Sequence record: NC_004928.1
Reading direction: 5' to 3' (one strand)
DNA from: Escherichia phage RB69
Length of the DNA: 64,000 nucleotides
Shown here: positions 1 to 64,000 of the stretch, piece by piece
How positions within the stretch are numbered: the first letter of the stretch is position 1
How the letters are laid out: the number at the start of each line of letters is the position of its first letter
Made by a program: the position numbers and the translations under genes
The notes under the pieces: model-generated
The model's database searches: none
Seen by the model: the letters and a program-made list of their open reading frames with translations, nothing else
What the model was told of the DNA's origin: nothing

Positions 1-1350
1 AGGACGTTCAGCAACAGCGTTAATATAATCATGCAATGGAGCTACTTTAAACGTTCCTGCTATTGTTTCTGGGCTAATATTCACTTGGCGAATAATACTT
101 GGATATAGAGATGTAAGGTCGAAACTCATTACATATTTGTATCGATTTGGAATAGGTTCCTTAACAAAAGCGCCGGGATAAGGTTGAACCGGGTGAGAAC
201 GACCTTGTGGAATCACCTTGTTCTGCTCTTTAAGGCTATTAAAAATAATAGCATCCCATGTTTTAATTGGGCTAAACACAGATTGAATCTGTATCTTAGC
301 ATAATAACCCATGTCCAAACTCAAGTTGATGAACTGACGCTTAGCATCAATTTGCAATACACGATACACGTCGATAATGTTATAAGAAATATATCGTTGG
401 TGATTGCTTTCACGAAGCTTAGAAATAGGGCCGTCATATTTCAGTTTACCAACGTTCAATTCAAATTCTGAAATGTAATCCAGAGAATACGACGGTTGAT
501 TGGTAAAAGAGAATTTTTTGTAAAGGTCAATGTAATCAAGAACAGAGATACCGAACAATGTAATGATTTCACGAGAACCATACATGTTTTCGATAACTTT
601 AACACGAGTTTTACGATGTGGTGATAAACGTTTCGCAGTTGATTCGCCAAAAATATTCTTGATTCGGTTATACACGTACGGAATATCAAATGACTCAACG
701 TTCCATCCAGTCAAAATGACAGGAGTTTTCTGTTGCCAGAAGTTGAGATATTCCATCAACAATTCTTTTTCGTTATCGAACGGCATATAAATGATTTTAT
801 CAATAATTTCAGATGGAACTTCATCACCACCTTGTTCTTGAAGCTTAGCAGCGATTTCAATAGACCATTCTTCTACATTACCATATGGAGAATTCAATAG
901 ATCAAATACGTAGAACCTGTCGTCAATTGAGTCATAATGGGTGATAGCATCAATCGGATGTTTTGCTTGTGACGGCTCAGGGAACCCATCCGGAGATGTT
1001 ACTTCGATGTCGAAGTTAGCCACACGAATTTTTGTATGGTCGTATTTGATTTCATAGTTATAAGTGTCAGACAAATACGCCAATTTGAAATCGTCCATGC
1101 CAAGTGCTTCAAGTCCGATATCTTCCATGCGTTTAATCCATTGGGAGGCATCACGCATATTAGCGAACAACTTACGAGTACACGGTTTACCGTAGATATC
1201 GAAATATTTCGTAGCCTGACTTTCTGGACAATGAGCAAACAGTGATGGTTTATATTCTACTTCACGAGTACGTTCACGGCCATTAGAATCGATGTAACGT
1301 TCAAAAATTGAATCACCAATCTGTTCAACCGTTAAGTAAAATTCTTTCAT
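1..1350 (-). CDS. 43: DNA polymerase gp43, N-terminal portion (ORF continues beyond window start)
   Basis: Minus-strand ORF from ATG at 1350 with no stop before position 1; translation MKEFYLTVEQIGDSIFERYI matches T4/RB69 family-B polymerase N-terminus; SD AAAGGAAA upstream. Confidence 0.9.
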   Translation of the reverse strand, partial: MKEFYLTVEQIGDSIFERYIDSNGRERTREVEYKPSLFAHCPESQATKYFDIYGKPCTRKLFANMRDASQWIKRMEDIGLEALGMDDFKLAYLSDTYNYEIKYDHTKIRVANFDIEVTSPDGFPEPSQAKHPIDAITHYDSIDDRFYVFDLLNSPYGNVEEWSIEIAAKLQEQGGDEVPSEIIDKIIYMPFDNEKELLMEYLNFWQQKTPVILTGWNVESFDIPYVYNRIKNIFGESTAKRLSPHRKTRVKVIENMYGSREIITLFGISVLDYIDLYKKFSFTNQPSYSLDYISEFELNVGKLKYDGPISKLRESNHQRYISYNIIDVYRVLQIDAKRQFINLSLDMGYYAKIQIQSVFSPIKTWDAIIFNSLKEQNKVIPQGRSHPVQPYPGAFVKEPIPNRYKYVMSFDLTSLYPSIIRQVNISPETIAGTFKVAPLHDYINAVAERP

Positions 1351-1409
1351 TTAATTTCCTTTAGACGAGTTATTGTCTTTTGTTTGTTGATGAACTTATT
1401 ATACTCCAA

Positions 1410-1427
1410 ATGGGACCGAAGTCCCAT
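1410..1427 (-). promoter_or_regulatory. stem-loop between regA stop and gene 43 (AUGGGAC-UUCG-GUCCCAU); terminator or mRNA-stabilising hairpin
   Basis: Perfect inverted repeat with UUCG loop directly after regA stop; TATAAT-like box just downstream on minus strand. Confidence 0.35.
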
Positions 1428-1431
1428 TGCT

Positions 1432-1800
1432 TTAATTACCAATTGTATATTTTGCTTTCAAAGTCCAGTCATCTTTCTGTTTAAAAGAGATAACACGGAA
1501 GTTATTAGTCAGGCCAAACAGATCTTCACGAGCAGAGTCTTCAATAACAATCAATCCCCAGTCTTCAAGCAACTGAGCAATCGAATCACGTCGCTGATAG
1601 TCTTCACCATCAATATCAACCTGACGTCCGTCCATACGCAGCATTTCTTTAAAGTGGACGATGTAATATTTACCTTGCTTTTGGAGGATATGACAGGACT
1701 GATAAAGAACTTTATCCTTGTTATTAGCGATGCCCATACGGGTCAGAGTCTCTTTGACTTTCAGAAAATCTTCAGGGTTCTTCAATTTAATTTCAATCAT
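1432..1800 (-). CDS. regA: RegA translational repressor
   Basis: Track ORF 1432..1809; sequence MIEIKLKNPEDFLKVKETLTRMGIANNKDKVLYQSCHILQK near-identical to T4 RegA; start trimmed to internal ATG. Confidence 0.85.
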   Translation of the reverse strand: MIEIKLKNPEDFLKVKETLTRMGIANNKDKVLYQSCHILQKQGKYYIVHFKEMLRMDGRQVDIDGEDYQRRDSIAQLLEDWGLIVIEDSAREDLFGLTNNFRVISFKQKDDWTLKAKYTIGN

Positions 1801-1802
1801 TT

Positions 1803-2366
1803 TTACCATTCCAATGCTAATTTTTTAAATTGTTTTTGTTCTTTCACATTTTTTGTAACTTCTTTGAGAAACTCATCAGTGACCATGGCCTTCAGTTCTT
1901 TAAGGACTATTGGCAACTTGTTATTTTTTTCAAGGAGCCGTTTATACTCGGTGGCATCATTCATGTTGATTGTGTAATGTTTCATCAACAATTTGATAAC
2001 TAGTAACTCTGAAGTGTCTTCGACTAGTTTAGCCCATTTAGAGAATCGACGACCACGCGGAATTGCCGCCATCATATAGTTGAAGTGCGCTTCATCACTT
2101 AATTCAGAACCGACTAAGTTCATCATGTAAACGGCTGGCATACATTCTGGGAACTGGGATAATGAGTTCTCAACCATAAATTTTGAGTAGTCGACCTGAG
2201 CAATTGACATAGATTTCTTTTCATTAATAGCATTAATGATTTTAAAGAATTCATTCTCAGGTTTTTCTTTAAACATATCAGCACATTTTTGAATCGCATC
2301 AGCGTCATTAGACTTCCATGCAATTTGATGCTCGTTAAGTTGGACGTCATCATCAAATAAGTTCAT
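1803..2366 (-). CDS. 62: clamp loader small subunit gp62
   Basis: 187 aa, same length as T4 gp62 and collinear similarity; synteny regA-62-44-45. Confidence 0.85.
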
Positions 2367-2367
2367 A

Positions 2368-3330
2368 TTATTTCCAAGTCAGTTCGCAGGTCAGTTGAAG
2401 AAGCATATACATAACATGTAATTCAATATTACTTGCTAGTCCATGAAACTTATTATTTTCGCCTGCAATTTCGTAAAGCGAAATAATACTTTTACCAGGT
2501 GCAACTTGGTCATAACATTCTGAAACTAATTTATCGATGAACCATGAATAATCTGCAGCATATTTTGGAGCTAATGCACGAAGTTGTTTGATATCTTTGT
2601 TCTTCATTGCTTCGATAACATCAGAGACTGTGCCACGGTCATTAGTTACGATAGACAGAATACCTGCATCAAGAACACCTTTAGACGAGTACTGGTCTAA
2701 TTGGCCAATTGTACGACGAAAGTCCGGGAAGTTCTTTTTAACCAGAGCTGCAACAACTTTCATATCAGCGATTTCGATATTTTCATTCTTACAGATTTCA
2801 ACCATACGATGAATCATTTTCTTCATCATCGAGATTTTATCTTCTTCGGTTGGACGTCCGAATTCGATAACTCGACAACGACTACGTAACGGTTCAATAA
2901 TTCCATCGATGTTGTTAGCAGTAATAATAATAGAACAGTTACTAGAGAATTCTTCCATAAACGTACGAAGGTGACGTTGTGATTCGGCGAGGCCACTACG
3001 GTCAAATTCATCAATAACAATAACTTTCGGCTTGCCTTCCATTGAGACTGAACGAGCAAATGCAGTTAACGGACCGCGTACAAAATCAATTTTACAATCA
3101 GAACCGTTGACGAACATCATTTCAGCGTTGATATCGTTACATAATGCTTTTGCCACGGTTGTTTTACCGGTACCAGGAGATGGAGAGTGTAAAATAATAT
3201 GAGGAAGTTTTCCTTTAGATACTAAAGACTTGAATGTTTCATGGTCATACGCAGGCAGAATACATTCGTCAATGGAAGAAGGACGATATTTCTGTTCTAG
3301 AATGTGTTCTTTGGAATTGATAGTAATCAT
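2368..3330 (-). CDS. 44: clamp loader large subunit gp44 (AAA+ ATPase)
   Basis: 320 aa; Walker A SPGTGKTT; strong similarity to T4 gp44. Confidence 0.9.
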
Positions 3331-3405
3331 GTAATTTTCCTCATTATCATTAAACTGGAGGATTTCTCCTCCATAATCGTACTACATTAAACGTAAAGCT
3401 TTGAC

Positions 3406-4092
3406 TTAGAAGTCGTGGGTAGAATCGGCTTCCATCGCAATAACATAACTTACTTGAGAGCTTTCAAACTTAGCTGCAACTTTATCACCAGCTCCCCACA
3501 ACATTACTTTATAGTTACCTGGCTGAATTTTCATATTAGCCATATTGATTACGAAGTTAAAGTTGTTAGAACCATCATAATCGGTAAGAGTCAAAGAATA
3601 CTTAGGACGAGTTAGTCCGGAATCTTCAACTTTATTATAGCCATTGATAACAATTTTACCATCTTTATTTGTAATAGCAATTGTATCAATCTGAAGACCA
3701 CGTGAAACTCGAAGCAATTGTTGAAGGTCTTCGGCTTTAATTTCAGTAATCACAGAAGCCACTGGGAATTGAATTGGCTTATTAGGAAAAACAATGGTGC
3801 TCTTGTCAGCGGCAGGCCAATAAACTGTGGAACGTGTATCTGCAATTTTAATATTACCATCAGTGTGCATTGAAATTTCAGCATCGTCAGACACTAGACT
3901 CAAAATGCTTAAGAAGCTATTCAAATCATAAAGTGCTACGTCAAAATCAATTTCATCAGAGATATTTGCTTCCGCATAAGTGGTGCCATTAACTGCACGA
4001 GTCATAATAAATTTACCTTGACTCAGCAGAATGCCTGAGTTAATAGAGGCAAAGTTTTTCAGAATAGCGATAGTATCTTTAGACAGTTTCAT
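3406..4092 (-). CDS. 45: sliding clamp gp45
   Basis: MKLSKDTIAILKNFASINSG matches T4 gp45; start trimmed from track ORF 3406..4107. Confidence 0.9.
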   Translation of the reverse strand: MKLSKDTIAILKNFASINSGILLSQGKFIMTRAVNGTTYAEANISDEIDFDVALYDLNSFLSILSLVSDDAEISMHTDGNIKIADTRSTVYWPAADKSTIVFPNKPIQFPVASVITEIKAEDLQQLLRVSRGLQIDTIAITNKDGKIVINGYNKVEDSGLTRPKYSLTLTDYDGSNNFNFVINMANMKIQPGNYKVMLWGAGDKVAAKFESSQVSYVIAMEADSTHDF

Positions 4093-4134
4093 TTTATTTC
4101 CTTTCAAGACAATTCAAAGTTTATAACAAATTTA

Positions 4135-4551
4135 TTATGCAGCAACCATCTGCTTTTTAATAGCTTCAGGCAGTGATTCAATATATTCTGGAATTTTAGA
4201 AGCAACAATTTCGCCAGCTGCAATTAGTTGTTCGTCGGCATCAACACAATAGAAATCTTCTAGACGCTCAGAACCGTCTTTATCAAGAACGATTTTTCCG
4301 CCAGCTTCAATAGAATCTTTATAGTGCTTACGCATCAGATGAATCCACATATCAGATACATCGTTATCAATAAAACCATAAATCATAAAACGAGTTTCTT
4401 GTGGCAAAGATTGAAGTTTTTTAGCACTTGCGTCATCACAATGCAGGACCCATGCTTTACGAACACGATTATGGTTATGTGGGTTAGCGTCAGTACGGAT
4501 AGAAGTAACTTTCAGATCAGCAGCAGTGAAACCTTTAGCAGTAGTAAACAT
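4135..4551 (-). CDS. hypothetical protein at the rpbA position (possible RNA polymerase-binding protein)
   Basis: 138-aa ORF immediately upstream of gene 45 as rpbA is in T4; assignment by synteny only. Confidence 0.45.
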   Translation of the reverse strand: MFTTAKGFTAADLKVTSIRTDANPHNHNRVRKAWVLHCDDASAKKLQSLPQETRFMIYGFIDNDVSDMWIHLMRKHYKDSIEAGGKIVLDKDGSERLEDFYCVDADEQLIAAGEIVASKIPEYIESLPEAIKKQMVAA

Positions 4552-4563
4552 ATTATTTCTCTC

Positions 4564-4764
4564 TTATTCGTAGAAGTCGGTAACTGTCCATGCGGAATTG
4601 CGATTAGACATTATTTTATTATACTCATCTTTAAAAGCAGATTTGAGCATTTGTTCAGTAACAATATGTTCTTCACCTGAAAACGTATTGGTCAGAACAT
4701 ATTTTTTAATTTCAGGGACAACAAGAAGATGTTGACCGGTTGAATACTCCATGTTGTTCTCCAT
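4564..4764 (-). CDS. hypothetical protein (45.2 position)
   Basis: 66-aa ORF with upstream promoter cassette; synteny. Confidence 0.4.
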   Translation of the reverse strand: MENNMEYSTGQHLLVVPEIKKYVLTNTFSGEEHIVTEQMLKSAFKDEYNKIMSNRNSAWTVTDFYE

Positions 4765-4765
4765 T

Positions 4766-4806
4766 TAATTTGATGTGGTCATTATAACCACATCGTGTTA
4801 AAGCGT
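4766..4806 (-). promoter_or_regulatory. early-type promoter with embedded palindrome (GATGTGGT..TATAAT..CCACATC)
   Basis: -10 TATAAT (minus strand) flanked by 8-bp inverted repeat, about 25 nt upstream of ORF start. Confidence 0.4.
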
Positions 4807-6495
4807 TTATGAAACAGTCATTACAGTAAATCGTCCAACTTTGCTCATTTGAAGATGTTGTCCATAAGCTTGTGGGTCATGGTCTCTGTGACTAATTATA
4901 AACACGTTTGCATCGGTTAGAGAGTTAAGAATTGTTGAAATAGCTTTAATACCTTCAGAATCAGTCGCTGAATCCATGACTTCGTCCATAATTAATGTAT
5001 TGATTCTAACACCAGAGACCTTTTCGGCAATATCTCGCCATGTAAACAACAATGCGATATCGATACGTGCCTTTTCACCTTGACTAAATGAAGCATAACT
5101 AAACTCTTCACGGCCACGTGATTTTATAGATTCATTGAATTCTTCATCAATAGAAAACACGTAATCAGCTTCCATGATTTTAAGGTAATGGTTAATCTGC
5201 TTGTTGAACAGAGGCACATATTTTTTAATGATAGCACCTTTAATACCAGAATCTTTTAACATATCTGTGATAATACCACGATGGTATTTTTCAAGAACGA
5301 TATCCGATTTTGTTTTAATGATTTTATCAAGTTCTTTTTGAAGCAAAGCTATCTCATCGGCATGGTCGATAAATTCCGCCGAGGCTTGTTCTATTGCAGC
5401 TTTAACTTTCTTAGCTTTATCAATAGTGGCAATCATTGCTTGTTTCTTGGTACGAATATCAGATGCAAGGTCCTGTTTAGTCTTAACATTAGCTCTATAT
5501 TCGTCCACTAGGACACTCAGATTATCTCTGTGACAGGTAAGTTGCTCGAATGAGTGATTACATTCATGAAGCTTATCGGTAATCTTAGAGACAATAGGAT
5601 CACCCTGGTGCAACTGTGATGCACAAGTAGGACATGTACCACCATCATGATACATCTTAATAACTTTGTTATATGAGTCAATTTTAGATTTAATCAAGAA
5701 TGCTTCTTGTCCGATCTTGTTGAATGCCTCAGTAGGGTCTTCATCAAGAACGATATTAAGTAGTCGCTCATTAGCTTCTTCGATTTCTGCTTTTAATGAA
5801 CGAGCTTCTTTGGCTAGGTCGTCATACATATTCTGTAGACGCGCTACATTATCACCAGATAATTTCTTTTGACGTTCGATATTCTCATTATAAATCTTAA
5901 TTTGTTGGATAACACCATCTTTCTTGGCATCGAGAACTTGTCCCTGGGAATTAAGTTCTCGAACTTGAGACTTATTGATTTTATCCATTTCAGCGAGTGT
6001 GCCAACTTCTAAAAGGTCTTCGACAAGTTTTCTACGAGCAGGGGTGCTAAGAGCCATGAAAGGGGTATACCCTGCCGTCCCAAGCACAACGATTTGTTTA
6101 AAAGACGCGTATGACATTCCGATGCTACGTTCAAATTCTTCTTGGAAGTCACGACTGCTGGCAGATTCATCAAGACGAACACCGTCAACGGAGATTTCGA
6201 AAATATTGGGCTTTTGGCCACGTTTAATGAAGTATTTTTTATCATCGAATTCCATCCAAAGCTCAACTAAGAGCTCTTTCTTGTTCGTGCTATTAATGAT
6301 TTGTCCTTTCTTAACATCACGAAATGGTTTACCGAAAAGTCCGAAAGTAATGGCTTCTAACATCGTAGATTTACCACCGCCATTTTTACCAGTGATTAAT
6401 GTCTTTTGGACTTTATCTAATTGGATATCAATAGGATTCCCACCTACCGACATGATGTTTTGATAACGAACACGATTTAATTTAAATGATTTCAT
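4807..6495 (-). CDS. 46: recombination endonuclease subunit gp46 (Rad50/SbcC-like ATPase)
   Basis: 562 aa; Walker A GKNGGGKST; similarity to T4 gp46. Confidence 0.9.
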   Translation of the reverse strand: MKSFKLNRVRYQNIMSVGGNPIDIQLDKVQKTLITGKNGGGKSTMLEAITFGLFGKPFRDVKKGQIINSTNKKELLVELWMEFDDKKYFIKRGQKPNIFEISVDGVRLDESASSRDFQEEFERSIGMSYASFKQIVVLGTAGYTPFMALSTPARRKLVEDLLEVGTLAEMDKINKSQVRELNSQGQVLDAKKDGVIQQIKIYNENIERQKKLSGDNVARLQNMYDDLAKEARSLKAEIEEANERLLNIVLDEDPTEAFNKIGQEAFLIKSKIDSYNKVIKMYHDGGTCPTCASQLHQGDPIVSKITDKLHECNHSFEQLTCHRDNLSVLVDEYRANVKTKQDLASDIRTKKQAMIATIDKAKKVKAAIEQASAEFIDHADEIALLQKELDKIIKTKSDIVLEKYHRGIITDMLKDSGIKGAIIKKYVPLFNKQINHYLKIMEADYVFSIDEEFNESIKSRGREEFSYASFSQGEKARIDIALLFTWRDIAEKVSGVRINTLIMDEVMDSATDSEGIKAISTILNSLTDANVFIISHRDHDPQAYGQHLQMSKVGRFTVMTVS

Positions 6496-6740
6496 ATGTA
6501 TTCTCTTCGAATGAAGTCCTCTACATATTTTAACATGTCATCTCTATCAGCAAAATACTCGTCTAGTTCTGCATACATAACAACACCCGGTGCGTACTCA
6601 CAGGTAACATACATTGTTCCAAAGAAACGAGGAGTTGTCTCCTCGTAATTCTCAGTCCATTCAACGATACCAATATAACCGTCACCAATACTAAATTCAT
6701 GACGATGGATTTCATAATCAGTCTTCGTCATTATACGCAT
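6492..6740 (-). CDS. hypothetical protein
   Basis: 82-aa ORF between genes 47 and 46, overlapping stop/start with gene 46. Confidence 0.45.
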   Translation of the reverse strand: MRIMTKTDYEIHRHEFSIGDGYIGIVEWTENYEETTPRFFGTMYVTCEYAPGVVMYAELDEYFADRDDMLKYVEDFIRREYI

Positions 6741-6975
6741 CCTTGATACATGCTTCAGCCATTTTAAGAATAGAGCCAGGAGTATCGTTGTCCATTATAT
6801 TAAAGCTAAATTCAATAGCCCAGTCGGTGCAGACATGAACTGCTTTAACTTCATCGCCTTCAACGCGTAATGGCTCAATCCAATACTTGATAGTGTTCTC
6901 GAATCCATCATCATCTTTAACGTCCATTTCAACTTCAAGCCTGAGTCCAGCATTGTTAAATTCATCTAAAGTCAT
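6718..6975 (-). CDS. hypothetical protein
   Basis: 85-aa ORF between genes 47 and 46. Confidence 0.45.
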   Translation of the reverse strand: MTLDEFNNAGLRLEVEMDVKDDDGFENTIKYWIEPLRVEGDEVKAVHVCTDWAIEFSFNIMDNDTPGSILKMAEACIKDAYNDED

Positions 6976-7991
6976 TGTGTTGCCTCAATATAAAGTTCGT
7001 TGGAATATTTGACCAGCGCTTCTCTGTCTTCGTCTGAGATATCTGGAATCGCGTCAATATATTCTTTAATGATATCTTGAAGTGATTTAATCTCGATTTC
7101 CTGGTCGTCATCAGATTCAACACTGTTATCAACTTTAGAAACCATACGAAGAGAGTGAACTACTTTTTCAAGTTCAGATTCAAACTTAGTCAACTCTGAA
7201 TCAATTTCTGATACTATAACACGTACGGCTAGATTGGTATAATCAGAATAATTGATTTTGCCTTTAAACGGATAAGTGATTCGTCGATGCCATGTTGTTT
7301 CATTAGGAATAAATTCCATACGTTCAACATCAGTGTCAAATACCCAGAATCCGCGCGGGTCGTTCTCATCACCTGCAGTAAGAGTCCATGGTGTCCCAAT
7401 ATATTTGACGTTAGCAGCTTCAGAGATTGTGTGGAAGTGGCCGGACCAGACTTGTTTATAAGTCTTTAAGAAATCAGGTTCAAGCCCATGAGACTTCATC
7501 CCTTTATAGAAATAAAAGCCATTCAGTTCCCAATGACCAACACAATACGCGGCAGAAGAAGTCTTGATGTGCTCTAAGATTTCACCTGTATTTTCTTCAC
7601 ACATCCATGGAACGATATCAATCAGACATCCGTCAAAATCTACAGTAGTTGGATGCTCGTAAATAGTAAAGTTTTCAAATTGAGTTAACAATTCAGAAAC
7701 AGTGTTAGGTGTTATTGTATTCTTAAACGCCATGTCATGGTTTCCTATCGTGACATGAACGTGAATACCTGCTTTAGAAATCATATCAACGATTTCACGA
7801 TTGAATTCCATTGTACGATGTGTTATTGCTTTACGGACATCAAACCAATCGCCGTACTGAATCCAAGTTTTAATCCCGTGTTTCTTAGAGTATTCAATTG
7901 CTTGACGAATACCATCACGTTGAATATCTTGAACCCATGGGTCGTCTTGTTTGACTCCGATATGGAAGTCGCCTAAGTGCAAAATTTTCAT
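6972..7991 (-). CDS. 47: recombination endonuclease subunit gp47 (Mre11/SbcD-like phosphoesterase)
   Basis: 339 aa like T4 gp47; MKILHLGDFHIG calcineurin-like motif. Confidence 0.9.
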   Translation of the reverse strand: MKILHLGDFHIGVKQDDPWVQDIQRDGIRQAIEYSKKHGIKTWIQYGDWFDVRKAITHRTMEFNREIVDMISKAGIHVHVTIGNHDMAFKNTITPNTVSELLTQFENFTIYEHPTTVDFDGCLIDIVPWMCEENTGEILEHIKTSSAAYCVGHWELNGFYFYKGMKSHGLEPDFLKTYKQVWSGHFHTISEAANVKYIGTPWTLTAGDENDPRGFWVFDTDVERMEFIPNETTWHRRITYPFKGKINYSDYTNLAVRVIVSEIDSELTKFESELEKVVHSLRMVSKVDNSVESDDDQEIEIKSLQDIIKEYIDAIPDISDEDREALVKYSNELYIEATQ

Positions 7992-8025
7992 ATTATTTCC
8001 TCATTAGTTAATTCATTTTATCATC

Positions 8026-8051
8026 CGTTTATAAAGCAAAAAAGGAACTCC
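8026..8051 (-). terminator. rho-independent terminator (GGAACUC-UUCG-GAGUUCC followed by U-run on minus strand)
   Basis: 7-bp stem, tetraloop, T-run on transcribed strand, just upstream of gene 47. Confidence 0.55.
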
Positions 8052-8273
8052 GAAGAGTTCCTATCCACATAGTACACCGTACAGAGGCTCATTTGAACTT
8101 TTAAATCGAATGGGCTTGTATGTAATAGTTCCTTCGGCTTTAGCTTTATCATAAGACTCTTTAAAACGTCTCGTTCTTTCTGCTTTGCCTTTACGGATTT
8201 TATCGAAATTTTCAGAGGTCAGGTCGTTCGTCATGCATAATTATCTCTCAGAAAATACCTAAACCGATTTCTC

Positions 8274-8480
8274 TCATCGTTTCCACCATTTCTTAACTTG
8301 AAATGAATCAACCCACACGAGTTGTTTTGGGTCTGCCTTTACAATAGGCGGACAAATTTCTGTAATAGAACCGTCGTGATATTCCTTTTCAGAAATTTTA
8401 ACACAAAGAGGACCTCCCAATTTAAGGGTGAACCCTGCGTTCAGCTTCAGACGTTTAAACTTTGTTTGAACTAGCGCCAT
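8274..8480 (-). CDS. hypothetical protein
   Basis: Track ORF 8274..8495, start trimmed to internal ATG. Confidence 0.35.
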   Translation of the reverse strand: MALVQTKFKRLKLNAGFTLKLGGPLCVKISEKEYHDGSITEICPPIVKADPKQLVWVDSFQVKKWWKR

Positions 8481-8778
8481 TAATGATGTCCTCAATAGCT
8501 TGACGAGTAGTAACCCACTGGATTTTAATTAACTTGTCATTGTATGGTTGTCGTAGAATATCCCGAGATTTCTTAATAGCATATTCGTAAGCTTCGAAGT
8601 TGTTTTGAATTGCTGCTTCTTGAGCATGAGCATAAAGACGGTTTAGTTCAAAACGATTCTTTTTAAGAATCTTTTCGGATTTTTTACGTGCTTCAGCTTC
8701 ATTTTTCTTTTGGATTTCTTGTAGCATTTTAGCTACTGCATCTTCTGCTTCTTTATTTTCAATAATCTCGGTAGTCAT
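8455..8778 (-). CDS. hypothetical protein
   Basis: 107-aa ORF in the 55-47 interval. Confidence 0.45.
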   Translation of the reverse strand: MTTEIIENKEAEDAVAKMLQEIQKKNEAEARKKSEKILKKNRFELNRLYAHAQEAAIQNNFEAYEYAIKKSRDILRQPYNDKLIKIQWVTTRQAIEDIINGASSNKV

Positions 8779-8779
8779 A

Positions 8780-8989
8780 TTATCTCATTAAATTAAAATA
8801 AAAACGTCCATCCTCTTCAATACAGAACTCGTACTCAACTGGAGTCCCATTTATTGAAAATGACACGTCATGCGGGTTCAAAGGGTCGATGTCAAAATTA
8901 ATTTTAAATTCACGACCCAACAGTTTTACCAAATAAGGGATTGCTTCGTCAAAAGGTTCTTCTAAGTAGTTAGAGATGTCAATTGTCAT
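8780..8989 (-). CDS. hypothetical protein
   Basis: Track ORF 8780..9073 trimmed to ATG that abuts gene 55 stop. Confidence 0.35.
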
Positions 8990-9536
8990 CCTCATATAAA
9001 AAATCCAAACTAGGCGAATCGCTAACAACTTCCTTCTTTTCAGCCCCAGGAGCTTTATAAGCGGATTCTTCATAATGCGTCATTTTATCGTAGATGTCTT
9101 GAATAAACGTTTCATCTACCAACGCTACCATATCATCGTCATGACTGTCGTAGACATTATGAACGAAGTAACTATATTTCTTTGCAACTTCCTTACGTTC
9201 TTTTTTGATACGTTGGACAAAAGCATTAAAACAAGCTCGAGTTATGTATGCATGTGGGTTATTGTACTTAGTTTCGTCGAAATTATGAAGTCCCTTAATA
9301 GAGGCTTCAATCCCATCTGCAATCATCTCCTGCTTCCAAGACTGGGTATATCCTGAAAAGTTGAAACGTTTGGACAGGCCTTCGGCGATAAGCATAATTG
9401 CTAAACCGATGGTATCATTCTGACGAATAATTTTGTTTGGGTCTTTATTATTTAAGAGCTCCTTTTTCCACTCGATTATCCCGGCGAGAAGCTCTTTATT
9501 ATTCACATAGTTATTTTTAGGTTTTTGTTCAGTCAT
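8979..9536 (-). CDS. 55: late sigma factor gp55
   Basis: [17 protein letters not shown]...[34 protein letters not shown] near-identical to T4 gp55; track M is a TTG extension. Confidence 0.9.
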
Positions 9537-9555
9537 AAGTACCTCTTGGCTCAAT

Positions 9556-9600
9556 TCATAGGTCTATTATATCATAATATTTAGAGACCTATCTTAAAGC
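9556..9600 (-). promoter_or_regulatory. early-type promoter with inverted repeat (ATAGGTCT...AGACCTAT) upstream of gene 55
   Basis: TATAAT on minus strand between inverted-repeat arms. Confidence 0.4.
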
Positions 9601-9608
9601 ACGAGATA

Positions 9609-9878
9609 CTATCGGAGCAAACAATAAGCCCGAAACACTTTTTCCATTGAACGTTTGAACTCATTGATATCGATATAAAGCTCAGTAAGACCGGCATTAT
9701 AAAGAAAATCTAAAAAGTTCTCATGTGTTTCGTTATAGTCGCCTTCGTTTAATTGAGATACATGAGTTTCCCAAAAACCAACACCTTTAACGAATGGAAA
9801 ATACGTGACTTTCATGTATTCGTCAACATAAAATTCGCCCAGCTTTTCTTCAGTTATACTGATTCGAGTTAATTTCAT
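9609..9878 (-). CDS. hypothetical protein
   Basis: 89-aa ORF, overlapping stop/start with neighbour. Confidence 0.45.
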   Translation of the reverse strand: MKLTRISITEEKLGEFYVDEYMKVTYFPFVKGVGFWETHVSQLNEGDYNETHENFLDFLYNAGLTELYIDINEFKRSMEKVFRAYCLLR

Positions 9879-10102
9879 TCTATTTCCTTTGCTGCTTCAA
9901 GAGCAGCATCCAGCGAATCAAATTGGTCGACGAAATCAATATTCAACGCATCGTCAACCGTAGCATATAACCACCATTGTTTGAATTCATATTCTAGGAT
10001 AAATCCAGGCCCTTCAATCTGAGGAAGACCTAGGCTATTTGTACCAACTTCGTAACCAGCTAGACGCAGGTCATTAATCAAAGTTTCTGTTAATACGCTC
10101 AT
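9875..10102 (-). CDS. hypothetical protein
   Basis: 75-aa acidic ORF. Confidence 0.45.
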   Translation of the reverse strand: MSVLTETLINDLRLAGYEVGTNSLGLPQIEGPGFILEYEFKQWWLYATVDDALNIDFVDQFDSLDAALEAAKEIE

Positions 10103-10434
10103 TTTACCGCCTTAACAATTTTCAAGTCAGCGAATTTTTTCTTACGTTGATTTTTCATACTACGGATAGTCTTTTCAGAGATTTCATGTTTCTGATAAGC
10201 TTTAGATTCAACACCAAATGCAGCACCGTCAAATTCAGAAAGAATATATTGTACTCGAATTTCACGAATAGAATTACGTCCAATTTTCTGGTCCGTGTTT
10301 TTGCATGATTTCCATAAAGACGGAAATTCCCACGCGTCAAGAACTTGAGGAGTAACAATATTGCCAGATTCCAGAAGAGCAACAACTTTATCGAAAGCGA
10401 AAGAATTAACTACGCTTTTGATTTTAGTAGACAT
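10099..10434 (-). CDS. hypothetical protein
   Basis: Track ORF 10099..10482 trimmed to internal ATG (MSTKIKSV). Confidence 0.4.
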   Translation of the reverse strand: MSTKIKSVVNSFAFDKVVALLESGNIVTPQVLDAWEFPSLWKSCKNTDQKIGRNSIREIRVQYILSEFDGAAFGVESKAYQKHEISEKTIRSMKNQRKKKFADLKIVKAVK

Positions 10435-10460
10435 ATTATTTTCCTCGGTTATTTTATTAT

Positions 10461-10501
10461 CCAACGAGAGAATTATACTCATCTCTCGAGAGTTTGTATA
10501 C
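10461..10501 (-). promoter_or_regulatory. early-type promoter cassette (CCAACGAGAG-aattatactc-CTCTCGAGAG-TTTGTATAC)
   Basis: -10 TATAAT within inverted repeat; about 85 percent identical to cassette at 40014..40054. Confidence 0.45.
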
Positions 10502-10740
10502 TATTTTTGAAGCATGGAAAGTAAGTAATTTGTATCACGTGGAGTAATATCAACACCCATATCAAAGATGCCTTTATAGATTGGGTATTTGTTTTCGGTT
10601 GTATGGAAGCTGAAACTATTTCCATCACAACTAACAGTAATAGCATCTGTTAAAATGTCATACTCAATCCTAACAATTGAATCCCCAATTTTAACGTCGA
10701 GGTGTTTTTTGAATTTGATAAAATCTAATTCTTGGGCCAT
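10501..10740 (-). CDS. hypothetical protein
   Basis: 79-aa ORF preceded by palindrome promoter at 10760..10803. Confidence 0.45.
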   Translation of the reverse strand: MAQELDFIKFKKHLDVKIGDSIVRIEYDILTDAITVSCDGNSFSFHTTENKYPIYKGIFDMGVDITPRDTNYLLSMLQK

Positions 10741-11018
10741 GATATTTTCCTCATTTTAAGACGATAGGAAGATAATAACATGTCTTCCCTATCGTTGTAC
10801 ATTATTAACCGAACTTTTTTGGCGCCTTTCCAGCCTTCGTACATAACTGCACAAGTCAGTAGTACAGCGTGCTGGCATTCTTTGTATTTGTAAATCCAGA
10901 ACCAGCGTAAGAAGTCTTCATCCTCAACGCCGGTGGATTTCATATTGGCAAAGAATTCGGCACGTTCTTCACGAAGCTTTTGCGATAACATAGATTCAGG
11001 ATTCATTTTGTGTTCCAC
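10725..11018 (-). CDS. hypothetical protein
   Basis: 97-aa ORF. Confidence 0.4.
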   Translation of the reverse strand: MEHKMNPESMLSQKLREERAEFFANMKSTGVEDEDFLRWFWIYKYKECQHAVLLTCAVMYEGWKGAKKVRLIMYNDREDMLLSSYRLKMRKISWPKN

Positions 11019-11144
11019 ACCCCATTTTCATCGATGAACTTAATCCAGTCATTTACAGACCATTTAGTTGTATCACCCTTTGGATTAACATTTAAAGTAT
11101 ATAATCCCTGCTTAAAAAGCATTCGTTTGATATTCATAATTTCC

Positions 11145-11438
11145 TCAACTGTAACGATAACATTCGTTAGCTTTACGTTTGGCTTCAGTATGAGAAGTAT
11201 TATAATCATAATCTTCTTTACTGTAAACATCTTTTTTCAACTTACGAACTTCTTTGCGGAGTTGTCGATTCATTTCATTCTTGACTTCAGAATCAACGCC
11301 TTTCATACGTTTCCATTTATCTGAGCGGAAAATGTTTTCAACCATGTCTTTGTGGCTAACACCGTCAGGAGCTTTACGTTTACCAATGTAATAAAAATCT
11401 TTAGAAGACAAATCTTTACGACGATACGTTTTACCCAT
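11145..11438 (-). CDS. hypothetical basic protein
   Basis: Track ORF 11145..11489 trimmed to MGKTYRRKD; lysine/arginine-rich. Confidence 0.4.
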   Translation of the reverse strand: MGKTYRRKDLSSKDFYYIGKRKAPDGVSHKDMVENIFRSDKWKRMKGVDSEVKNEMNRQLRKEVRKLKKDVYSKEDYDYNTSHTEAKRKANECYRYS

Positions 11439-11445
11439 AAGTACC

Positions 11446-11694
11446 TCAGAGATTGATTTCAATGATACGTTTGATATACTGCACATCACTTACTGAAAGG
11501 TCTTTAAGACCAATTGATTCTAAACGTTGTGCAAATGTTAACATATGGGTGAAGTCCAATTGCGTTTTAGTCATTTGATAAGTGTGAATGCCATTAGCAA
11601 ATTCAACCTTCAAATCGTTAATGGTGACGAAAATCATTCGTTCATCATTCATGTTAAGAACTAGAACAACTTTCTTTGAGTCTAAACTAATCAT
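11446..11694 (-). CDS. hypothetical protein
   Basis: 82-aa ORF. Confidence 0.4.
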   Translation of the reverse strand: MISLDSKKVVLVLNMNDERMIFVTINDLKVEFANGIHTYQMTKTQLDFTHMLTFAQRLESIGLKDLSVSDVQYIKRIIEINL

Positions 11695-11876
11695 AGTTTA
11701 ATTTCCTTCGCAATTGAACAGAAGATGCCACGGTCACAAATCATTTCACCGATTCCAGGATACTTGATTGAGCGATACCAAACATCTAGAGTTGAAACTT
11801 TGGTTATTATAATAACATTGCCGTTAACGGAATAATACTGATCAACCTTAATTTCTTTATCTTCAATTGTCATTTT
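11691..11876 (-). CDS. hypothetical protein
   Basis: Track ORF 11691..12035 trimmed to MTIEDKEIK; the upstream extension contains a promoter-like element. Confidence 0.35.
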   Translation of the reverse strand, partial: KMTIEDKEIKVDQYYSVNGNVIIITKVSTLDVWYRSIKYPGIGEMICDRGIFCSIAKEIKL

Positions 11877-12088
11877 GTTTTCCTCTGTGGTAGATGATGC
11901 TAATCTTAACATATCTATCGAGGATGTAAACTGTTTTATGAAAATATTTTTGATTTGAGAGGGGCACAAGGAGATAGTGAAGTGAAGATTCCAATGGATT
12001 ATATTAGAAATGAGATAAAGAAGACCAGGCGGCACCTGGTCAATCTTCTATGATATCAGAGTCGTATCCTAATGAAATCAAGGACTTT

Positions 12089-12361
12089 TTAAACTCTGCA
12101 ATATCTTTGTTTCTTATCATTTAAAAATATGACAGGATAACGAATATTAAGTGAAGTGAATCCTGCACGTTTAGCAAGAGATACGATTAAAGGACGGTCA
12201 TATTCAATCTTACCATTATTAGTGAGGACTTTATAAAATGTATAAGGAGCATTGAGCTCCTTTAAAAGTTTTGTAACAGTATAACATCCTGGACAACGTC
12301 CAACTTCTTCAGGGATGCCATATATTTCAATCTTGTTCTTTAAGTTCGAGTTTTGTTCCAC
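12089..12361 (-). CDS. nrdH: glutaredoxin-like protein (NrdH position); start codon uncertain
   Basis: CPGC redox motif (IEIYGIPEEVGRCPGCY); track N-terminal extension overlaps upstream ORF; possible GTG start. Confidence 0.5.
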   Translation of the reverse strand: MEQNSNLKNKIEIYGIPEEVGRCPGCYTVTKLLKELNAPYTFYKVLTNNGKIEYDRPLIVSLAKRAGFTSLNIRYPVIFLNDKKQRYCRV

Positions 12362-12644
12362 GAGAAATAATTCCTTGGTAAGCCCAATAAGGAGGATTAA
12401 CAGAATCCTCACCAGAGTTTTCTTCAGGAAAATAAACCTGGATAACAAATCCAGATGCATCAAAGGTAAAATAAACCGTAGGCAGTTCACCTAACAATTC
12501 GGCACGAGCATTAATTTCTTCGAGATCCCGTTCACGTCCAGCCCAAAAACTAGGATTTAGATTACATTCGTAAAAATAATAGTCATTACCGAACATATCA
12601 AACCCCTTCCAACTCTCTACCACATACCGCTCAAAACTAATCAT
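12327..12644 (-). CDS. hypothetical protein
   Basis: 105-aa ORF with ATG start. Confidence 0.5.
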   Translation of the reverse strand: MISFERYVVESWKGFDMFGNDYYFYECNLNPSFWAGRERDLEEINARAELLGELPTVYFTFDASGFVIQVYFPEENSGEDSVNPPYWAYQGIISRGTKLELKEQD

Positions 12645-12646
12645 AA

Positions 12647-12862
12647 TTAAGCCTTTTTATCAAGAACAGAATTCAGTTTATTAGTAATTTTGTCCAAACG
12701 TTCATTGAATTCGCTGGAGGATAAACCCTTTTCCGGAGAAATTAAACTAATCACGAAAAATACACCAGTAAAAGGAATAAGAAAAATAGCTCCAACTGCC
12801 ATAAACAGAAAGAATGTTACAGTTGTAAGAAAATCAGCTAAACCTTTACGAAATTTATACAT
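12647..12862 (-). CDS. small membrane protein
   Basis: 71 aa with a long hydrophobic segment. Confidence 0.5.
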   Translation of the reverse strand: MYKFRKGLADFLTTVTFFLFMAVGAIFLIPFTGVFFVISLISPEKGLSSSEFNERLDKITNKLNSVLDKKA

Positions 12863-12976
12863 ATTTACCCTTAATTAATTAACCAAACATTGATAAGCAC
12901 TAAACTATATTGCGAATAAAATTCTGGGCCAAAATGAAAAATCATATCATTTATAGTGTCCATAATGTAATTCAAT

Positions 12977-13447
12977 TTAATCATGTTTCCACACCCCATC
13001 GGTATTTGACCAAAGTCGCTGATTATCTGATCCTCGCCATAGCTTTTTGGTCGGAAGATTTTTCTCATACTTCCCATCAATAATAACATCAACATATTTA
13101 AGCATTTCTAGTTGTTTAATATCTTCAAACTTGTATCCTGTCCACAACCAAATGCTTTTATTGGGATAAAGATTTTTTACTGTTTGAGCAATGCAATGAA
13201 TAACATCTCGATTGTCAGGATAGAGAGGGTCACCTCCGGTTATAGTCAATCCTTCTATATAATCGTTATTCAAACATTCAATTAATTGTTCTAGTGTTTC
13301 ACCAGTGAATGGAACACCATTTCTAGCATTCCATGTTGATTTATTATAACACCCTTCACATTTATGCAAACAACCTGTAACGAAAAGAACGACCCTACAA
13401 CCAGGGCCATTCACAAAATCGCAAGGATAAAATCTATCATAATTCAT
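12977..13447 (-). CDS. nrdG: anaerobic ribonucleotide reductase activating protein NrdG (radical SAM)
   Basis: 156 aa; CLHKCEGCYN cysteine cluster; near-identical to T4 NrdG. Confidence 0.9.
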   Translation of the reverse strand: MNYDRFYPCDFVNGPGCRVVLFVTGCLHKCEGCYNKSTWNARNGVPFTGETLEQLIECLNNDYIEGLTITGGDPLYPDNRDVIHCIAQTVKNLYPNKSIWLWTGYKFEDIKQLEMLKYVDVIIDGKYEKNLPTKKLWRGSDNQRLWSNTDGVWKHD

Positions 13448-15261
13448 TGGTGTTTAACCCTATGCATGATTTCTTTATTTTTACCGAGATTAAATCCGCG
13501 TTCGTTCGGATTTCCCAAATAACCGCATGTTCTTCTTATGGTGTTCATCTTTTTAGGATCAGTTTCTCCACAAATAGAACAAACAAATCCGGTTTCAGTA
13601 GGAGTCATTTCATGGGTACTTCCGCATGTAAAACATTTATCTACTGGCATATTAACACCAAAATAATCTAAATGTTGTGCAGCATAATCCCACACGGCCT
13701 CAAGACCTTTTAAGTTATTTTTCATATCAGGAAGTTCAACATAAGAAATGTGACCACCTGTCGCAATGAAATGATATGGCGCTTCACGAGAAATCTTTTC
13801 AAACGGAGTAATATTTTCTTCTACTGAAACATGGAAACTATTAGTGTACCAGCCTTTATCAGTAACATCCTTTACACTTCCATATTTTTCTGTATCAAGT
13901 TTACAGAAGCGATAACAAAGGTTTTCAGCAGGTGTAGAATACAAGCTAAAAGCAAACCCAGTTCTTTCAGTCCATTGTTTAAGAAGAGCATTCATTTTAG
14001 TTAAAATTTCTTGTCCAATATCACGACCGACAAGAATATTCAATTCGTGAATACCAATGTATCCTAGGGACACTGAACTTCTACCATTTTTAAATAACTC
14101 AATTATGTCATCATCAGGTTTAAGACGAACCCCGAATGCACCTTCTTGGTAAAGAATAGGAGCAACAGTAGCTTTAACTCCTTTTAAGGAACTAATTCTA
14201 CACATCAAAGCTTCAAAACACAGGTCCATTCGCTCATCGAACAATTCAGTAAATTTCTGTTCATTGAACTGTGTTCCAATATAAGAATCTAACGCAATAC
14301 GAGGAAGATTCAGTGTTACAACGCCAAGATTATTGCGTCCATCAAGAATTTCATTGCCAGTTGAATCTTTCCATATGCTCAAGAAACTACGGCAACCCAT
14401 TGGAGAAACAGGAACTGAAGAACCGGTAATAGCTTTATTATTCTTAACCGAAATAATGTCAGGATACATTCTTTTGCTTGCGCACTCTAACGCAAGTTGT
14501 TTAATATCATAGTTCGGATCATCTTTATAAAGATTAACACCTTCTTCAACAAACATAACAAGTTTAGGAAAAATAGGAGTTATTCCATCACGACCAAGAC
14601 CTTTAATGCGGTTTTTAAGAATTGCTTTCTGAATCATTCGTTCAGTCCAGTCAGTTCCCGTACCAAATGTAATTGTTACAAAAGGCGTTTGTCCGTTTGA
14701 ACTAAAGAGAGTATTTACTTCATATTCATAAGCTTGGAATGCATCGTATACGTCTTTTTCTGTTTTAGACTGGGCATAATTCAACGCATCAGCGATTTGC
14801 CATTTTTCTGCATCCTCAATATGTTTTGCATAGGTGCGTTTAACATAAGGAGAAAGTACTTTATCTACATTAGCAAAAGTCGTTCCGCCGTATTGATGGG
14901 AAGCAACCTGTGCAGTAATTTGTGCCATAATTGCAGTAGCAACGCCAATAGATTTAGGCGTTTCAATTTGAGCATTGCCTAATTTAAATCCATTCTCAAG
15001 CATCCCCTTTAAATCGACTAAACAGCAATTGGTAAACGGAAGAGCAGGAGAATAATCAATATCATGCATGTGAATGATTCCGCTTTCATGCGCATGCATA
15101 ATAAAAGACGGGACCATATTTTTGGCAATGTGCTTAGACACAATACCAGCCATAAGGTCCCGTTGAGTTGGAAAAACACGAGAATCTTTATTAGCATTCT
15201 CGTTCAAAAGATCTTTATTAGTTTTATAAATTAATCCTTCAATTTCTTTTTCAATTTTCAT
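13444..15261 (-). CDS. nrdD: anaerobic ribonucleoside-triphosphate reductase NrdD (glycyl radical enzyme)
   Basis: 605 aa; C-terminal glycyl radical motif RTCGYLG; uninterrupted ORF. Confidence 0.9.
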   Translation of the reverse strand: MKIEKEIEGLIYKTNKDLLNENANKDSRVFPTQRDLMAGIVSKHIAKNMVPSFIMHAHESGIIHMHDIDYSPALPFTNCCLVDLKGMLENGFKLGNAQIETPKSIGVATAIMAQITAQVASHQYGGTTFANVDKVLSPYVKRTYAKHIEDAEKWQIADALNYAQSKTEKDVYDAFQAYEYEVNTLFSSNGQTPFVTITFGTGTDWTERMIQKAILKNRIKGLGRDGITPIFPKLVMFVEEGVNLYKDDPNYDIKQLALECASKRMYPDIISVKNNKAITGSSVPVSPMGCRSFLSIWKDSTGNEILDGRNNLGVVTLNLPRIALDSYIGTQFNEQKFTELFDERMDLCFEALMCRISSLKGVKATVAPILYQEGAFGVRLKPDDDIIELFKNGRSSVSLGYIGIHELNILVGRDIGQEILTKMNALLKQWTERTGFAFSLYSTPAENLCYRFCKLDTEKYGSVKDVTDKGWYTNSFHVSVEENITPFEKISREAPYHFIATGGHISYVELPDMKNNLKGLEAVWDYAAQHLDYFGVNMPVDKCFTCGSTHEMTPTETGFVCSICGETDPKKMNTIRRTCGYLGNPNERGFNLGKNKEIMHRVKHQ

Positions 15262-15731
15262 TTTAAACTCTTTCTAAGCTGCTTTTTGAATGAAGCTATT
15301 AATTGTGTTTTAGTATCAGATTCATTATATTCAAATCCTCTTTGAAGCATCTCAGCCATCATTTCCTCTTTACCTAGTCTTGAGAACTCTTTAGTTTTGT
15401 CTGGAACAAAATTAGGATGGATATTATTATCAGAATAATCTTGTTTCAAATAAGCAAGAAGAGCTTCAAGCCATTCTAAGTAGTCAACGTTTTGTCCTTT
15501 CAAACCGGAACGGTTGAACTTATGCTTCATTTGACCTTCTGCTGCGTTGCACAGATTACAGAGTAATCCACGAACTCTACCGGCTTTTGGCCCGTTTAAT
15601 TCATGGTCGTGGTCAAGATGGTTACCTTGAACATCAGGGTCTAATTCACGGTGGCAAATAGGACACTTACCGTTCTGTGCATCATAAAATTTTTGTTTTT
15701 CTTCTTTATATTTTGCGCCTGATAATAACAT
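15258..15731 (-). CDS. 49: endonuclease VII (Holliday junction resolvase) gp49
   Basis: 157 aa; MLLSGAKYKEEKQKFYDAQNGKCPIC... near-identical to T4 gp49. Confidence 0.9.
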   Translation of the reverse strand: MLLSGAKYKEEKQKFYDAQNGKCPICHRELDPDVQGNHLDHDHELNGPKAGRVRGLLCNLCNAAEGQMKHKFNRSGLKGQNVDYLEWLEALLAYLKQDYSDNNIHPNFVPDKTKEFSRLGKEEMMAEMLQRGFEYNESDTKTQLIASFKKQLRKSLK

Positions 15732-15744
15732 GATAAACCCTTAC

Positions 15745-15790
15745 CTTAAATAGATAAGGGTATTTATAATTTAGTAAACGTTATAAAAGT
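15745..15790 (-). promoter_or_regulatory. promoter region upstream of gene 49 (late TATAAATA box plus early-like GTTTAC/TATAAA)
   Basis: forward TATTTATA at 15761..15768 gives TATAAATA on minus strand; GTTTAC 17 nt upstream. Confidence 0.4.
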
Positions 15791-15950
15791 CTCGATGAAA
15801 ACGTTTATATTGACGAATCATTTTCTTAGTAGGACGTGTTACTGAAATAATTGAAGTAGTCATAGTCGGATTGTTTGGAGCGCCAGTCATAACAAATTTC
15901 CAGGATTTTTGGCCATTTTTTCTTTCACCATAAAATAATTCAGTTTTCAT
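15771..15950 (-). CDS. small basic protein (59 aa), paralog of the disrupted copy at 16375..16546
   Basis: ATG with SD AAAGG; MKTELFYGERKNGQKSWKF...RPTKKMIRQYKRFHRDFYNVY; below the track length cutoff. Confidence 0.4.
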   Translation of the reverse strand: MKTELFYGERKNGQKSWKFVMTGAPNNPTMTTSIISVTRPTKKMIRQYKRFHRDFYNVY

Positions 15951-15959
15951 AATAAACCT

Positions 15960-16373
15960 TTAACTTAAACGTCTTTCTAAATATTCAATGTATTCCGCTG
16001 CGGCTTGCATCAGATTACCTTCATAACCGTCATTATTTTCTTGGGCGGCTAATTTAGCTAAAGCATAAGAAATACGTTCACCTTCGAATTCGCCAAGTCC
16101 ACCATCACAAACTACTTGGTCAATTTCTTCGAGTTCATCTATTGAATGGGATTCCCAGAAGCACCAAAGAGAAGTATCACGGTCATAGATGCAAAGTTTC
16201 TCACCTGTGTTCAACATCACTTCGATAATGCCATGGTCGCCATAACCATCTTCGGTAGTAGTACCAATTACCTTGATGATTGTTCCTTTCTTTAATTCAG
16301 GAAACTTGACTTGTAGTTCTTCATCTTCTTTAACAATCTTGAACCATTTACCGCGAGTTTCAGAAATATTCAT
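15960..16373 (-). CDS. hypothetical protein (pin position)
   Basis: Track ORF 15960..16511 trimmed to MNISETRGKW; the N-terminal extension is another gene in a different frame. Confidence 0.5.
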   Translation of the reverse strand: MNISETRGKWFKIVKEDEELQVKFPELKKGTIIKVIGTTTEDGYGDHGIIEVMLNTGEKLCIYDRDTSLWCFWESHSIDELEEIDQVVCDGGLGEFEGERISYALAKLAAQENNDGYEGNLMQAAAEYIEYLERRLS

Positions 16374-16374
16374 A

Positions 16375-16546
16375 TCAATATTCTCTATAAAAGTTACGAT
16401 GAGAACGTTTAGCTTTGCGAAGCTGACGTTTAGTAGGACGAACTGTAAATGGTTGTCCAGAGAAAAAATTCGGATCGGTTTTAATAAGCAAATACCAATC
16501 ATGTTTGCCATTTTTTTAATAAACGGTACAATAATTTAACTTGCAT
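16375..16546 (-). pseudogene. frameshifted paralog of the 15771..15950 small basic protein (A7 homopolymer)
   Basis: ATG at 16546 reads MQVKLLYRLLKKWQT-stop; a +1 shift at the A7 run restores NGKHDWYLL...RPTKRQLRKAKRSHRNFYREY, homologous to the intact copy. Confidence 0.35.
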
Positions 16547-17028
16547 AATAATCTCTTCCCATTTCCATATCAATTAATTCATTTATTGAAGGTTCATCAT
16601 AACATGGTTCTTCGTCGTTGTAAACCGTTTCGACGTCTGGCTCGACAGTCTCCCATCGAGCAGAATACCACGGTTTAACCCCGGAGTTTATTGAGCTCTT
16701 CATAATCAATCCAGGATTCTAGCCCTGACGGCAGGTCACATTCAATGTTCCACAGAAGCTCTTCAATGGCTTGCAGGCGATTATATTCTTCAACGGTAAT
16801 GGTAACCATTGGTGCAACCGGTTCTGCCTTTTTAACCATCATATCGTTCATCAGGACGTAAAGGTCATCACGAACGACAGTGTCCGTTCCAACCCCATGA
16901 TTTGGCTTCGTAAGCTAATGATGAAGGGAGCACATTTAAAACTTCAAAAATAGTTGGAGCATCAGGACCAAGTTCATTGGCACAAACTTCGTATACATCT
17001 TGGAAATCTTTAAGATTTAATGAATATG

Positions 17029-17292
17029 TCATTTAAAATATTCTCGCAGTTGGTCAAATCCACCAATGTGACTTCCGTCAGGAGCAAACACTTGAGGCAT
17101 AGTCAATCCGACTTGTGATTCACGTCCAAGCTTAACCAGAAGCTCAGCAATTTTCTCATCATCAAAAACACCTTTTTCTGGCATAACATTAATGAATTCG
17201 AACGGCTGTTTCTTAACAGTCAGCAATCGTTTCGCATTATCACAATAAATGCATTTATGAATAGTAGAGTCATACCCGTACACTTTAAACAT
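17029..17292 (-). CDS. nrdC: thioredoxin/glutaredoxin NrdC
   Basis: MFKVYGYDSTIHKCIYCDNAKRLL near-identical to T4 NrdC; start trimmed. Confidence 0.9.
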   Translation of the reverse strand: MFKVYGYDSTIHKCIYCDNAKRLLTVKKQPFEFINVMPEKGVFDDEKIAELLVKLGRESQVGLTMPQVFAPDGSHIGGFDQLREYFK

Positions 17293-17698
17293 TATTTTTC
17301 CTTTCATCGATTAAATATGCAATGCCAAATACAATACATGTAATAAAACCTGTGATACAGATAGAAACCAACAACACTGTACCAAAGAACCAAATCAAGT
17401 TATCTTTAGTAGTTTGTTTGATATCCATCTCACGAATTTCTATAGCTATCGTATCACCTTTATTCAGAAGCGTATAAAACGATGGTGATACACGCCTGTC
17501 AAAAACTCGTCCTTGCTCATCTTTATAGACTGCAATAAATTCTAATTTAGAATATTTTCCTGTAGATTGGCCTGAGATTAATTCCACTACCTCCACAGGA
17601 ATTACTTTAGTTTCCATGTAAGTATTCTGGCTGTTCCAAATGAATGGAATAATAGCAAAAACTAAAGCTGCGATAAAACAACGAAGGCTATATCTCAT
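17285..17698 (-). CDS. membrane protein
   Basis: 137 aa with N- and C-terminal hydrophobic helices. Confidence 0.5.
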   Translation of the reverse strand: MRYSLRCFIAALVFAIIPFIWNSQNTYMETKVIPVEVVELISGQSTGKYSKLEFIAVYKDEQGRVFDRRVSPSFYTLLNKGDTIAIEIREMDIKQTTKDNLIWFFGTVLLVSICITGFITCIVFGIAYLIDERKNNV

Positions 17699-18003
17699 TA
17701 TAATGTTCTCTCAAATTTGTGGAAGCATTTACGGCATTTCAATTTCAAGTTATCAGTGGTCCAGTTAACCAGTTGGACTTGGATAGTTCCACATTCCGGA
17801 TATGGATGGTTTGATGCCGATTTGGCAGCATTTTCACGTCGTTCAACCATTTTCATTATTTCGTTCCATGCTGGAGGAACGAACTCTTCTTCACCATGAA
17901 TTTTATCTCGCTGAACAAATTCAATCTTTGAACTATCGTCAATAAACTTAACCAAGCCATGATTAGTGCTCATATCAATATCCTCTAAAAGACGTAGTTT
18001 CAT
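17698..18003 (-). CDS. hypothetical protein with C-terminal Cys-rich region
   Basis: 101 aa; C..C..H / CRKC motif suggests a zinc-binding fold. Confidence 0.45.
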   Translation of the reverse strand: MKLRLLEDIDMSTNHGLVKFIDDSSKIEFVQRDKIHGEEEFVPPAWNEIMKMVERRENAAKSASNHPYPECGTIQVQLVNWTTDNLKLKCRKCFHKFERTL

Positions 18004-18947
18004 TATAACACCTCAATGGCATTTCGTAAACCATCCGCTTTCGCATTCAGAGCTTTTAACGATTTAGTTTGTTCTGCAATCTGGGCTTCGACTTCTTTCA
18101 GACGAGATTTGAGATATTCGCGTTCTTCTCTTAAGTTATCAACCTTTTCTGCTTTAGGTTCTTTAATAGGCTTAAACACATTAGGGTTCTTCAGTTTAAT
18201 TTTAATTCGAGAACTGAATAACATTGAACCGTTATCTTCGGTTTCACTGTGCATTTCTACCACGTCCATGATTCTTAACATCATGCGAAGTTTATAAGAC
18301 AGCGAACGAACGGTTTTATTGTGCTTCTTAATTTCTTCAGCTTTCATGGTGCCGAGATTACGTGAGTAATAATAAGGAACCTGAATATCAATTGATAATG
18401 ATGCGGTACCATTACCGGTTGGTTTGAACACTGCAGTAACCCAATCTTTAACATGAACTTTATTTGTACGATCATCGCCGCCAGTGAATAATTTACAAGA
18501 ATGTTTAAAAAGCATATTCACTTGGTTATTGAATTCACAAGCAAATTTATCAGCAAATTTAGTTTCAGGAATGGTAGAGAACCAATCAGCTAAATGAGTC
18601 TTTTTAACATCATTAACAATAGTGAATTCAACCAAATCGGTTTTAGATGTCACAGATTTAATAAAGCTCGGCTTCATAAAGTTTTTGATGTTATCACGAG
18701 CTACAGTAGAAGATAATAAACGAGAACGTTTGAACCATTGAAGCAGTGTCCCTAATGAATGAGAATACGCATTCTGAGTATCTTTACAGATATGATTTTC
18801 TTGGCCCGTGTATGTACCAAAATCGCGAAGAATACCACTTACTACATCTCGGTGTGGAACATCAAATCCTAGTGCACCAACAGCGCGCTGGGCATGAACG
18901 TTAGCGATAAGACCGGCAAAGTATTCAATGTAATGTGAACGTGTCAT
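18003..18947 (-). CDS. hypothetical protein (314 aa) with C-terminal coiled coil
   Basis: Long ORF driven by promoter cassette at 18976..19006. Confidence 0.55.
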   Translation of the reverse strand: MTRSHYIEYFAGLIANVHAQRAVGALGFDVPHRDVVSGILRDFGTYTGQENHICKDTQNAYSHSLGTLLQWFKRSRLLSSTVARDNIKNFMKPSFIKSVTSKTDLVEFTIVNDVKKTHLADWFSTIPETKFADKFACEFNNQVNMLFKHSCKLFTGGDDRTNKVHVKDWVTAVFKPTGNGTASLSIDIQVPYYYSRNLGTMKAEEIKKHNKTVRSLSYKLRMMLRIMDVVEMHSETEDNGSMLFSSRIKIKLKNPNVFKPIKEPKAEKVDNLREEREYLKSRLKEVEAQIAEQTKSLKALNAKADGLRNAIEVL

Positions 18948-18975
18948 AATGTTTTCCTCTCGTTAAGATAGAAAG

Positions 18976-19006
18976 ATTATACTCCAACCATCCTTGGTTG
19001 TAAACT
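18976..19006 (-). promoter_or_regulatory. early promoter cassette (TATAAT; CCAACCA-tcc-TTGGTTG palindrome; GTTTACA -35)
   Basis: minus strand reads GTTTACAACCAAGGATGGTTGGAGTATAAT. Confidence 0.5.
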
Positions 19007-19069
19007 GTTTTTATGATTTTAATGCATTCATTGCGTTAAAAAGTTTAGAATACTGCAACTGGAGATTCG

Positions 19070-19972
19070 TTACAACACTTTGAGCATCACGGAGCTTAGC
19101 TTGTGCCTTGTCCAGTTCAACAGACAGTTGGTCCACGGGGGCTTTGATTTGGTTGTAATGGTAATCTTCGGCCGGAAGAAGGCATTAGAACATTTAGTTT
19201 TACTGCCGACAGTTTGCACACATTTGGCAACCTTTAACATACCAGGTTGTGCCGGAGCTGGAGAATATGCACCTAAGACTTCGGCATTACCAACTGGTGT
19301 TGCAGTAATTGACGCTTCGAACGTTGCATTTTCCTTTTTAAGATTTTGATAGTATTCAGAGTCTTTGTGCCACCATGGCGCAGGAACCTTTTTACCAATA
19401 GATACACGAGCCTGGATAGCAATATGACCCTTATTCTTGATGGGGTCGATAATATTAAGCTCACGAGAATAAATTGCTTTAATCTGGTGGATATTATCAC
19501 CTAACACTTCCAACGCTTGGTGGAATACACGAGCAACGTTATCATTCTTAGGTTTATACGTAAGAGTGAACTCATTCTCACTGATAACCATGATTTCCAA
19601 CTTATCGTAAGTATATTTCAAATGTTTCATGTTAATTGCTTGAGGACGAATACGAGAAGCAATGGCCAACAGATTGTTAAGGTTATTTCTGAACTGTTTA
19701 GCAAAATATTGTCCGTAGCCGCCGATACAAAAATTACGAAGTTTCTGTTTGGCTAATAAACGGCTGAACTCACCATTTTTAATGAACTCTTTAACGGGTG
19801 TGTTAGTAACGCATTCAAATTGAGTAAACTTACGAGAATTAATCCCATAATATGAACAGATTTCCTCAATCTCTTCAGGAGTCTTTACAGGCATACGGAT
19901 AGGATTAGGTCCTGGAGTATATGCGTTCGAGGTAAATTCTTTGATAAGTTCTCTACGTGTAATAGAAGCCAT
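19070..19972 (-). CDS. hypothetical protein (300 aa)
   Basis: Long ORF with its own promoter cassette. Confidence 0.55.
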   Translation of the reverse strand: MASITRRELIKEFTSNAYTPGPNPIRMPVKTPEEIEEICSYYGINSRKFTQFECVTNTPVKEFIKNGEFSRLLAKQKLRNFCIGGYGQYFAKQFRNNLNNLLAIASRIRPQAINMKHLKYTYDKLEIMVISENEFTLTYKPKNDNVARVFHQALEVLGDNIHQIKAIYSRELNIIDPIKNKGHIAIQARVSIGKKVPAPWWHKDSEYYQNLKKENATFEASITATPVGNAEVLGAYSPAPAQPGMLKVAKCVQTVGSKTKCSNAFFRPKITITTKSKPPWTNCLLNWTRHKLSSVMLKVL

Positions 19973-19998
19973 TTTATATTCCTCATGTTGAAAAATTT

Positions 19999-20029
19999 AT
20001 TATACTCCAACCATCCTTGGTTGTACATC
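19999..20029 (-). promoter_or_regulatory. early promoter cassette, near-identical to 18976..19006
   Basis: same CCAACCATCCTTGGTTG palindrome and TATAAT. Confidence 0.5.
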
Positions 20030-21023
20030 ATTCCTTAAGAAGTTTTACTACTTGAATAAGATTAGCTCGTTCTGTTTTATTTTTACCGTTTAAGCCTGCT
20101 AATCGTGAGATTTCATCGTCAGTCTGTTGAATAGTTACATTAAGTTCGTTAATCAAAGCTTCAAAGTATTTGATTTGCTCAGCATGTTTTGATTCAAATT
20201 TCTGAACCGGAATAACGTCTTGGTTTAGTTCGTCAATAAGGTCTTTAAGAGCATCTTCTTGGTTGATATCATATTCAACTTCTTTTATTTCTTCAACGAG
20301 CTCGTCTTTATATCTAACGTCTTTTAGTCCTGGTGCTGGTCCTGAAATCTCTTCTTTAAGAGTACAAACATACCCAATACGGTATCCAATGCCGTCTCGC
20401 TTGATATCAACTTCGTCGATAAATCCACAATGTTTAAGACCAGAGCCGATTAGGTTAAAATATCCTTGACGTCGTCCTTCAAACGTTACACGAACTACTA
20501 AGACGGTTTTGCCACCGACCTTTTGAAGCTCACATTTATAAAAGTCAGTTGAACCTGAATAACGTGGATGAGTTTTAAAGTTCATCTGACGATCTAGGCC
20601 CATTTGTAAACGTGCTGATACGGCCAGAAAACGTGTTTGGTTCTCGTTAAGATGAGCAACAATCTGTTTCAAAGGCATTTTACCCTGTTCACGTCCGAAC
20701 AAATCAGTACGTCCTAGATTACGCAGGATGTTGTTAGAGTTAATCATCGACAGAACGTTAAGTTTATTCAGCGCGCTGAAGATTCCATCAGCCATTGATT
20801 TTCCATAACCTTTACACGCTTTAATAAGTGCTCGCGGCAGATTAGTATAGATTTCAGACGGCATATGAAAATCAAATTTACTAGTCAGTAATTGATGAAC
20901 TTGGATAGCAATTTGCTCATAATTAAGTGCTCTGCGATCGTTATGGTCTTTAAACCACACTTTAATCTGTGAAGCACATAAACCGTTAATTTCATGTTTT
21001 ACCGCATCAGATGTAATGCTCAT
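20028..21023 (-). CDS. hypothetical protein (331 aa) with C-terminal coiled coil
   Basis: Long ORF; promoter-like element upstream at 21059..21085. Confidence 0.55.
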   Translation of the reverse strand: MSITSDAVKHEINGLCASQIKVWFKDHNDRRALNYEQIAIQVHQLLTSKFDFHMPSEIYTNLPRALIKACKGYGKSMADGIFSALNKLNVLSMINSNNILRNLGRTDLFGREQGKMPLKQIVAHLNENQTRFLAVSARLQMGLDRQMNFKTHPRYSGSTDFYKCELQKVGGKTVLVVRVTFEGRRQGYFNLIGSGLKHCGFIDEVDIKRDGIGYRIGYVCTLKEEISGPAPGLKDVRYKDELVEEIKEVEYDINQEDALKDLIDELNQDVIPVQKFESKHAEQIKYFEALINELNVTIQQTDDEISRLAGLNGKNKTERANLIQVVKLLKE

Positions 21024-21085
21024 AACTATTTCCTCAGATTGAATTGGAACTCAAAACCATTATAACCCGTCCTTGGGTAAAGCGT

Positions 21086-21613
21086 TTATGCGTGAACCGT
21101 CTTTAAACGTTCTTCAAATTTCCGAAGAGTACTAATACGTTCTGCTTTCTGTTTTGTATAGTTTGCAATACGTTCTGAAGTGAGAGCGTATCGTTCGTTT
21201 ACTGTTTCTTTCATGAAGTCAGGGATTTCACGAGAATCTCCAATTTCATCAAACTTATCGAGTACTGCCTGGTCTTCAGCAATTAAATTTTCGTACATCT
21301 CGATATCTTTCTTAATAAACTCGATATCTTCCTGGGTTACTTTGGATAAACGAGATGCTTTATCCTTTTTGTGCTGTTCGTTAGTTTCACGAGACCAGAA
21401 TAATGTACGTTTTTTGTTAGTGTTTTTGTAGACTTCCACAATTCCAACTGAATCGATGATAACAATCCAATTCCAGCGAGATTTGAAAATCTGACCTCCG
21501 TCCACGGTAATCTCGTTACCATAAGCAACGTCATTAAAGAACTTGCTTTGTGCTTCAGATTTAAATTTACCGTCGTTATAATTTACCAGGTTGAAAATAT
21601 CTTTAGCGTTCAT
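21086..21613 (-). CDS. hypothetical protein
   Basis: 175-aa ORF preceded by promoter cassette at 21632..21670. Confidence 0.5.
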   Translation of the reverse strand: MNAKDIFNLVNYNDGKFKSEAQSKFFNDVAYGNEITVDGGQIFKSRWNWIVIIDSVGIVEVYKNTNKKRTLFWSRETNEQHKKDKASRLSKVTQEDIEFIKKDIEMYENLIAEDQAVLDKFDEIGDSREIPDFMKETVNERYALTSERIANYTKQKAERISTLRKFEERLKTVHA

Positions 21614-21631
21614 GTTTTACCTCCAGTAGTT

Positions 21632-21670
21632 GATAGGTCTATAATAACATAACCATAGACCTTGTAAACA
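21632..21670 (-). promoter_or_regulatory. early promoter cassette (TAGGTCTA..TAGACCT palindrome, GTTTACA)
   Basis: minus strand GTTTACAAGGTCTATGGTTATGTTATTATAGACCTATCAA. Confidence 0.5.
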
Positions 21671-21671
21671 A

Positions 21672-21947
21672 CTAAAAGAAACTTTTTTCGGTATTTTTTC
21701 CACTGAACCAAACTGACTTCGGGATTTTTTGTAATTTTTCAGATTTAAGTTTCTCTTCCTGTTCTTTCTTATATACACCCTTGTCGTACTGGAGCATCTC
21801 TAGGGCATTCTTTTGCAAACGATCTAAGGTAATTAAGGCTTTAGTTTTTCCTTTCAAGGAAGAGTCTTGGCGAACCTCCTCGCTATATTGTTCTGTTGCA
21901 CTAATCATACGATGGGCATATAATTCACGACGGGCTTGGATATTCAT
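21672..21947 (-). CDS. hypothetical protein
   Basis: 91-aa ORF. Confidence 0.45.
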   Translation of the reverse strand: MNIQARRELYAHRMISATEQYSEEVRQDSSLKGKTKALITLDRLQKNALEMLQYDKGVYKKEQEEKLKSEKLQKIPKSVWFSGKNTEKSFF

Positions 21948-21997
21948 AATTTCCTCATTTCAGTAAAGTAACTTCCGAGATTTCCTCCCAACCATCT

Positions 21998-22948
21998 TTA
22001 TCCAGTTGAAATAAAATCTGCTACATAAAGAGCCGTACGTAATGATACATTGCGAAGACGAGATACGTTAGCCTTCATCCAGGACAATGCTTTGTACGTT
22101 TCTGCATCCGTCAGGCCACGTTTCTGCATCATGTCAGTAGATAATATTACATCTTCAACTCTGACCATAATCTCTTCATTAGAGTGTACTCCAAGGTCCA
22201 AATACACTGAACGAGATACTAAAGCTTGAAGGTGTGGAGCAAGTTTCGAACCGCGTTCTAACTCTTTATCGATATCAACGTTTGTAATGAAAACGATAGT
22301 ACCTTCAAACTCAAATTCTTTATCGATACCCTTATCATCAAGATAAGATGATGCAGTGCTCCAGCAAACTTTGCGTTTATCACCAGTATCTAATGCGGCT
22401 TTAAGAAGGTTCAAGATATCCATATCTGAGAATACGTCAACGTCGTCGATTAAGAGAACACTGTCTGCATCACGGTTGAGCCAAAGTTGTTCGTAAAGGC
22501 CAATACCAGAGATTTTGCCATTAATGCTTTTGTATTTGATGAAACCATTATCATTAGCATTATTAAGCGCTTTATCCAGAGAATACGTCTTACCAATACC
22601 TGCTGCACCTGAAATAATGAGTGAACGAATTTTGCCATCAATAATGCCATTCGTCATCATGTTCATTACTTTAAAGCGTTTGTTGATACGAGTTTTCATA
22701 TCTTCAGCGCTTTCAACAACTGCAACTGGTGATGTCTCAACTCCTTCCATTACGATGTCTGATTTGAAGACCCATACTCCACGTTCAGAACCATCAATCA
22801 TACCGAAAATTTTACCGTCACCTAAGTGGGAACATTCAGGATTAAGCTTTGCCGGGAACCATGTCTTTGTGGCAACATAAGAACCAGAGATTTCGTTATT
22901 ACGATAGATACCTTTTTTGATTTGAACGTTGAACATTTTATTCTCCAA
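21998..22948 (-). CDS. AAA-type P-loop ATPase
   Basis: Walker A GAAGIGKT, Walker B LLIDDVDVF, sensor-like FITN; 316 aa. Confidence 0.6.
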   Translation of the reverse strand: MENKMFNVQIKKGIYRNNEISGSYVATKTWFPAKLNPECSHLGDGKIFGMIDGSERGVWVFKSDIVMEGVETSPVAVVESAEDMKTRINKRFKVMNMMTNGIIDGKIRSLIISGAAGIGKTYSLDKALNNANDNGFIKYKSINGKISGIGLYEQLWLNRDADSVLLIDDVDVFSDMDILNLLKAALDTGDKRKVCWSTASSYLDDKGIDKEFEFEGTIVFITNVDIDKELERGSKLAPHLQALVSRSVYLDLGVHSNEEIMVRVEDVILSTDMMQKRGLTDAETYKALSWMKANVSRLRNVSLRTALYVADFISTG

Positions 22949-23006
22949 ATTTACTCATTTCGTTTCGATAGGTCTATAATAACATGTTTAAAGCAAAAGT
23001 AAACAA

Positions 23007-23225
23007 TTATTTGCGACGAGATTTTTTGGTAAGAGGTTGAAAGAACACTGCTTTACCAGCAGGAGTCAAAGTGACTCGTAATGCATTACCGATTCCCAAG
23101 GATGCTTTAACCAGACCTTTAGATTTCAGTTCACCGAATGCTTGACGTTGGTCTGCATCACGAGTGTTAACCATAAGACCTTTATCACCAGCTTCACGAA
23201 TCATTTCTAACATTTTGGTTTTCAT
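23007..23225 (-). CDS. hypothetical protein
   Basis: Track ORF 23007..23282 trimmed to MKTKMLEMI with SD AAGAGGAG. Confidence 0.45.
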   Translation of the reverse strand: MKTKMLEMIREAGDKGLMVNTRDADQRQAFGELKSKGLVKASLGIGNALRVTLTPAGKAVFFQPLTKKSRRK

Positions 23226-23244
23226 TTTGTTCTCCTCTTGTTTT

Positions 23245-23282
23245 GATAGGTCTATAATAACATATCCTAAAAGCATGTACAC
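23245..23282 (-). promoter_or_regulatory. early promoter cassette (GATAGGTCTATAATAACAT)
   Basis: shares the GATAGGTCTATAAT core with 22967..23005 and 21632..21670. Confidence 0.45.
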
Positions 23283-23290
23283 TACTTTTT

Positions 23291-23327
23291 AAAAATATTT
23301 TGACCCCCTAAAGGGCCCGAAGGCCCT
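23291..23327 (-). terminator. putative terminator hairpin (GGGCC-UUCG-GGCCC)
   Basis: GC stem with tetraloop directly downstream of ORF 23330..24319; weak U-tract. Confidence 0.4.
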
Positions 23328-23329
23328 TA

Positions 23330-24319
23330 TCATTTATAGTACGAATTGTGGTTTTCTAAGTAGACTTGTTCAAGGAAGTCGTCCCAGAAACTCATATCTA
23401 CTTTTTGCTGCATACCGTTCTTAGCAGCTTGTTCTGCCGCATGTTCAACTTGGTCAACGATATCTTCTAAGAATTCCTGTACGGTTTTAAACGTATGTTT
23501 ACCAAGCTTAACATCGAGAATAAATGGAGCATCCTGAAGCGGGTAAACCAGGTCGCCGGTTTTGTAAATTTCTAAGAGCTGAAGTCCACCACGGCATGCA
23601 TGACTCAATGCTTTCCAGTCAATACCTTCGTTAGCTTCTGCCTTACGAGCACGTTCACCATAGTTCTCTTCCAGTTTAACCAGGATGGCATTGAACTCTT
23701 TATTGGTTAACGTATCTTGGAATTTACGGTCTAACAGATTATAGAATGTTTGCTTACCTGTTTTCTCGTTTTCAGTTTCAACCCACGAAGCAAATTCACC
23801 TACAGGCAGAACATTCTTCATATGTGATAAACGAATTACTGCACCATTATCAAAGTATTGTCCCCATTCATTAGAACGTTTAAGGGCTTGACGAAGAACA
23901 GCCAGTCGAGAACCCTTGACACCGTATTTAGAAGCTTGCTTACGGACATACCCTAAATAAGATTTCATGTTAGTGGTATAGAAACGAGACCTGTTATCTT
24001 GAATATACTTCCATACATCAGGCAAATCAGATTTAACTACTAGACTTTGTGGAGTGTGAAGCATATCTAATGCGACGGTTTCACCATCTGCAGCTAGTTT
24101 AAAGAAATATTTGAGACTATACAGCTCATGGTCCACGTCGTCTTTTGTGTTCTTAGAAGCAGTGTTATTCGTGTTCTTGCTCATGTGTTCTTTAACGTTA
24201 CCGGTCAAGATATCACGAGCATGAGGGACATAAATTTCTTTAAAATCAACGTCAGATTCAGGAGTAGACGTTCCATAAAGGTGGCTACCAAAGTAGCCTT
24301 TCATAATTGTTTTCATCAT
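23330..24319 (-). CDS. Pol-beta-superfamily nucleotidyltransferase-like protein
   Basis: N-terminal hG[GS]x(8-10)[DE]h[DE]h signature (YFGSHLYGTSTPESDVDF) followed by about 290 aa largely helical; function unassigned. Confidence 0.5.
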   Translation of the reverse strand: MMKTIMKGYFGSHLYGTSTPESDVDFKEIYVPHARDILTGNVKEHMSKNTNNTASKNTKDDVDHELYSLKYFFKLAADGETVALDMLHTPQSLVVKSDLPDVWKYIQDNRSRFYTTNMKSYLGYVRKQASKYGVKGSRLAVLRQALKRSNEWGQYFDNGAVIRLSHMKNVLPVGEFASWVETENEKTGKQTFYNLLDRKFQDTLTNKEFNAILVKLEENYGERARKAEANEGIDWKALSHACRGGLQLLEIYKTGDLVYPLQDAPFILDVKLGKHTFKTVQEFLEDIVDQVEHAAEQAAKNGMQQKVDMSFWDDFLEQVYLENHNSYYK

Positions 24320-24789
24320 TTAGCCTTATATTCAAGAGTAGGACAGACTTTTTCTTTACGAGCTTTAAGGTATTCACCTATTAATGATTTCTTACGTTCA
24401 ATAGGCTCAAGTCCATTTTTAATTCGTTCTTGGTTTTGTGCAATGAGCTCAATTTCTTTATAATATTTTCTGTCGTTATATTTGTCTAACAACCAAGACG
24501 GACCAATTACCAACCCGGTAGAAATAAAAGCCATGACTGCTACAATTAAAACGCCTACACCAATTGAGGCTGGAACTAATGTCCATAGACTGCTAAAAAC
24601 AAAGAATTTAGTTAAAATTTCATGGCCAATGATTGTGACTGCTGCTAAAATCGCAAATCCAATAATCGAAACAGCCAATACCGGGAGAAATGTTTTCCAA
24701 AAATAAGAACACAACGTTTTCGGGCGATTCCATGTACTATTGAATGCGGCATAAATTTTATAGTGCCAAGAGTTTTCATTGATAATCAT
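24316..24789 (-). CDS. membrane protein with two hydrophobic helices
   Basis: 157 aa; two about 22-residue hydrophobic segments then charged tail; ATGA overlap with downstream nucleotidyltransferase gene. Confidence 0.55.
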   Translation of the reverse strand: MIINENSWHYKIYAAFNSTWNRPKTLCSYFWKTFLPVLAVSIIGFAILAAVTIIGHEILTKFFVFSSLWTLVPASIGVGVLIVAVMAFISTGLVIGPSWLLDKYNDRKYYKEIELIAQNQERIKNGLEPIERKKSLIGEYLKARKEKVCPTLEYKAK

Positions 24790-24798
24790 AATAATTCC

Positions 24799-25341
24799 TT
24801 ATTTCAAAGTCGGGATAATAGAATCAAGATAAGCTTTAAGAGCAACTGCTTCATCTTTGTCTAATGTAATGATATGTTGACGAAGGTCATCAATTTGGCG
24901 AATAACTACGACATCACCGTCTTCATAAGAAGGATTAACGCCTAAGACTGTTGTATAGTCAGGGCGGTCCTGATTTGTAATAAAAGCATTACGGCATTTA
25001 GCCCATTGAAGTTTGGCTTTTTTGACTGTTTCAGATTCCATGAATTCTTTCACCTTAGTGACGAATGTTTTCCAATTATTAATAGAAAAACATTCGTCTT
25101 CAGTTTCGATATTAACCCCACTATAAAGTCCGTGATAAAAACGAACTTGAAGGTCTTCGTCAATGTTAATTACAGATGCATGGCCTGGTGGATTGAGTTT
25201 CAAAATCTTGTCCAGTTCCATAGGAAGAATAGTAACAGCATCATCTTCTTGTGTCAGAACGTAAGCATAACCACGTTTTTCGATACATAAATCGCCAAAC
25301 AACTCGGTTGTTTCAATTACAGTTTTCATATTATTCACCAA
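24799..25341 (-). CDS. hypothetical protein
   Basis: 180-aa ORF, first gene of the three-gene module. Confidence 0.5.
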   Translation of the reverse strand: MVNNMKTVIETTELFGDLCIEKRGYAYVLTQEDDAVTILPMELDKILKLNPPGHASVINIDEDLQVRFYHGLYSGVNIETEDECFSINNWKTFVTKVKEFMESETVKKAKLQWAKCRNAFITNQDRPDYTTVLGVNPSYEDGDVVVIRQIDDLRQHIITLDKDEAVALKAYLDSIIPTLK

Positions 25342-25636
25342 TTAAAGTTTCAACAAAATTCACCAAATCATTCAGACAAGCATCAACCTGATTTTCATAA
25401 AAGTCTTCGTTATCATTTACTGCATGATAAGCTACATCATTCAAATCTGATTCGGCCTCACGTAAGTGAGGGATAAGTTCCATCAATTTATTAGCTTGTT
25501 CACGGGTCATTTTACCATACTCGCTTCAATAAGATTAATTACACCATTTACCATGTTATACGTAAACATCGGATAATTGTATTGTACTATAACATAAGCG
25601 ATAAGCAAAAGTTTCATTTTGTTCTCCATTTGTTTT

Positions 25637-25676
25637 GATAGGACTACTATAACATAGTCCTACCAAGATGTAAACT
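25637..25676 (-). promoter_or_regulatory. early promoter cassette, canonical copy (GTTTACA-n6-TAGGACTA-tgttatag-TAGTCCTA)
   Basis: 8-bp perfect inverted repeat flanking the -10 region; GTTTACA -35. Confidence 0.5.
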
Positions 25677-25908
25677 ACCGATTGTGTTTTAAATGTTGAT
25701 AAAGTTCTTCAACTTGTTTAGGGTCCAAAACAATTAAGTCATTTTCTTGGCGAAGATAATTCCATCCCTTATCCCCAGGGCCATTTTTACAAAACATCAC
25801 CGTCGTCATATCATCATCAGCGCTTTCAGGTAAAAGTTTAAGTACACCGTCTTCAGATTTTCCAGTATAATCGTAAAGCATAATGTCCTCACATAATCTC
25901 GTTAACAT
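25675..25908 (-). CDS. hypothetical protein
   Basis: 77-aa ORF. Confidence 0.45.
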   Translation of the reverse strand: MLTRLCEDIMLYDYTGKSEDGVLKLLPESADDDMTTVMFCKNGPGDKGWNYLRQENDLIVLDPKQVEELYQHLKHNR

Positions 25909-26068
25909 ACATTTGCAATTCGGTGTGGGCGTCGGCCATCTTTTTCATAGCTCTGTTAATGTCGATGTCTCCATCTTCGCAACCATGAGCATTTTCCCAA
26001 TCGGATACAGAATTAGCATACTCTTCAATCAAAAACATCAACTTAGAAATCTTTTCTTTACGTGTCAT
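25889..26068 (-). CDS. hypothetical protein
   Basis: Track ORF 25889..26137 trimmed to MTRKEKISKL with SD GAGGAG. Confidence 0.4.
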   Translation of the reverse strand: MTRKEKISKLMFLIEEYANSVSDWENAHGCEDGDIDINRAMKKMADAHTELQMYVNEIM

Positions 26069-26134
26069 AACGTTCTCCTCTAGTAAGTAAGGACTACTAT
26101 AACACAACCTGAGGAGAAGTAAACTGATAGATGC

Positions 26135-26163
26135 CAAAAAGCCCCAACCTTTCGGAAGGGGCT
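26135..26163 (-). terminator. rho-independent terminator (GCCCC..GAAA..GGGGC then U5)
   Basis: hairpin plus T-run on minus strand downstream of rI; identical 28-nt element at 42081..42108. Confidence 0.55.
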
Positions 26164-26169
26164 AGTAAA

Positions 26170-26472
26170 TTAGATAGATGTAGGCTCTAATTTTATTTTC
26201 ATGAACTCAGCAAATTTTCTGGCAGTTTTTATGCCTTGTTCATGACATTCAAATGCATCATCACAGGGGCTATTTTTGTAATGCTTTGCCATATACTTAT
26301 AAAATTTTTCAGAATTCTCAACATTTTGAATTTCGAACAAAGTATATACGTTTTTAATCCCTGATTCCATAAAGTTATCAAAGTACGGGTCAACATATGC
26401 AGTGCCAACAATAGGAGTCGTTGCTGCAAAAAACCCCAGCATCGCCACAATGGCTATCGCTCTTAAGGCCAT
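26170..26472 (-). CDS. rI: lysis inhibition regulator rI
   Basis: MALRAIAIVAMLGFFAATTPIVGTAYVDPYFDNFMESGI resembles T4 rI (signal-anchor then periplasmic domain); located next to tk. Confidence 0.8.
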   Translation of the reverse strand: MALRAIAIVAMLGFFAATTPIVGTAYVDPYFDNFMESGIKNVYTLFEIQNVENSEKFYKYMAKHYKNSPCDDAFECHEQGIKTARKFAEFMKIKLEPTSI

Positions 26473-26484
26473 ATAGGCCTCCTG

Positions 26485-26697
26485 TTAATTTTGGCCAGTA
26501 TTTATTTTTCGCCTTTGGACGGCCTTAACATCTGCGAGGTATTTTTCCAGCTTACGCTTACGAGTATAATCTGCTTTAGAACCAGTTTGACGGATATCCT
26601 CATTTAAATGAGAAATAGAATGTCCTAATTCTCTTCGGATTTCATCCAATTGGGTTACAGTAAGATTACGAAGTTGTCTTTCGTTTAATTGCTGCAT
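26485..26697 (-). CDS. hypothetical protein
   Basis: 70-aa ORF between tk and rI. Confidence 0.45.
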
Positions 26698-26724
26698 ATA
26701 TACCTCTTGGTTAGATATTAGTAT

Positions 26725-27306
26725 TTATAACAACCCTGTCAAATCGTTCCAATGCTTCCGGCATAATGACACGTATCTATCGGTATCACCAATTTCAATT
26801 TGACTGCCATCTGTAATTGGAAGTCCGTCTTCCGTGACTCTAGCTACCATTGTGGCCTTTTTACCGCAATGACAGACACCTTTAAGTTCAACAAGCTTAT
26901 CGGCAATAGCCATTAATGCTTGAGAACCTTCAAATAGATTACCTTTAAAATCTGTTCGTAGTCCGTATGCCATTACCGGCACATTGTATACGTCAACAAT
27001 ACGACTAAGTTGATACACCTTTTCAGTAGTTAAGAACTGAGCTTCGTCAACAAATACACAGTGAATATCCTTTTGTGCTGCAGCCCATTTATAGAATTCA
27101 AAGATATCCATGTCTTTTGTAATTATATTGGCGTCCTGACGAATACCAATACGAGAGACTATTTCACCTTTTGAATCGCGAGTATCAATAGCCGGTTTAA
27201 GAACTAATACACCCATGCCACGTTCTTTATAGTTATGTGCGGCAGTAAGTAATGAAGCAGACTTACCAGCGTTCATAGCGGCATATGTAAAAATTAAACT
27301 AGCCAT
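26725..27306 (-). CDS. tk: thymidine kinase
   Basis: MASLIFTYAAMNAGKSASLL...VFVDEAQF near-identical to T4 Tk. Confidence 0.9.
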   Translation of the reverse strand: MASLIFTYAAMNAGKSASLLTAAHNYKERGMGVLVLKPAIDTRDSKGEIVSRIGIRQDANIITKDMDIFEFYKWAAAQKDIHCVFVDEAQFLTTEKVYQLSRIVDVYNVPVMAYGLRTDFKGNLFEGSQALMAIADKLVELKGVCHCGKKATMVARVTEDGLPITDGSQIEIGDTDRYVSLCRKHWNDLTGLL

Positions 27307-27315
27307 AAGAGTCCC

Positions 27316-27498
27316 TTATAGTGAATTCACGTAGTCAATGAGTTCTTGTTCTTTCCTGTCAAATGATTCCATCAATGCGTGATATTCTTCATCTGTTAAA
27401 GGAGCATATTCATCGTACGCATTGGTGGCTGCTTGTTCATCCAATAGGTCATGGATAAGTTCGAACAGTTTAGCTTTCTCTTCTTTAGTTAATTTCAT
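27316..27498 (-). CDS. hypothetical protein
   Basis: 60-aa acidic ORF. Confidence 0.4.
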   Translation of the reverse strand: MKLTKEEKAKLFELIHDLLDEQAATNAYDEYAPLTDEEYHALMESFDRKEQELIDYVNSL

Positions 27499-27989
27499 TT
27501 AGGTTCCCAATCAACAATCACAATTTCTAGTTTAGTGGAATACGTATCTAAAATCTCTTCGATGACATCCCAGTTTCCGCCACCGATACCTGCACCAATT
27601 CTTGGCATATAAATTACAGGCTTTGTTATCTTATTCTTTCCGAATTCATTTAATTCTATTATACAATTCATTAAAGCAGAGTACTCAAAATTAGGTCCCG
27701 GCTCAAACTGCGTATAAAGATTAAAGCAATAAGCTTTATGGGTCTTAAAATATTTTTCATAAACCGAATAAGTCCCGAGTTTAGACTCGTCTCCAAATTC
27801 GGTTTGAAGTTTATCGGCTTCCAGAATTTTTGGATAAGCCTTTGCTAATTGTCCTGCCACACCACCGCCCATTGTATGAAAACAATTACATCCATGAGCA
27901 ATATTATTACCTTTAGAAAACAGGGCGACAATATCGCCCTTGATATAGTTTTTAATCACTTGCTGCAAGTCCTCTAGTATAAGAGTCAA
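27495..27989 (-). CDS. macro-domain-like protein (putative ADP-ribose binding/hydrolase)
   Basis: GDIV...HGCNC...GGGVAG and IGAGIGGG motifs typical of macro domains; 164 aa. Confidence 0.5.
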   Translation of the reverse strand: MTLILEDLQQVIKNYIKGDIVALFSKGNNIAHGCNCFHTMGGGVAGQLAKAYPKILEADKLQTEFGDESKLGTYSVYEKYFKTHKAYCFNLYTQFEPGPNFEYSALMNCIIELNEFGKNKITKPVIYMPRIGAGIGGGNWDVIEEILDTYSTKLEIVIVDWEPK

Positions 27990-28299
27990 CTAGACGGTCC
28001 ACCATAGAATTGCATGCTGCCTTATCTTTAGGTTCCGCCACCGAGCATTCTAATATTTGCCATTTTTTATAGTATCTTTTAATTAAGGTAGACGCCTTGA
28101 ACCTACTAGACGCCCCATCTTTTTCTCCGTCTTTATACGCATATAACAATTTTTGTGAAAAATCTACTTTACACTCTTGACTTTTACCGCAATAATCAGA
28201 CGCCGTTCTGTTTGTATACTCCGTTACATCAGTATATGTAGTATTAGCAAGAGCGTTAAATGAAACCAAGCCAACTATTAAAGCCAACATTTTGGTCAT
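27952..28299 (-). CDS. secreted protein (vs position)
   Basis: 115 aa with N-terminal signal peptide; same length as T4 Vs but identity not verified. Confidence 0.4.
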   Translation of the reverse strand: MTKMLALIVGLVSFNALANTTYTDVTEYTNRTASDYCGKSQECKVDFSQKLLYAYKDGEKDGASSRFKASTLIKRYYKKWQILECSVAEPKDKAACNSMVDRLVDSYTRGLAASD

Positions 28300-28838
28300 T
28301 CTTTTATTTCCAGTAGTTTATTTGATTTAAGGTAATTAGCCTTTTCTAGGACTTCAGAAGCATATTTACTTCCAGCACTTGTCTTCCATCCCGCATTATA
28401 TGAGGATATAGCTTTTCTTATATCCCCGTTATGTATATTTAACCAATAAGAAAATTCGATATAAGCCCATCTGGCTGAATTAGACCGCTTAGATAGCATT
28501 TTCTTAATTTGGGCGTCAGTCATATTATAACCAAGCTGGTTAATTCTTGCCCTCATTGTCGGTAGATAATTTTGGAACATTCCATACGCATGGTGACCTT
28601 TCTTATCTTTAAGATTAATACCGGCAGATGATTCCTGCCATAGTATTGCGGCCATTATGTATCCAAGTCCTTTCTTATGCATATTTTCATGCGTTTTAAA
28701 TTTTCCGTCCTTAGAAAACTGTTCCCCAAACTGATAAGCATAATTCAAGTTATCGAGTTGGACATTACTAAAAGTATGCTCGGAGCTATGTGCTGATAAC
28801 GAAAGAGCAAATAGACCAGCGAGTAGTGCTTTTCTCAT
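28296..28838 (-). CDS. secreted lytic-transglycosylase-like protein
   Basis: Signal peptide MRKALLAGLFALSLSA then AILWQESS motif resembling the SLT catalytic Glu-Ser region. Confidence 0.4.
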   Translation of the reverse strand: MRKALLAGLFALSLSAHSSEHTFSNVQLDNLNYAYQFGEQFSKDGKFKTHENMHKKGLGYIMAAILWQESSAGINLKDKKGHHAYGMFQNYLPTMRARINQLGYNMTDAQIKKMLSKRSNSARWAYIEFSYWLNIHNGDIRKAISSYNAGWKTSAGSKYASEVLEKANYLKSNKLLEIKE

Positions 28839-28846
28839 GTTTACCT

Positions 28847-29305
28847 CTAGATTTTAATCACTGCTTTAGAAGCTTTTCCTGGTAGTCGTTTACTGTTAAT
28901 AATAGCCATTCTGCATTGAAGAGTCTTCATTTTGAATGCTGGATTTTCGCGACAAACTGTAAGTCCTAACCAAAGATTTCCATCAGTTATTTCTAAACGG
29001 CCCGGGCGATATTCGACACCTTCGACAAAATCTTCATCAACATCTGGACGTGCCGGCATTGATAAAAATTCTGCAACTTCTTTAACATGATTTTTTACTT
29101 TATGAAATAATTCAAAAACGTAATTCTCATCTATTTCTCTCTGGATGGCACGATCTAAGAGATGTTGAGAATACTTGATATGAAAGCCTGGTAGTCCAAG
29201 AGACTTTGCAGCATCTTTTATACTGGCATTTATTTTGCGGAACTCCGTTTCAAAGATTCGACGGAGTTTATTACGGCGGATAAAAACGTCTGAATTGATA
29301 GTCAT
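28847..29305 (-). CDS. regB: endoribonuclease RegB
   Basis: MTINSDVFIRRNKLRR... resembles T4 RegB; start trimmed to ATG with SD AGAGGAGA. Confidence 0.75.
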   Translation of the reverse strand: MTINSDVFIRRNKLRRIFETEFRKINASIKDAAKSLGLPGFHIKYSQHLLDRAIQREIDENYVFELFHKVKNHVKEVAEFLSMPARPDVDEDFVEGVEYRPGRLEITDGNLWLGLTVCRENPAFKMKTLQCRMAIINSKRLPGKASKAVIKI

Positions 29306-29323
29306 TTTGATTTCTCCTCTAGT

Positions 29324-29363
29324 TGACAGGTCTATAGTAACACAACTAGAGGAGAAGTAAACT
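29324..29363 (-). promoter_or_regulatory. early promoter cassette upstream of regB
   Basis: GTTTAC ... TATAGA/GACAGGTCTATAG element. Confidence 0.45.
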
Positions 29364-29583
29364 ACTTTATTGATAAAATGAGAGTTAAGGCCCAAGATTC
29401 TTTAGATACTATATTGGCGAAGTGCCTCATCTCTTCGATTTGGCGACGACGCTGGTCAGCATAGTCTTCTTCGCCTTCTTCCTTACAATCTTCAAGGTCT
29501 TCTTCAAGATACTTTAAGTATTCACTACAAATTTTGTTGACCTTTTCCTGGAAGTCCAACAACCCAGTAATAGTAGAAGCCAT
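29362..29583 (-). CDS. hypothetical protein
   Basis: 73-aa ORF. Confidence 0.4.
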   Translation of the reverse strand: MASTITGLLDFQEKVNKICSEYLKYLEEDLEDCKEEGEEDYADQRRRQIEEMRHFANIVSKESWALTLILSIK

Positions 29584-29849
29584 TAGTATTTTTCCTCAGG
29601 TCGAAATACTGCACGACATGCCCACATGCTGGCTTCTTTTAGATGTTGCTTAGCATACTTAAGAGCCTGCACTGCATCCATATCTTCTTTGGTTTGTTGC
29701 TCTGTTTCATTTTCTTTCAAGATATATGCTTCTTCAATCAGAGCATCAAACATCAATCCAAGACGGACTTCTGCATCTTTAATAGCGTTCACTTTACCGA
29801 TTTTATCATCGGTATGCGGCTTGTAGCCTTTGATGTCTTCAATCGACAT
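29583..29849 (-). CDS. hypothetical protein
   Basis: Track ORF 29583..30017 trimmed to MSIEDIKGY. Confidence 0.4.
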   Translation of the reverse strand: MSIEDIKGYKPHTDDKIGKVNAIKDAEVRLGLMFDALIEEAYILKENETEQQTKEDMDAVQALKYAKQHLKEASMWACRAVFRPEEKY

Positions 29850-30063
29850 AAGGAATTTCCTCATCGGTGGCAAGGTCATATTCGACCAATTGGATAGGCT
29901 CGTTAATACCATATCCACGTACAGTGATATCGGTTGTCGGATATTTTCCAGTAATATCACCCATTCTAAATGCTTCAGTGAATGATTGCTCGCCTGAGCA
30001 ACTAAACCAGGCGGCAAAACATTTTAAAACATCTTCAGACCCTTCTATAATCAATTTAGCCAT
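29839..30063 (-). CDS. hypothetical protein
   Basis: 74-aa acidic ORF. Confidence 0.4.
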   Translation of the reverse strand: MAKLIIEGSEDVLKCFAAWFSCSGEQSFTEAFRMGDITGKYPTTDITVRGYGINEPIQLVEYDLATDEEIPYVD

Positions 30064-30425
30064 TATAGACTCTCAGTAAAGGTACGAGCGATAACGTCGC
30101 GCTGCTGTTCCGGAGTCAGAGAGTTAAAGCGAACTGCATAACCGGATACACGGATGGTCAGCTGCGGATATTTTTCCGGATGCTTAACTGCATCTTCCAG
30201 AGTTTCGCGACGCAGAATGTTAACGTTCAGGTGTTGACCACCTTCAATTTTAACTTTAGGTTGATGTTCAATTTCAATTTCACGGGCATTCAAACCGTAG
30301 AAAATTTCCGGGTCTACAATAGAGTCTTCTTTAAAAGTCTTAGAGACAATAATCCGGGCTTGAGTACCGTCTTCAAAATAAATAGTGCCTTTATGTGCAC
30401 CTTCAAGAATTTGATATGCTTTCAT
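30063..30425 (-). CDS. grcA: GrcA/YfiD-like autonomous glycyl radical cofactor
   Basis: C-terminal about 60 aa ([60 protein letters not shown]) match enterobacterial GrcA as recalled; glycyl radical motif RVSGY. Confidence 0.8.
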
Positions 30426-30431
30426 ATAACC

Positions 30432-30740
30432 TCAATTAGAAAATAAATTTATCCAAGTTTTTTCTTTAATCAAAAATGGGTCGGAATTAAACGCCATTAA
30501 ACTTTGAGTGATTAATCCCTTAAATGGCCCATCAATAAATTCCATTTTGAAATGCGGAATACTAGTCATCAACCGTGCATTAGGAGCAGTACAAAGAACC
30601 TGCTGCCCTGCGAACGGACCTTTAGTCAAACGGTATCGTTTAGGTTTAAAATGGTAAATCTCGTAATTTTCTACAAGAGCCCTTTTATTGCATACTGGGC
30701 TGTTATAACAATATTCAAAAACTTCAATAGTGGTCATCAT
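30432..30740 (-). CDS. hypothetical protein
   Basis: Track ORF 30432..30803 trimmed to internal ATG. Confidence 0.4.
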   Translation of the reverse strand: MMTTIEVFEYCYNSPVCNKRALVENYEIYHFKPKRYRLTKGPFAGQQVLCTAPNARLMTSIPHFKMEFIDGPFKGLITQSLMAFNSDPFLIKEKTWINLFSN

Positions 30741-31312
30741 TGCATTCCAATCACAAAAAATTGAGGACGAGCAATACCGCCGATGCAATATTTGCTTTTG
30801 CAACAGTGTTGGACTGTTTTAATATGTATGTCGTAAATCTTATCCATATCAGGAGCTTTAATAGGCTCGTCAATTATATACAGAATACGAGAAAGCGTTA
30901 ATCCACGGAATTTAGAACCTTCATTGCCAATAAAACTACGAACAGAATCAGTAAATAAACGGAATCGAATATCGTCGCTAGAATAACGAGAAAATTCTTT
31001 TTCAATGTTGCCAGCAGAAATTTTAGCATAAGCTGAAGTATTAGAAAGAACAATAACTGTTCCACCATCATACAGCCAATTAGCAGCAAAGTTAGTCACA
31101 GCAATTGATTTACCTGATTGTCGGCCGCCGTCTAAACGAAGTGTACAGTACTGCTTGAGTACGTCTTCAAATGGTGGGACATAACCGTTCTTACAAATTT
31201 CTTCTACTCTAGCATCAGAATGGTGTGTAAAAGCATTCATCAGGGATAGATAAGGTCCAGTTAAAAATGTTCTCATATTATTTCTCTTAAGGTTTTGGCC
31301 ATTCCGTGGCAC
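30737..31312 (-). CDS. small P-loop NTPase-like protein
   Basis: Walker A-like GGRQSGKS and Walker B-like ILYIIDEP. Confidence 0.4.
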   Translation of the reverse strand: MPRNGQNLKRNNMRTFLTGPYLSLMNAFTHHSDARVEEICKNGYVPPFEDVLKQYCTLRLDGGRQSGKSIAVTNFAANWLYDGGTVIVLSNTSAYAKISAGNIEKEFSRYSSDDIRFRLFTDSVRSFIGNEGSKFRGLTLSRILYIIDEPIKAPDMDKIYDIHIKTVQHCCKSKYCIGGIARPQFFVIGMQ

Positions 31313-31448
31313 ATGTTAGGTCCTTAGACTCGCTATGTAAACCCATTACCGCATTGCGCTCGACCTTATTACAGGTTGGAAAAGGTACATCACTCAGAGG
31401 ACTCGACGTTCATAAGGAGAGGTTGCGTTTCCCTTTATTAGGCAAGAA

Positions 31449-31778
31449 TTATACTCTAGGCTTTTGAGCTTGTTTGGTATTGGATTCCCATGCGGCTTTG
31501 GTAATTTTGTTAGCGGCATAACCAAAGGCATTAGATAGAACACCTTTAGAGTTGAATACATCCAATCCAATAAGTACACCGGCTGTGTTAAATTTAGGAG
31601 CAAAGTACGCATTAGTTTTAGAAAGAGCTTTTTTCAATTCAGGGTCTTGAACCAAGCCATCAAAAACGCCTTTACTATTTACTTTGTATGTTACTTTGGG
31701 ATTTTTACCTTCTTCGATAGCAGCTTTCTGTTCCGCAGATAATGTAACTGCAGCGATAAACTCCTGATATGTTTTCAT
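31449..31778 (-). CDS. internal-protein-like protein with capsid targeting sequence
   Basis: N-terminus MKTYQEFIAA matches the T4 internal protein leader (MKTYQEFIAE). Confidence 0.6.
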   Translation of the reverse strand: MKTYQEFIAAVTLSAEQKAAIEEGKNPKVTYKVNSKGVFDGLVQDPELKKALSKTNAYFAPKFNTAGVLIGLDVFNSKGVLSNAFGYAANKITKAAWESNTKQAQKPRV

Positions 31779-31846
31779 TTTGTTCCTATTGTTTTAATTT
31801 ATGTTATTCTTTAGGGAAGTTTTTAGAGTATGCATCATAAAGTTTA

Positions 31847-32119
31847 TTACCAATACGACGGAAGACTTTCAGCTGCAAAACGGTTTTCAGGGTTTTTAAT
31901 CATGATTTGCATCATGTAAGTTCCTGCATCCGAAAGAGCTTCTTCATAGTACCCATTAATTTCTTTAAGAGTCCTACGTTTACCGCCAGGACCGTCAACA
32001 GTAATTCTCCATTTACCTGTAGAAGTGCGGCTCGGTGGCTCAACTTGTTCAATCCAAATATAACCACCTTCAACGCGTTGGTTGGCGGATTCTGCAATAA
32101 ATTCTTTATACGTTTTCAT
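31847..32119 (-). CDS. internal-protein-like protein with capsid targeting sequence
   Basis: N-terminus MKTYKEFIAE. Confidence 0.6.
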   Translation of the reverse strand: MKTYKEFIAESANQRVEGGYIWIEQVEPPSRTSTGKWRITVDGPGGKRRTLKEINGYYEEALSDAGTYMMQIMIKNPENRFAAESLPSYW

Positions 32120-32138
32120 TTTTGTTTCCTTGTTTGTT

Positions 32139-32179
32139 TTGATAGAGTAATTATACCATATTAATACTTAAGCGTAAAC
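32139..32179 (-). promoter_or_regulatory. early promoter cassette (degenerate copy)
   Basis: GTTTAC ... TATAAT with GATAGAG core. Confidence 0.4.
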
Positions 32180-32182
32180 CGT

Positions 32183-32443
32183 TTAAGCTTGACCGCCAGA
32201 AATAATTCCGAAGTTGTTAAAATCGTATCCAATATCGTCAACATCTACTTTAGGACTTACTACAACATAAGCAATTTCACTACGTTTTGCATAGGTGTTG
32301 ATTTCTTTACCATCGCCACCTAAGAAAGAATACCCATTACGTTTTAATGAGCCAAAATCTTCCGCATCACCAATGAAAGCTTTAACTTTAAATTTAGGGT
32401 CTTTGGCATCTGCTTCAATGATAAATTCTTGATACATTTTCAT
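32183..32443 (-). CDS. internal-protein-like protein with capsid targeting sequence
   Basis: N-terminus MKMYQEFIIE. Confidence 0.55.
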   Translation of the reverse strand: MKMYQEFIIEADAKDPKFKVKAFIGDAEDFGSLKRNGYSFLGGDGKEINTYAKRSEIAYVVVSPKVDVDDIGYDFNNFGIISGGQA

Positions 32444-32449
32444 TTTTCC

Positions 32450-32863
32450 TTAGTAAATTGATTTACCATAGTATTTGTACCAAGTCGGACGTTGAGCAAT
32501 TTTTTCATCTAAGCGTGCTTGACTTATCGCAATGGACGCTTCGGACGGGACATAATTATTACGAAATTCGGCAGGGATGTCGGAAATATCCTGGACAGTC
32601 GTGTCCTTGATTTTGAAACCACGTTTCAAGCATTCAGCGATTAGTTCGATTTGACGTAAACGTAAAAATTCGAGTTTGTCGTAAAAGAATGTTACGTGAC
32701 CTGTGCCTAAGATAAATGTTGGAGAGATTTTAAAATCCTTTACACGTTTACCGTTTTGAACATGTTTACGGACTGCACCAAATACGCGTGGTAATTCACG
32801 ATACTCAGCCATAAGATGTTGGTCGGTCAGTTCAGAAACAAGTGTTAAATTGATACGAGTCAT
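32450..32863 (-). CDS. denV: endonuclease V (pyrimidine dimer DNA glycosylase) DenV
   Basis: [35 protein letters not shown] near-identical to T4 DenV; start trimmed. Confidence 0.9.
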
Positions 32864-32921
32864 AATTTCCTCCAAGTAGTTGATGAATGTATAGTATCAA
32901 AGTCCTTGGAGGAAGTAAACA

Positions 32922-33218
32922 CTATTTTTCTGAAGCGCCTGAAATATATTTTTCAAGACGTTGTTTCATTAGCGAGCCGTTCTTAGCGATTTCTTCCGGT
33001 TTATCGCACATACGCAACAAGGCTTCAAGCTTAACGATATCACTGGTGCGCTCAAATTTGCGAGTATCTATCTTGCTAGCAAGTTCAGAAATACGTGCTA
33101 ATAGACTTTCAGCTTCAACCAAAGCTGCACCTAGCTTCGTGGCAAATGTGTCAGTAGCTTCGTTAAGAGATAGATTCTGATAAAAATTCATGTATGTTTT
33201 CATATATACGCTTTCCAA
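32922..33218 (-). CDS. hypothetical protein
   Basis: 98-aa ORF between e and denV. Confidence 0.4.
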
Positions 33219-33688
33219 GTTCCTGTTTTAAATGTTGAGATTACGCGTTTCGCGCGATTAGGTGTCTGACGATACCATTTAGATTGGGCTAGATTTACTG
33301 CCGCTTCGTCCCAACGTTTCTGTTGAAGCATACGAAGAGAATTAGTAAAACCGGCGACGCCTGATACACCCATTTGGAAGACCATATTGACCAATGCACA
33401 CCGACGAACTGCATCTAAAGAATCATATACCGGTTTAAGTTTAGCATTACCCAAGATTCCGCGAACGGCTTTATCAACGTCTTCATTAAATAGCTTTTCA
33501 GCCTCATCAAGGGTAATTGTACCGTTGCATTTACGGCCGATCATTCTGTCAAGTTCAGCTTTAGCTACGGCTAAAGACGGGTTCTTTGTTACTAAATGGC
33601 CTATGCCAATCGTCCAAAAGCCTTCAGTGTCTTTGTATAAAGTCAGTCTAAGACCTTCGTCATTACGAAGCATTTCAAATATATTCAT
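33200..33688 (-). CDS. e: lysozyme (endolysin) gp e
   Basis: [32 protein letters not shown] near-identical to T4 lysozyme; start trimmed. Confidence 0.9.
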
Positions 33689-33722
33689 AATACCTCCCAC
33701 GTTTATAGGAGGTATTTATTAC

Positions 33723-34181
33723 TTATAGGAGGGTAGTGAGCACCTTATATAATGATTTGCCCATTACATATTCCCATTGAGAAGGTTTAATTAAAGCGAA
33801 TGCATCAAATTCAGGAATCTGTCGTCCGTCTGGGAATGTATGATAGGAATTACAAACACTGTTTCTGAATTGCTCGTGCTCTACAGGGATGGTATATAGG
33901 AACAGATGAATATTCTTATTGTCTGAGTAATGATGTTCACCTAGGTCTTTCAGGAAGGCAGGGTCATATTGTGTAAACCCAGTTTCTTCTTCGCATTCAC
34001 GAATAGCGGCTTCAATAGGAGATTCGCCAGGTTCGACACGGCCTTTAGGAATATCCCACCGATGAGCTAATGCACCTTTAGGACGAGAACCAGTTACACG
34101 CCCCATGAATAATTCTTTATCTTCGGTAAGGAAAATAATACCGGCTGATAGTTCTTTCACTTTATTTTTCTTACTCATCAT
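33723..34181 (-). CDS. nudE: Nudix hydrolase NudE
   Basis: Nudix box GRVEPGESPIEAAIRECEEETG; position after e as in T4. Confidence 0.8.
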   Translation of the reverse strand: MMSKKNKVKELSAGIIFLTEDKELFMGRVTGSRPKGALAHRWDIPKGRVEPGESPIEAAIRECEEETGFTQYDPAFLKDLGEHHYSDNKNIHLFLYTIPVEHEQFRNSVCNSYHTFPDGRQIPEFDAFALIKPSQWEYVMGKSLYKVLTTLL

Positions 34182-34422
34182 CTCGGTCCCATGATTTGGC
34201 CATTAATTCGGACATAAATTCTTCAATGCGCGTTTCTTTAGATGGACTTTCACTATTAGAGACCGCAAGTTTGTAATCTGCAATAGGACGGAACAAATCA
34301 AGGTCCATATCAAGGTCGTCTTTGATTTGTTCTTCAGGTACATCTGTATCATACGTATACAGATAACTATCAAGTGATTCTGATTTAACGTAAATTGCTA
34401 TACTCATCTCAAATTCCTGCAT
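34171..34422 (-). CDS. hypothetical protein
   Basis: 83-aa acidic ORF. Confidence 0.4.
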   Translation of the reverse strand: MQEFEMSIAIYVKSESLDSYLYTYDTDVPEEQIKDDLDMDLDLFRPIADYKLAVSNSESPSKETRIEEFMSELMAKSWDRDDE

Positions 34423-34901
34423 TCGGTAATAAAACGTTCAACTTCATTATTCTTGGCCTTTATCTTGTCTTTACGTTCCTGTAAACTACTTTTAACAAGA
34501 TTAATAATGATGCCTACAGTACCTCCACCAATAATACCACCAATAATACTTACAATAGTAGATGCTAATAAGATAGCGATAATATCTGGTACAGCAAAGG
34601 CACTTACTTTAGTACTAAAAAACCATACCGACGGTACAAATATAATCCATCCTGTTATCCATTGGCACTTATTGAAAAACTTTTCAAGCTCAGCTTGGGT
34701 TGTTCGTATTACTTCATCGATAGGTTGATATCCATTAATGTATCTGTTCACGATAATACCTGCTGGTTTGTCGATTTTAAATGCTTGACAATGGTGTTTC
34801 ACTAAGTAGGATGGACATCCTGTCCAATCTACTGAATAGTATGAAATACCTTCGTCGCCACCGTCCATGTTTGACCAGTGAATTTTCTGTATCATTACCA
34901 A
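34404..34901 (-). CDS. membrane protein with conserved C-terminal ERFITECR tail
   Basis: 165 aa; C-terminal hydrophobic helices; shares the C-terminal tail family (see findings). Confidence 0.5.
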   Translation of the reverse strand: MVMIQKIHWSNMDGGDEGISYYSVDWTGCPSYLVKHHCQAFKIDKPAGIIVNRYINGYQPIDEVIRTTQAELEKFFNKCQWITGWIIFVPSVWFFSTKVSAFAVPDIIAILLASTIVSIIGGIIGGGTVGIIINLVKSSLQERKDKIKAKNNEVERFITECRNLR

Positions 34902-35581
34902 CCTTCCATAGGGAATTCCAGATAAACTTGAGCGTTGACACGAATTTCATTGGTAATCTTTTTAACTCGGTCCGTATTACGAGATACACGTCCGAACCAA
35001 CGCCATCCATTACTAATTGCACGAGAACCAGTGTGCCATGTTTGCCAATCAAACTGAAGAAGAGTACGGTCTGGAGCTTCCCATTTCTCTAGTTCGCCTT
35101 TTTCGATTTTTTCGAGGACTTCTTTGTGCCACTGGCGATAGATAAGTTCGCCATCAGGAATCTGACTGAACTCTGCAGTTCCTGTTGCAAAATGAGTAGG
35201 ACACACATCAGCGTTAACAAGACCAAGAATATGTTCAGACAAATAGCGAGGATTGTCATAGTCAGGTGGTCCTGCAGTAATAAAGTGTTGACCAACCGGA
35301 ATATCTGGGCGTGGTACATCGTCATGGTGATAACCTGGGATAGCAGGATACCAACCAGGCATCAGCATGTGGACTCGTGAATCAAATACTACATCCGAGT
35401 CTTTCCAATCGTCAGGGAGATTTTGGATAAAGCTACGAGTAATTGGACCGCCGTTATCAAAAGCAAAATTCAAATCGCAATTAAAGAACATAGGCTCGTT
35501 TTTAATCTGGTCGTTTTTAATCGCATGAGCAAAACCACCTACTGCACGAGCTTGACTATTAAACACTTTAGAACTATTCAT
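34895..35581 (-). CDS. hypothetical protein, possible 2OG-Fe(II) oxygenase-like fold
   Basis: candidate HxD (YHHDD), distal His (WHTG) and RxS (RVS) arrangement; weak. Confidence 0.35.
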   Translation of the reverse strand: MNSSKVFNSQARAVGGFAHAIKNDQIKNEPMFFNCDLNFAFDNGGPITRSFIQNLPDDWKDSDVVFDSRVHMLMPGWYPAIPGYHHDDVPRPDIPVGQHFITAGPPDYDNPRYLSEHILGLVNADVCPTHFATGTAEFSQIPDGELIYRQWHKEVLEKIEKGELEKWEAPDRTLLQFDWQTWHTGSRAISNGWRWFGRVSRNTDRVKKITNEIRVNAQVYLEFPMEGW

Positions 35582-35582
35582 A

Positions 35583-35888
35583 TTATTTTCCTCGACATTC
35601 TTTAATGAAATTTTCTAGATTGGTAGATTCAATAGCTTTTTTACGAGCTTCTGCGTGTTCTTCTTCAGACAATTTACGTTTATAATTGACCCAGACATTA
35701 TGGTCGAAACTAGTCGTGGCATATAATAACAATGCTCCAACGAATAGCAAAAACGGCGATAAGAATACAAAACCAGGAACACCATCCATATCGTAAGCCT
35801 TTTGTAATACTGCAACAGAAAGGGCTGCGTAAAAAAGTGATGCAAATATTGTTAAAAGACCAATTCGGTTGGTTTCGCCTAATTTCAT
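35583..35888 (-). CDS. small membrane protein with C-terminal ENFIKECR tail
   Basis: 101 aa, two hydrophobic helices. Confidence 0.5.
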   Translation of the reverse strand: MKLGETNRIGLLTIFASLFYAALSVAVLQKAYDMDGVPGFVFLSPFLLFVGALLLYATTSFDHNVWVNYKRKLSEEEHAEARKKAIESTNLENFIKECRGK

Positions 35889-35907
35889 AATATTCTCCTC
35901 ATGTTTA

Positions 35908-35946
35908 ATAGGACTACTATAATATAGTCCTATAATTGTGTAAACA
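35908..35946 (-). promoter_or_regulatory. early promoter cassette, canonical copy (TAGGACTA/TAGTCCTA)
   Basis: GTTTACA -35, -10 within 8-bp inverted repeat. Confidence 0.5.
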
Positions 35947-35957
35947 GTTTTGCGAAA

Positions 35958-36914
35958 TTATTTGAAAGGTTTTACCATATGGAAATTTTGTTTGAAACGT
36001 TTGACGTAATCGTCATGTCCTAAACTTTGGTACATACTTACTACTTTGCTGTAGTTTTCCCAGGCATACTCACGGAACCAACCAGAGGTGATGCTTGTAC
36101 AGACTTTTTCCAATGCCATCATAAAACTGGCTTCAGGGTTAATTTTAAAGTCATTAGGAATTTGAGAACGTTCTAATGCTAGTACACATGATTCTTCGTA
36201 TACACCAGCCAATTTGACCATTTCTGGTAATGATTCGAACTTCTCGCGTGAGGTCATGACTTCAGAGCCGTCTTTCATATAAAATGTATACGCTGGACGG
36301 TCTGTTAGTGCAATGGCTTCATGAATAGTATCATGGTCATATGTATAGATGTCATCTTTAAAGAACGCACTTTTAGAAGTGTCAAGAACCGGGTGAGCAT
36401 AGTTCAAGGTTTCTTTCTGGCGTTTCAGCATAATTTCAGTAAGTTCATCGTTCAGTGTAACACCTTTACCACGAAGATACTGAATATGGTTCATAGTCTT
36501 TAAAAAGAATGGATTATTTTTCTTGAAACGATGAGACATCTTAATTGCAAGACATATCTCAGGAGTTGCCCAGTAAAACCCGTTCAAACGGTCTTTAGTC
36601 AAATTTTTCTTGGCGTATTTTAAAAGGTCATAAGAAGACGTGAAATCTTCAGGAGTGAGTTCACCGATTAATTCACGGACATTAGTGATTGCCGGAACAA
36701 TATATGCTTCAAAATGAGTTTCGCGTCCATTATGGAAGCATTTGAAAACTTGGACATCAGGGTTATCTTGGTGAACATATACACCCATCATTTGATTTTT
36801 GAATGCATTCCAAGAACATTGGTCCGCAATAAAGTCCCAATCGCTATTTTTGATAGCGCTAGAATCAATAAGACCGTGATAGTGAAGTGCACGAGAACCA
36901 ATAACCAACATCAT
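35958..36914 (-). CDS. hypothetical protein (318 aa); weak nucleotidyltransferase-like or HD-like motifs
   Basis: N-terminal GSRALHYHG...SDWDF and later DHD; assignment tentative. Confidence 0.45.
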   Translation of the reverse strand: MMLVIGSRALHYHGLIDSSAIKNSDWDFIADQCSWNAFKNQMMGVYVHQDNPDVQVFKCFHNGRETHFEAYIVPAITNVRELIGELTPEDFTSSYDLLKYAKKNLTKDRLNGFYWATPEICLAIKMSHRFKKNNPFFLKTMNHIQYLRGKGVTLNDELTEIMLKRQKETLNYAHPVLDTSKSAFFKDDIYTYDHDTIHEAIALTDRPAYTFYMKDGSEVMTSREKFESLPEMVKLAGVYEESCVLALERSQIPNDFKINPEASFMMALEKVCTSITSGWFREYAWENYSKVVSMYQSLGHDDYVKRFKQNFHMVKPFK

Positions 36915-36942
36915 AATATTTTCCTCTGATTAATTCATTAAC

Positions 36943-37194
36943 TTAAATTTCACGACATGCGATATCATATTCATCCCAGAGGTCATCGTGTGAAGCCTCT
37001 ACCAATGGAACGATTGTGCCGTTTATGTCTTCATTATAAGGGCAAATTGTACAGTGCGCATCTTCGAATCGGATGCCTTTGTGTTCAGATTTTTTATAAC
37101 GCATATCGAATATCTTTGCAAACTTTTCACGAGTAATGGTTTTAGCAACCACTTTGGTTCCGATACTTTCGTAATAAATCATTGTGGACTCCAT
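36943..37194 (-). CDS. hypothetical protein
   Basis: 83-aa ORF with CxxC..H motif. Confidence 0.45.
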   Translation of the reverse strand: MESTMIYYESIGTKVVAKTITREKFAKIFDMRYKKSEHKGIRFEDAHCTICPYNEDINGTIVPLVEASHDDLWDEYDIACREI

Positions 37195-37200
37195 TTAATT

Positions 37201-37240
37201 TGATAGGACTACTATAACATAGCCCTATCTTGTTGTAAAC
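37201..37240 (-). promoter_or_regulatory. early promoter cassette (canonical family)
   Basis: GTTTACA..TAGGGCTATGTTATAGTAGTCCTATCA. Confidence 0.5.
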
Positions 37241-37244
37241 TGTT

Positions 37245-37442
37245 TTAGCAAGAATAACTAGATGATACCCAGCCTTGAACAGTAATACTATTATTTGATA
37301 ACGAGATTGCGTCCTGGAGATTCAGACCTGCGTTATCTTCAATCCATAATGTAACTTCTTCGCGTTCTTCTGTTGCAATTTGGAACAGGTTTTCCAGAGC
37401 AGCTACTGCCGTACGTACAGCACAATCTAATTCGCGAGACAT
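37245..37442 (-). CDS. small protein, member of a tandem mosaic trio
   Basis: 65 aa; C-terminus GWVSSSYSC shared with 37452..37724. Confidence 0.45.
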   Translation of the reverse strand: MSRELDCAVRTAVAALENLFQIATEEREEVTLWIEDNAGLNLQDAISLSNNSITVQGWVSSSYSC

Positions 37443-37451
37443 ATTGTTTCC

Positions 37452-37724
37452 TTAGCAAGTGTGAGAAGATGCGACCCAACCACCAGTTTCGAGGCTCAGG
37501 TTGTAGTCGTATTGGTAAACGTCAGCCCATTCAGCATAGCCGTTTTTTGTACAACGTTCAAGATCGGCTTTAAGATGTCCGGGTGAATGATAGGTTCCAC
37601 CCATACCATAAGCTGGGTACAAGTCGAATGTTGTGTTTTGTTTATCAGCAATTTCTTTGGCAGCCTCAATAGCTGCATAGATTTTTGCTACAGCTTCAGT
37701 CAGTTCGGTTTGTTCTTTAGACAT
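37452..37724 (-). CDS. small protein, member of a tandem mosaic trio
   Basis: 90 aa; YGMGGTYHSPG motif shared with 37825..38040 and GWVASSHTC tail shared with 37245..37442. Confidence 0.45.
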   Translation of the reverse strand: MSKEQTELTEAVAKIYAAIEAAKEIADKQNTTFDLYPAYGMGGTYHSPGHLKADLERCTKNGYAEWADVYQYDYNLSLETGGWVASSHTC

Positions 37725-37824
37725 AATGATTCCTTAGCACAACGCAGGAGACGAAACCCAAGCACCTTCAGTAATAACGTAACCATTACCTTCACGCTTA
37801 ACATCGCCACCATTATTTTCAATT

Positions 37825-38040
37825 TCATTTTTCATACCACTGGGATACGATTTCACCCTTAGGATAATAAGTACGACCGCTACCATAATCACCTACAGAA
37901 AATGATACGGCATATTGGTCTGCGATCTTTGTTGCTTCTTCTTCGATACGTTCAGCTTGATTCAGAAGTTTATAAATTGCATCTGAAGCGGATTTGGCAT
38001 CATTAAATTCTGGTACTTTAATTTCGATAATCTTACTCAT
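37825..38040 (-). CDS. small protein, member of a tandem mosaic trio
   Basis: 71 aa; YGSGRTYYPKG motif. Confidence 0.45.
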   Translation of the reverse strand: MSKIIEIKVPEFNDAKSASDAIYKLLNQAERIEEEATKIADQYAVSFSVGDYGSGRTYYPKGEIVSQWYEK

Positions 38041-38396
38041 TTTCTACATTCCTTAATAAAGTTTTCTATTGTTTCATTTTCACGTTTAGCTAGGAGTTCA
38101 TTATAACTAATCATTTGAGAAGCGTAAACCTTTTTATTTTTCTTGTTATGGTTTATAAAATCGTAGTAAAAATAGACTACAGTACAAAATGATGCGATGG
38201 ATGCAAAGGCTTGGGTATACCGTAAGTCCTGCCATTGGTCTGTGAATCCGCCAGTGTTTCCTATAAATCCTAACACAACGCCGTCAATAAGAAATCCAAC
38301 TAATCCAAAGGCAAATCCCATGCCAATACTCATAATAAAAATTAGAATGTTCTCACCAAGAGAAGGCCATACGGTTAAGAGTTGAGGCTTTTGCAT
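38037..38396 (-). CDS. membrane protein with C-terminal ENFIKECRK tail
   Basis: 119 aa, glycine-rich TM helices. Confidence 0.5.
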   Translation of the reverse strand: MQKPQLLTVWPSLGENILIFIMSIGMGFAFGLVGFLIDGVVLGFIGNTGGFTDQWQDLRYTQAFASIASFCTVVYFYYDFINHNKKNKKVYASQMISYNELLAKRENETIENFIKECRK

Positions 38397-38770
38397 CTTA
38401 TTTCCTTAACGAATTCCATAGCTTCTTCATATTCATACTTTTTAACAGCTTCATCATACTGAGCTTGGGCTTTTGCGCACTGAACTTTCCACTCACGAAC
38501 TCGAGCTCTGTGATGACGGCCTTGGTGCCAATATCCTACCCAATTAATAGGCATTAATAAAAACGGTACAATAAGTGGTGCGACGAACATTAATGAAAAT
38601 GCTGCATCAGACGATATAACTTCACTAGAATCTAAAACAGCTCCTATAATCATAAAGATTAAAAATGCTAAAGCTAAAATAGGGCCAAATAGTACTTCAT
38701 TAGGAATTAATTTACGTTTGTATTCGTATGCCCAGGGCTTACTTGGCATGTATAGGGTTGGCTTTGACAT
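38375..38770 (-). CDS. membrane protein with C-terminal EFVKEIRCK tail
   Basis: Track ORF 38375..38800 trimmed to MSKPTLY. Confidence 0.45.
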   Translation of the reverse strand: MSKPTLYMPSKPWAYEYKRKLIPNEVLFGPILALAFLIFMIIGAVLDSSEVISSDAAFSLMFVAPLIVPFLLMPINWVGYWHQGRHHRARVREWKVQCAKAQAQYDEAVKKYEYEEAMEFVKEIRCKSLNS

Positions 38771-39362
38771 ATTCTCTACATTCCATAATAAATTGCTCAA
38801 GGATTAAATTGTTAGTGAAATTAGGACTAACAACCATAGTTTCATAAAGCGCATCAATAGCACTTAAAGCATCAACTCTTTTAAGCAAAGGCTTGCCTTC
38901 ATACATAGTTTCAGAATCGATGATTAACGTAAAGTAATATTTTTTATTATCGACTAGAACTTCTGTATCGATATAAAACATATTAGACCTCAGAAGCTTA
39001 TCTCTAAAACCATAATAATCTTCAGAGCGTTCGCTGATATATTCCCATTCAGTGTTTAAACAACAAACAGACCATGTAGGAGCAACGAAATCAGTGAATC
39101 TAATATCATGGTCTGCAACTAGTTTAGCAATAGCTCCGATATCATGAATCATAATACCTGGGGCTAATAAAGATTTTCTGCTATGGCTAGCCGTTTTCTC
39201 GGTGGTCTCATAAGAAGACGACCAGTACCATTTACGTCCGGTTGCAACATATCGTAATGAATCAACTAAAGACGTAGGTGGATTTACCTTATCTCGGAAC
39301 TCTTCAAACATTGAGTCAATATCATTATTTTGGTTTCGCATGTTAACTCCTTTATTATCCAA
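38739..39362 (-). CDS. hypothetical protein with C-terminal EQFIMECREY tail
   Basis: 207-aa ORF. Confidence 0.5.
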   Translation of the reverse strand: MDNKGVNMRNQNNDIDSMFEEFRDKVNPPTSLVDSLRYVATGRKWYWSSSYETTEKTASHSRKSLLAPGIMIHDIGAIAKLVADHDIRFTDFVAPTWSVCCLNTEWEYISERSEDYYGFRDKLLRSNMFYIDTEVLVDNKKYYFTLIIDSETMYEGKPLLKRVDALSAIDALYETMVVSPNFTNNLILEQFIMECREYVKANPIHAK

Positions 39363-39390
39363 AAGGAGGACCGGAGTCCTCCGTATTATT

Positions 39391-39999
39391 TTATTTCAAA
39401 GAGTTAATATATTCTTGTACATCAGCAGAAGTGGTTTCGACACCAGCTGGAGTGCCATTGAACGTTTCAACACGAGTCAGAGTGTCTTCGATATCAACCT
39501 TAGTCAGTGCAGCGATTTCAATTACATCATCGGCCGTAGAGATACCAAGGGCATTGGCTGCTCGAGTTTCACGAATGTATTCGAGTTTGATTGCCAGATT
39601 CTGACGAGCATCATCAAGTTCAACCACCTTACGAGCAATTTCAATTCGCATAGCGGCATACCCGTCAGCTTTTGTATTAAGTTGTTCGGCAGTTCGACGA
39701 TACAGAAGACCAAGCTTAGCATGCATGGTAACATCTTGTCCTTCAGCCAAGAGCTTACGAATTTCACGTTCCTTAGAAGCGGCTTGCTTGTTCTTTTCAT
39801 TAACAAGTTCGCGAATACGTTTTTCTTCATTAATAGATTTAACAGAAGCCGTTTTTAGTTCTTTGATTTGGGTAATCAACTTATCTGCAGCTGCGTTATA
39901 CTGTTCTTCGACAGTCAGATTTTTAGCCATAGCAGTACCCAGTTTAGTGCGGATGAATTCAACAAGTTTCTTCAGTGTGTTCATATTATTACCTTTCAA
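39391..39999 (-). CDS. coiled-coil protein, possibly PspA/IM30-like
   Basis: about 200 aa, predominantly helical heptad-rich sequence; similarity to PspA is impressionistic. Confidence 0.45.
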
Positions 40000-40013
40000 T
40001 TGGTGGTTTATTA

Positions 40014-40054
40014 TCCAACGAGAGCATTATACTCTGCTCTCAAGAGTTTGTAAA
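40014..40054 (-). promoter_or_regulatory. early promoter cassette, near-duplicate of 10461..10501
   Basis: CCAACGAGAGCATTATACTCTGCTCTCAAGAGTTTGTAAAT. Confidence 0.45.
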
Positions 40055-40282
40055 TTATTTTTTAATCAAATTGACATAAAACTTGGCGTCTTCGGGGTGC
40101 ATGCCTTCGCAGTATTCTTCAACCATGAACTTCTTAACAGCTTCATAAGGACCACTCAGATTAAGCTCAGTTGTCCAGAACTTGGAATCTTGGACTGAAT
40201 CGATACGAACTTCAGGGTGTCGGTTGCGAATAACTTCTTCGGTGTATTCATAATCAACGACATCAATACTAACTTTAGCCAT
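40055..40282 (-). CDS. hypothetical protein
   Basis: 75-aa ORF. Confidence 0.45.
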   Translation of the reverse strand: MAKVSIDVVDYEYTEEVIRNRHPEVRIDSVQDSKFWTTELNLSGPYEAVKKFMVEEYCEGMHPEDAKFYVNLIKK

Positions 40283-40300
40283 TTTGTATTCCTCGTGTTT

Positions 40301-40340
40301 TGATAGGACTACTATAACATAAACTTACTTAGATGTAAAT
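40301..40340 (-). promoter_or_regulatory. early promoter cassette (canonical family)
   Basis: TGATAGGACTACTATAACAT core. Confidence 0.45.
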
Positions 40341-40511
40341 TATTTCAACGTCACCTTTAGCTGCTTTATAACCTTCAGCCCAAGATACAACAGAGTTTTT
40401 ATCTGAGGATTCAAATTCAGGCATTGGACTTTCACCAATATTCACACAGTATGTTTCTTCATTTTCATCGAACCAAATAATTAAAGTAGTCATTTTGTTT
40501 ACTCCTCTGTA

Positions 40512-40553
40512 GTTGATAAGTCTATAGTATCACCATCCTTGGTGCTTGTACAT
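40512..40553 (-). promoter_or_regulatory. early promoter cassette (hybrid of the GATAAGTCTATAG and CCATCCTTGGT variants)
   Basis: ATGTACA -35, TATAGT -10-like. Confidence 0.4.
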
Positions 40554-40561
40554 CATTATTT

Positions 40562-40894
40562 TTAATTTTTCCAACTTAACAACTTGTAGTGTCCTTCATT
40601 CATACGTGGTTTATCCCAAGAAATACTAATATATGATTCACTGTCAATAGAAGTCGCCGGGTTTTTCTCTACCGTAAGACCTTCACTTTCCAGCCATTCA
40701 ATAGTATTTGCGCATAAATCAGAAGAACACCTAATCGGAAACCGGCAAGATTTTTCACCTTTAGCTGCAGCGTTATACATCTTTTCTAAAATACGCTTTT
40801 GCACGTTTTTAAAAATAGTTTCAGCAGATTCTTCAGATTTTTTATTCAGTTCAGTATAAAGACTCATAACATTCTTCTCATTAATAGGGCTCAT
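40562..40894 (-). CDS. hypothetical protein
   Basis: 110-aa ORF. Confidence 0.45.
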   Translation of the reverse strand: MSPINEKNVMSLYTELNKKSEESAETIFKNVQKRILEKMYNAAAKGEKSCRFPIRCSSDLCANTIEWLESEGLTVEKNPATSIDSESYISISWDKPRMNEGHYKLLSWKN

Positions 40895-40924
40895 AATATC
40901 TCAATCATAAGCCCATGTACGCGT

Positions 40925-41200
40925 TTATTTCATATTATCGAAATATTCTTCAGCGATTTCGACATTATTATGGTAAACTTTAGAAGACAGTTTAACATAA
41001 CCTTCAGCAGTGAACATGTTAATCACAACCTTTACAGTATACCACTGACCATCTTCATTACCCATTACTGCGTAAGTTTCAAACATCGGATGGTCAGGTC
41101 CAATAACTTTAATATCATTCACCGTACGACCGAAATCTTCTGGAACGCATTTCATAAAGAAGTTGAACAGTTCACCATAATTATCCATTTCATTCTCCAA
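40925..41200 (-). CDS. hypothetical protein
   Basis: 91-aa ORF. Confidence 0.45.
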   Translation of the reverse strand: MENEMDNYGELFNFFMKCVPEDFGRTVNDIKVIGPDHPMFETYAVMGNEDGQWYTVKVVINMFTAEGYVKLSSKVYHNNVEIAEEYFDNMK

Positions 41201-41390
41201 GTTTTTTCTGTATCGGTAGTTGATAGTTGTATAGTACCACGGAAGAACAGGGATGTAAACAGTTTTGTGAAAAAAATTTTTAAAAAGTTTTGTGGAATTC
41301 TAGGGCAGGGAGAGGAAATTAAAAGGTAGGATAATATATTATAAAGGGTATAAACTAAATGATGCCTAGAGAGGCCCGGAAAGGCCTAGA

Positions 41391-41420
41391 TACAAAAAAG
41401 CCCTATCATTTAGATAGGGA
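41391..41420 (-). terminator. rho-independent terminator (CCCUAUC..GAUAGGG then U6)
   Basis: hairpin followed by CTTTTTTGT on minus strand immediately after ORF ending at 41428. Confidence 0.55.
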
Positions 41421-41549
41421 TTTAAAATTATTTACCTAGTTTAGTTATTATAGCTTCGGCAGCAGCTTTTAGCTTAGATGCAGTGTTAATACGATTTTTA
41501 ATTTCGGTATACGCATCGCCAAGAACATCAAGGCTATCAGAATAAACAC

Positions 41550-41990
41550 TTACACTATTGCGTTCGCTATTTTGAATAGAACCTTTAGTTTTACGATCAA
41601 AATCAGTGTACACGTCTTGAAGACACGGGCTGCCTTCTTTGCATCATCCAATGCATCAAGAGCTTTATTCAAAGCATTGACATATTTTTTAGTGTCAAAC
41701 ATATTCTTAGAAATTTTAACAGGTGCACGTTCAGGAGTAGCTAAGGCGGATTTAGGAACCTGCGTGCCAGATGCCAGTTTCTTAGAAATTTTGAAAAACG
41801 CTTTATTGAAACTATTTTCTTGACTCATCGTAAAAGAACTAGTATCGATGTTATACATTTCAATAGCTTTAGCTTTCCACTTAAGAAAATCGCCACGGTC
41901 TTTTGGATCCAAGTGGAAGAATACTTTAGTAAGATCTGCTTCAGATGGTAATTTTGCTGCTTCGGTTAAAAATTCGGCATAGGTTTTCAT
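41550..41990 (-). CDS. internal-protein-like protein with capsid targeting sequence; 3' end uncertain
   Basis: N-terminus MKTYAEFLTEA; a second frame (41428..41613) stays open to the terminator. Confidence 0.5.
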   Translation of the reverse strand: MKTYAEFLTEAAKLPSEADLTKVFFHLDPKDRGDFLKWKAKAIEMYNIDTSSFTMSQENSFNKAFFKISKKLASGTQVPKSALATPERAPVKISKNMFDTKKYVNALNKALDALDDAKKAARVFKTCTLILIVKLKVLFKIANAIV

Positions 41991-42080
41991 TTAAAATCCT
42001 TGAAATAATTTATCGGTTGGTTATTAATTATTTATTACTTTGTTATTATCAGTAACAGCATTCTCTGAGTGATTCAAACT

Positions 42081-42108
42081 AAAAAGCCCCAACCTTTCGG
42101 AAGGGGCT
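42081..42108 (-). terminator. rho-independent terminator, identical copy of 26135..26163
   Basis: GCCCCTTCCGAAAGGTTGGGGC then T5 on minus strand. Confidence 0.55.
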
Positions 42109-42159
42109 AAGCCTCGCGGCAACCTTGTCGGGGTTCCACCTGCTAAGGCAAGTGTTTGT

Positions 42160-42262
42160 ACGAAACGCCGGGATTCGAACCCGGTTATTAAGCAGTTGAC
42201 GCTACTCAATATTTTTAAAAGGCCATATCTCGACCATATCCGAACGTTCCGTCAAAAACGCT
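42160..42262 (-). ncRNA. tRNA-like structured RNA (canonical T-arm CCGGG-UUCGAAU-CCCGG with paired acceptor-like stem)
   Basis: GGTTCGAATCC T-arm motif on minus strand; about 90 nt between acceptor-like strands; does not fold into a standard cloverleaf by eye. Confidence 0.3.
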
Positions 42263-42419
42263 ACTCGACTTACGGCAAAGATATTTCCTCGAATCGATAA
42301 TTCGGTGCGCCGTTTCTGCTGTGATGTAAGGGGATATTAACGAATCATAAAGATTTATTAAGACCAGTCCTTACTCAGGGAACATCAGTCCGACGACTTA
42401 CCGGTAGCGACCCGGCTTC

Positions 42420-42764
42420 TTATTTTGACATATTATCAATTTGCTCTCGACGCCGTCGCCATAGATTAATCGCTTCATTAACACATTCGGCGTTTGGTAT
42501 ATGACGGCAATAATATAATGATTCGCGTTTCTGGAACCGATGTTGCAATGGGATTTCGTTTAAAAGGTCTTTACGGTCAAAGTATTCAAAACTAGTTAAC
42601 CCGGAACGGTTTTTAAGAAACTTCCAATGTCCGAATTCATTTTGAAAATAAACATAATCAGCATGTTGATATAATGAATTAATTAACCTATCGGAAATAA
42701 CTGTTTCACGTTCGTTAAAATAAAATGTTAAATCATGAACTACTAAGTAAACATTGCCTTTCAT
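42420..42764 (-). CDS. hypothetical protein embedded between tRNA-like genes
   Basis: Track ORF 42420..42812 trimmed to MKGNVYLVV with SD GAGGAAAA; positionally analogous to segB in the T4 tRNA cluster but no endonuclease motif recognised. Confidence 0.45.
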   Translation of the reverse strand: MKGNVYLVVHDLTFYFNERETVISDRLINSLYQHADYVYFQNEFGHWKFLKNRSGLTSFEYFDRKDLLNEIPLQHRFQKRESLYYCRHIPNAECVNEAINLWRRRREQIDNMSK

Positions 42765-42782
42765 ATTTTCCTCACTTAAAGT

Positions 42783-42861
42783 TGGTCGAGACAGAAGGAT
42801 TCTAACCTTCAACCTACGGATTAGAAGTCCCCGTTGCTCTATACAATTGAGCTATGCCTCG
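42783..42861 (-). tRNA. tRNA-like gene, Arg(UCU)-like anticodon context with non-canonical loop
   Basis: 7-bp acceptor stem, D-stem GCUC/GAGC, T-arm GAAGG-UUAGAAU-CCUUC, encoded CCA; anticodon arm only folds with a 9-nt loop. Confidence 0.4.
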
Positions 42862-42867
42862 AATATA

Positions 42868-42941
42868 TGACCCAGACCAGATTCGAACTGGTAACCTTTC
42901 CCTTATGAGGGGACTGCTGCTAACCGTTGAGCTACAGGGCC
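42868..42941 (-). tRNA. tRNA-like gene, CAU anticodon context (Met/Ile), imperfect D-arm
   Basis: T-arm ACCAG-UUCGAAU-CUGGU, acceptor stem with one U-U mismatch, loop CUCAUAA. Confidence 0.35.
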
Positions 42942-43020
42942 TAAATAACTTTCTATTATGAAAGGCACTTTAGAGTACCTTTGGTAATAGAGGGTATGAA
43001 TTAATAATAACACATAATTC

Positions 43021-43536
43021 TTAAAGCAAATCAATCATTTTAACAGTTGGCAAAACGATTTCTTCTTCAATATAAGCAAATTCAACACATTCAACTACAC
43101 GCAAGAAATCATAATCATAATATTCAGAAGCATGACCAAGAATACCAATGAGACCTTCTGATACCAAATATCCATTCTCACGAAACAGGTCGAATACACA
43201 CGATTCGTCTTCTTCAGATTTATTACCAAGGTCGACTTCAATATCAAAGACCTTTTTAATGAATTCTGGATAAAGCTGGTCTGAGAACAGTCCTTCAACC
43301 AAGTATTCATAGATTAAAAGCGAGCAATCACTGAATGGTGTATTACCGCAATAACGTTCGGCTTTGGTGCTAGAATGACGGCTCTTAAATTTCTTCAAGA
43401 GATATTTAAACTGTTGGAGCTCATGCTCTTCCACTTCAAACAATGTTTTGGTTTTATAGTTGTCACCATCATTTTCATAGGTAGTGACATCAATTACGTA
43501 ACCCTTAGGAATTGTACTGCCTAAACAAATATTCAT
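43021..43536 (-). CDS. hypothetical protein
   Basis: 171-aa acidic ORF. Confidence 0.5.
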   Translation of the reverse strand: MNICLGSTIPKGYVIDVTTYENDGDNYKTKTLFEVEEHELQQFKYLLKKFKSRHSSTKAERYCGNTPFSDCSLLIYEYLVEGLFSDQLYPEFIKKVFDIEVDLGNKSEEDESCVFDLFRENGYLVSEGLIGILGHASEYYDYDFLRVVECVEFAYIEEEIVLPTVKMIDLL

Positions 43537-43540
43537 TTAC

Positions 43541-43831
43541 TCACCGTACCATATTAATGTAATTATATTCAATGCAACGTAATTTCAAAGGATTCTTGAA
43601 AATATCATATTCAAGAGGGCCTTTTTCTGTTTCAATAAAGAAATCAAAGTTAACTGTGTTAAATTTATCGTCTTCACAGAGTAATTTAACTTGCGAAGAC
43701 GAACGGTCGATATAAACCTTTTCAACCTCAAAGTTAGTCAGAATACCATAGTCATTAACTAGTGCTTTAGCTGCACGTTGGTCGCTTTCATATCCGTTCT
43801 CAATGGACGATACTTTAGCATAAAGAATCAT
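43541..43831 (-). CDS. hypothetical protein
   Basis: 96-aa ORF. Confidence 0.45.
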   Translation of the reverse strand: MILYAKVSSIENGYESDQRAAKALVNDYGILTNFEVEKVYIDRSSSQVKLLCEDDKFNTVNFDFFIETEKGPLEYDIFKNPLKLRCIEYNYINMVR

Positions 43832-44190
43832 GAATGTTCCACCACTTCAAAGGTATGAGCATCAACAATATGATACCAGTCAAAATTTTCTTCTGCGTTT
43901 TTATAAATTTCGCGAAGAGCTTCAACAGTTTTTCCTGTAGCAACAAGATCGTCAATACCGCCAAGAGGATAACAGTCGTAACCAGCAAACAGAAGGAAAT
44001 TAATAGTTTCTGTAGGTTCTGGATGCAGTGTACCATTGTCATCGACTACTTCAAAGAACATATAACCAGGCGATTTAGATTTAATCCAAGCCCATGCTTG
44101 AGCTGCTGAATCAAATGGTTTGCGTATCAAACGACAATCAGGGTCTTTAGAAGGATTTGCTTCAAAATCCGCATATACGTGATATTTCAT
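43828..44190 (-). CDS. hypothetical protein
   Basis: Track ORF 43828..44223 trimmed to MKYHVYADF. Confidence 0.45.
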   Translation of the reverse strand: MKYHVYADFEANPSKDPDCRLIRKPFDSAAQAWAWIKSKSPGYMFFEVVDDNGTLHPEPTETINFLLFAGYDCYPLGGIDDLVATGKTVEALREIYKNAEENFDWYHIVDAHTFEVVEHS

Positions 44191-44191
44191 T

Positions 44192-44398
44192 TTACTCACC
44201 TTTTGCAATTTTATCCATAACAATAGCGATTAAACCGATTAGAAATGCTACTACCAATGAGATAGAGTTTTCAGTTGTTGTCAGTAGTCCACAAATGAAT
44301 CCTACAAACATCGAAAAACTAAAAGCCATTGAAGCAATTACTACAGCAACATTACGAATCAGTTCAGCGCGTTTCATTTTATTTCTCCATTTACTCAT
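44192..44398 (-). CDS. small membrane protein
   Basis: 68 aa, two hydrophobic helices. Confidence 0.45.
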   Translation of the reverse strand: MSKWRNKMKRAELIRNVAVVIASMAFSFSMFVGFICGLLTTTENSISLVVAFLIGLIAIVMDKIAKGE

Positions 44399-44405
44399 TT
44401 TGTTT

Positions 44406-44445
44406 TGATAGGACTACTATAACATAGTCTTATCAGCATGTAAAC
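44406..44445 (-). promoter_or_regulatory. early promoter cassette (canonical family)
   Basis: GTTTACATGCTGATAAGACTATGTTATAGTAGTCCTATCA. Confidence 0.5.
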
Positions 44446-44448
44446 TAC

Positions 44449-44736
44449 TTACAGAAGAGTTTTTGCAATAATTTTAAGCTGAGCTACAGAAATATGCTTA
44501 GCTTTAAACAGTGCAGTCTCTTCAGCCGGAGAGATAACAATAGTAGCGCCATCTTTCTTAGCAGACCATCCATCCCCTAAGTAAACAGTACCTTTTACTT
44601 CTTCGCCGTCAACCAGACTAATCATTGGTTTACCCTCACGTCCTTTATTTGCTTTAATAACTTCGGAAGTAAGGGTTGCTTCGGTCAGAGTAGAAACGTT
44701 AGCAACAGGTGATATAAATTCTTTATAGGTTTTCAT
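44449..44736 (-). CDS. internal-protein-like protein with capsid targeting sequence
   Basis: MKTYKEFISP leader; start trimmed. Confidence 0.55.
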   Translation of the reverse strand: MKTYKEFISPVANVSTLTEATLTSEVIKANKGREGKPMISLVDGEEVKGTVYLGDGWSAKKDGATIVISPAEETALFKAKHISVAQLKIIAKTLL

Positions 44737-44758
44737 TTTAGGTTCCATTTTGTTGTTT

Positions 44759-44798
44759 TGATAGGACTACTATAACATAGTCCTATCGTGTTGTAAAA
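44759..44798 (-). promoter_or_regulatory. early promoter cassette (canonical family)
   Basis: TAGGACTA-tgttatag-TAGTCCTA with -35 TTTTACA. Confidence 0.5.
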
Positions 44799-45109
44799 TA
44801 TTTTATGCCTTTAGATGAAATAGTATTCTGGCGTTTGACCCCTGTTTGTGAAAAATCATGGTTATCAATTTGGTCAACTCGCATAACACCAAATGCAGAT
44901 TTAATTTTAGCCTTTGAACCTTTTTTGATACTAATTACCATATAAGTATCATTTTTCTTATATTCGAAATTTGTTACTTCAACGCCTTGATTAGAAATTG
45001 ACTTAATAATAGCATTAGCGTATTCATCATCTAACGGACCGTTAGTGTTAATAACAAAATTTTTATCTGCTTTAGTAGCTTCCGCGATGAATTCTTGATA
45101 GGTTTTCAT
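44783..45109 (-). CDS. internal-protein-like protein with capsid targeting sequence (ipI position)
   Basis: MKTYQEFIAEA leader; located directly before 57B as ipI is in T4. Confidence 0.55.
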   Translation of the reverse strand: MKTYQEFIAEATKADKNFVINTNGPLDDEYANAIIKSISNQGVEVTNFEYKKNDTYMVISIKKGSKAKIKSAFGVMRVDQIDNHDFSQTGVKRQNTISSKGIKYFTTR

Positions 45110-45133
45110 TTTATTTCCTTGAGGTTGTTTATT

Positions 45134-45173
45134 TGATAGGATGATAGTAACACACCATCATCCTTATGTAAAC
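45134..45173 (-). promoter_or_regulatory. early promoter cassette (AGGATGAT..ATCATCCT palindrome variant)
   Basis: GTTTACA ... TATCATCCTATCAAA. Confidence 0.45.
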
Positions 45174-45186
45174 TGTTTTGTGAAAA

Positions 45187-45872
<686 letters not shown>

Positions 45873-45876
45873 TTTA

Positions 45877-46611
45877 TTACCTTAAGATTTTTTCAATTTT
45901 AGAATAAAGCTCTTCTAACGAGCCGTCGTTTGTAATAACTAAGTCGCCTTCTTCAATAGGCAACCCAGCTTCTGTAATATGTTTATCAGTGGATTCCGTA
46001 CCAGAGCGAACCACATGAATAACTGTAGCACCCATCGCTCTAGCGGTTTCCATTTCATGGACTTGGCGTGTATCGGTCACAACGTAGTAATCGAAATCAC
46101 TTCCAATATAATCCATATAGTTTAATGCAAAAAGCTTAACCCAATACATACGGTCAAATAAATTAACGACAACATCCGTACCGAGGGCTTGCATAAGACG
46201 GCGGATTGACCATGTGTCGTTGATATTATTTATAGCTTCACGCAGGGCTTCATATGGTTTAATATCTAGATATGAATACCCACCTTCTAATGATGATAAT
46301 ATGTTAACACCATTAATTGGCAGGTATTGTCGTTGTAAATAAATTAGCGTTTCTTCCATTAATTCAATAACATCCAATTTATTGAGATTTAATGGTGTTT
46401 CACGGTCGTATCCAATGCCTTCAAAGTATTCATATTTCAACTCGGTGAATACATCAGGGTTTTCGGCATGTTTACGCTCCCAAGCTATTGCTAGAGCGTC
46501 TTTAATTGGATATGCTAATTGATATTTTATGGATTTAAAGTTTGAATTGATGTAATCAGCAGTAGTGTCTTTACCACTACGTTTGATGCCGCTTAAAAAG
46601 ATTAGCTCCAT
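45877..46611 (-). CDS. 1: deoxynucleoside monophosphate kinase gp1
   Basis: 244 aa; P-loop GIKRSGKDT at N-terminus; synteny 57A-1-3-2-4. Confidence 0.85.
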   Translation of the reverse strand: MELIFLSGIKRSGKDTTADYINSNFKSIKYQLAYPIKDALAIAWERKHAENPDVFTELKYEYFEGIGYDRETPLNLNKLDVIELMEETLIYLQRQYLPINGVNILSSLEGGYSYLDIKPYEALREAINNINDTWSIRRLMQALGTDVVVNLFDRMYWVKLFALNYMDYIGSDFDYYVVTDTRQVHEMETARAMGATVIHVVRSGTESTDKHITEAGLPIEEGDLVITNDGSLEELYSKIEKILR

Positions 46612-46665
46612 AGGTTTTTCCTCATATAATTTATGAACGATTATAACATATGGAGCTAGAAGCGA

Positions 46666-47250
46666 TTAGCGCAAGGAAGGGTGTCTAGAAATGGATTTAG
46701 ATTCGACCGCTTGACGCGGTTGTTGAGATACAATGACTTCACCATCCTTTTCTATCGTCATATACGCATAGTGAATAGTTGCTACGCACGTAACGGCAGG
46801 GTCGGAGTCTTCAGTGTAACTAAATTCAATTTCGCTCAAATCGGAAATCCATGGTTTATAGAAATTTGCCGTCAAAACCACTTCAGTCTTATTGTTGTTT
46901 AAAATGTGCAAAGTAACAAACTCAGGACCATCGGCATGGGCTGTATTATGACCAGTTATATAGTTATTAGTGCTGAGCATCCATTTATACATGTTCATCC
47001 AGGACGTCATGTCTTCATCAACTATAAATCGTACAATAAAAGGGTCATATTCAAATGTAGTGCCTGCACGCATTGCACGTCCTAACCCCATTGTGCCTGT
47101 CACAGTTTCAACAACAGGAATTCTCACACCTGGCAATGGTGCCGTTTGGGCATTGAGCACAAAACCTGAAGTTCGTGTACTATCTGGGATATCCACAACA
47201 AAGTTTGTTATATTTGTTTGGTTAAAAATCTGTCTCGTTGGACGAGTCAT
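46666..47250 (-). CDS. 3: tail completion / sheath stabiliser protein gp3
   Basis: Position between genes 1 and 2; start trimmed to MTRPTRQ; identity by synteny. Confidence 0.55.
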   Translation of the reverse strand: MTRPTRQIFNQTNITNFVVDIPDSTRTSGFVLNAQTAPLPGVRIPVVETVTGTMGLGRAMRAGTTFEYDPFIVRFIVDEDMTSWMNMYKWMLSTNNYITGHNTAHADGPEFVTLHILNNNKTEVVLTANFYKPWISDLSEIEFSYTEDSDPAVTCVATIHYAYMTIEKDGEVIVSQQPRQAVESKSISRHPSLR

Positions 47251-47352
47251 AAGCACCTCAAAAACGCTTTAATAAAAATGCAGTATAATGGTTTTAGGTC
47301 TCTTCCATTAATCTGGTTCAACAGAATATCAGAAGAACGGAAGAGAATAGAA

Positions 47353-48174
47353 TTAAGATTTCCAAACAGTATTCGCAGAGAAACGTTTTCCTTTTGACAT
47401 AAACTGCTGAGTAGGTAACATGATTATGTTAGCCCAGTCTTTAGGAGCTATTTCTGTTATTGTTCCTCTAATGTGGCCTGGCAAGTATGCTTTAATCATT
47501 TTGTCCGCACCTTGAAATCCTTTCACCTTGCTCCAGTCTATCTTCAACTTTGTGTTATTAGTAATAGTAGTTGTGCTAGCATATTGCTTCAGCAATTCTT
47601 CAAGAAACTGTTGTCGTGCTTTAGGTGGGATATAGTGCAAGTTTAACCCGTACATCAAATTATGTTTACCTAATCCTAAATAAATAATCAAAGGATATCG
47701 GTCCCAGTATGGCAGAGTATCTTTATGTTTAGCATCATACACGTAAGTATAAATTTTGCCTGGCGCAGGCTTGACTACTTTATGACCTTTTACACTTTTC
47801 TTAATTGTTTCAACAAACCACTTAGATGATTTGTTGTTTACTGCTGCGCCTTCATTTCTAATCTTTTCTCGTATTGAACTGCGAAACGAGTTTATCATCA
47901 GAAGTTGACGTTCTTGCTTATTGAGTTTATTTTTAGGTTTAGATTCAAGCGTTTCAATTTTCTGTGCAGTCTTAATAGATGATGCATATCTAGACATTGC
48001 AGATGTAAACGACGAGTATTTTATTCCTTTTGATTCTGCAAATGCTTTTGCAGTGATTCCTTTCTCTTTAGCTTTCTTGTATTCTAATCCTATCTCAATC
48101 CATTTTCTTTCATTCATAGACTGAGCAATCTTAGGGGCTTGTACGCCTTCAGATATAATTTGGAATATGCTCAT
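47353..48174 (-). CDS. 2: DNA end protector protein gp2
   Basis: 273 aa (T4 gp2 about 274 aa); position between genes 3 and 4. Confidence 0.6.
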
Positions 48175-48176
48175 AA

Positions 48177-48626
48177 TTACCCCTTGTATCCGAGTTTCCT
48201 AAGTCCGTCTTCGGTTAGAACTCGAAATTTTATATTTCTCTTTTCAGCAACAGCTGAGGCAGCTTTCCATTTGTCACAGTTCACAGACCACACGTAGATC
48301 TCATTCATATAACGTTTCTTTGCTGCGGTAGTAAGATTTGCAGGCTTAATAGGTGGTTGAGTTTCTTTCTTTGGTTTTATTTCTACAAAGAACTCTTGAC
48401 CTGATGCATCTTTCATCCATATATCCATAAAGTATCGACGTTTTTTACCTTCTGCGTTACAGAAATATGGAATTACTGCTGTTTCGCTGCCCCATGCAAT
48501 AATTTCTGGATTTTTATCTAACCATTCGAAAAAGAATTTTTCCCAGTTTGAACGATACGTTATTTTGGTATGGTCTCCACGGTATTTTTTTAAATTTTTT
48601 GGGACCCATTTACCAGAGTAGGCCAT
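48177..48626 (-). CDS. 4: head completion protein gp4
   Basis: Track ORF trimmed to MAYSGKW with SD GGAGGA; 149 aa (T4 gp4 about 150 aa). Confidence 0.65.
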
Positions 48627-48637
48627 GTTGTCCTCCT

Positions 48638-48645
48638 TATAAATA
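48638..48645 (+). promoter_or_regulatory. late promoter TATAAATA (plus strand) for gene 53
   Basis: exact T4 late-promoter octamer about 40 nt upstream of gene 53 start. Confidence 0.5.
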
Positions 48646-48652
48646 GTATTAT

Positions 48653-48660
48653 TATTTATA
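48653..48660 (-). promoter_or_regulatory. late promoter TATAAATA (minus strand) for gene 4
   Basis: forward TATTTATA; about 20 nt upstream of gene 4 SD. Confidence 0.5.
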
Positions 48661-48687
48661 CCAATTTCATATTGGAAGGAGACTATT

Positions 48688-49263
48688 TTGTTATTTACAT
48701 TCTTCGACCCAATAGGATATAGTGCTAAAACCATTAATAAGAATGCACCTACTATTCCTATGACAGACATATTTCGTAACTATAAAGAGTACTTTAAACG
48801 TGTTGCGACCAACTATAGATTACAAACTTATTATATTAAAGGTTCTCCGCGTCCTGAAGAACTAGCAAACATAATTTATGGCAACCCTCAATTATACTGG
48901 GTCCTTTTGATGTGTAATGATAACTATGATCCGTATTATGGTTGGATCACATCTCAGGAAGCAGCGTATCAAGCTTCTATTCAGAAATATGCAAATGCCG
49001 GCGGAGACCAAATTCTTTATCATATTAACGAAAAACGCGAGAAATTTTATAACTTAGTTTCATATCCAGATGAGCCATTAGTATGGTATGATAAAGGCGA
49101 CAAAGCTCGTAAGTATCCGCAATATAAAGGACCTTTAGCTGCAGTAGATACTTATGAAGCGGCTGTACTAGATAACGAAAAACTTCGTAAAATAAAAATT
49201 GTTGCAAAGGAAGATATAAACTCGTTTATCACTGATTTGATTCGTGAGATGGAGATTGCATAA
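48688..49263 (+). CDS. 53: baseplate wedge protein gp53 (TTG start)
   Basis: MLFTFFDPIGYSAKTINKNAPTIPMTDIFRNY matches T4 gp53; first codon is TTG preceded by SD GGAGA. Confidence 0.85.
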   Translation: MLFTFFDPIGYSAKTINKNAPTIPMTDIFRNYKEYFKRVATNYRLQTYYIKGSPRPEELANIIYGNPQLYWVLLMCNDNYDPYYGWITSQEAAYQASIQKYANAGGDQILYHINEKREKFYNLVSYPDEPLVWYDKGDKARKYPQYKGPLAAVDTYEAAVLDNEKLRKIKIVAKEDINSFITDLIREMEIA

Positions 49264-50996
49264 TGGAAATGATTAGTAGTAGCCTTAATTGGTTCGTTGG
49301 TGTTGTTGAAGACAGAATGGACCCATTGAAACAAGGGCGTGTTCGAGTACGAGTCGTAGGCCTGCATCCAGCACAGAGAGCACAAGGTGATGTACAAGGT
49401 ATTCCTACAGAAAAACTTCCATGGATGACTGTTATTCAACCTATTACATCTGCATCAATGTCGGGTATTGGTGGTTCTGTTACAGGCCCTGTTGAAGGAA
49501 CTCGAGTATATGGTCATTTCTTAGACAAATGGAAAACAAACGGTATTGTACTCGGTACATATGGTGGAATTGTACGCGAAAAGCCTAATAGACTCGAAGG
49601 TTTTTCCGACCCGACAGGTCAGTATCCGCGACGTTTAGGTAATGATACGAACGTATTAAACCAAGGTGGTGAAGCTGGCTATTATTCGAACTCTAACGTA
49701 ATTCAAGATAACAACTTAGATTATGGTATAAACCCAGATGATACAGATTTAGCAAATATTCCTGAAGATGATGACCCTAATTTTACAATAACAGAAATGT
49801 TACGTCGTGACGAAGGTCTTCGCGATAAAGTATATTGGGACCATCTAGGGTATCCTACAGTAGGTATTGGACACCTTATCGTAATGGAAAAGACCCGAGA
49901 CATGTCTCGAATTAATAAATTGTTATCCGATCAAGTAGGGCGTGAAGTAACAGGAAATCCCGGGACTATTACATTAGAAGAAGCAACAGCTCTATTTGAG
50001 AAGGACCTTGCTAAGATGCAGAAAGACATTCGTTCTAATTCTAAAGTAGGTCCTGTTTATGCTAAAATGAACAGGTCTCGCCAAATGGCATTAGAAAACA
50101 TGTGCTTCCAAATGGGCGTTGGCGGTGTAGCAAAATTCAATACTATGCTTAAAGCAATGGCCACAGGCGATTGGAAAACTGCATACAAATCTGGACGCGA
50201 TTCGTTATGGTTCCAACAGACTAAAGGGCGTGCTTCACGTGTAACAACAATTATTTTAACTGGTAACATGGAATCATATGGCGTTCCTGTTAAAACACCA
50301 CCTTCACCAGGAGTCGGTGCCGATTTAGTTACTAGAAATACCGATCCAGAAGACCCGGCTGGTCCTCCTGTTCCATTAGATTCACGTATCCTTTTTAAAG
50401 AACCGGAATCAAGTTATCGTGGTGAATACCCATATGTTCATGCTATGGAAACAGAAAGCGGTCATATCCAAGAGTTTGACGACACTCCAGGTAACGAACG
50501 TTATCGCTTAGTTCATCCAACAGGGTCATATGAGGAAGTTTCTCCGTCTGGTCGTCGCACTCGTAAAACTGTAGAAGACCTTTTTGACATCACTAATGGC
50601 GATGGGAATTTCCTGGTTTCTGGTGATAAACTTGTTAACGTTGGTGCTAACGAAATATATTATAACATGGCGGACCGCCTCCATCAAATAGATGGCAGCG
50701 ACACAATCTTTATTCGTGGCAACCAAGTTAAAACTGTTGAAGGTGATGGAACTCTTTACGTTAAGGGCAATATCAAAATAGTCGTTGACGGGAATGCAGA
50801 TATTCTTGTTAAAGGTGATGCTAAGTCTCAAGTTGAAGGGAATCATGACTATACTGTCAATGGTAATGTTAAATGGACTGTCAATGGTAATGTTGATATG
50901 ACTGTTGCTGGCAATTGGTCGGAGACAATGACTACAATGAGCTCAATAGCTTCAGGACAATATACTGTTGACGGATCTCGTATTGATATTGGGTAA
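49263..50996 (+). CDS. 5: baseplate hub and tail lysozyme gp5
   Basis: 577 aa; lysozyme domain (EGLRDKVYWDHLGYPTVGIGHL) and C-terminal VxGN beta-helix repeats. Confidence 0.9.
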   Translation: MEMISSSLNWFVGVVEDRMDPLKQGRVRVRVVGLHPAQRAQGDVQGIPTEKLPWMTVIQPITSASMSGIGGSVTGPVEGTRVYGHFLDKWKTNGIVLGTYGGIVREKPNRLEGFSDPTGQYPRRLGNDTNVLNQGGEAGYYSNSNVIQDNNLDYGINPDDTDLANIPEDDDPNFTITEMLRRDEGLRDKVYWDHLGYPTVGIGHLIVMEKTRDMSRINKLLSDQVGREVTGNPGTITLEEATALFEKDLAKMQKDIRSNSKVGPVYAKMNRSRQMALENMCFQMGVGGVAKFNTMLKAMATGDWKTAYKSGRDSLWFQQTKGRASRVTTIILTGNMESYGVPVKTPPSPGVGADLVTRNTDPEDPAGPPVPLDSRILFKEPESSYRGEYPYVHAMETESGHIQEFDDTPGNERYRLVHPTGSYEEVSPSGRRTRKTVEDLFDITNGDGNFLVSGDKLVNVGANEIYYNMADRLHQIDGSDTIFIRGNQVKTVEGDGTLYVKGNIKIVVDGNADILVKGDAKSQVEGNHDYTVNGNVKWTVNGNVDMTVAGNWSETMTTMSSIASGQYTVDGSRIDIG

Positions 50997-50999
50997 TAT

Positions 51000-51515
51000 A
51001 TGGCACAAATACTTCCTTTAAATACCGACTTAGGAGAAGACATGGAAGGGGCGTCTATTGACGTCCTTTTTACTCCACAGTTAGAAACTACCGAAACTTT
51101 GGTGTCAATAAATATAATAGATTATGAACCAACACAAGGCATTACAGTTGACGGTAATCACTTATATGGAACATATGAAAGCGTATTTAGCTTTTCTTCA
51201 GATGCATTGAAATATCGATTAAACGATGATTTTAAAACTGCATCTTCATGGGAAGATTTACCGCAAGACCAAAGCACTCAACTATATTTGTGGAGAGCTC
51301 CTCAGAACCTCCGTAAAGTATTTAGTTATACGGTTGAAATGATTTATAACTACCAAGAAGAAGGTTCATCAGGCGGCTCAAGAAGTGACTCTAGTACAGA
51401 ACCTCCGCCGGCTCCGGTACAAAAAACTCTTACTAAGGTTTATACAAAAACTATAGTAGGAAATTGGAGCAAATGGGCTCAACAATTACGAAACTATGTT
51501 TATGCGAGGCCATAA
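51000..51515 (+). CDS. hypothetical baseplate-region protein (5.1 position)
   Basis: 171-aa ORF between genes 5 and 5.4. Confidence 0.5.
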
Positions 51516-51517
51516 AA

Positions 51518-51811
51518 ATGTCTGGCTTAAGTTACGACCAGTGCGTTACAACAGGTCATGAAGCATGGCCTCCTACAATAATTAATGCTTCTCAATCTAA
51601 AGTATTCACCGGCGGTATTCCTGTTCTTGTAGCAGGAGACCAAATAACACCTCATACAGAAATTAAAAAACCGTACGAGACTCATGGAGGTGTTACTGAA
51701 CCTCGTACATCTAAAGTATATGTCACAGGTAAAAAGGCCGTTCAAATGGCTGACCCAATTTCATGCGGGGATACTGTTTCTCAGGCCTCGTCAAAAGTCT
51801 TTATAAAATAG
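51518..51811 (+). CDS. 5.4: PAAR-repeat spike tip protein gp5.4
   Basis: [41 protein letters not shown] matches T4 gp5.4; start trimmed. Confidence 0.75.
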
Positions 51812-51819
51812 GAATTAAA

Positions 51820-53790
51820 ATGGCAAACACTCCTGTAAATTATCAGTTAGTCAGAACGGCGAATGCTATTCCCGAAATTTTTATCGGGGGCACATTTGCC
51901 GAAATTAAAACAAATATAATAGAATGGCTCAATGGACAGAACGAATTTCTTGATTATGATTTTGAAGGTTCGCGTTTAAACGTATTGTGTGACCTTTTAG
52001 CATATAATACTCTTTATATCCAACAGTTCAGTAATAGTGCAGTGTATGAAAGCTTTATGCGTACTGCTAACTTGCGCAGTTCCGTTGTACAAGCGGCTCA
52101 GGATAATGGATATCTGCCTGCATCTAAATCAGCAGCACAAACAGAAATTATGCTCACATGTACGGATGCATTAAATAGAAACTATATCACTATTCCACGT
52201 GGTACTCGTTTCCTGGCGTATGCTAAAGGTACTTCTGTAAATCCATATAACTTTGTTTCCACCGAAGACGTCATTGTAGTTAAAGACAAAAATAATCAAT
52301 ATTTCCCACGTCTTAGGTTAGCTCAGGGACGTATTGTTCGTACTGAATTAACATTTGATAAATTAAAACCTATCATTATTCGTGATAAGAACATCGACCG
52401 TAATTTGGTTAAATTGTATGTTGACGGAGCAGAATGGATTAACTGGACTCGCAAATCGATGGTTCATGCTGGTTCTACTTCGACCATTTATTATATGCGA
52501 GAAACTGTTGACGGGAACACTGAATTTTATTTTGGTGAAGGTGAAATCTCTATTAGCACATCAGAAGGTGCTTTAACATCCAACTACATTGGTGGCCTTA
52601 AACCTGTCCAGGGTTCTAAAATCGTAATTGAATATATTTCTACTAATGGTGCTGAAGCAAATGGTGCAGTAGGATTCTCTTATGCTGATACATTAGCTAA
52701 TATCACAGTTATTGGAATTAATGAAAACCCAAGTAATAACCCTGACTTCGTTGGTGCGGATGGCGGTGGCGACCCTGAAGATATTGAACGTATCCGTGAA
52801 TTAGGTACAATTAAACGTGAAACTCAACAACGATGTGTGACTGCGACAGATTACGACACATTCGTCTCTGAACGATTTGGTTCTATTATTCAAGCGGTTC
52901 AGACATTTACGGATTCATCTAAGCCTGGGTACGCATTTATTGCTGCTAAACCTAAGTCTGGGTTATATTTGACTTCCGTCCAACGAGATGATATTAAAAA
53001 TTATCTTAATGAGTATAACTTAGGGACGATAACTCCTGTTGTTATTTCTCCTGATTATTTGTTTATTAAAATGAATATTCGCGTTACGTATGCATTGAAC
53101 AAATTACAAGAATCTGAACAATGGTTAGAAGGCCAAATTATTAATAAAATCGACCGGTATTATATTGAAGACGTGGAAATTTTTAACTCGTCATTCGCAA
53201 AATCTAAAATGCTAACGTATGTCGATGACGCAGATATTTCTATCATTGGTTCGTCTGCGACTATTCAAATGGTTCGCGAGGTACAGAACTTCTACAAAAC
53301 ACCTGAAACAGGTATTAAATACAATAACCAGATTAAAGATAGAACATTAGAATCTAACGTGTTTTCATTTGATAGTTTACGCGTTGACCCTGAAACGGAA
53401 GCTACTATTAAATATGACGTTCGCATTGTAGGTTCAGATAGAAATGACCGTGGCATTGGACAAGTTATCATTGGTCCGTTTGCAGATGGCGACGTTATAG
53501 AAAATGCTTATATTCAACCATATACTGGTGACGATTTTAATAAACTTCATGTTACGGACGGAAGAAACAAATATTACTCTATAGGTGAAGTAAATTATCC
53601 GGCTGATTCAATTTATTGGAATATAGCTAAAATTGATTTAACTTCTGATAGGTTTGAAGTTCAAACTATTGAACTCTATTCAGACCCAGCTGATGATGTT
53701 ATCTTTACTAAAGACGGGTCATTAATTGTATTTGAAAATGACTTACGTCCGCAATATTTAACCATAGATTTGGAGCCTATTTCACAATGA
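51820..53790 (+). CDS. 6: baseplate wedge protein gp6
   Basis: MANTPVNYQLVRTANAIPEIFIGGTFAEIK matches T4 gp6; track start is an upstream non-ATG extension. Confidence 0.9.
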   Translation: MANTPVNYQLVRTANAIPEIFIGGTFAEIKTNIIEWLNGQNEFLDYDFEGSRLNVLCDLLAYNTLYIQQFSNSAVYESFMRTANLRSSVVQAAQDNGYLPASKSAAQTEIMLTCTDALNRNYITIPRGTRFLAYAKGTSVNPYNFVSTEDVIVVKDKNNQYFPRLRLAQGRIVRTELTFDKLKPIIIRDKNIDRNLVKLYVDGAEWINWTRKSMVHAGSTSTIYYMRETVDGNTEFYFGEGEISISTSEGALTSNYIGGLKPVQGSKIVIEYISTNGAEANGAVGFSYADTLANITVIGINENPSNNPDFVGADGGGDPEDIERIRELGTIKRETQQRCVTATDYDTFVSERFGSIIQAVQTFTDSSKPGYAFIAAKPKSGLYLTSVQRDDIKNYLNEYNLGTITPVVISPDYLFIKMNIRVTYALNKLQESEQWLEGQIINKIDRYYIEDVEIFNSSFAKSKMLTYVDDADISIIGSSATIQMVREVQNFYKTPETGIKYNNQIKDRTLESNVFSFDSLRVDPETEATIKYDVRIVGSDRNDRGIGQVIIGPFADGDVIENAYIQPYTGDDFNKLHVTDGRNKYYSIGEVNYPADSIYWNIAKIDLTSDRFEVQTIELYSDPADDVIFTKDGSLIVFENDLRPQYLTIDLEPISQ

Positions 53791-56700
53791 CAGTAAAAGC
53801 GCCAGCAGTCACGAGTCTCAGATTATCTAAATTGTCCGCAAACCAAGTTCAAATTCGCTGGGATGAGGTTGGCGCTAATTTCTACTATTTTGTGGAAATA
53901 GCTGAGACCAAAACAGCTAATGGGGAAGCAATTCCCCGTAATAGCTATAGATGGACTAATTTAGGATATACCGCTGATAACAATTTCTTTGAGTCTGGTT
54001 TAAATTCATTAACAACATATATGATGCGTGTGGCTACAGCAGCGGAGGGATTTGAGCAGTCTGATTGGAGATACACCGAAGAGTTTGAAACATTTGAAAT
54101 AAACGCTTACACATTCCAACATATGATTGAAATGCAATTAGCTAACGAGTTTATTTCTGAAAAATTTACAAAAAATAATACAAACTACGTTGATTTTAAT
54201 AATGACACGATCATGGCAGCACTGATGAGCGAGTCGTTCCAATTTAGTCCTGCATACACCGATGTGTCATCGATTAGAAATTTTATAATTGGTGAAAATC
54301 AGTATCATGAAATCCAGGGGCATATCCAGGACGTATGTAAAGATATAAATCGAGTATATCTAATGGAATCTGAAGGAATTCTTTACCTTTTTGAAAGATT
54401 CCAACCTATTGTAAAAGTGTCTAATGATAAAGGCCAAACATGGAAAGCGGTTAAATTGCTTAATGACCGTGTAGGATATCCACTTTCACGAACTGTATAT
54501 TACCAATCAGAATATACGACGTATTTGCTCGGCTATGATAAGATTTTTTACGGGCGTAAATCATCCGATATTCGTTGGTCTGCTGATGATGTTCGTTTCA
54601 GTTCACAAGATGTAACATTTGCTAAAATCGGGGACCGATTAAATTTAGGTTTTGATGTAGAGATTTTCGGTACATACGCGTCATTACCAGGAAACGTATC
54701 ACGTATTGCAGAAGCTATTACTTGTAATGATGACTATGTTTATATTGCGGCCAGAGATAAAGTTCGCTTCGTTAAAACCAGTAACGCTCCTATTGATTCA
54801 GATCCATTATCTCCGACCTATTCCGAACGGTTGTTTGAACCTGAGACGTTTACAATAACAGGCAACCCTAAAGCAGTTTGTTATAAAATGGATTCTGTTG
54901 GTGGAAGAATATTCGCTCTTATTATTGGTGAAGTCGAAAACGTTAATGACGACCCAAGAACAAAGCCTATTTTAGATTCCGTTGATAAAGGTGTATACGT
55001 TTTAGACCATGACGCTGGAACATTTAAAAGGATATTTGGTAATACCGAAGAAGAACGCCGTCGTATAGAACCGGCTTTCACCAATATGTCTACTGATGGT
55101 GTTGAGCTTTATATCTCTTCTAGTAATTTTAAATTTTTAGAATCTGATATTGTTGACGACCCAGAAACGCAATCTAAGTATGGACTTTTAGGAGCAGTTA
55201 AGTATGAATATCCTAGAGAATGGCTCGCAGATAAACATTACCATATGATGATTTTCGCATCAAACGAAGAAAGTAATTGGGAAACTTTTTCACCAACTCC
55301 TATGCAGTATTATGCAGAACCTTTCTTTAGTTATTCTAGAAAATCAGGCACACGTTCTTGGATTAATAACTCTGATAGAGCGGTAGTGATTTATTCTGAT
55401 TTGCTTTACACAAAGGTAGTGGAAAGCCACCCTAGCACTTCACCTGATCGTAAAGTTCATGAATACTGGAATGATGGTGATTGTAAGATTGTTATGCCGA
55501 ATATAGAATTCACTGGATTTAAAAAATACGCATCTGGTATGTTGTTTTATAAATCATCAGGTGAAATAATTTCATATTACGATTTTAGTTATCGTGTTAG
55601 AGATAACGTTTCTATAATTTGGAAGCCCACTAACGTATTTTTGACCTCCTCATTACAAAACCAAGAAAAAGAAACTTCTTGGGTTCCTGTTGAAGAGACA
55701 GGTCTAGCTGACCCGGATTTACGCCCATTACTCACTACAATGATGCCAGAGTCTTATCTGTTGGATAATACAAACTTTGAAGCATTTTGTGAAGCGTACA
55801 TTCAATATCTTTCTGATGGATACGGGACTCATTATAATAACTTATTGAATTTGATTAAAAATAAATACCCACGAGAAGAACACGCATGGGAATATCTTTG
55901 GTCTGAAATTTATAAACGGAACATTTATTTGAATGCTGAGAAACGTGATTTAGTTTCTAGGTTCTTTGAGTCCAGAAGTTACGATTTTTATTCTACTAAA
56001 GGAACTGAAGCGTCGTATAAGTTTTTGTTTAAAGTTCTTTATAACGAAGACGTTGAAGTGGAAATTGAGTCATCTGCTGGAACAGAGTACGATATCATAA
56101 TTCAATCCGATTCTATAAGTGAAGATTTGGTTGGACAAACTATATACACTGCTACAGGTAGATGTAATGTTACATATTTAGAAAGAAGCTATTCTAAAGG
56201 TAAATTACAATGGACTGTGACTATTCATAACCTTTTAGGTAGGCTTTTAGTCGGTCAAGAAGTAAAAGCCGAAAGACTAGCAGATTTTGAAGGTGAAATA
56301 GTTCGCGGTATTAAAGGTAAAGAACTTGCCCAAAACACTATCGATTATTTTAATCGTGGTAGAGCTTATTACGTCATGAAAATAAAGTCAAATCTTCCGT
56401 CCTCTCGTTGGAAATCTGACGTACTACGTTTTGTACATCCGGTAGGATTTGGATTTATTGCAATAACCTTATTAACAATGTTTATTAATACAGGATTAAC
56501 GCTTAAACATGTTGAAACTATTATTAATAAATATAAAAATTATAAGTGGGATTCCGGACTGCCTACGGAATATGCAGACCGCGTCGCTCGTTTAGACCCT
56601 CAAGGTAATGTAGAATTCAATCCTGCTACAGGTGAAGTAATTTATGATGCCGGTCCTTATGCTGGTATCGAATACCCTTTACCTGCAAATTATAACGAAG

Positions 56701-56885
56701 AAAATGATAACTCTATTTTCCAAGGACAATTACCGTCCGAACGACGCAAGCCAATGAGCCCATTATTTGATGCATCAGGTACAACGTTCTCTAGATTTAG
56801 AGAGCTTGTTAATGAAAGATTGTTAGATAACGTGGGAAATCCTAGAGACCCGATTAATCCACCACAGGTTAAATTAGATGAATGA
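53787..56885 (+). CDS. 7: baseplate wedge protein gp7
   Basis: 1032 aa, same length as T4 gp7; synteny. Confidence 0.9.
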   Translation: MTVKAPAVTSLRLSKLSANQVQIRWDEVGANFYYFVEIAETKTANGEAIPRNSYRWTNLGYTADNNFFESGLNSLTTYMMRVATAAEGFEQSDWRYTEEFETFEINAYTFQHMIEMQLANEFISEKFTKNNTNYVDFNNDTIMAALMSESFQFSPAYTDVSSIRNFIIGENQYHEIQGHIQDVCKDINRVYLMESEGILYLFERFQPIVKVSNDKGQTWKAVKLLNDRVGYPLSRTVYYQSEYTTYLLGYDKIFYGRKSSDIRWSADDVRFSSQDVTFAKIGDRLNLGFDVEIFGTYASLPGNVSRIAEAITCNDDYVYIAARDKVRFVKTSNAPIDSDPLSPTYSERLFEPETFTITGNPKAVCYKMDSVGGRIFALIIGEVENVNDDPRTKPILDSVDKGVYVLDHDAGTFKRIFGNTEEERRRIEPAFTNMSTDGVELYISSSNFKFLESDIVDDPETQSKYGLLGAVKYEYPREWLADKHYHMMIFASNEESNWETFSPTPMQYYAEPFFSYSRKSGTRSWINNSDRAVVIYSDLLYTKVVESHPSTSPDRKVHEYWNDGDCKIVMPNIEFTGFKKYASGMLFYKSSGEIISYYDFSYRVRDNVSIIWKPTNVFLTSSLQNQEKETSWVPVEETGLADPDLRPLLTTMMPESYLLDNTNFEAFCEAYIQYLSDGYGTHYNNLLNLIKNKYPREEHAWEYLWSEIYKRNIYLNAEKRDLVSRFFESRSYDFYSTKGTEASYKFLFKVLYNEDVEVEIESSAGTEYDIIIQSDSISEDLVGQTIYTATGRCNVTYLERSYSKGKLQWTVTIHNLLGRLLVGQEVKAERLADFEGEIVRGIKGKELAQNTIDYFNRGRAYYVMKIKSNLPSSRWKSDVLRFVHPVGFGFIAITLLTMFINTGLTLKHVETIINKYKNYKWDSGLPTEYADRVARLDPQGNVEFNPATGEVIYDAGPYAGIEYPLPANYNEENDNSIFQGQLPSERRKPMSPLFDASGTTFSRFRELVNERLLDNVGNPRDPINPPQVKLDE

Positions 56886-57882
56886 TTCAAGTGTTGTCTA
56901 TCGTTCGATAGTTACTTCAAAATTTAGAACTGAAAAAATGTTGAATTTCTACAATTCAATAGGTGATGGTGATAATAAAAACACCATCTTTATAACGTTT
57001 GGTCGGTCTGAACCATGGGCTGCTAATGAAAATGAGGTGGGCTTCGCCCCACCGTATCCAACAGACTCGGTTTTAGGTGTAACAGATATGTGGACTAACA
57101 TGATGGGTTTAGTTAAAGTTATCCCATCTATGTTAGACTCGGTTATTCCTAGACGTGACTGGGGAGATATTCGTTATCCGGACCCTTATACATTCAAAAT
57201 AAATGATATAGTCGTATGTAATACAGCCCCATATAATGCCACTGAAGTCGGAGCTGGATGGTTAGTATACCGTTGCGTAGATGTTCCTGATGTTGGGATG
57301 TGTTCTATTGAGTCTCTCGACAACAAAGAAGAATGTCTTAAATTAGGCGGTAAATGGACTCCATCTGTTAGGTCTTTAACCCCTCCTGAAGGCCGTGGAG
57401 ATGCTGAAGGGATTATCGAAGTTGGTGATGGATATATATGGGAGTATCTTTATGAGATTCCACCTGATGTGTCTATAAACCGATGTACTAATGAATATAT
57501 AGTCGTTCCATGGCCGGAAGAAGTTAAAGAAGACCCTGCTCGTTGGGGATATGAAAACAATCTAACCTGGCAACAAGATGATTTTGGCCTTGTGTATAGA
57601 GTTAAAGCAAACATAATTCGTTTTAAAGCCTATTTAGACTCAGTTTATTTCCCTAATGCAGCACTGCCTGGTAATAAAGGATTTAGACAAATTTCTATTA
57701 TCACAAACCCCTTGGAAGCTAAACTCCGTCCTAATGACCCTAATATAAAGGCTGAAAAGGATTATTATGACCCCAGAGATTTACAGCGTCATTCTGGTGA
57801 AATGATTTATATGGAAAACCGTCCACCTATTATTATGGCAATGGACCAAACCGAAGAGATCAATATTTTGTTTATGTTCTAA
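56878..57882 (+). CDS. 8: baseplate wedge protein gp8
   Basis: 334 aa; MNDSSVVYRSIVTSKFRTEKMLNFYNSIG near-identical to T4 gp8. Confidence 0.9.
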   Translation: MNDSSVVYRSIVTSKFRTEKMLNFYNSIGDGDNKNTIFITFGRSEPWAANENEVGFAPPYPTDSVLGVTDMWTNMMGLVKVIPSMLDSVIPRRDWGDIRYPDPYTFKINDIVVCNTAPYNATEVGAGWLVYRCVDVPDVGMCSIESLDNKEECLKLGGKWTPSVRSLTPPEGRGDAEGIIEVGDGYIWEYLYEIPPDVSINRCTNEYIVVPWPEEVKEDPARWGYENNLTWQQDDFGLVYRVKANIIRFKAYLDSVYFPNAALPGNKGFRQISIITNPLEAKLRPNDPNIKAEKDYYDPRDLQRHSGEMIYMENRPPIIMAMDQTEEINILFMF

Positions 57883-57911
57883 TTTAGGGAGACTTCGGTC
57901 TCCCTTTCGTG

Positions 57912-57919
57912 TATAAATA
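57912..57919 (+). promoter_or_regulatory. late promoter TATAAATA upstream of gene 9
   Basis: exact octamer 26 nt upstream of ATG. Confidence 0.5.
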
Positions 57920-57944
57920 GTATAAACTATTAAGGATTAGCCAC

Positions 57945-58808
57945 ATGTATATTCAAACTCCAAAACAATTGATTGACGTTGGCGAAATTGGTAACGCTTC
58001 TACAGGCGATATCCTTTTTGACGGCGGTGTTAAAATAAACAATGATATAAATGCTATTTACAATGCGTTTGGTGACCAACGAAAAATGGCAACTGCTAAT
58101 GGGACAGGACCAAATGGACAAATAATCCATGCCACTGGATACTACCAAAAAGGAGGCCCTACTGATTATTTCACCCCTGTTCCAGTAGGAAGTAGACACG
58201 ACATAGATGCTTCTACCGGTGGTGTTATTGTTACTGTTGCTAGAGGTGAACTCGGCGATTCCGTGGAATTTATAAATTCAAACGGGTCAATTTCGGTAAA
58301 CAACCCATTAAGTATCCAAGCATTAGATTCTATTAAAGGTGTTGCAGGTAATTTAGTTATAACCACACCTTATACTAAAGTTACTCTTCGTTGTATTTCT
58401 TCTGGTGCAGGTGGTTCAATATGGGATTATTCTACAGAAAGTATGTTTAGTCATACCGAAATTCCTGTAGACGGGACATGGAATATTATTTCAGACTATG
58501 TCAATATTCCTCTATTTTATAAAACTGAATATAATGCTGCTAAACTTTTGGTTACATGCCAATCTGCCAACGGCAGAAAAATTAAATCATGCGAAATAAA
58601 TATTCTAATAGATACAATTAATTCAAGAGTTATTTCAACCGAATACGCAGTGATGCGCGTTGGTAATGATAACGAAGAAGATGAAATTGCGAATATTAGT
58701 TTTTCGATAATTAACAATTTTGCCACTATGACAGTTTCTTCACATATAAATGGTCTTCGAGTGGCAGCTAAAGTTATTTCAACTCAGAAAATTAGGGTCG
58801 CTCAATAA
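57945..58808 (+). CDS. 9: baseplate wedge / long tail fiber socket protein gp9
   Basis: 287 aa; synteny and similarity to T4 gp9. Confidence 0.9.
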   Translation: MYIQTPKQLIDVGEIGNASTGDILFDGGVKINNDINAIYNAFGDQRKMATANGTGPNGQIIHATGYYQKGGPTDYFTPVPVGSRHDIDASTGGVIVTVARGELGDSVEFINSNGSISVNNPLSIQALDSIKGVAGNLVITTPYTKVTLRCISSGAGGSIWDYSTESMFSHTEIPVDGTWNIISDYVNIPLFYKTEYNAAKLLVTCQSANGRKIKSCEINILIDTINSRVISTEYAVMRVGNDNEEDEIANISFSIINNFATMTVSSHINGLRVAAKVISTQKIRVAQ

Positions 58809-60622
58809 TGAAACAAAATATTAAAATTGGGAACGTCGTTGATGACGGACAAGGCGATTACCTTCGTCGTGGTGGTGCAAAAATTAATGAAAACTTTGAT
58901 GAGTTGTATTATGAATTAGGCGATGGCGAAGTTCCATATTCCGCTGGTGCCTGGAAAACATACCATTCTTCAGATGGACTTAATTTAGCTGCTGAATGGG
59001 GTAAATCATACGCAATTGATACTTCAACAGGGCGTGTTTCTATAAATTTACCTAAAGGAACAGTGGAAGATTATAATAAAGTAATTAGAGCCCGTGATGT
59101 ATTCGCCACATGGAATATTAACCCTGTAACATTAATTGCTGCCAGTGGTGATACTATTAAAGGTTCTTCTAGCCCAGTAGAAATCAATGTGCAGTTTTCA
59201 GACTTAGAATTAGTTTACTGTTCTCCTGGGCGCTGGGAATACGTTAAAAATAAACAAATAGACAAAATTACTAGTTCTGATATTAGTAGTGTAGCTCGTA
59301 AAGAATTTTTAGTCGAAGTTCAAGGTCAAACTGATTTTCTTGATGTATTTGGGTCTGTTTCTTATAATGTGAATAATATCCGTGTAAAACATCGTGGTAA
59401 CGAATTATACTACGGTGATGCGTTCAGTGACAATAGTGACTTTGGTTCTCCAGGAGCTAATCCTGGAGAAATCGTTGCATTAGATGGTAAAAACATCCGT
59501 TTAAGACAACCATGTAATATTGGCGACACCGTACAAATTGAAACCTTTTTGGATGGGATTACACAATTACGCAGTTCTTATTCTCGCCGCCAAATACGTA
59601 TTTTAGATTCGAAATTAACAACCCGTCCTTCCTTAGAAGGAAGTGTATATGTCGCTGATTTGTCAACTTTGAAATCTATTCCTTTTTCGGCATTTGGAGT
59701 TAATCCTTCAGAACCGGTCAATACTAATTCTTTAGAAGTTCGTTTTAATGGTATTCTTCAAGAATTAGCCGGTACTGTTGGTTTACCTATGTTCAGATGT
59801 GAAGGTGCTGATGCAGAAACTTCTACCGAGTGTTCAGCTTTAGGTGGGACTTGGGTTACATCTAACACCGATTATTCTATTGAATATGATGATAACGATG
59901 CAACTATTGCACGTGCTTTAGTCTTTGACCGTAAGTTTGAAGACCAAGACATTATTGATATTACATGGTTTAATAACGATTTAGGCGCTTTATTAAGTAT
60001 CGATGACATTTTAGATACAACTGATGAAAGGTATGTCGCACAAGGTGCAACCGTAAATGTGACCGGCGATGTGGCTTTGACCGATTTCAATAATATCGGA
60101 TGGCCTAATGTAGAATCTGTTCCGGCATATAGCAGGGAATTCTCATCTATTGCAAATATTTTTAACACTATTTACCCTGTCGGTACTATTTACGAAAATG
60201 CAGTGAACCCTAATAACCCAGCCACGTATTTAGGATTTGGTTCTTGGAAATTATGGGGACAAGGAAAAGTATTAGTTGGATGGAACGACGATATTAGCGA
60301 TCCTAATTTTGCATTAAATAATAACGACCTTGATTCTAGCGGGAATCCTACACATACCGCCGGTGGAACAGTCGGAACAACGTCTAACACACTAACTAAT
60401 TCTGATTTACCTCCTACTCAAACTGACGAGAAAGTTCTTATTTCCGATGAGAACGGTACAATTATTATTGGTGGTTGTCAATACGACCCTGATGCAGAAG
60501 GTCCTATATACACCAAATACCGTGAAGGCCACGCCACAACGAATAGTACACACGTACCGCCTCAAGCCGTAAATAATATTCAACCGTCAATTACCGTATA
60601 CCGTTGGGTAAGGATTGCATAA
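58808..60622 (+). CDS. 10: baseplate wedge protein gp10
   Basis: 604 aa; synteny. Confidence 0.9.
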
Positions 60623-61281
60623 TGACCATACTTAATACTAAAGCGGGAGTAATATCCCGCGAAGCAGATTTTTTAGGATTTAGAAAAAATCCTACTCAAA
60701 TTGATATTTTAAACAACCAAGGCGTAGGTTCTGTAACCATTTCTCAATTGGCAAAAGGATTCTACGATGATAACGTAGAATCTGCAATAAACGATGTTCA
60801 TAATATTGCTAGAGCAGATGTAGGAACAGTTACAATTAACACCTCAGGTGTATCTCCTGAAGGAACTTCACAGGTAGATTATTGGTCCTTTAGTGGAAGT
60901 GTAACTGACCCTAGTTTGCCCGATGGAAGCCCTGTTATTGTAAAAGTTTACGGGCTTCCTGTTAATGCTACTGTAGGTATGACAGCCGACGAATTTGTTG
61001 TACAATTACGTACTACTCTCCGGAATGCGATTTCCGACCAATTGGCTATTGCAGAGTATAAAGATGACCCTACTGTTGGGACTAAATTACAAATAACATA
61101 TTTAGATAACCAAAGACACGTACTCCCAACGTATTCCTCTTATGGTATCACGGTTTCTCAAGAAATAGTGTCTCAGGCTAAGTCCGGGTACGGCACTTGG
61201 AATTTACTAGGTGCGCAAACCATTACTCTTGACAGCCATACTTCACCTACAACCTTTTATTATTTTGTGAGAACCGCATGA
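60622..61281 (+). CDS. 11: baseplate wedge protein gp11 (short tail fiber attachment)
   Basis: [21 protein letters not shown] matches T4 gp11; ATG overlaps gene 10 stop. Confidence 0.9.
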
Positions 61282-62828
61282 GTAACAATACATATCAACA
61301 CGTTTCGAACGAATCAGTATATGTTGAATTTGACCCTACCGGGTCAAATTTTGATAGTTCAATAACCAATGTCCAGGCAGCCTTAGCCTCAATTAGCGCA
61401 TATGGTGTTAAAGGTGTTCCGGACGCAAGCGAAGCAGAAAAAGGTGTAATTCAATTAGCGACAGAACAAGAAGTTCTTGATGGATTTAATAGTACTAAAG
61501 CCGTTACACCCGCCACATTAAATGCAAGACTTCAGTATCCGAACGCGTCAGAAACACAGTACGGCGTAACTAAATATGCAACACAAGAGGAGGCCATTGC
61601 TGGCACTTTAGACACTGTTTCTATTACTCCGCTTAAATTAAACCAAACTATTGATAACACGTTCTCTACTCGTTATTCAACAGAAACAACTAACGGTGTT
61701 ATTAAAATTGCAACTCAAACCGCTGCACTTGCCGGGTCTGATGACACCACAGCAATGACTCCGCTTAAAACGCAGCAATTAGCAATAAAATTAATTTCTC
61801 AAATAGCTCCTAATAACGACCCGGCTTCAGAATCTATTACCGGTGTTGTGCGTTTAGCTACTGTGGCTCAAACACGTCAAGGAACTCTTCGCGAAGGATA
61901 TGCAATTTCCCCGTATACCTTTATGAATTCTGTTGCAACACAAGAATATAAAGGTGTTATACGTCTAGGAACACAAGCGGAAATTAATAGTAATTTGGGA
62001 GATGTTGCTGTAACAGGTGAAACGCTAAATGGTAGAGGAGCTACAGGTTCTATGCGTGGAGTCGTAAAATTAACGACGCAGGCCGGTGTTGCACCCGAAG
62101 GCGATAGCTCTGGAGCATTAGCATGGAACGCAGATGTAATTAATACACGCGGTGGGCAAACTATTAATGGTTCTTTAAATTTAGATCACCTCACAGCAAA
62201 TGGAATTTGGTCGCGTGGTGGAATGTGGAAAAACGGTGACCAGCCAGTTGCAACAGAGAGATATGCATCTGAACGTGTTCCTGTTGGAACAATTCAAATG
62301 TTCGCAGGTGATAGCGCTCCTCCAGGTTGGGTTTTATGTCATGGTGGGACCATTTCTGGAGACCAATTTCCGGACTATCGAAATGTGGTTGGAACAAGAT
62401 TTGGCGGTGATTGGAATAATCCTGGAATTCCGGATATGCGCGGCCTTTTTGTTAGAGGAGCTGGTACTGGCAGTCATATTTTAAATAATCGTGGCCAAGA
62501 CGGATATGGAAAGGATAGATTAGGTGTAGGATGTGACGGCATGCATGTTGGTGGTGTCCAAGCACAACAAATGTCATATCATAAACATGCCGGTGGATGG
62601 GGCGAATTTCAACGTCATGAGGCACCGTTCGGAGCATCCGTATATCAAGGTTATTTGGGTACTAGAAAATACTCTGATTGGGATAACGCATCATATTTCA
62701 CAAATGACGGCTTCGAATTAGGTGGTCACCGCGACGCAACAGGCACTCTTAACCGTGAAGGACTTATCGGATATGAGACTCGTCCATGGAATATATCTTT
62801 AAATTATATTATTAAAGTCCATTACTAA
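61278..62828 (+). CDS. 12: short tail fiber protein gp12
   Basis: 516 aa; synteny and similarity to T4 gp12. Confidence 0.9.
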
Positions 62829-62837
62829 GGGTAAAAA

Positions 62838-64000
62838 ATGATCGAATTAAAAAGTCTACCATATGTTGATGGCCCTCCTGACGAGGGTCAAAAACGTTTA
62901 AACTGGATTAAAAATTCAGAAGAAATAACTGGCGCTGATACGTTATACGGTTCTGAAGGAGTAATGAACCGTCCAATAACAGAAGTTCAACGAAATGTAG
63001 AAACAATTAACGATAACGTTAAGACTATCGCAGAATCTTTAGATACCGCTAATGCTGATATTGTCACAATTAAAAGTATCTTGGATGTTTCTGGTGACGT
63101 GGATGCTTTAGCACAAATTGGACATAACACTGATGATATTGAAGTATTAAAACACACTGTAAATTCACACGGTGTTGATATTTTAAACACTGAAGAAAAA
63201 CTAGATGATACTATTGCTAATATCGGAGTAGTTAATCCAGAAACAGATTCGGTGTATCGTACGGTGCGTAACGACCTTCTTTGGATTAAAACCGAATTAG
63301 GGCAATATACTGGACAAGATATTAACGGTGTCCCAACCGAAGGTAATGAAAGCACCGGGATGAAACGACGTATTATTACTAACAGTTCAGTGTTGGTTGA
63401 CCAAGGCGTTCGTTTAACCGAGTTAGAAAATAAATTTGCCGATTCTGATGTTGGGGCTCTGACAACCGAAGTTGAAAACCTCCGTCAAGAAATAGGTCCT
63501 AGACCATCGTTAACAGTACCGGTTTACACTCGTTTATCCGGTATTGATTCATCCATTTCTATCCAAACTAGAGATATTGCGGCATTAAAAGATTTTGTTG
63601 GATATCCTAATTCAACCGCTATTAAAACTCAAGTCGAGGCCAATCGTCTTTCTATATCAACAATAAATTCAGACATTAACTCGCCTGGCGGTATTAAACC
63701 ACGTTTGACAACGTTAGAAACTACTATAGGCTCTCCAGATTTACCAACTACTCTTCAGGGTAAGATCAAATTAAATACCGATTCCATTTCAGGTATTAAC
63801 ACAGTTTTAGGTGTTGATTCTTCTAGTGGTTTACGTTTTAACGTAGCATGGCTTAATCAGGTGGTTGGCGTTGATTCAAATGGTGGACAACCTGAACCGG
63901 CTGGTTCACTTTTATATAGGACTCGTATTCTTGAAACTGGTGTTACTGACCTAGGCAATAACATTCAAAACGTTCAAACCGAATTGGGAACTAATTCGTC
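62838..64000 (+). CDS. wac: fibritin (whisker) Wac, N-terminal portion (ORF runs off window end)
   Basis: ATG at 62838; MIELKSLPYVDGPPDEGQKRLNWIKN resembles T4 Wac N-terminus; open to position 64000. Confidence 0.85.
   Translation, partial: MIELKSLPYVDGPPDEGQKRLNWIKNSEEITGADTLYGSEGVMNRPITEVQRNVETINDNVKTIAESLDTANADIVTIKSILDVSGDVDALAQIGHNTDDIEVLKHTVNSHGVDILNTEEKLDDTIANIGVVNPETDSVYRTVRNDLLWIKTELGQYTGQDINGVPTEGNESTGMKRRIITNSSVLVDQGVRLTELENKFADSDVGALTTEVENLRQEIGPRPSLTVPVYTRLSGIDSSISIQTRDIAALKDFVGYPNSTAIKTQVEANRLSISTINSDINSPGGIKPRLTTLETTIGSPDLPTTLQGKIKLNTDSISGINTVLGVDSSSGLRFNVAWLNQVVGVDSNGGQPEPAGSLLYRTRILETGVTDLGNNIQNVQTELGTNS

Follow-up and report, generated by a model that had tools for sequence, protein, structure and literature searches.

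A T4 NrdC.11-like, RlaP-family nucleotidyltransferase and a co-encoded membrane protein with a possible link to RNA repair in Escherichia phage RB69

RlaP nucleotidyltransferases (PF10127) have been described in a single 2025 preprint, on the basis of two Pseudomonas enzymes, PfRlaP and PaRlaP, as adding one or two NMPs to RNA 3'-OH ends in an Mn2+-dependent manner, with broken tRNA as the preferred substrate and no activity on DNA or protein (PMC12776372). The members of the family share three conserved Asp residues and an architecture made up of an NTase and a helical domain, the final helix of PfRlaP packing on its NTase domain in the crystal, and T4 NrdC.11 (NP_049709) was placed in SSN cluster 5 of PF10127 by the same authors (PMC12776372). 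RlaP has also been predicted to restore the nucleotides excised by RloC (PMC7824862), a wobble-excising, “repair-defying” nuclease (PMC2610378, PMC3458546), and T4 is known to tolerate the deletion of the nrdC.11-mobD.3 block (PMC9825161). PeSLs (promoter-early stem-loops) are mobile regulatory cassettes of T4-type phages (PMC2839356, PMC4122927), for which a T4/PST promoter consensus of TTTACW-N17-TAYWAT is available (PMC4122927), while Hailong is a two-gene system composed of the transmembrane protein HalA and the nucleotidyltransferase HalB (review PMC13434031).

The locus compared with these systems here lies within a 64,000-nt stretch of the Escherichia phage RB69 genome (NC_004928.1; “the window”, to whose first letter all positions refer), and its features, in the order of transcription, are as follows:

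25612..25676, minus strand, upstream early-promoter cassette (promoter scan; repeat; conservation in relatives)
25507..25617, minus strand, 36-aa hydrophobic ORF, homologue of T4 MobD.2 (tblastn 65% over 34 aa to T4 mobD.2; phrog_3515, E 6e-20)
25331..25510, minus strand, 59-aa DUF7438 protein (Pfam PF24219, E 9e-14)
24799..25329, minus strand, 176-aa homologue of T4 MobD.1 (y05I) (Pfam T4_y05I_N, E 2e-41, and T4_y05I_C, E 1.5e-19; 46% to T4 MobD.1)
24316..24789, minus strand, 157-aa two-transmembrane protein, phrog_944 (hydropathy, family alignment, AF2)
23330..24319, minus strand, 329-aa RlaP-family (PF10127) Pol-beta nucleotidyltransferase, assigned as the T4 NrdC.11 orthologue (family profile, identity, synteny)
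23311..23328, minus strand, AAGGGCC-UUCG-GGCCCUU tetraloop hairpin, 2 nt past the NTase stop codon
23220..23285, minus strand, second promoter/UTR/ATGAAA cassette, TGTACA-16-TATTAT (81% identical to the upstream cassette)

Taken as a whole, the locus is, with reasonable confidence, best explained as an early unit encoding an RlaP RNA-repair nucleotidyltransferase, a membrane protein that may work with repair enzymes, and a number of passenger genes. The original prediction had pointed to three co-oriented genes between a promoter and a terminator, and an ORF check places these three on the minus strand exactly where they had been proposed (24799..25341, 24316..24789 and 23330..24319); the gene total, however, was wrong, as two extra ORFs lie between the promoter and the MobD.1 homologue, making this a unit of five genes from promoter to hairpin, and the first of the three genes most likely starts not at TTG 25341 but at ATG 25329, giving 176 aa as in a RefSeq relative.

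The predicted upstream promoter exists as TTTACA-17-TATAGT with an upstream TG at 25674-25646: it is of the sigma-70/T4-early type, with its -35 (TTTACA) at 25674-25669, a 17-nt spacer containing the TG and its -10 (TATAGT) at 25651-25646, the latter spanned by the inverted repeat TAGGACTA/TAGTCCTA, and downstream of it come a 5' UTR carrying GGAG as its Shine-Dalgarno sequence and then ATGAAA. A generic promoter scan of the region returned 12 promoters with 11.4 expected, i.e., not above chance, and the credibility of this promoter comes not from its scan score, but from the duplication of the entire cassette at 23220-23285 and from its conservation in relatives (Mosigvirus genomes L002, L017 and L018). 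The duplication runs from the -35 to the ATGAAA, and the exact UTR repeat occurs twice in the 64 kb, with no occurrences expected. The upstream promoter also matches the T4/PST PeSL consensus save for one base.

The predicted terminator exists as a C(UUCG)G hairpin at 23311-23328 (dG -13.4 kcal/mol; z -1.39 against shuffles), although not as a canonical intrinsic terminator, since only three U follow the stem; it is kept in L002 and L018 and carries compensatory changes (GGGACC...GGTCCC) in L017, and it probably serves to terminate transcription or to stabilise the RNA, and provides the stem-loop of a PeSL. At this downstream boundary, the GC hairpin is followed by the early promoter TGTACA-16-TATTAT, the arrangement expected of a PeSL, and this second cassette opens the next unit, which consists of a 72-aa ORF (23007-23225) and a NrdC.10-like AAA ATPase (21998-22948). 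L017 has its NrdC.10 homologue placed directly under the control of this cassette, with an 88-aa signal-peptide ORF as an insertion ahead of the hairpin. The flanking cassettes are PeSL-like, of the kind bounding swappable modules in T4-type phages: a promoter/UTR cassette is present at both module ends, and it is at exactly this cassette that L017 has a different ORF complement. They differ from described PeSLs in that the repeat takes in the 5' UTR as far as the start codon and in that a GC stem-loop of its own is missing from the upstream copy, since the preceding gene ends with its stop codon directly against the -35. The region would then be one early transcription unit of the tk-nrdC hyperplastic region of a T4-like Mosigvirus, bounded by two PeSL-type cassettes.

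The claim that T4 has no obvious counterpart of this module does not hold for four of the five genes. In T4, the genes come in the order mobD.2, mobD.1, mobD, nrdC.11, nrdC.10, and tblastn against the 44-62 kb stretch of T4 gave identities of 65% for MobD.2, 46% for MobD.1, 77% for NrdC.11 and 77% for NrdC.10, the only one of the five genes with no match in that stretch being that of the 157-aa membrane protein, whose slot is occupied in T4 by the HNH homing endonuclease mobD. Identity of the region to Mosigvirus genomes is 95-96%, and what it holds is a locus already known from phage T4, in its Mosigvirus form, rather than a signalling module of the CBASS type. Genes for an RNA ligase or Pnkp are not found near the locus, and Rfam and NCBIfam scans of the region gave no matches.

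Little of the upstream part of the unit seems to be tied to the nucleotidyltransferase. The 36-aa MobD.2-like ORF is missing from the original gene list and is unannotated in a RefSeq relative; its stop codon overlaps the start of the DUF7438 ORF as ATGA in the junction sequence. The DUF7438 protein is paralogous to the small proteins of the T4 Tk.1 type, and the “helicase loader” label that it carries in some RefSeq records (via phrog_4859) found no support in this analysis. The MobD.1 homologue, labelled by Pfam as a putative transcription factor, is missing at the corresponding loci of Jiaodavirus and Acinetobacter phages and is thus not a constant partner of the NTase. All three would be co-transcribed passengers having no constant link to the NTase.

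The 329-aa protein, judging by its sequence, is an orthologue of T4 NrdC.11 and a member of the RlaP family: it matches PF10127 in Pfam with an E of 9e-13 (48.9 bits, the cutoff being 23; residues 7-138 only) and phrog_388 (“nucleotidyltransferase”) with an E of 3e-126, PF10127 is precomputed on all of its close homologues, and it is 77% identical to T4 NrdC.11 over 329 aa with synteny conserved. It occupies the same position as the T4 gene, with the NrdC.10 AAA ATPase downstream and MobD.1 upstream, and differs from it in length (329 aa vs. 336 aa in T4) and in being translationally coupled to a membrane gene where T4 has mobD instead. At E<=1e-3, the protein is matched by 3225 cluster representatives, the best 150 being mostly near full length, and homologues are present in 1572 phage records. 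The gene is often mis-annotated as “thioredoxin” or “Phage DNA synthesis”.

The N-terminal Pol-beta signature that had been read from the sequence is present, albeit with a spacing of GS-x10-DVD rather than GS-x9-DVD. The N-terminal domain holds G11 S12...D23xD25...D63, and the helical C-terminal domain holds K236, H240, R243 and K271, with G11, S12, D23, D25, D63, K236 and R243 being invariant in 85 homologues of 34-52% identity. An AF2 model (pLDDT 93.9) predicts two domains, an alpha/beta NTase core and a helical C-terminal half with a long last helix (309-328), in which D23 and D25 start strand 24-31 and D63 starts strand 62-68, making D63 the candidate third catalytic acid. The GS...DxD...D signature is that of RlaP, and the predicted NTase/helical-domain architecture resembles that of the family, while the protein belongs to an SSN cluster other than that of the tested PfRlaP and PaRlaP, and its gene is in no RtcB/RtcA or RNA-ligase operon. 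No RNA ligase lies beside the NTase in the window, in T4 or in three sampled loci of its subfamily, and ligase adjacency is a tendency of the RlaP family that is not required of every member. A CCA-adding enzyme is encoded nearby in one of these three sampled loci.

As to what such an enzyme might do, the suggestion that it modifies nucleotides or proteins survives as nucleotide transfer onto nucleic acid, namely RNA 3' ends, on the strength of the family. While the family membership and the conserved catalytic residues are shown here, together with a predicted fold, it is from the characterised relatives that we infer the addition of nucleotides to RNA 3' ends. The NTase would add, without a template, one or two NMPs to the 3'-OH of broken RNAs, presumably tRNA anticodon-loop fragments for the most part, and would thereby replace the nucleotides lost to host ribotoxins, e.g., the wobble-excising RloC, after which phage end-healing and sealing enzymes (Pnkp and Rnl1/Rnl2 in T4) would rebuild a functional tRNA. 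This proposed job follows the same countermeasure logic as T4 tRNA repair, where Pnkp and Rnl1 act against the PrrC anticodon nuclease and translation continues, with RlaP supplying the nucleotide that RloC removes; the difference is that the end-healing and sealing genes lie outside the locus here. The dispensability of the nrdC.11-mobD.3 block in T4 fits with a conditional, anti-defence role.

The gene preceding the NTase was predicted to encode a two-helix membrane protein with ATGA translational coupling, and both features are indeed there: hydropathy places the hydrophobic helices at ~33-55 and 68-100 (AF2 helices 26-62 and 72-124), and the stop codon of the membrane gene overlaps the NTase start as ATGA at 24316-24319. 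The protein carries the motifs NSWHY...PKTLCxYFW at its N-terminus and YLKARKEKVCPxIEY at its C-terminus, and W8, C27, Y29, K147 and C149 are invariant in the phrog_944 alignment, with His9 being nearly so. In the AF2 model (pLDDT 77), strand 2-4 pairs with strand 153-155, and the N- and C-terminal motifs are predicted to be both cytoplasmic and to pair together. No match to the protein was found in Pfam, NCBIfam, PADLOC or the PDB (best PDB E 4.5). Its family is almost phage-restricted, with homologues in 1264 phage records and only four cellular loci among 185,579 species genomes, all of them on MAG contigs and with no RlaP or ligase nearby.

What makes this otherwise anonymous family worth attention is its neighbours. 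RlaP is encoded within 4 kb in 30 of the 80 IMG/VR loci chosen by the membrane gene and, in all but one of these 30, it is 0-1.2 kb downstream on the same strand, the order of membrane gene and then RlaP being found in Mosigvirus, Tequatrovirus, Jiaodavirus and Acinetobacter phages, and the two genes overlapping by 4 nt or abutting in the window and in Tequatrovirus HY01. Aeromonas Tulanevirus has the membrane gene relocated away from RlaP, directly upstream of an RNA ligase; in the Pseudomonas phage YS35 (Pakpunavirus), it has a Metallophos phosphoesterase on one side and an Rnl1-type ligase on the other, the ligase being followed by an AAA_33 kinase-like protein; and in two further loci (L084 and L085) RNA ligases are ~1.1-1.3 kb or less away from it. 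In the reverse test, five of 80 loci selected by their ligases (0.66 Mb) hold the membrane gene, always immediately upstream and on the same strand, against the ~0.36 loci predicted by how densely the gene occurs in the phage collection (Poisson P ~4e-5, or 6e-3 with the three Aeromonas loci counted as one), and two of the five, L110 and L146, are new lineages (metagenomic phages). Such recurrence upstream of RlaP or RNA ligases across lineages makes phrog_944 probably an unrecognised membrane partner of RNA repair. Nevertheless, only 17 of the 51 sampled membrane-gene clusters have RlaP or an RNA ligase nearby, the other contexts including adenylosuccinate synthetase, GmrSD_N, DUF2800/PDDEXK, ERCC4 or nothing recognisable. 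A 305/292-aa protein following distant membrane homologues (L003 and L005) was tested as a divergent RlaP and is not one.

The original prediction had likened the pair to a CBASS-like or nucleotide-signalling operon, and the order of a transmembrane protein and then a translationally coupled NTase does resemble that of Hailong, so that a phage-borne module could be envisaged in which an oligonucleotide or cyclic nucleotide made by the NTase gates or activates the membrane protein. We consider this extremely improbable. CBASS/CD-NTase identity is rejected for lack of any Pfam, PADLOC or fold support: the only family found in Pfam is PF10127 RlaP, the NTase has no PADLOC match at E<=0.1, no CD-NTase, SMODS, SAVED or other CBASS domain was detected in Pfam or PADLOC, and no CBASS transmembrane effector domain was detected in the membrane protein in Pfam, PADLOC, NCBIfam or the PDB. 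The NTase family is, moreover, conserved across T4-type phages (77% to NrdC.11; 1572 records), a finding that the signalling proposal had itself named as speaking against it. A sequence-level relation to Hailong was likewise not detected: a profile of 86 NTase homologues retrieved neither HalB nor any other NTase from the PDB at E<=1; HalA is a tetrameric channel with a cytoplasmic crown, whereas the RB69 protein is a 157-aa hairpin whose model matches no PDB entry, HalA included; the characterised RlaP enzymes add 1-2 nucleotides to existing RNA ends and are inactive on DNA, whereas Hailong performs protein-primed poly-dA synthesis; the module here is phage-encoded; and the pair is not obligate, the T4 NTase having no membrane gene beside it and 50 of the 80 membrane-gene loci having no NTase within 4 kb. 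The association of the two genes nevertheless gained independent support from their neighbourhoods, tying it to RNA repair rather than to second-messenger signalling. Very improbable, too, is a substrate other than broken RNA, be it a small molecule (ANT-type adenylylation), a protein (AMPylation) or something in DNA/modified-nucleotide metabolism shared with the tk/nrd neighbours: the location of the gene among those of nucleotide metabolism (tk, nrdC), the frequent (mis-annotated) label “thioredoxin / Phage DNA synthesis” and the lack of an adjacent RNA ligase would favour it, but the structural matches of the NTase are weak (E ~2e-3, TM ~0.3, 8-10% identity), the protein is PF10127 by sequence, the tested members of this family labelled RNA and not E. 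coli protein or DNA, and the homologues of the co-transcribed membrane gene track RNA ligases.

Unlikely, albeit deserving more weight, is the explanation that grants the NTase its role as an RlaP repair enzyme and sees in the membrane protein an unrelated accessory (serving, e.g., superinfection exclusion, lysis timing or some other host takeover directed at the membrane) sitting in a permissive slot, the adjacency being the product of inherited synteny and chance. Within T4-like phages, the adjacency could indeed be inherited synteny; T4 retains NrdC.11 with mobD in the slot, showing that a phage can keep the NTase without the membrane gene; in Jiaodavirus, Acinetobacter and Klebsiella phages, between one and three small genes come between the pair; RlaP is missing within 4 kb from the 50 of 80 membrane-selected loci just mentioned, and in many neighbourhoods an RNA-repair gene cannot be recognised; PHROGs categorises phrog_944 as “moron, auxiliary metabolic gene and host takeover”; and genes are shuffled in such PeSL-bounded hyperplastic regions (PMC2839356, PMC4122927). 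Against this stand at least four lineages (Aeromonas T4-likes, Pakpunavirus, L110 and L146) in which the relocated gene is immediately upstream of an RNA-repair enzyme, always on the same strand and with a gap of no more than ~110 nt, its enrichment in ligase-selected loci far over the background density, and the overlap or abutment of the pair in the window and HY01. That the membrane protein cooperates with RNA-repair enzymes, most likely acting as an adaptor or regulator bound to the membrane, is for us an evenly balanced proposition, and the more specific idea that phage RNA-repair systems have in phrog_944 a membrane component that has gone unrecognised, partnering RlaP or ligases via its cytoplasmic N/C module, is put forward tentatively, as somewhat short of even. 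A membrane component goes unmentioned in the RlaP preprint (PMC12776372) and in the part of the jumbo-phage review that deals with RNA repair, the two sources covered by this comparison.

For the NTase, little changes: it is an ordinary member of its family, a new orthologue, by sequence, of NrdC.11, whose family chemistry has just been described, and the practical gain is the correction of a widespread mis-annotation. It is the membrane protein that deserves to be followed up, its novelty being modest and testable, and T4 without the membrane gene, together with HY01 and Mosigvirus phages with it, offers a natural comparison within T4-like phages. We know of no mechanism by which a membrane protein takes part in RNA repair. 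If the proposed partnership holds true, the repair of ribotoxin-cut tRNA may be organised or switched at the inner membrane, or phrog_944 may neutralise a membrane-linked ribotoxin, and, were the link functional, a membrane-bound player would be added to the phage answer to tRNA-cleaving defences.

The module is a real, well-bounded gene unit, which lies on the minus strand downstream of thymidine kinase and rI, in a region sharing 95-96% identity with the genomes of Mosigvirus (T4-like phages infecting E. coli and Shigella), and which, together with the unit following it, comprises:

25674-25646, minus: promoter TTTACA-17-TATAGT, with TG
25507-25617, minus: 36-aa hydrophobic ORF, T4 MobD.2 homologue (65% identity), unannotated in the RefSeq relative NC_031090
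25331-25510, minus: 59-aa DUF7438 ORF
24799-25329, minus: 176-aa protein, T4 MobD.1 homologue (Pfam T4_y05I_N and T4_y05I_C)
24316-24789, minus: 157-aa membrane protein
23330-24319, minus: 329-aa nucleotidyltransferase (NTase)
23311-23328, minus: C(UUCG)G hairpin
23007-23225, minus: 72-aa protein of phrog_6001, next unit
21998-22948, minus: NrdC.10-like AAA/STAND-type ATPase, next unit

The three ORFs of the original prediction, the ATGA overlap and the two hydrophobic helices are all real, as is the NTase signature (its spacing, however, is GS-x10-DVD), whereas the count of three genes missed the 36-aa and 59-aa DUF7438 ORFs; the 176-aa gene probably starts at the ATG at 25329. “Promoter-to-terminator module” is a fair label, except that the hairpin is followed by only UUU and is thus not a canonical intrinsic terminator, and the architecture is of a kind already known from T4-type phages. 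The promoter cassette, which extends from its -35 as far as the ATGAAA start, is present twice on the minus strand (25612-25676 vs. 23220-23285, 81% identical), the second copy coming after the hairpin and starting the next transcription unit. This arrangement matches the PeSLs, i.e., stem-loops with an early promoter, described as mobile regulatory cassettes bounding shuffled modules in T4-type hyperplastic regions (PMC2839356, PMC4122927). Such gene shuffling is seen directly in the close Mosigvirus relative L017: after the NTase stop and ahead of the hairpin it has an extra 88-aa signal-peptide ORF (MKKLVIGLFAVMMAFSVGA..., 5492-5758; vs. window 23286-23330), and, as the 72-aa ORF is missing, the NrdC.10 homologue is driven straight from the cassette. 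Several GenBank relatives (H1, H5 and H6) have a ~317-nt longer match in the region of this insertion. The two copies are direct repeats that span the -35, the 5' UTR and ATGAAA; they bracket the 2.4-kb module and could provide a route for its excision or exchange by recombination.

The presumed lack of a T4 counterpart did not survive comparison, as tblastn found T4 homologues of the NTase (77% identical to NrdC.11), the 176-aa protein (46% identical to MobD.1) and the 36-aa ORF (MobD.2), as well as of the downstream ATPase (77% identical to NrdC.10); an ATPase of the NrdC.10 type likewise follows in HY01 and at L065 and L072 of IMG/VR. Within the 44-62 kb stretch of T4 examined, the membrane gene, alone in the module, had no match, and neither did the 72-aa protein of the next unit. 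The T4 order is mobD.2, mobD.1, mobD (an HNH homing endonuclease), nrdC.11, nrdC.10, so that the membrane gene occupies the slot held in T4 by mobD; in many other Tequatrovirus phages (e.g., HY01) it is also the membrane gene that fills this slot, abutting the NTase gene.

The NTase can be assigned with good support to RlaP, a known family, and is the orthologue of T4 NrdC.11, itself named as a family member (PMC12776372). Its sole Pfam match is PF10127 (RlaP; E 9e-13, above threshold), and it matches nothing in PADLOC or NCBIfam, which led us to reject outright the CBASS-like reading put forward originally. The family is large (3225 representatives of 50%-identity clusters at E<=1e-3, the best 150 of which mostly match near full length), and 85 homologues of 34-52% identity share invariant G11, S12, S22, D23, D25, N57, D63, Y132, K236, R243, K271 and G273. 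A confident AF2 model (pLDDT 93.9) places an alpha/beta NTase core ahead of a helical domain, with a long helix at the C-terminus. For two Pseudomonas RlaP enzymes, a December 2025 preprint describes three conserved Asp within a fold made up of an NTase and a helical domain; these enzymes extend RNA 3'-OH ends by one or two NMPs, favour a broken-tRNA mimic as substrate and Mn2+ as metal, and are inactive on DNA and protein (PMC12776372). We infer RNA 3'-end activity for the subfamily of the RB69 enzyme, as well as its target in vivo; that it acts on some substrate other than RNA seems very improbable. The predicted role of RlaP is restoring, before ligation, nucleotides that ribotoxins remove, the wobble-excising RloC among them (PMC7824862; RloC is described in PMC2610378 and PMC3458546), and the T4 block nrdC.11-mobD.3 is deletable (PMC9825161), as expected of a conditional counter-defence gene. 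Two phage tRNA genes of the window, tRNA-Arg(TCT) and tRNA-Met(CAT) (42783-42941, minus), bear on the same theme of tRNA-targeting defence. In the metagenomic phage L100 (5974-6978 and 10703 onward), an AcrVA2-like protein comes after an RlaP homologue, and a CCA-adding enzyme (PolyA_pol + HD) lies ~5 kb from the latter. Mis-annotation is widespread among GenBank/RefSeq relatives: many records call the RlaP NTase “thioredoxin” or “Phage DNA synthesis”, and the DUF7438 protein goes under the name “helicase loader”.

The membrane protein belongs to phrog_944 and has no match in Pfam, PADLOC, NCBIfam or PDB. Its family is represented in 1264 phage records, spanning coliphages and phages of Klebsiella, Acinetobacter, Aeromonas, Pseudomonas and Vibrio; the 185,579 species genomes searched yielded only four loci, each of them on a MAG contig. 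The family alignment shows conserved motifs at the N-terminus (NSWHY...PKTLCxYFW) and the C-terminus (YLKARKEKVCPxIEY), with W8, C27, Y29, K147 and C149 invariant, flanking two helices of variable sequence. Since both conserved motifs should face the cytoplasm, and strand 2-4 is predicted to pair with strand 153-155 (AF2, pLDDT 77), the functional unit is probably a small cytoplasmic module tethered at the membrane.

When 80 IMG/VR loci were picked by their membrane gene (51 clusters at the 60% identity level), RlaP lay within 4 kb in 30, and in 29 of these it was on the same strand, 0-1.2 kb downstream, an adjacency that could, within T4-like phages, be inherited synteny. Genomes in which the membrane gene has changed place are the telling ones. 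In the Aeromonas Tulanevirus Aes012 the two genes lie apart, RlaP at 43 kb and the membrane gene at 132 kb, where it immediately precedes a DraRnl-type RNA ligase, as it does in related Aeromonas loci. The Pseudomonas Pakpunavirus YS35, a phage outside the T4-like group, has its membrane gene flanked by a Metallophos phosphoesterase on one side and an Rnl1-type ligase on the other, the ligase being followed by an AAA_33 kinase-like protein, which makes the neighbourhood an end-healing and sealing cassette. RNA ligases also lie ~1.1-1.3 kb from the membrane gene in loci L084 and L085. Conversely, 5 of 80 ligase-selected loci (0.66 Mb), two of them from further lineages (L110 and L146, with the family motifs present), carry the membrane gene, always on the same strand immediately upstream of the ligase, against ~0.36 expected from its density of ~0.55 per Mb in the phage collection (Poisson P ~4e-5, or 6e-3 with the Aeromonas loci counted once; a rough estimate).

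Other neighbours recur as well. Large VWA-domain proteins are found next to membrane-family genes (L110 1360-3462; L073 4906-6945; L081 2603-3748 and 4529-5962), one such protein carrying DUF2828/DUF7788 and perhaps being TROVE/Ro-like, and may represent a further RNA-repair-related association. Upstream, a GmrSD_N (DUF262) protein of 170-175 aa with a 4-nt overlap, or adenylosuccinate-synthetase-like genes, recur (L003 and L005 4477-5004; L076 2904-4004; L060 2538-3689). At L072 (4001-6250), the membrane gene is reduced to its first ~33 matching residues, a 255-aa ORF without a Pfam match separates this remnant from the NrdC.10-type ATPase, and no RlaP was found within 4 kb, which looks like joint replacement of both genes.

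Counting against a link to RNA repair, many membrane-gene neighbourhoods hold unrelated genes or nothing recognisable, and T4 retains the NTase without the membrane gene. We nevertheless judge the association with RNA-repair enzymes to be real, while a working partnership between them and the membrane protein stands, in our estimation, at even chances. The recurrent position of the membrane protein beside RlaP and RNA ligases constitutes a modest, testable novelty; no description of it was found in the literature searched, which took in the RlaP preprint and a jumbo-phage review.

Follow-up and report, generated by a model that had tools for sequence, protein, structure and literature searches.

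The RB69 ortholog of T4 tk.4 (adfM): a predicted macrodomain with a glutamine-type pocket and a likely role against DarTG2

INTRODUCTION

Between vs and tk on the minus strand of Escherichia phage RB69 lies a small gene whose product resembles proteins that bind or remove ADP-ribose. Which fold does this protein adopt, is it shared with T4, and what would its substrate be during infection? We addressed these questions in a window of 64,000 nt, the whole stretch of RB69 DNA analyzed here (NC_004928.1), to which all positions refer. An earlier reading of the window, made from the sequence only, had called the product a macro-domain-like protein and proposed that it could reverse ADP-ribosylation, for example by DarT-type defenses or by host ADP-ribosyltransferases.

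A published survey found macrodomains in 41% of myoviruses (PMC9503650). For T4 in particular, a gap had been noted in the account of how the phage withstands DarTG2: a ΔadfA ΔadfN mutant is still DarTG2-resistant, and a further factor was predicted (PMC11825919).

RESULTS

The gene, its start codon and its neighborhood

The ORF listing of the window contains the minus-strand frame 27495..27989 exactly as the sequence-only reading gave it, 164 codons long from a TTG, but the 5' end of that frame is probably not part of the gene. Most likely, the true start of tk.4 in RB69 is the GTG at 27959, which gives a protein of 154 residues (Table 1); residue numbers below refer to this form. Similarity to relatives starts only at residue 11 of the 164-codon frame. 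In a DNA alignment, the ATG of T4 tk.4 falls on the RB69 GTG, 3' of a conserved GAGGA. And at four more distant loci, those of phages PM2, PYps32T, F48 and Cronus, the equivalent start codon is annotated, and the frame that it opens shares 4 nt with the end of the preceding gene. Three lines (homology, the alignment with T4 and the annotation of these four relatives) thus speak against TTG 27989, and we rejected it as the start. The ten extra codons lie inside vs and are probably not translated as part of Tk.4, and the GAGGA would be the ribosome-binding site. In the close relative 348Ecol098PP, the annotated gene is only 378 nt long and begins at an internal Met; the GTG start was apparently overlooked.

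Genes on the minus strand of RB69 run in the order regB, vs.1, vs, tk.4, a tk.2 homolog of 60 aa, tk, rI.1 and rI. They are tightly packed around tk.4: the vs stop codon (27952-27954) sits just inside the tk.4 start, making an overlap of 8 nt with the start region, and at the other end 4 nt are shared between the tk.4 stop and the tk.2 homolog. The gene had been described as next to tk. It does lie in that neighborhood, but the two are not adjacent, since the tk.2 homolog (27316-27498) stands in between. T4 has the same gene order plus tk.3 and tk.1, both absent from the RB69 locus. The order vs–tk.4–tk.x–tk is kept in T4, Mosigvirus, Mosugukvirus, Marfavirus and Roskildevirus (PM2, PYps32T, F48 and Cronus loci inspected). 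RB69 itself belongs to Mosigvirus, and this stretch is ∼98% identical to PhAPEC2, 348Ecol098PP and others. Apart from two tRNAs far from tk.4, nothing was found when the window was scanned against Rfam and for tRNAs.

Table 1. Positions of tk.4, its candidate signals and pocket motifs, and the neighboring genes in the RB69 window
Feature	Position	Strand	Description
tk.4 / adfM ortholog (assigned by alignment)	27495..27959	-	Predicted stand-alone macrodomain protein, 154 aa, probable GTG start, ∼17.3 kDa
In-frame upstream extension of the ORF (TTG 27989)	27960..27989	-	10 codons inside the 3' end of vs
GAGGA, Shine-Dalgarno-like	27970..27974	-	10 nt upstream of GTG; conserved in the alignment with T4 and 348Ecol098PP
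GDIVALF	27918..27938	-	Opening strand and helix of the fold; conserved G-D/N
HGCNC	27882..27896	-	Contains H22 and N25, aligned with SCO6735 H24 and N27; N25 aligned with PhiKZ gp104 N23
GGGVAG	27852..27869	-	Gly-rich loop 1, ADP-ribose pocket; aligns with TARG1 MGAGIA and Bt_1257 GWGKGF
NLYTQ	27708..27722	-	Strand ending in Q84
IGAGIGGG	27576..27599	-	Gly-rich loop 2 (diphosphate-binding); aligns with TARG1 IGCGLDRLQW and Bt_1257/SCO6735 IGCGLAGG
GC-rich hairpin, 8 bp	27922..27940	-	AGGGCGATATTGTCGCCCT then GTTTTCT; codons 7-13 of tk.4; from terminator scan
vs (valyl-tRNA synthetase modifier)	27952..28299	-	Upstream neighbor; PHROG 1256, E 5e-35; 67% identical to T4 vs
tk.2 homolog, 60 aa, DUF7438	27316..27498	-	Downstream neighbor; Pfam DUF7438, E 1e-16; 48% identical to T4 tk.2
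tk, thymidine kinase	26725..27306	-	Pfam TK, E 7e-57

Tk.4 is a predicted macrodomain and the ortholog of T4 Tk.4

By profile search, the match of the RB69 protein to macrodomain families is far above chance. The Pfam Macro model (PF01661) scored 30.1 bits (gathering score 22; E 5e-7) and was covered from position 2 to 117 of 118. A sequence search of the PDB retrieved Bt_1257 (8e-11), Poa1p (2e-9), SCO6735 (8e-5) and, at ∼1e-3, DarG and TARG1. PHROG 335, labeled 'phosphatase', matched with E 1.6e-65. Among NCBIfam and PADLOC models, only those for DarG were hit, over their macrodomain part alone.

The predicted structure of RB69 Tk.4 has the three-layer α/β/α macro fold. Comparison of this predicted fold with known structures gave figures of 18.3 for Bt_1257, 17.9 for Poa1p, 17.5 for M. 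tuberculosis DarG, 17.0 for Thermosipho DarTG and 16.9 for TARG1, the next macrodomain class reaching 13.7 at most. The closest structural neighbors are thus members of the ALC1/TARG1/DarG-like class, not of the MacroD, viral or PARG classes. On this model, RB69 Tk.4 consists of a single macrodomain, which we place with ALC1, TARG1 and DarG. The profile match, the predicted structure and the conservation of the pocket (see below) all agree with the macro-domain-like call of the sequence-only reading; a profile search finding no macrodomain similarity had been named there as the result that would refute it, and PF01661 scores above its threshold.

T4 Tk.4 (NP_049723.1, 155 aa) aligns with the RB69 protein without gaps and is identical at 128 of 153 positions (84%; E 1e-102), and its gene occupies the same position. 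Judged by this alignment and the shared gene position, the RB69 gene is the Mosigvirus ortholog of T4 tk.4, since renamed adfM (anti-DarT factor, macrodomain). The sequence-only reading had named no T4 homolog; one exists, and the novelty that this implied is therefore gone. The T4 record has long described tk.4 as 'phosphatase; contains A1pp phosphatase motif'. Relatives were found by tblastn in 2,794 of 50,697 phage records, under annotations as various as phosphatase, Poa1p-like, macro domain protein and hypothetical.

An invariant glutamine takes the place of the catalytic lysine

The four motifs that had been picked out as fitting an ADP-ribose pocket, GDIVALF, HGCNC, GGGVAG and IGAGIGGG, are all present in the translation. 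We scored their conservation over 121 homologs of Tk.4. In the first motif, G8 is found in 114 of the 121 and is followed by D in 88 and N in 32; by analogy with macrodomains in general, the Asp may contact adenine. H22 (118/121) and N25 (119/121) are nearly invariant. Mutating the counterpart of N25 lowers the activity of SCO6735 (N27S; PMC9411070) and that of PhiKZ gp104 (N23A; PMC13309987). In the two Gly-rich loops, G33 and A35 of loop 1 and G122 and G124 of loop 2 are invariant. G126 of loop 2 takes the position of TARG1 D125. In the aligned loop of SCO6735, the variant G128E loses activity (PMC9411070).

A further conserved element is the strand that ends in Q84. N80, Y82 and Q84 are invariant (121/121), and none of the 121 homologs has Lys at position 84. 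Profile alignments (hhalign) pair Q84 with the catalytic Lys of TARG1 (K84; PDB chains confirmed the sequence used) and with the Lys of PhiKZ gp104 ('PTK'), and on the other side with Gln85 of SCO6735 and of Bt_1257 (numbering checked). That K80 of T. aquaticus DarG, K84 of TARG1 and Q85 of SCO6735 are equivalent is documented (PMC9411070). SCO6735 likewise has no catalytic Lys/Asp; it hydrolyzes dT-ADPr DNA efficiently and rescues cells from DarT; its dT-ADPr-DNA hydrolase activity is lost in Q85A and N27S, and its authors proposed a water-mediated mechanism (PMC9411070). With an invariant Gln in place of Lys, the chemistry of the T-even AdfM family is therefore likely that of SCO6735. This mechanistic point is a minor addition, and the only one that appears to go beyond the literature consulted. 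It has a practical side: the inactivating mutants to choose for a T-even AdfM would be Q84A or N25A, not a Lys substitution.

Bacterial relatives examined are mostly free-standing genes, with no DarT2 found at their loci

Scanning one genome per species, we found 399 bacterial relatives. At the 80 loci examined, most stand alone, encode ∼150 aa and contain an NxYTQ motif. A tblastn search of these 80 loci with P. aeruginosa DarT2 gave no DarT2, only chance matches (best E 0.79). The 82 same-strand adjacent ORFs carry mainly housekeeping domains by Pfam, with NADAR in 4 cases and an ARH-type glycohydrolase in 1; the 25 of 54 Pfam families that were listed, which cover every family common to at least 2 of the 82 ORFs, include no DarT family. 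For these 80 loci and the families listed, we rejected the idea that the relatives are DarTG antitoxins. An origin of Tk.4 among free-standing cellular macrodomains for DNA-ADPr 'repair' would fit these results better than capture of a DarG antitoxin.

Sequence identity shifts at tk.4

T4 and Yersinia phage PYps32T, both Tequatrovirus, share 90-100% nucleotide identity in vs, fall to 36-80% inside tk.4 and return to 90-100% from ∼+490. Between RB69 and T4 the pattern is reversed, with mostly 74-88% in tk.4 (68% in one 50-nt window) and 60-80% in vs. Given these contrasting patterns, tk.4 behaves as an exchanged allele cassette. Such exchange might be what is expected of an anti-defense gene, and we regard it as a minor addition.

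The left boundary of the T4/PYps32T shift coincides with the hairpin in codons 7-13 (Table 1), for which a ΔG of -13 kcal/mol is predicted. T4 and PYps32T have exactly the same hairpin; PM2, F48 and Cronus have none. Because the hairpin is identical where the codons are identical, no covariation is possible. On this ground, and since those three phages lack it, a conserved RNA element or terminator is not supported here.

DISCUSSION

Tk.4 and DarTG2

What Tk.4 does in infection can be approached through its T4 ortholog. In a preprint of November 2025, a T4 transposon library was passed through a DarTG2 host by HIDEN-SEQ; tk.4 was the single significant (depleted) gene, a clean tk.4 knockout was DarTG2-sensitive, and the gene was renamed adfM, with enzymatic removal of ADP-ribose from DNA inferred by its authors from structural similarity to DarG (bioRxiv 10.1101/2025.11.20.689424). 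For T4, then, the support for an anti-DarTG2 role comes from a preprint and is genetic in kind. A biochemical parallel is provided by gp104 of PhiKZ: in a 2026 Cell Reports paper, this protein was shown to strip an oligonucleotide in vitro of the ADP-ribose that DarT2 had attached, and cells exposed to DarT2 were rescued by it (PMC13309987). The proposal that the RB69 protein reverses DarT-type ADP-ribosylation thus gains support from the genetics of an 84%-identical ortholog, and the plaque assay on DarTG-carrying hosts that had been suggested alongside it has in effect been done with the T4 knockout. The anti-DarT role of T4 Tk.4/AdfM is by the same token already known, and the RB69 gene is an ordinary ortholog.

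With fold, family, orthology to Tk.4 and residue conservation established here, we consider it likely that Tk.4 counters DarTG2 by enzymatic reversal of DarT2 thymidine ADP-ribosylation on single-stranded phage DNA, using a Gln-type macrodomain. The early-gene strand would give rise to Tk.4 along with vs and tk, an early co-expression that we infer. The substrate of Tk.4 would be the lesion that DarT2, the toxin of DarTG2, leaves in single-stranded phage DNA, namely ADP-ribose on thymidine; Tk.4 would bind it and hydrolyze the ribose-base bond, restoring replicable DNA; with its DNA repaired, the phage would defeat this abortive-infection defense, Tk.4 acting as an orphan antitoxin. The active site would be unlike that of DarG, with Q84, held by N25, in place of the catalytic Lys, as in SCO6735. 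For the RB69 and T4 proteins alike, enzymatic action on dT-ADPr DNA is proposed by analogy. If it holds, RB69-like phages share with T4 a macrodomain that counters DarTG2, and it becomes easier to foresee which phages, therapeutic or model, will escape E. coli that carry DarTG2.

Other substrates have to be weighed. The main ones could be ADP-ribosylated proteins or RNA, bearing either the marks of the phage enzymes Alt, ModA and ModB or those of other host ADP-ribosyltransferase defenses, but we find this improbable. The idea draws on the fact that Tevenvirinae carry several ADP-ribosyltransferases; T4 Alt/Mod, however, modify arginine, and no macrodomain is known to cleave that linkage. The nearest characterized relatives, TARG1 and SCO6735, do also remove ADP-ribose from Glu/Asp of proteins, and ADPr joined to nucleic acids through a phosphate is a further substrate of TARG1 (PMC9411070). 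Yet DarTG2 is the only one of the defenses reported for tk.4 with which the T4 screen gave a phenotype, and T-even phages that have tk.4 are still sensitive to the mRNA ADP-ribosyltransferase CmdTAC (PMC11618068).

Equally hard to credit as the main function is the processing of soluble molecules, in which Tk.4 would be an ADP-ribose-1''-phosphate phosphatase or would act on other soluble ADP-ribose derivatives (Appr1p, O-acetyl-ADP-ribose, ADPR-based signals). Such an enzyme would clear small molecules arising from RNA repair or NAD-consuming defenses, and the historical 'A1pp phosphatase' annotation follows this line. RNA repair by T4 Pnkp/Rnl1, though, is not known to leave a 2'-phosphate, so infection has no obvious source of Appr1p. 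Among the three yeast Poa1p positions mutated in PDB entries (H23, S30 and F152), only H23 is conserved, as H22; S30 corresponds to T29, which is variable (T/L/V/S, with T in 75 of 121), and F152 to G126, which is Gly or Ala. In place of the invariant Gln of the Tk.4 family, Poa1p carries Ser. The T4 phenotype, in turn, is specific to DarTG2, a DNA-modifying toxin. On the other side, macrodomains as a group are promiscuous in their substrates. A comparative study has argued that phage macrodomains act chiefly on soluble ADP-ribose derivatives (PMC9503650).

We give very little weight to the last alternative, that Tk.4 counters DarT2 chiefly as a bound inhibitor of the toxin, a stoichiometric antitoxin mimic, rather than by erasing the DNA mark: dead macrodomains (SCO6735 Q85A, DarG K80A and TARG1 K84A) do inhibit DarT in vitro, SCO6735 most strongly (PMC9411070), but Tk.4 lacks the C-terminal DarT-binding domain of DarG, and N25, Q84, G122 and G124 show little or no variation among relatives, phage or bacterial, that lack a DarT partner, as selection for catalysis would produce. 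Since dead SCO6735 still inhibits DarT by binding, protection by Tk.4 need not be purely enzymatic. Both DarT2 binding and de-ADP-ribosylation of protein or RNA could well be activities additional to enzymatic repair of DNA rather than alternatives to it.

An extended version of the enzymatic reading can be put forward tentatively. T-even-like phages may have recruited Tk.4-type AdfM independently, as a second class of macrodomain against DarT2, with an origin among free-standing, SCO6735-like bacterial Gln-type proteins (sometimes beside NADAR/ARH genes) and not in the DarG antitoxin, and with a Lys-independent, water-mediated mechanism. Its gene would be an allele cassette swapped between phages under arms-race selection, and its substrate range possibly wider (protein/RNA ADP-ribose) than that of DarG or PhiKZ AdfM. 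We see this as possible, though clearly less secure than the reversal of DarT2 marks itself.

Comparison with known macrodomains

Among characterized proteins, SCO6735, a cellular gene product, and Bt_1257 (PDB 5E3B, 2FG1, 2AFC) are ∼26-30% identical to Tk.4. The His-Asn-Gln arrangement of SCO6735 is shared, with H22, N25 and Q84 corresponding to His24, Asn27 and Gln85 and found in 118 to 121 of the 121 Tk.4 homologs. The long mobile loop and the DNA-positioning residues K34 and K89 described as features of SCO6735 (PMC9411070) are not: the loop that follows the Gln lacks 6 residues in the Tk.4 family (hhalign gap), and both lysines are absent from Tk.4, the K34 position being Gly/Ala/Ser. DNA recognition must therefore differ, and Tk.4 was not placed in the long-loop SCO6735 subclass. 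Nor was it classed with TARG1, whose Lys84-Asp125 dyad is replaced by Q84/G126 (hhalign). Yeast Poa1p has Phe at the G126 position.

DarG of DarTG2 (PDB 5M31/5M3E/5M3I, 7OMU) was compared through its family models. Tk.4 scores 30.7 bits against the 250-bit cut-off of NCBIfam NF048014 and matches positions 4-148 of 338 there; in PADLOC's model the match spans 4-145 of 329. The C-terminal DarT-binding domain is missing from Tk.4; Q84 replaces the catalytic Lys80. No darT lies beside RB69 tk.4, whose neighbors are vs and tk.2. Score, domain content, active site and gene context all led us to reject Tk.4 as a DarG.

T4 Tk.4 is the ortholog. The RB69 and T4 proteins have Q84, N25, H22 and both Gly loops in common, as well as the place of their genes between vs and the tk.x genes; they differ in the loops (GSGVAG and IGKGNW in T4, GGGVAG and IGGGNW in RB69) and in the start codon, ATG in T4 and GTG in RB69.

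PhiKZ gp104, from the chimalliviruses, is like Tk.4 a stand-alone phage macrodomain that counters DarTG2, and its N23 aligns with N25. It differs in being DarG-like, with Lys ('PTK') at the Gln position, and in being imported into the phage nucleus; it is related to Tk.4 only distantly, with a pairwise BLASTP match of E 0.002 over 23 residues and 19% identity in the profile alignment. T4 Tk.4 and PhiKZ gp104 have both been named AdfM, and in the relevant passages neither paper mentions the other protein. As far as these alignments go, the two AdfM proteins are different branches of the macrodomain tree, one with Gln and one with Lys. The distinction bears on how the evolutionary origin of AdfM is read and leaves the reported biology unchanged.

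Apparent allelic exchange at tk.4

Comparison of the T4 locus with that of Yersinia phage PYps32T, the two phages belonging to one genus, showed 90–100% nucleotide identity in the DNA flanking tk.4 (vs and the tk.3 side). Inside tk.4, identity was only 36–80%. Nucleotide comparison of the window with T4 also showed that tk.4 is more similar than vs. Among Tequatroviruses, at least two allele classes of tk.4 were seen, with ~84% and ~58% identity to the window protein. In these comparisons of the window, T4 and PYps32T, the pattern at tk.4 is that of an allele cassette swapped between phages.

At the left border of the divergent cassette there is a predicted hairpin within the 5' part of the gene (see table), the sequence of which is the same in T4 and PYps32T. 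With identical copies in these two phages, there is no covariation support for the structure. Relatives in phages PM2, F48 and Cronus are without it, and in one phage record, fPS-65, a terminator is annotated beneath the matching region.

Coordinates and properties of features in the window
Feature	Position	Strand	Details
tk.2 homologue	27316-27498	-	60-aa ORF between tk.4 and tk; DUF7438; PHROG 653; 48% identity to T4 tk.2
tk.4	27495-27959	-	macrodomain protein, 154 aa; GTG start
Predicted hairpin	27922-27940	-	8 bp, GC-rich, followed by GTTTTCT; tk.4 codons 7-13; predicted dG -13 kcal/mol
vs	27952-28299	-	valyl-tRNA synthetase modifier
regB ORF	28847-29395	-	listed from TTG; 182 aa
tRNA-Arg(tct) and tRNA-Met(cat)	42783-42941	-	adjoining pair; ARAGORN and Rfam agree

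Gene starts and neighboring genes

In the near-identical relative Escherichia phage 348Ecol098PP, the macrodomain gene (2996-3373 of that locus) is annotated as 378 nt, beginning at an internal Met, and an 80-nt gap separates vs from this shortened gene. This annotation apparently misses the GTG start. When the regB ORF was compared by tblastn with T4 DNA, the match started at residue 11 and reached into T4 DNA 5' of the start given for regB in the T4 annotation. In the relative, regB is annotated at 459 nt, and the true start is thus probably the internal ATG (MTINSD...).

Beside the tk.2 homologue, counterparts of T4 tk.1 and tk.3 are absent from the window locus. For T4, the HIDEN-SEQ preprint (bioRxiv 10.1101/2025.11.20.689424) gives vs, the gene upstream of tk.4, as the one most strongly depleted in M9-glucose minimal medium versus LB, which hints at a conditional role for this valyl-tRNA synthetase modifier. 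The two tRNA genes are the sole RNA-family matches across the whole window.

Bacterial relatives of Tk.4

Relatives of Tk.4 at 80 bacterial loci are mostly free-standing proteins of ~150 aa with an NxYTQ motif; such proteins are widespread, occurring in Rhodobacteraceae, Verrucomicrobia, Desulfobacter and Hyphomicrobiaceae, among others. No DarT was found near these genes, either by tblastn of the 80 loci or among the Pfam families listed for the 82 adjacent ORFs. Same-strand ORFs adjoining the relatives include NADAR proteins (4 of 82) and an ARH-type ADP-ribosylglycohydrolase (1 of 82). These loci could be toxin-less de-ADP-ribosylation cassettes.

Follow-up and report, generated by a model that had tools for sequence, protein, structure and literature searches.

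Probable patch gene conversion from Escherichia coli grcA in vs.6, a glycyl radical domain gene of T4-like phages

The phage T4 protein Y06I, the product of vs.6, and Escherichia coli YfiD (GrcA) are the two biochemically validated spare-part proteins (Wagner et al. 2001, cited in PMC8683613). As the work is summarized in PMC8683613, the PFL-activating enzyme puts a glycyl radical on Y06I or YfiD, and the complex with O2-cleaved PFL regains activity. In a genome survey, vs.6 was listed as a Gly_radical ORF conserved in 6/6 T4-like genomes (Nolan et al. 2006, PMC1524935). A second related system is provided by the cyanophage genes psbA and psbD, in which host and phage copies show signatures of intragenic recombination with each other, as do phage copies among themselves (Sullivan et al. 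2006, PMC1484495). The biochemical role of vs.6 is therefore already known, and function is not the new part of this study. Host-phage intragenic recombination was likewise known before; vs.6 is another example, in a known gene.

Analysis of a 64,000-nucleotide stretch of Escherichia phage RB69 (NC_004928.1; the whole stretch is called the window here) revealed a GrcA-like ORF preceded by a GAGG ribosome-binding site. The 2.5 kb around it are 98% identical to Mosigvirus phages such as APCEc01 and pEB20, and in the annotated genomes of APCEc01 and T4 the gene order is regB - vs.3/4/5 - vs.6 - vs.7 - vs.8 - denV. The deduced protein is identical to T4 Vs.6 at 112/120 residues (93%). On synteny and identity, the ORF is assigned as the Mosigvirus ortholog of T4 vs.6. 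The two genes are equally long, both lie between regB/vs.3-5 and vs.7/vs.8/denV, and they share the mosaic nucleotide structure; seven of the eight amino acid differences lie in or beside the N-terminal half. The downstream gene, at the position of vs.5, has no Pfam match. Rfam and ARAGORN searches of the window revealed two tRNAs only and nothing at the vs.6 locus. The coordinates of the features are listed in Table 1.

Table 1. Features of the vs.6 locus and of the nrdD-nrdG region in the window
Feature	Position	Strand	Description
nrdG	12977..13447	minus	radical-SAM activase of NrdD, 156 aa; PF13353 and PF04055
nrdD	13444..15261	minus	anaerobic ribonucleotide reductase, 605 aa; PF13597, E 9.5e-171
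Downstream gene (vs.5 position)	29839..30063	minus	74 aa, from the ORF list; ATG overlaps the vs.6 TAA as TAATG
vs.6/GrcA-like CDS	30063..30425	minus	120 codons + TAA, ATG start; assigned as T4 vs.6 (Y06I) ortholog
Last three sense codons, GAG AGT CTA	30066..30074	minus	phage-type synonymous variants; E. coli GAA AGC CTG
Probable conversion tract, codons 61-117	30075..30245	minus	K-12-type E. coli grcA allele except at codon 70
RVSGY glycyl-radical motif	30138..30152	minus	aa 92-96; aligns to PFL C-terminus 696-759
Gly95 codon GGT	30141..30143	minus	corresponds to E. coli GrcA Gly102
Codon 70, ATT (Ile)	30216..30218	minus	sole tract difference from E. coli grcA, GTT (Val)
Phage-type codons 1-60	30246..30425	minus	AT-rich; diverged homolog of the GrcA N-terminus

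The vs.6 product is a small stand-alone protein that consists essentially of one glycyl radical domain (family type, ~14 kDa). PF01228 (Gly_radical) is its sole Pfam domain, at residues 59-101 (66 bits; cut-off, 22.2). Residues 21-120 align to residues 27-127 of the E. coli GrcA NMR structure (6OWR_A, E 2e-42), and residues 57-120 align to residues 696-759 at the PFL C-terminus (PDB 1H16, E 4e-26). The NCBIfam model TIGR04365 (spare_glycyl) aligns to residues 18-120 with 157.1 bits. This score falls short of the 170-bit equivalog cut-off, which is an annotation threshold and not a biological property, because the N-terminal half is diverged; RefSeq labels the T4 and APCEc01 orthologs GrcA despite this shortfall in the window protein. 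The protein shares the RVSGY radical site with E. coli GrcA/YfiD and can be aligned to it from about residue 20 onwards, whereas the N-terminal 60 residues of the phage protein are highly diverged and the protein is 7 residues shorter. The C-terminal domain of PflB (PDB 1H16, 696-759) is the structural element that Vs.6 mimics and replaces; it is paralogous to the protein and was not the source of the DNA described below. E. coli pflB, which was considered as a donor, is 78.7% identical to the tract DNA and was rejected.

When the codons of vs.6 and E. coli grcA were aligned without gaps, with the stop codons as anchor, a mosaic gene became apparent. Codons 61 to 117 are identical to the K-12-type grcA allele at 170/171 nt, and residues 61 to 120 are identical to E. 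coli GrcA at 59/60 positions. The 5' 180 nt of the gene, in contrast, are about 13-57% identical to grcA in sliding 30-nt windows of the same alignment. Base composition along the ORF is also clearly non-uniform: GC and GC3 are 49.7% and 43.9% in the tract, compared to 34.4% and 23.3% in codons 1-60 and to a GC of 37.3% for the whole window. Only 0.06% of the 171-nt windows in the 64 kb match the GC of the tract or exceed it. The original prediction, which was made from the nucleotide sequence and described a GC-richer C-terminal segment of about 60 codons matching enterobacterial GrcA next to an AT-rich and divergent N-terminal half, was thus confirmed in both respects. The string that it quoted as host-like, CGCGACGTTATCGCTCGTACC, corresponds to codons 109-115 of vs.6.

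Synonymous sites show the same pattern. Between the tract and E. coli grcA, dS is 0 (0/43 synonymous sites changed), whereas for codons 1-60 dS is saturated (2.9) and dN is 0.78. Downstream of the tract, the third positions of all of the last three sense codons differ between vs.6 and E. coli grcA, and the same GAG AGT CTA ending is common to the distant T4-like phages L013, L015, and L018. This 3' end, ACTGAGAGTCTATAATG, carries a Shine-Dalgarno-like GAGAG 6 nt before the overlapping ATG of the next gene. Informative sites were scored in three-way comparisons of the window with E. coli and, in turn, six copies from other T4-like phages. The 5' part of the gene is phage-like, followed by 28 to 40 consecutive E. 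coli-type sites and by a return to the phage type in the last three. A run of 28 to 40 sites was reached in 0/200,000 permutations (maximum, 18 to 24). The breakpoints were bracketed to positions 30237-30247 on the 5' side of the gene and 30073-30075 on the 3' side, and both edges are sharp. The V70I variant is missing in all 12 other aligned phage copies and is therefore most likely a mutation that arose after conversion. The tract dS of 0 and the sharp edges strongly support a recent host transfer or gene conversion into the 3' half, as originally proposed.

Comparison of the tract among bacteria was used for donor assignment. The dS to E. coli is 0.073 for cryptic Escherichia, 0.42 for Citrobacter, 1.07 for Klebsiella, and 1.24 for Salmonella. 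Nucleotide identity in the tract is 168/171 between the cryptic Escherichia species and E. coli and 157/171 for Citrobacter, and among 80 bacterial species compared, matches above 157/171 were found in Escherichia only. By these comparisons, the donor of the tract is assigned specifically to Escherichia. The whole window was also compared by megablast to 5,426 complete E. coli genomes. Window positions 1-25000 and 50001-64000 gave no match in these genomes, and the middle segment, run as a 25-kb query, matched 10,838 places, the same count as the 188-nt tract alone (grcA and its pflB paralog). The equal counts indicate that, outside the tract, megablast detects no E. coli DNA in the 64 kb. In a search for further host patches, the high-GC spots at 16609-16780, 42079-42276, and 62303-62473 revealed no E. 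coli match. An assembly artifact was considered as the origin of the E. coli-type tract and is implausible, since the tract is present in about 640 independent genomes, including T4.

It could still be argued that no DNA was transferred and that purifying selection on the protein, combined with codon or mRNA selection, kept the nucleotide sequences alike, as conservation of the 60-aa domain is extreme and grcA is highly expressed with biased codons. However, phages L013 to L015 encode the identical 60-aa peptide with 144/171 identical nucleotides (about 84%) and a dS of 1.41 to E. coli, and the grcA tracts of Salmonella and Klebsiella lie at a dS of 1.1 to 1.2 from E. coli. Protein constraint is therefore insufficient to account for 99% nucleotide identity. 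The remainder of vs.6 uses AT-rich codons, and the identity ends abruptly at both edges, which also argues against such selection. The synonymous-site comparisons refute this explanation, which we consider exceedingly improbable. A different objection concerns the kind of event. According to the original prediction, a phage 5' half was fused to a host domain, and a true chimera would have arisen by illegitimate recombination that joined the 3' part of a host grcA to an unrelated phage ORF. The 5' half of vs.6 indeed has no nucleotide similarity to grcA, and its composition is phage-like. At the protein level, however, this half is itself a diverged GrcA N-terminus: it is weakly alignable to the N-terminal region of GrcA (TIGR04365, 18-120; 6OWR, 21-120; ARIIVSK/ARCIVAK). 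A search of phage records gave 1,587 with full-length homologs of the gene, some of them from other T4-like genera and from T5-like phages; the C-terminal domains of these homologs are 70 to 85% identical to E. coli grcA, i.e., diverged and not host-like. Finally, the last three codons keep the synonymous variants of the distant phages, so the host sequence is flanked on both sides by sequence of the phage gene. The fusion part of the prediction had to be given up, and a true chimera is highly unlikely. The GrcA-like N-terminal half and the old phage version of the last three codons indicate patch conversion in a pre-existing homolog rather than fresh capture. Overwriting of codons 61-117 of an old phage homolog by E. 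coli grcA through patch gene conversion is the best full explanation, and we regard it as very probable.

In about 640 phage records, from Tequatrovirus and Mosigvirus, the tract is E. coli-like at a level of 95% or higher. Roughly 200 phage records are identical over the aligned 170 to 171 nt to one of three E. coli grcA alleles. Among the sampled E. coli alleles, the tract has two common polymorphisms, at position 39 (C in the K-12 type, T in most others) and at position 102 (C or A). A102 occurs together with T39 in E. coli, and the phages show the same three haplotypes. Allele A (C39/C102) was found in 30 phage records (18 at 171/171 and 12 at 170/170), e.g., AR1 and Kha5h. Allele B (T39/C102) is present in about 160 phage records, including a T4 isolate; this count was extrapolated from 13/60 evenly spaced rows of 750 records. 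Allele C (T39/A102) was found in 7 phage records (5 at 171/171 and 2 at 170/170), e.g., sb2, BECP11, and LNA2. Each of the three alleles is present in Tequatrovirus as well as in Mosigvirus. The window carries allele A, with the K-12-type C39, plus the private V70I, whereas T4 carries a T39 allele. In Mosigvirus LNA2, the N-terminal half differs from that of the window at 2/180 nt, yet the tract is allele C. Tequatroviruses designated as "Yersinia," "Salmonella," and "Citrobacter" phages carry perfect E. coli alleles.

The divergence between the two phage genera drops within the tract. The dS between Mosigvirus and Tequatrovirus is 0.42 in the N-terminal half (12/37 synonymous sites) and 0.048 in the tract (2/43). 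The window phage and T4 are 76 to 81% identical in the flanking 6 kb and 98 to 99% identical in the tract. Both breakpoints are common to Tequatrovirus and Mosigvirus. As a test of recurrence, the result is that three host haplotypes are matched in two phage genera, but only two shared variable sites were sampled and the breakpoints are shared. A rough estimate of the chance of the two coincidences gave ~0.003 when all changes were allowed and ~0.06 when only synonymous third-position changes were considered. The haplotype sharing is what repeated copying from different hosts would predict; it is no proof, as one of the sites is a transition and the alleles could have been reshuffled by recombination between phages.

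The same gene was found in the Klebsiella Jiaodavirus phages KP1079 and RCIP0102, with a phage-type N-terminal half and 3' end and a tract whose product contains the residues ETLLDAVEH, which are of the Klebsiella/Salmonella type. For RCIP0102, the comparison covered nt 1 to 160 of the tract, with Klebsiella grcA taken from the representatives P0001 and P0002. Identity was 156/160 to Klebsiella grcA (contigs encoding P0001), 154/160 to Klebsiella variicola grcA, 142/160 to E. coli grcA, 141/160 to the tract of the window, and 128-130/160 to other T4-like phages (L013 and L018). Host-specific residues follow the host (LEDAVK versus LLDAVE), and exchange in vs.6 appears to follow the host species. 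In the E. coli-infecting T4-like genera represented by RB16 (83%), JEP8 (75%), and Phi1 (57% amino acid identity to the window protein), the E. coli-type tract is absent. Conversion is therefore not automatic. Weaker hints came from a 19-kb viral contig, in which the tract is nearest to Yersinia grcA (156/171), and from a group of contigs of 33 to 154 kb, which are best matched by grcA of Haemophilus parainfluenzae (up to 147/171).

A rival reading is that host DNA was converted or captured just once, either in the common ancestor of the two genera or within a single lineage with subsequent phage-phage spread, and that no host-to-phage flow continued afterwards; we consider this possible but doubtful. 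Under such a scenario, the near-identity to E. coli would reflect a young event or slow evolution of the tract, and the shared polymorphisms would be homoplasies, an assumption that is tentative to the same degree. The identical breakpoints in both genera are what a single ancestral event would give. The C/T difference at position 39, a synonymous transition, may be a homoplasy, T-even phages freely recombine among themselves, and private phage variants absent from E. coli are found at positions 12, 15, 28, 38, 57, and 165. On the other side, the two genera differ ~9-fold less at synonymous sites in the tract than they do in the neighboring 180 nt of vs.6, and three E. coli haplotypes, including T39 + A102 with its transversion, are perfectly matched in both genera. 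The Klebsiella-type tract in a separate phage lineage implies at least two independent host-specific events. Host-to-phage exchange is thus probably recurrent, judging from these alignments. The stronger proposal, that vs.6 is in continuing concerted evolution with host grcA and that host alleles are repeatedly copied into strictly lytic T-even phages, has about an even chance of being correct. A further alternative concerns the use of the protein. The original prediction stated that the phage encodes NrdD and NrdG, and both were found in the window by Pfam analysis; it suggested that the spare domain could rescue oxygen-damaged NrdD or host PFL. Like PFL, NrdD carries a glycyl radical and is cleaved by oxygen, and nrdD and nrdG sit 15 kb from vs.6. 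A role of vs.6 in nucleotide metabolism has been speculated on (Nolan et al. 2006, PMC1524935). However, the domain is of the PFL type: it matches the PFL C-terminus and GrcA, the PDB matches of vs.6 at E values of ≤0.001 include no NrdD structure, and BLASTP of the domain against the NrdD of the window gave E = 16, i.e., no detectable similarity. The domain is moreover held identical to the PFL-specific GrcA of the host, and in the work summarized in PMC8683613 PFL rescue alone was demonstrated. NrdD rescue is therefore unsupported, and a spare part for phage NrdD, instead of or besides host PFL, is very unlikely. The PFL part of the suggestion stands, since it was already shown biochemically for T4 Y06I (PMC8683613).

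With 93% identity to Y06I and a domain identical to that of E. coli GrcA at all but one residue, the vs.6 product of the window would be expected to share the PFL-rescue role. By homology to the T4 and E. coli proteins, the host PFL-activating enzyme is predicted to activate Vs.6. The activated protein would dock on oxygen-cleaved host PFL and replace the lost C-terminal piece. In this way, Vs.6 may maintain fermentative acetyl-CoA and ATP output during microaerobic infection.

In T-even phages, cytosine is replaced by hydroxymethylcytosine, and the host DNA is degraded and fragmented during infection. Their replication uses recombination-dependent priming. Unlike the mosaic itself, the recombination mechanism is one that we infer: host DNA fragments would be the source for homologous recombination and would be copied during T4-type recombination-dependent replication. 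A phage 3' end may invade a host grcA fragment in the conserved domain, be extended on it, and then switch back to the phage template. Such a switch would correspond to synthesis-dependent strand annealing, and the resulting patch would be made of phage-type modified nucleotides. The 5' edge of the tract coincides with the start of the conserved domain, where DNA homology between phage and host begins. At the other end, the vs.6 TAA overlaps the ATG and ribosome-binding site of the next gene, which probably sets the 3' limit of the tract; we infer that selection on this overlap holds the 3' edge in place. Once present, a host-identical tract would be a better substrate for further conversion, which could lead to concerted evolution with fixed edges. 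Host-matching residues are probably favored by selection, which is plausible because the domain must be recognized by host PflA and fit host PflB. Positive feedback from perfect homology, together with selection for the fit to PflB and PflA, would then maintain the copying.

Like psbA and psbD of cyanophages, vs.6 is a metabolic gene of host origin that is carried by a lytic T4-like phage and bears signatures of intragenic host-phage recombination. It differs from them in that the patch is one short domain (~170 nt) with fixed edges, 99 to 100% identical to extant host alleles, and in that it occurs in a phage group with hydroxymethylcytosine and host DNA degradation. We found no paper on nucleotide identity, allele sharing, or host tracking between vs.6 and grcA; the literature provides functional work and the Pfam assignment, and an earlier mention may exist. 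What may be new is that a single short domain in T4, the best-studied phage of all, and in related phages consists of actual host DNA, which is host-specific in the Klebsiella phages.

These results present vs.6 as a clean and tractable case of gene conversion from a host to a lytic phage, in which the edges are defined, the donor is known, and synonymous markers are available. The gene could be used to measure how often the T-even recombination machinery copies host DNA and to test whether a phage-borne metabolic gene must match the partner proteins of the host. The tract also calls for caution with host-prediction and contamination filters that are based on exact phage-host matches. If concerted evolution with host grcA is true, the 171-nt tract would record the recent natural host of a phage and could be used as a marker of it.

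Comparison of the homologs showed that a full-length Vs.6/GrcA homolog is also encoded by T5-like phages that infect E. coli and Salmonella (L030 to L063, viral contigs of about 104 to 122 kb), with approximately 52% amino acid identity. The DNA of these homologs was only approximately 74% identical to E. coli grcA. The host-identical tract was absent from the T5-like copies, despite the fact that the same hosts are infected.

Metagenome viral contigs of 33 to 154 kb (L020 to L025 and L028) also contained homologs. In four of them (L020 to L023), the sequence nearest to the tract was grcA of Haemophilus parainfluenzae (140 to 147 of 171 nt), and no clear nearest host was found for the tract of L024, L025, or L028. 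The tract of a further homolog, L027, was nearest to grcA of Yersinia artesiana, with 156 of 171 identical positions versus 139 for E. coli. The tracts of these contigs may be further host-like examples, with sampling of their hosts too sparse for a judgment. A Klebsiella/Enterobacter-like tract was found in the 167-kb contig L026 (IMGVR_UViG_2974754850_000001). Its vs.6 homolog is frameshifted, with an open reading frame that ends after 49 codons; the tblastn match (positions 601 to 959) spans 359 nt. The frameshift marks a pseudogene or else stems from a sequencing error.

A grcA copy is present on a record (L087) whose label is that of a 276-kb plasmid from Klebsiella sp. WOUb02. Another copy, an enterobacterial-type grcA with 91% amino acid identity to that of E. 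coli, lies on a contig labeled Vagococcus sp. WN89Y, a Firmicute (L095), which probably reflects contamination or mislabeling.

Within the window, a GC content as high as that of the tract was reached in only four stretches, including the one that carries the hairpin and T-arm-like elements. This stretch is located approximately 500 nt from two tRNA genes. It received no call from ARAGORN or Rfam and had no megablast match in the E. coli genomes; its possible identities are a degenerate tRNA and a small stable RNA. Megablast similarity to the E. coli genomes was also absent for the two local GC maxima, which are therefore not host patches of the tract type.

GC-rich features of the window and neighboring tRNA genes
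Feature	Window position	Sequence
Local GC maximum, at least 49.7% in 171 nt	16609..16780	
Strong hairpin-plus-T-run-like element	within 42079..42276	AAAAAGCCCCAACCTTTCGGAAGGGGCT
tRNA T-arm-like sequence	within 42079..42276	CGCCGGGATTCGAACCCGG
tRNA-Arg and tRNA-Met genes	42783..42941	
Local GC maximum, at least 49.7% in 171 nt	62303..62473	

In the T4 reference NC_000866 (L151, vs.6 at positions 4058 to 4420), codon 73 is CAT (His73). Arginine (CGT or CGC) occupies this position in all 12 other aligned phage copies and in every sampled E. coli allele, and the tract of a second T4 record (MT984581) matches E. coli allele B at 171 of 171 positions. His73 of NC_000866 arose by mutation in a laboratory stock or stems from an old error in sequencing.

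Over the aligned 170 to 171 nt, the tracts of four Tequatroviruses whose names refer to Yersinia pseudotuberculosis, Salmonella, and Citrobacter rodentium (H190, H191, H314, and H328) showed no difference from E. coli grcA alleles. Because of this identity, the tract sequences suggest that E. coli was the recent natural host of these phages.

Follow-up and report, generated by a model that had tools for sequence, protein, structure and literature searches.

What do three small, adjacent genes of Escherichia phage RB69 do, when their products start with nearly the same ten residues and then continue in different ways? The genes (ip86, ip90 and ip109) lie between denV and a vs.8-like gene, in a 64-kb window that comprises the whole stretch of DNA analyzed here (64,000 nucleotides of NC_004928.1). 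The window belongs to a Mosigvirus, a T4-like coliphage, sharing about 98% identity with phages a20 and APCEc01. In a first-pass annotation, the three reading frames had been interpreted as a cluster of genes with the leader of the T4 internal proteins. The positions and leaders given there were matched exactly; the strand, which had been left unstated, is minus (Table 1).

Table 1. Coordinates of the internal-protein genes, their neighbors and the promoter elements in the RB69 window
Feature	Position	Strand	Description
vs.8-like gene	30737-31276	minus	phrog_1488, synteny with T4 and PP01; downstream boundary of the locus
ip109	31449-31778	minus	109 aa; leader MKTYQEFIAA, then VTLSAE
ip90	31847-32119	minus	90 aa; leader MKTYKEFIAE, then SANQ; Ip10 family
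Early-type promoter	32150-32178	minus	TTTACG, 17 nt, TG-n-TATAAT; upstream of ip90
ip86	32183-32443	minus	86 aa; leader MKMYQEFIIE, then ADAK
denV	32450-32863	minus	Endonuclease V (pyrimidine-dimer glycosylase); Pfam Pyr_excise, phrog_1183
PeSL-like early promoter and stem-loop	32864-32925	minus	GTTTAC ... TACTAT; upstream of denV
ip93	32922-33203	minus	Ip5-like; fourth tagged gene, just upstream of denV
Gene e	33200-33688	minus	T4-type lysozyme; Pfam Phage_lysozyme; upstream boundary of the locus
Second frameshifted CTS gene	41550-41990	minus	
Second IP locus	44449-45109	minus	Adjoins gene 57B
T4 IPI orthologue	44449-44736	minus	Body ~94% identical
Ip7-like gene	44783-45109	minus	Leader MKTYQEFIAE

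The shared leader

The three proteins have the N-terminus M-K-[T/M]-Y-x-E-F-I in common. Its earlier recognition as the targeting leader of the T4 internal proteins (IPs) is borne out by the match with IPII and IPIII and by the position of the genes, which is syntenic with that of ipIII and ipII. Each start codon is preceded at 4-8 nt by a Shine-Dalgarno-like AGGA or AAGGA. For ip86, the first ATG is further supported as the start by the relatives, which begin with MKTYQEF or MKTYPEF.

The leader occurs far more often than can be expected by chance. Among ORFs of at least 60 aa, MKxYxxF was found at the start of seven in the 64-kb window, all of them on the minus strand, compared to none in 200 shuffles and 0.02 expected from the amino-acid composition. 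At the DNA level, the leader and the ribosome-binding site form a direct repeat of 42 nt (62-74% identical). The leader codons vary synonymously among the cassettes (ACA/ACG/ACC, GAA/GAG, TTT/TTC, ATC/ATT/ATA), which argues for selection on the peptide.

The e-denV-vs.8 locus

Of the two known hyperplastic IP loci, e-denV-vs.8 and 57B-tRNA, the cluster represents the former. The gene order is nudE, e, ip93, denV, ip86, ip90, ip109, vs.8 in RB69 and e, ipIII, ipII, denV, vs.8 in T4, and in both phages denV is a non-IP gene inside the cassette array. While the three genes of the originally proposed cluster stand, its size does not: a fourth tagged gene, ip93, is present across denV. Its start overlaps the stop of the lysozyme gene (ATGA), and its product hits phrog_3499 ('internal head protein') with E = 2e-44 and is 46% identical to RB32 Ip5. 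The ip93 leader consists of 15 residues, followed by ATDTF. Two private frameshifts that compensate each other (+1 at 33169, -1 at 33190) have altered it from MKTYSEFLSESILNE, with Y4, F7 and the L-N-E site being kept. Three further tagged genes lie at 41550-45109, two of them being the orthologue of T4 IPI and an Ip7-like gene.

The variable cassettes are flanked by early promoters and stem-loops of the PeSL type, an element described in PMC2839356 and PMC4122927 (consensus TTTACW, 17 nt, TAYWAT; PMC4122927). Upstream of denV, the promoter is accompanied by an inverted repeat with a folding energy of -17.8 kcal/mol (z = -3.8). This element presumably drives denV together with ip86, whose start lies 7 nt beyond the stop codon of denV and which lacks a separate promoter. 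The promoter upstream of ip90 has 10/12 matches and an extended -10, and its hairpins are weak (fold z = -1.7). Since ip109 lacks its own promoter, it is presumably transcribed from there together with ip90. Strong PeSL-like stem-loops are also found before the IPI orthologue (z = -4.5) and the Ip7-like gene (z = -3.4), and T4 has the same promoter/stem-loop layout upstream of ipI, ipII, ipIII and denV. The 172 nt that separate ip109 from vs.8 (31277-31448) gave no match in Rfam, and their fold was no better than that of shuffles (z = +1.8).

An exact late promoter, TATAAATA, is absent from 31-34 kb of the window. Upstream of gene e, RB69 has degenerate boxes resembling late promoters (TATAAGTA, AATAAATA and TATAAACG), at a place that in T4 is occupied by two exact copies of TATAAATA. 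Directly upstream of T4 ipI, ipII and ipIII, however, no TATAAATA is found either, so its absence in RB69 is no argument against the assignment as internal proteins.

Unrelated bodies and variable cassettes

Behind the leader, the three proteins had been described as mutually unrelated, and neither method applied here contradicts this. The best hit in BLASTP between the bodies had an E-value of about 1, and leaderless profile-profile alignments (hhalign) gave probabilities below 1%. PHROGs nevertheless places ip109 and ip90 together in phrog_3966. Neither this kinship nor that of ip86 with the Ip7-like protein via phrog_2667 was supported by the leaderless profile-profile comparison, and both families appear to be composite. 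Sequence searches with the three proteins and the locus against PDB, Pfam, NCBIfam and Rfam returned nothing significant. The three families are very narrow, comprising 2, 2 and 12 clusters in large protein databases, and the mature proteins would measure 8.2-10.7 kDa. The AlphaFold2 models of ip86 (mean pLDDT 46.6, from an 11-sequence alignment) and of full-length Ip10 (46.1, P0003) are too low in confidence for a fold comparison.

Relatives annotate two of the three genes as internal head proteins, in line with the identity initially proposed. For ip86, this name is used in APCEc01, a20 and phi25-307 and for the matching phrog_2667; its body is present in 216 phage records, and the predicted mature protein (76 aa, 8.2 kDa) is acidic with a pI of 4.9. 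The body of ip90 is ~96% identical (tblastn) to a region of phage PP01 that is annotated as 'ip10: Ip10 internal head protein' (LC348379) and sits at the same locus. Ip10 is a protein of T2-type phages such as PP01, and the Ip4-Ip10 series was reportedly described by Repoila et al. in 1994.

The third body, that of ip109, occurs in 89 phage records, with 'hypothetical protein' on nearly all of the matches listed. The protein is basic (pI about 9.7), and a distant CTS-bearing homologue (CTS: capsid targeting sequence) adjoins denV in Dhakavirus AnYang. A numbered Ip name was found neither for ip86 nor for ip109. Giant repeat proteins also came up as possible ip109 homologues in an exhaustive HMMER search. 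They were rejected because as many as 13 repeats can contribute to their scores and because the remaining matches are unrelated repeat proteins. Two of the matched giants were scanned and consist of MBG_2 repeats, and the Pfam MBG_2 model was absent among the ip109 matches at E up to 1.

The claimed hypervariability can be seen directly in the relatives, as the presence and absence of cassettes varies among phages that are ~97-98% identical in the region. In phi25-307, IpIII and IpII are inserted between Ip10 and ip109, and PP01 carries Ip10 and IpIV and has no denV. The composition of the array differs in the phi25-307, PP01, AnYang and IMG/VR loci. The genes for gp21 and gp22/gp67/gp68 lie outside the 64-kb window and were checked in a20, the closest relative, where portal, prohead core proteins, scaffold and head maturation protease are encoded in T4 order.

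Two altered alleles in RB69

Alignment of the leaders, which had been suggested as a check for the cleavage site, supports such a site in two of the three proteins. An [L/I]-x-E motif is present at residues 8-10 of ip86 (I-I-E, then A) and ip90 (I-A-E, then S). In ip109, the same residues read I-A-A in RB69 (T9A and E10A, at 31754 and 31750), whereas the leader is MKTYQEFITE in all relatives examined. With Ala instead of Glu at its end, the RB69 allele is missing the canonical I-x-E site. Judged from sequence, the gp21 site is thus a feature of the ip109 gene family and not of the RB69 allele. Both substitutions are private, being shared by 0/75 phage records. The sole remaining [L/I]-x-E in ip109 is IEE at residues 21-23, which is not conserved in the AnYang homologue. 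In IPIII, an Asp at position 10 blocks the processing but not the targeting (PMC9026906). The RB69 ip109 with its Ala10 is predicted to be targeted, yet to stay unprocessed at the usual site.

A different change is found in ip90. A private insertion of one nucleotide (+1) at 31870 shortens the protein to 90 aa, compared to 104-105 aa in the relatives. Residues 1-84 are about 95% identical to Ip10, after which the frameshift replaces the C-terminal 21 residues. In the other frame, the lost 21 codons have been fully preserved (100%, 31807-31869), and none of the 75 phage records shares the frameshift. The pI is 6.2 for the truncated protein and 9.6 for full-length Ip10. In a comparison of 105 genes with a20, ip90 alone was frame-split, which makes a general sequencing error unlikely, as far as can be judged from one assembly.

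It is possible, although we lean against it, that the IP repertoire of RB69 is decaying. Full function would then be left to ip86 alone among the three, with ip90 a recent pseudogene and ip109 an uncleavable, possibly non-releasable variant. Such decay would agree with the private frameshift in ip90 and the intact codons downstream of it, with an error-prone assembly being unlikely, with the private T9A/E10A of ip109, and with the second frameshifted CTS gene and the compensated frameshift in the ip93 leader. It would also fit the 'use it or lose it' behavior that experiments have demonstrated for ipIII, which is readily lost by T4 during laboratory evolution (PMC9391042). On the other hand, local sequencing errors may occur in a single assembly, ip90 retains 84/104 residues in frame, and the Ala10 ip109 may still be packaged, as the IPIII variant with Asp10 suggests, and be cut at IEE23. 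For the gene families, decay in RB69 is compatible with the main explanation given below.

Proposed function and alternatives

In our judgment, ip109, ip90 and ip86 are most likely cassettes of the T4-type internal-protein system, with products that would be injected and act against host defense. The leader, the synteny, the variability of the cassettes, their unrelated bodies and the protease and scaffold genes of a20 can be observed; from these we infer that the three proteins are packaged, cleaved, injected and active against defenses. About ten N-terminal residues would serve as CTS on a small protein (8-11 kDa when mature) and bind it to the scaffolding core during prohead assembly. The prohead protease gp21 would then cut after the Glu of [I/L]-x-E, thereby freeing the mature protein inside the head. 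Subsequently, the protein would be ejected together with the DNA into the next host cell, where it would most likely neutralize a first-line defense. As T4 Ip1-3 and Bas37_0260 act on modification-dependent (type IV) restriction enzymes, such an enzyme is by analogy the probable target here too, and each unrelated body would be specific for a different variant of it. The cassettes are exchanged among related phages, probably via the repeated promoter/stem-loops and the conserved leader. In the searchable literature, no virion proteomics or N-terminal sequencing of these proteins or their Mosigvirus homologues was found.

A rather unlikely extension of this explanation is that the Mosigvirus-typical ip86, Ip10 and ip109 hit defenses other than GmrSD, that ip86 acts differently and that the Ala10 ip109 is naturally uncleaved. 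Mosigvirus DNA contains arabinosylated 5-hydroxycytosine and not glucosyl-hmC (PMC13326640), so that the GmrSD variants hit by the T4 Ips may not be what these proteins act on. Nucleases sensing arabinosylated DNA might be candidates, as might McrBC-like enzymes or first-response systems other than restriction. Being acidic where the T4 IPs are basic, ip86 could have another mode of action, such as nucleic-acid mimicry, and the Ala10 allele of ip109 could represent an uncleaved internal protein that is tethered to core remnants.

It seems improbable that the packaged proteins would serve the virion itself, as basic DNA counterions or helpers of head assembly without an anti-defense target. Such a role would suit the basic character that ip109 and full-length Ip10 (pI 9.6-9.7) share with the T4 IPs, which bind DNA at low salt, and the slower head assembly of IPIII mutants (PMC9026906). 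However, ip86 is acidic, and the gain and loss of cassettes among ~97-98% identical phages fits a host-specific accessory role and not a structural need. Moreover, specific restriction-enzyme targets are known for all three T4 IPs (PMC12373910). It is very improbable that the common N-terminus is a relic of shuffling (a recombination or translation-initiation module) on unpackaged, cytoplasmic early proteins, as the early-type promoters, the missing exact late promoter and the 42-nt repeat of leader and ribosome-binding site might suggest, for the synonymous codon differences and the invariant M1, K2, Y4 and F7 point to constraint on the peptide, ten such residues package foreign proteins in T4, and T4 ipI, ipII and ipIII are packaged despite the same layout of early-type promoters (PMC9026906).

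Leader-tagged variable cassettes with promoter/stem-loops are already known (Repoila 1994; Comeau 2007); specific to RB69 are the ip109 without Glu10, the private +1 frameshift of ip90 and the compensated leader frameshift of ip93. Internal proteins form a pre-loaded countermeasure, which enters along with the DNA, ahead of all phage gene expression. More than 30 internal-protein variants have been counted, and to our knowledge only four CTS proteins, T4 Ip1-3 and Bas37_0260, have a reported target. As orphan members of the class, ip109, ip90 and ip86 have targets that could be found by existing screens. Knowledge of these would be useful for the prediction of host range in phage therapy, and would add members to a known principle and not a new principle.

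Comparison with known internal proteins

The internal proteins of T-even phages share only the conserved CTS and are otherwise diverse anti-defense proteins (PMC3012670, PMC2839356). Within the CTS of IPIII, residues 4 and 7 govern the targeting and residues 8 and 10 the processing, and the ten leader residues are enough to target foreign proteins (PMC9026906).

The closest counterparts are T4 IPII and IPIII. Both have the leader MKTYQEFIAE, ending in I-x-E and near-identical to the RB69 leaders, and both are small proteins with early-type promoter/stem-loops upstream, as in RB69. They are also encoded at the same locus, between e and vs.8 and adjoining denV. However, ipII and ipIII lie upstream of denV, whereas ip86, ip90 and ip109 lie downstream, and the bodies of IPII and IPIII have no detectable similarity to those of the three RB69 proteins. 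A further difference is the charge, as ip86 is acidic and the mature IPI*, IPII* and IPIII* of T4 are basic.

T4 Ip1, Ip2 and Ip3 were shown to inhibit three distinct GmrSD type IV restriction enzymes, one each, which confirms the earlier statement that IPI is an anti-restriction protein (PMC12373910). The targets of Ip2 and Ip3 are GmrSD-ECOR21 and GmrSD-ECOR17, respectively (PMC12373910), and IPIII is required for growth on ECOR17 (PMC9391042). These targets cannot be transferred to the RB69 genes. When compared to T4 IPI, IPII and IPIII and to PDB sequences, the three RB69 bodies displayed no similarity to a characterized inhibitor. The characterized GmrSD inhibitors are themselves mutually unrelated (PMC12373910), so this missing similarity discriminates little.

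T4 IPI, of which the mature form IPI* has a solved NMR structure, represents the class that is proposed for the RB69 genes: it is packaged by means of a CTS, processed by gp21 and injected. Its mature size of 76 aa is also that of ip86. It differs in its longer, divergent propeptide of 19 residues (MKTFKEFTSTTTPVSTITE) and in being encoded at the other IP locus.

Finally, Bas37_0260 is a T-even-type protein, compared here by its description, that is encoded at the ipI locus and has nothing but the N-terminal packaging signal in common with IPI-III. This CTS-bearing protein blocks McrBC, a type IV restriction system (HIDEN-SEQ preprint, bioRxiv 10.1101/2025.11.20.689424), and it illustrates that orphan CTS cassettes can hit enzymes other than GmrSD.

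The internal-protein locus

The three genes that the first-pass annotation had assigned to the T4 internal proteins (IPs), here ip109, ip90 and ip86, are present where it had placed them and open with the leaders it had read, all on the minus strand (see the table below). Each is preceded by an AGGA-type ribosome-binding site at 4-8 nt. The region is ~98% identical to Escherichia phages a20, NRG-P0074 and APCEc01 (closest records: Tevenvirinae, genus Mosigvirus), and several hundred further T4-like coliphages are similar; HY126 shares 97.3% identity over the IP region. Along the direction of transcription the order is nudE, e, ip93, denV, ip86, ip90, ip109 and a vs.8-like gene, where T4 carries e, ipIII, ipII, denV and vs.8. 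Of the two classical internal-protein loci, this is the one that holds ipIII and ipII in T4, and the three genes lie within it. Although the cluster was described as one of three genes, it is larger, as the Ip5-like ip93 (93 aa) across denV is also tagged, i.e. headed by a T4-type leader. Its position is immediately 5' of denV, and it overlaps the stop codon of e. A gap of 172 nt (31277-31448) separates ip109 from the vs.8-like gene; it contains no minus-strand ORF, has no match in Rfam and folds no better than shuffles. In the a20 record, a plus-strand 'hypothetical protein' is placed in the counterpart of this gap.

Tagged genes of the window and neighbors of the first IP locus
Feature	Position	Strand	Length (aa)	Leader	Remarks
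vs.8-like gene	30737-31276	(-)			
ip109	31449-31778	(-)	109	MKTYQEFIAA	
ip90	31847-32119	(-)	90	MKTYKEFIAE	
ip86	32183-32443	(-)	86	MKMYQEFIIE	
denV	32450-32863	(-)			
ip93	32922-33203	(-)			phrog_3499 "internal head protein"; 46% identical to RB32 Ip5
e (lysozyme)	33200-33688	(-)			
Seventh tagged ORF	41550-41990	(-)	146	MKTYAEFLTE	phrog_2280
T4 IPI orthologue	44449-44736	(-)		MKTYKEFISPVANVSTLTE	second IP locus, adjoining 57B; body ~94% identical
Ip7-like gene	44783-45109	(-)			second IP locus, adjoining 57B

The capsid targeting leader

A six-frame scan of the 64-kb window for MKxYxxF heading ORFs of 60 aa or more returned seven cases, all on the minus strand, compared to none in 200 shuffles and 0.02 expected by amino-acid composition. 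The seventh is found outside both classical loci, on the far side of the tRNA-Arg and tRNA-Met genes and on a segment missing from a20. The leader copies differ in synonymous codons (ACA/ACG/ACC, TAC/TAT, GAA/GAG, TTT/TTC, ATC/ATT/ATA) while M1, K2, Y4 and F7 are invariant, so the constraint acts at the peptide level and the leader is not merely repeated DNA. Leader and ribosome-binding site also form a 42-nt direct repeat (62-74% identity). In T4, both IPII and IPIII start with MKTYQEFIAE and IPI with MKTFKEFTSTTTPVSTITE.

In the annotations of APCEc01 (L001 3884-4138), phi25-307 and a20, the ip86 homologue starts at the second ATG (MYQEF..., 84 aa), which trims the capsid targeting sequence (CTS) by its first two residues (window 32438-32443). 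Homologues with MKTYQEF or MKTYPEF support the first ATG as the true start.

Identity of the bodies

The bodies downstream of the leader had been called unrelated, and this holds. Without leaders, ip109, ip90 and ip86 show no similarity to each other or to T4 IPI, IPII, IPIII or the Ip7-like protein, neither in BLASTP (best E ~1) nor in profile-profile comparison (probability < 1%). PHROGs puts ip109 and ip90 into one family, which is read as a composite cluster. Searches of PDB, Pfam, NCBIfam and Rfam with the three proteins or the locus returned nothing significant. AlphaFold2 modeled ip86 and the full-length Ip10 at a mean pLDDT of ~46, too low to compare folds.

Two of the three genes bear an internal head protein annotation in public records. 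The ip90 body is ~96% identical (tblastn) to the region of phage PP01 annotated "ip10: Ip10 internal head protein" and occurs in 188 phage records, among them Enterobacter, Kosakonia and Erwinia phages at ~50% identity. ip86 (216 records, some with two places) matches phrog_2667 "internal head protein", a label also used in RefSeq. Several ip86 and Ip10 homologues in metagenome and read-archive assemblies are truncated or frameshifted as well (P0004, P0009, P0011, P0013), which may reflect frequent gene decay or assembly errors.

For ip109 (89 records), nearly all of the matches listed are labeled "hypothetical protein". Its homologue in Dhakavirus AnYang (119 aa, ~32% identical, canonical leader MKTYQEFITE) adjoins denV. 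An exhaustive HMMER search returned only a narrow own family and large repeat proteins, residues 10-93 (31449-31751) matching giant bacterial repeat proteins. The two giants scanned consist of MBG_2 (YGX-type) repeats, with ~32% identity per repeat and a pairwise E of ~6e-5. These matches probably reflect repeat-driven score inflation; the Pfam MBG_2 model is absent from the matches of ip109.

Cassette variability and transcription

Phages with 97-98% identical flanks differ in their cassette sets. APCEc01 and a20 carry the array of the window, and in phi25-307 a T4-type IpIII and IpII are inserted between Ip10 and ip109. Av-05-type contigs hold ip86, IpIII and ip109, and other contigs ip86 and IpIII only. 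PP01 and FelixPlatter carry Ip10 and IpIV (Ip4) without denV, RB32 has Ip4 alone, and in AnYang five tagged genes surround denV.

T4-early-type promoters (GTTTAC, ~17 nt, TAnnnT) precede denV, ip90, the IPI orthologue and the Ip7-like gene. They are combined with strong stem-loops at denV (z = -3.8, relative to shuffles) and at the IPI orthologue and Ip7-like gene (z = -4.5 and -3.4; second IP locus, 44449-45175, minus strand), and with a weak one before ip90 (z = -1.7). In T4, ipI, ipII, ipIII and denV are preceded by the same arrangement. Given the 7-nt spacing between denV and ip86 and the lack of a separate promoter for ip109, denV-ip86 and ip90-ip109 are likely transcription units. The late-promoter box TATAAATA is present twice, in exact form, upstream of T4 e. 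The window (33689-33730, minus strand) has there only the one-mismatch boxes TATAAGTA and AATAAATA and, more degenerate still, TATAAACG; the whole 31-34 kb stretch is free of exact late promoters.

Allele peculiarities

The prohead protease gp21 cuts after the Glu of [I/L]-x-E. Such a site is present in ip86 (FIIE) and ip90 (FIAE) but not in ip109 (FIAA), where Thr9Ala (31754) and Glu10Ala (31750) abolish it. All ip109 relatives examined have FITE, the change occurs in 0 of 75 phage records, and residues 21-23 (IEE) form the sole remaining [L/I]-x-E. By comparison with IPIII carrying Asp10, the Ala10 allele is predicted to be targeted without normal processing.

The Ip10-family gene ip90 is cut short by one extra nucleotide at 31870, a private insertion that replaces its last 21 residues; the lost 21 codons are 100% intact in the adjacent frame (31807-31869, minus strand). 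The ip93 leader, MKTYSEFLSESILNE before the change, has been rewritten by a compensated frameshift (+1 at 33169, -1 at 33190; private among 232 records) that keeps Y4, F7 and the LNE site and loses E6 and the L-S-E site. The seventh tagged ORF is frameshifted too: its IMG/VR homologues have 187 aa, and its C-terminal part is readable in another frame (41431-41643).

These changes have the look of IP genes that are dispensable and under relaxed selection. Local sequencing errors may also lie behind them; a generally error-prone assembly is unlikely, as the Ip10 gene is the only frame-split one among 105 a20 ORFs with window counterparts at least 80% identical.

Proposed mechanism and comparison with known internal proteins

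The T4 internal-protein reading is supported, as leader, locus and cassette variability, all observed here, agree with published descriptions. Such cassettes are textbook knowledge for T-even-type phages; the remaining interest lies in the targets of the orphan cassettes and the allele-level decay in the present genome.

For packaging, cleavage, injection and target, the following route may be inferred. The leader would dock the three proteins on the scaffolding core while the prohead assembles, and gp21 would cut after Glu10 to free mature proteins of a predicted 76 aa (ip86), 80 aa (ip90/Ip10; 94 aa in relatives) and, in relatives, 99 aa (ip109). Ejected together with the DNA, these would disable a first-response defense, most probably a modification-dependent nuclease. 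The closest relative, a20, encodes portal, core, protease and scaffold; no Mosigvirus virion proteome was found in the literature.

As summarized in PMC9026906, reviewing Mullaney and Black 1996, IPIII residues 1-10 are enough to direct foreign proteins into the T4 head. The same review assigns residues 4 and 7 to targeting and 8 and 10 to processing, Asp10 blocking processing and not targeting. According to the summaries in PMC2839356 and PMC4122927, Repoila et al. 1994 and Comeau et al. 2007 described more than 30 variants at two variable loci, with PeSL-like early-promoter/stem-loop elements flanking them. The GmrSD type IV restriction enzymes inhibited by T4 Ip1, Ip2 and Ip3 differ from one protein to the next, without cross-protection (PMC12373910). 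Growth on ECOR17 requires IPIII (PMC9391042), and a Bas37 CTS protein encoded at the ipI locus inhibits McrBC (bioRxiv 10.1101/2025.11.20.689424). RB69, HY126 and like Mosigviruses carry arabinosylated 5-hydroxycytosine and not glucosyl-hmC (PMC13326640), so the host nucleases relevant here may differ from the targets of T4 Ip1-3.
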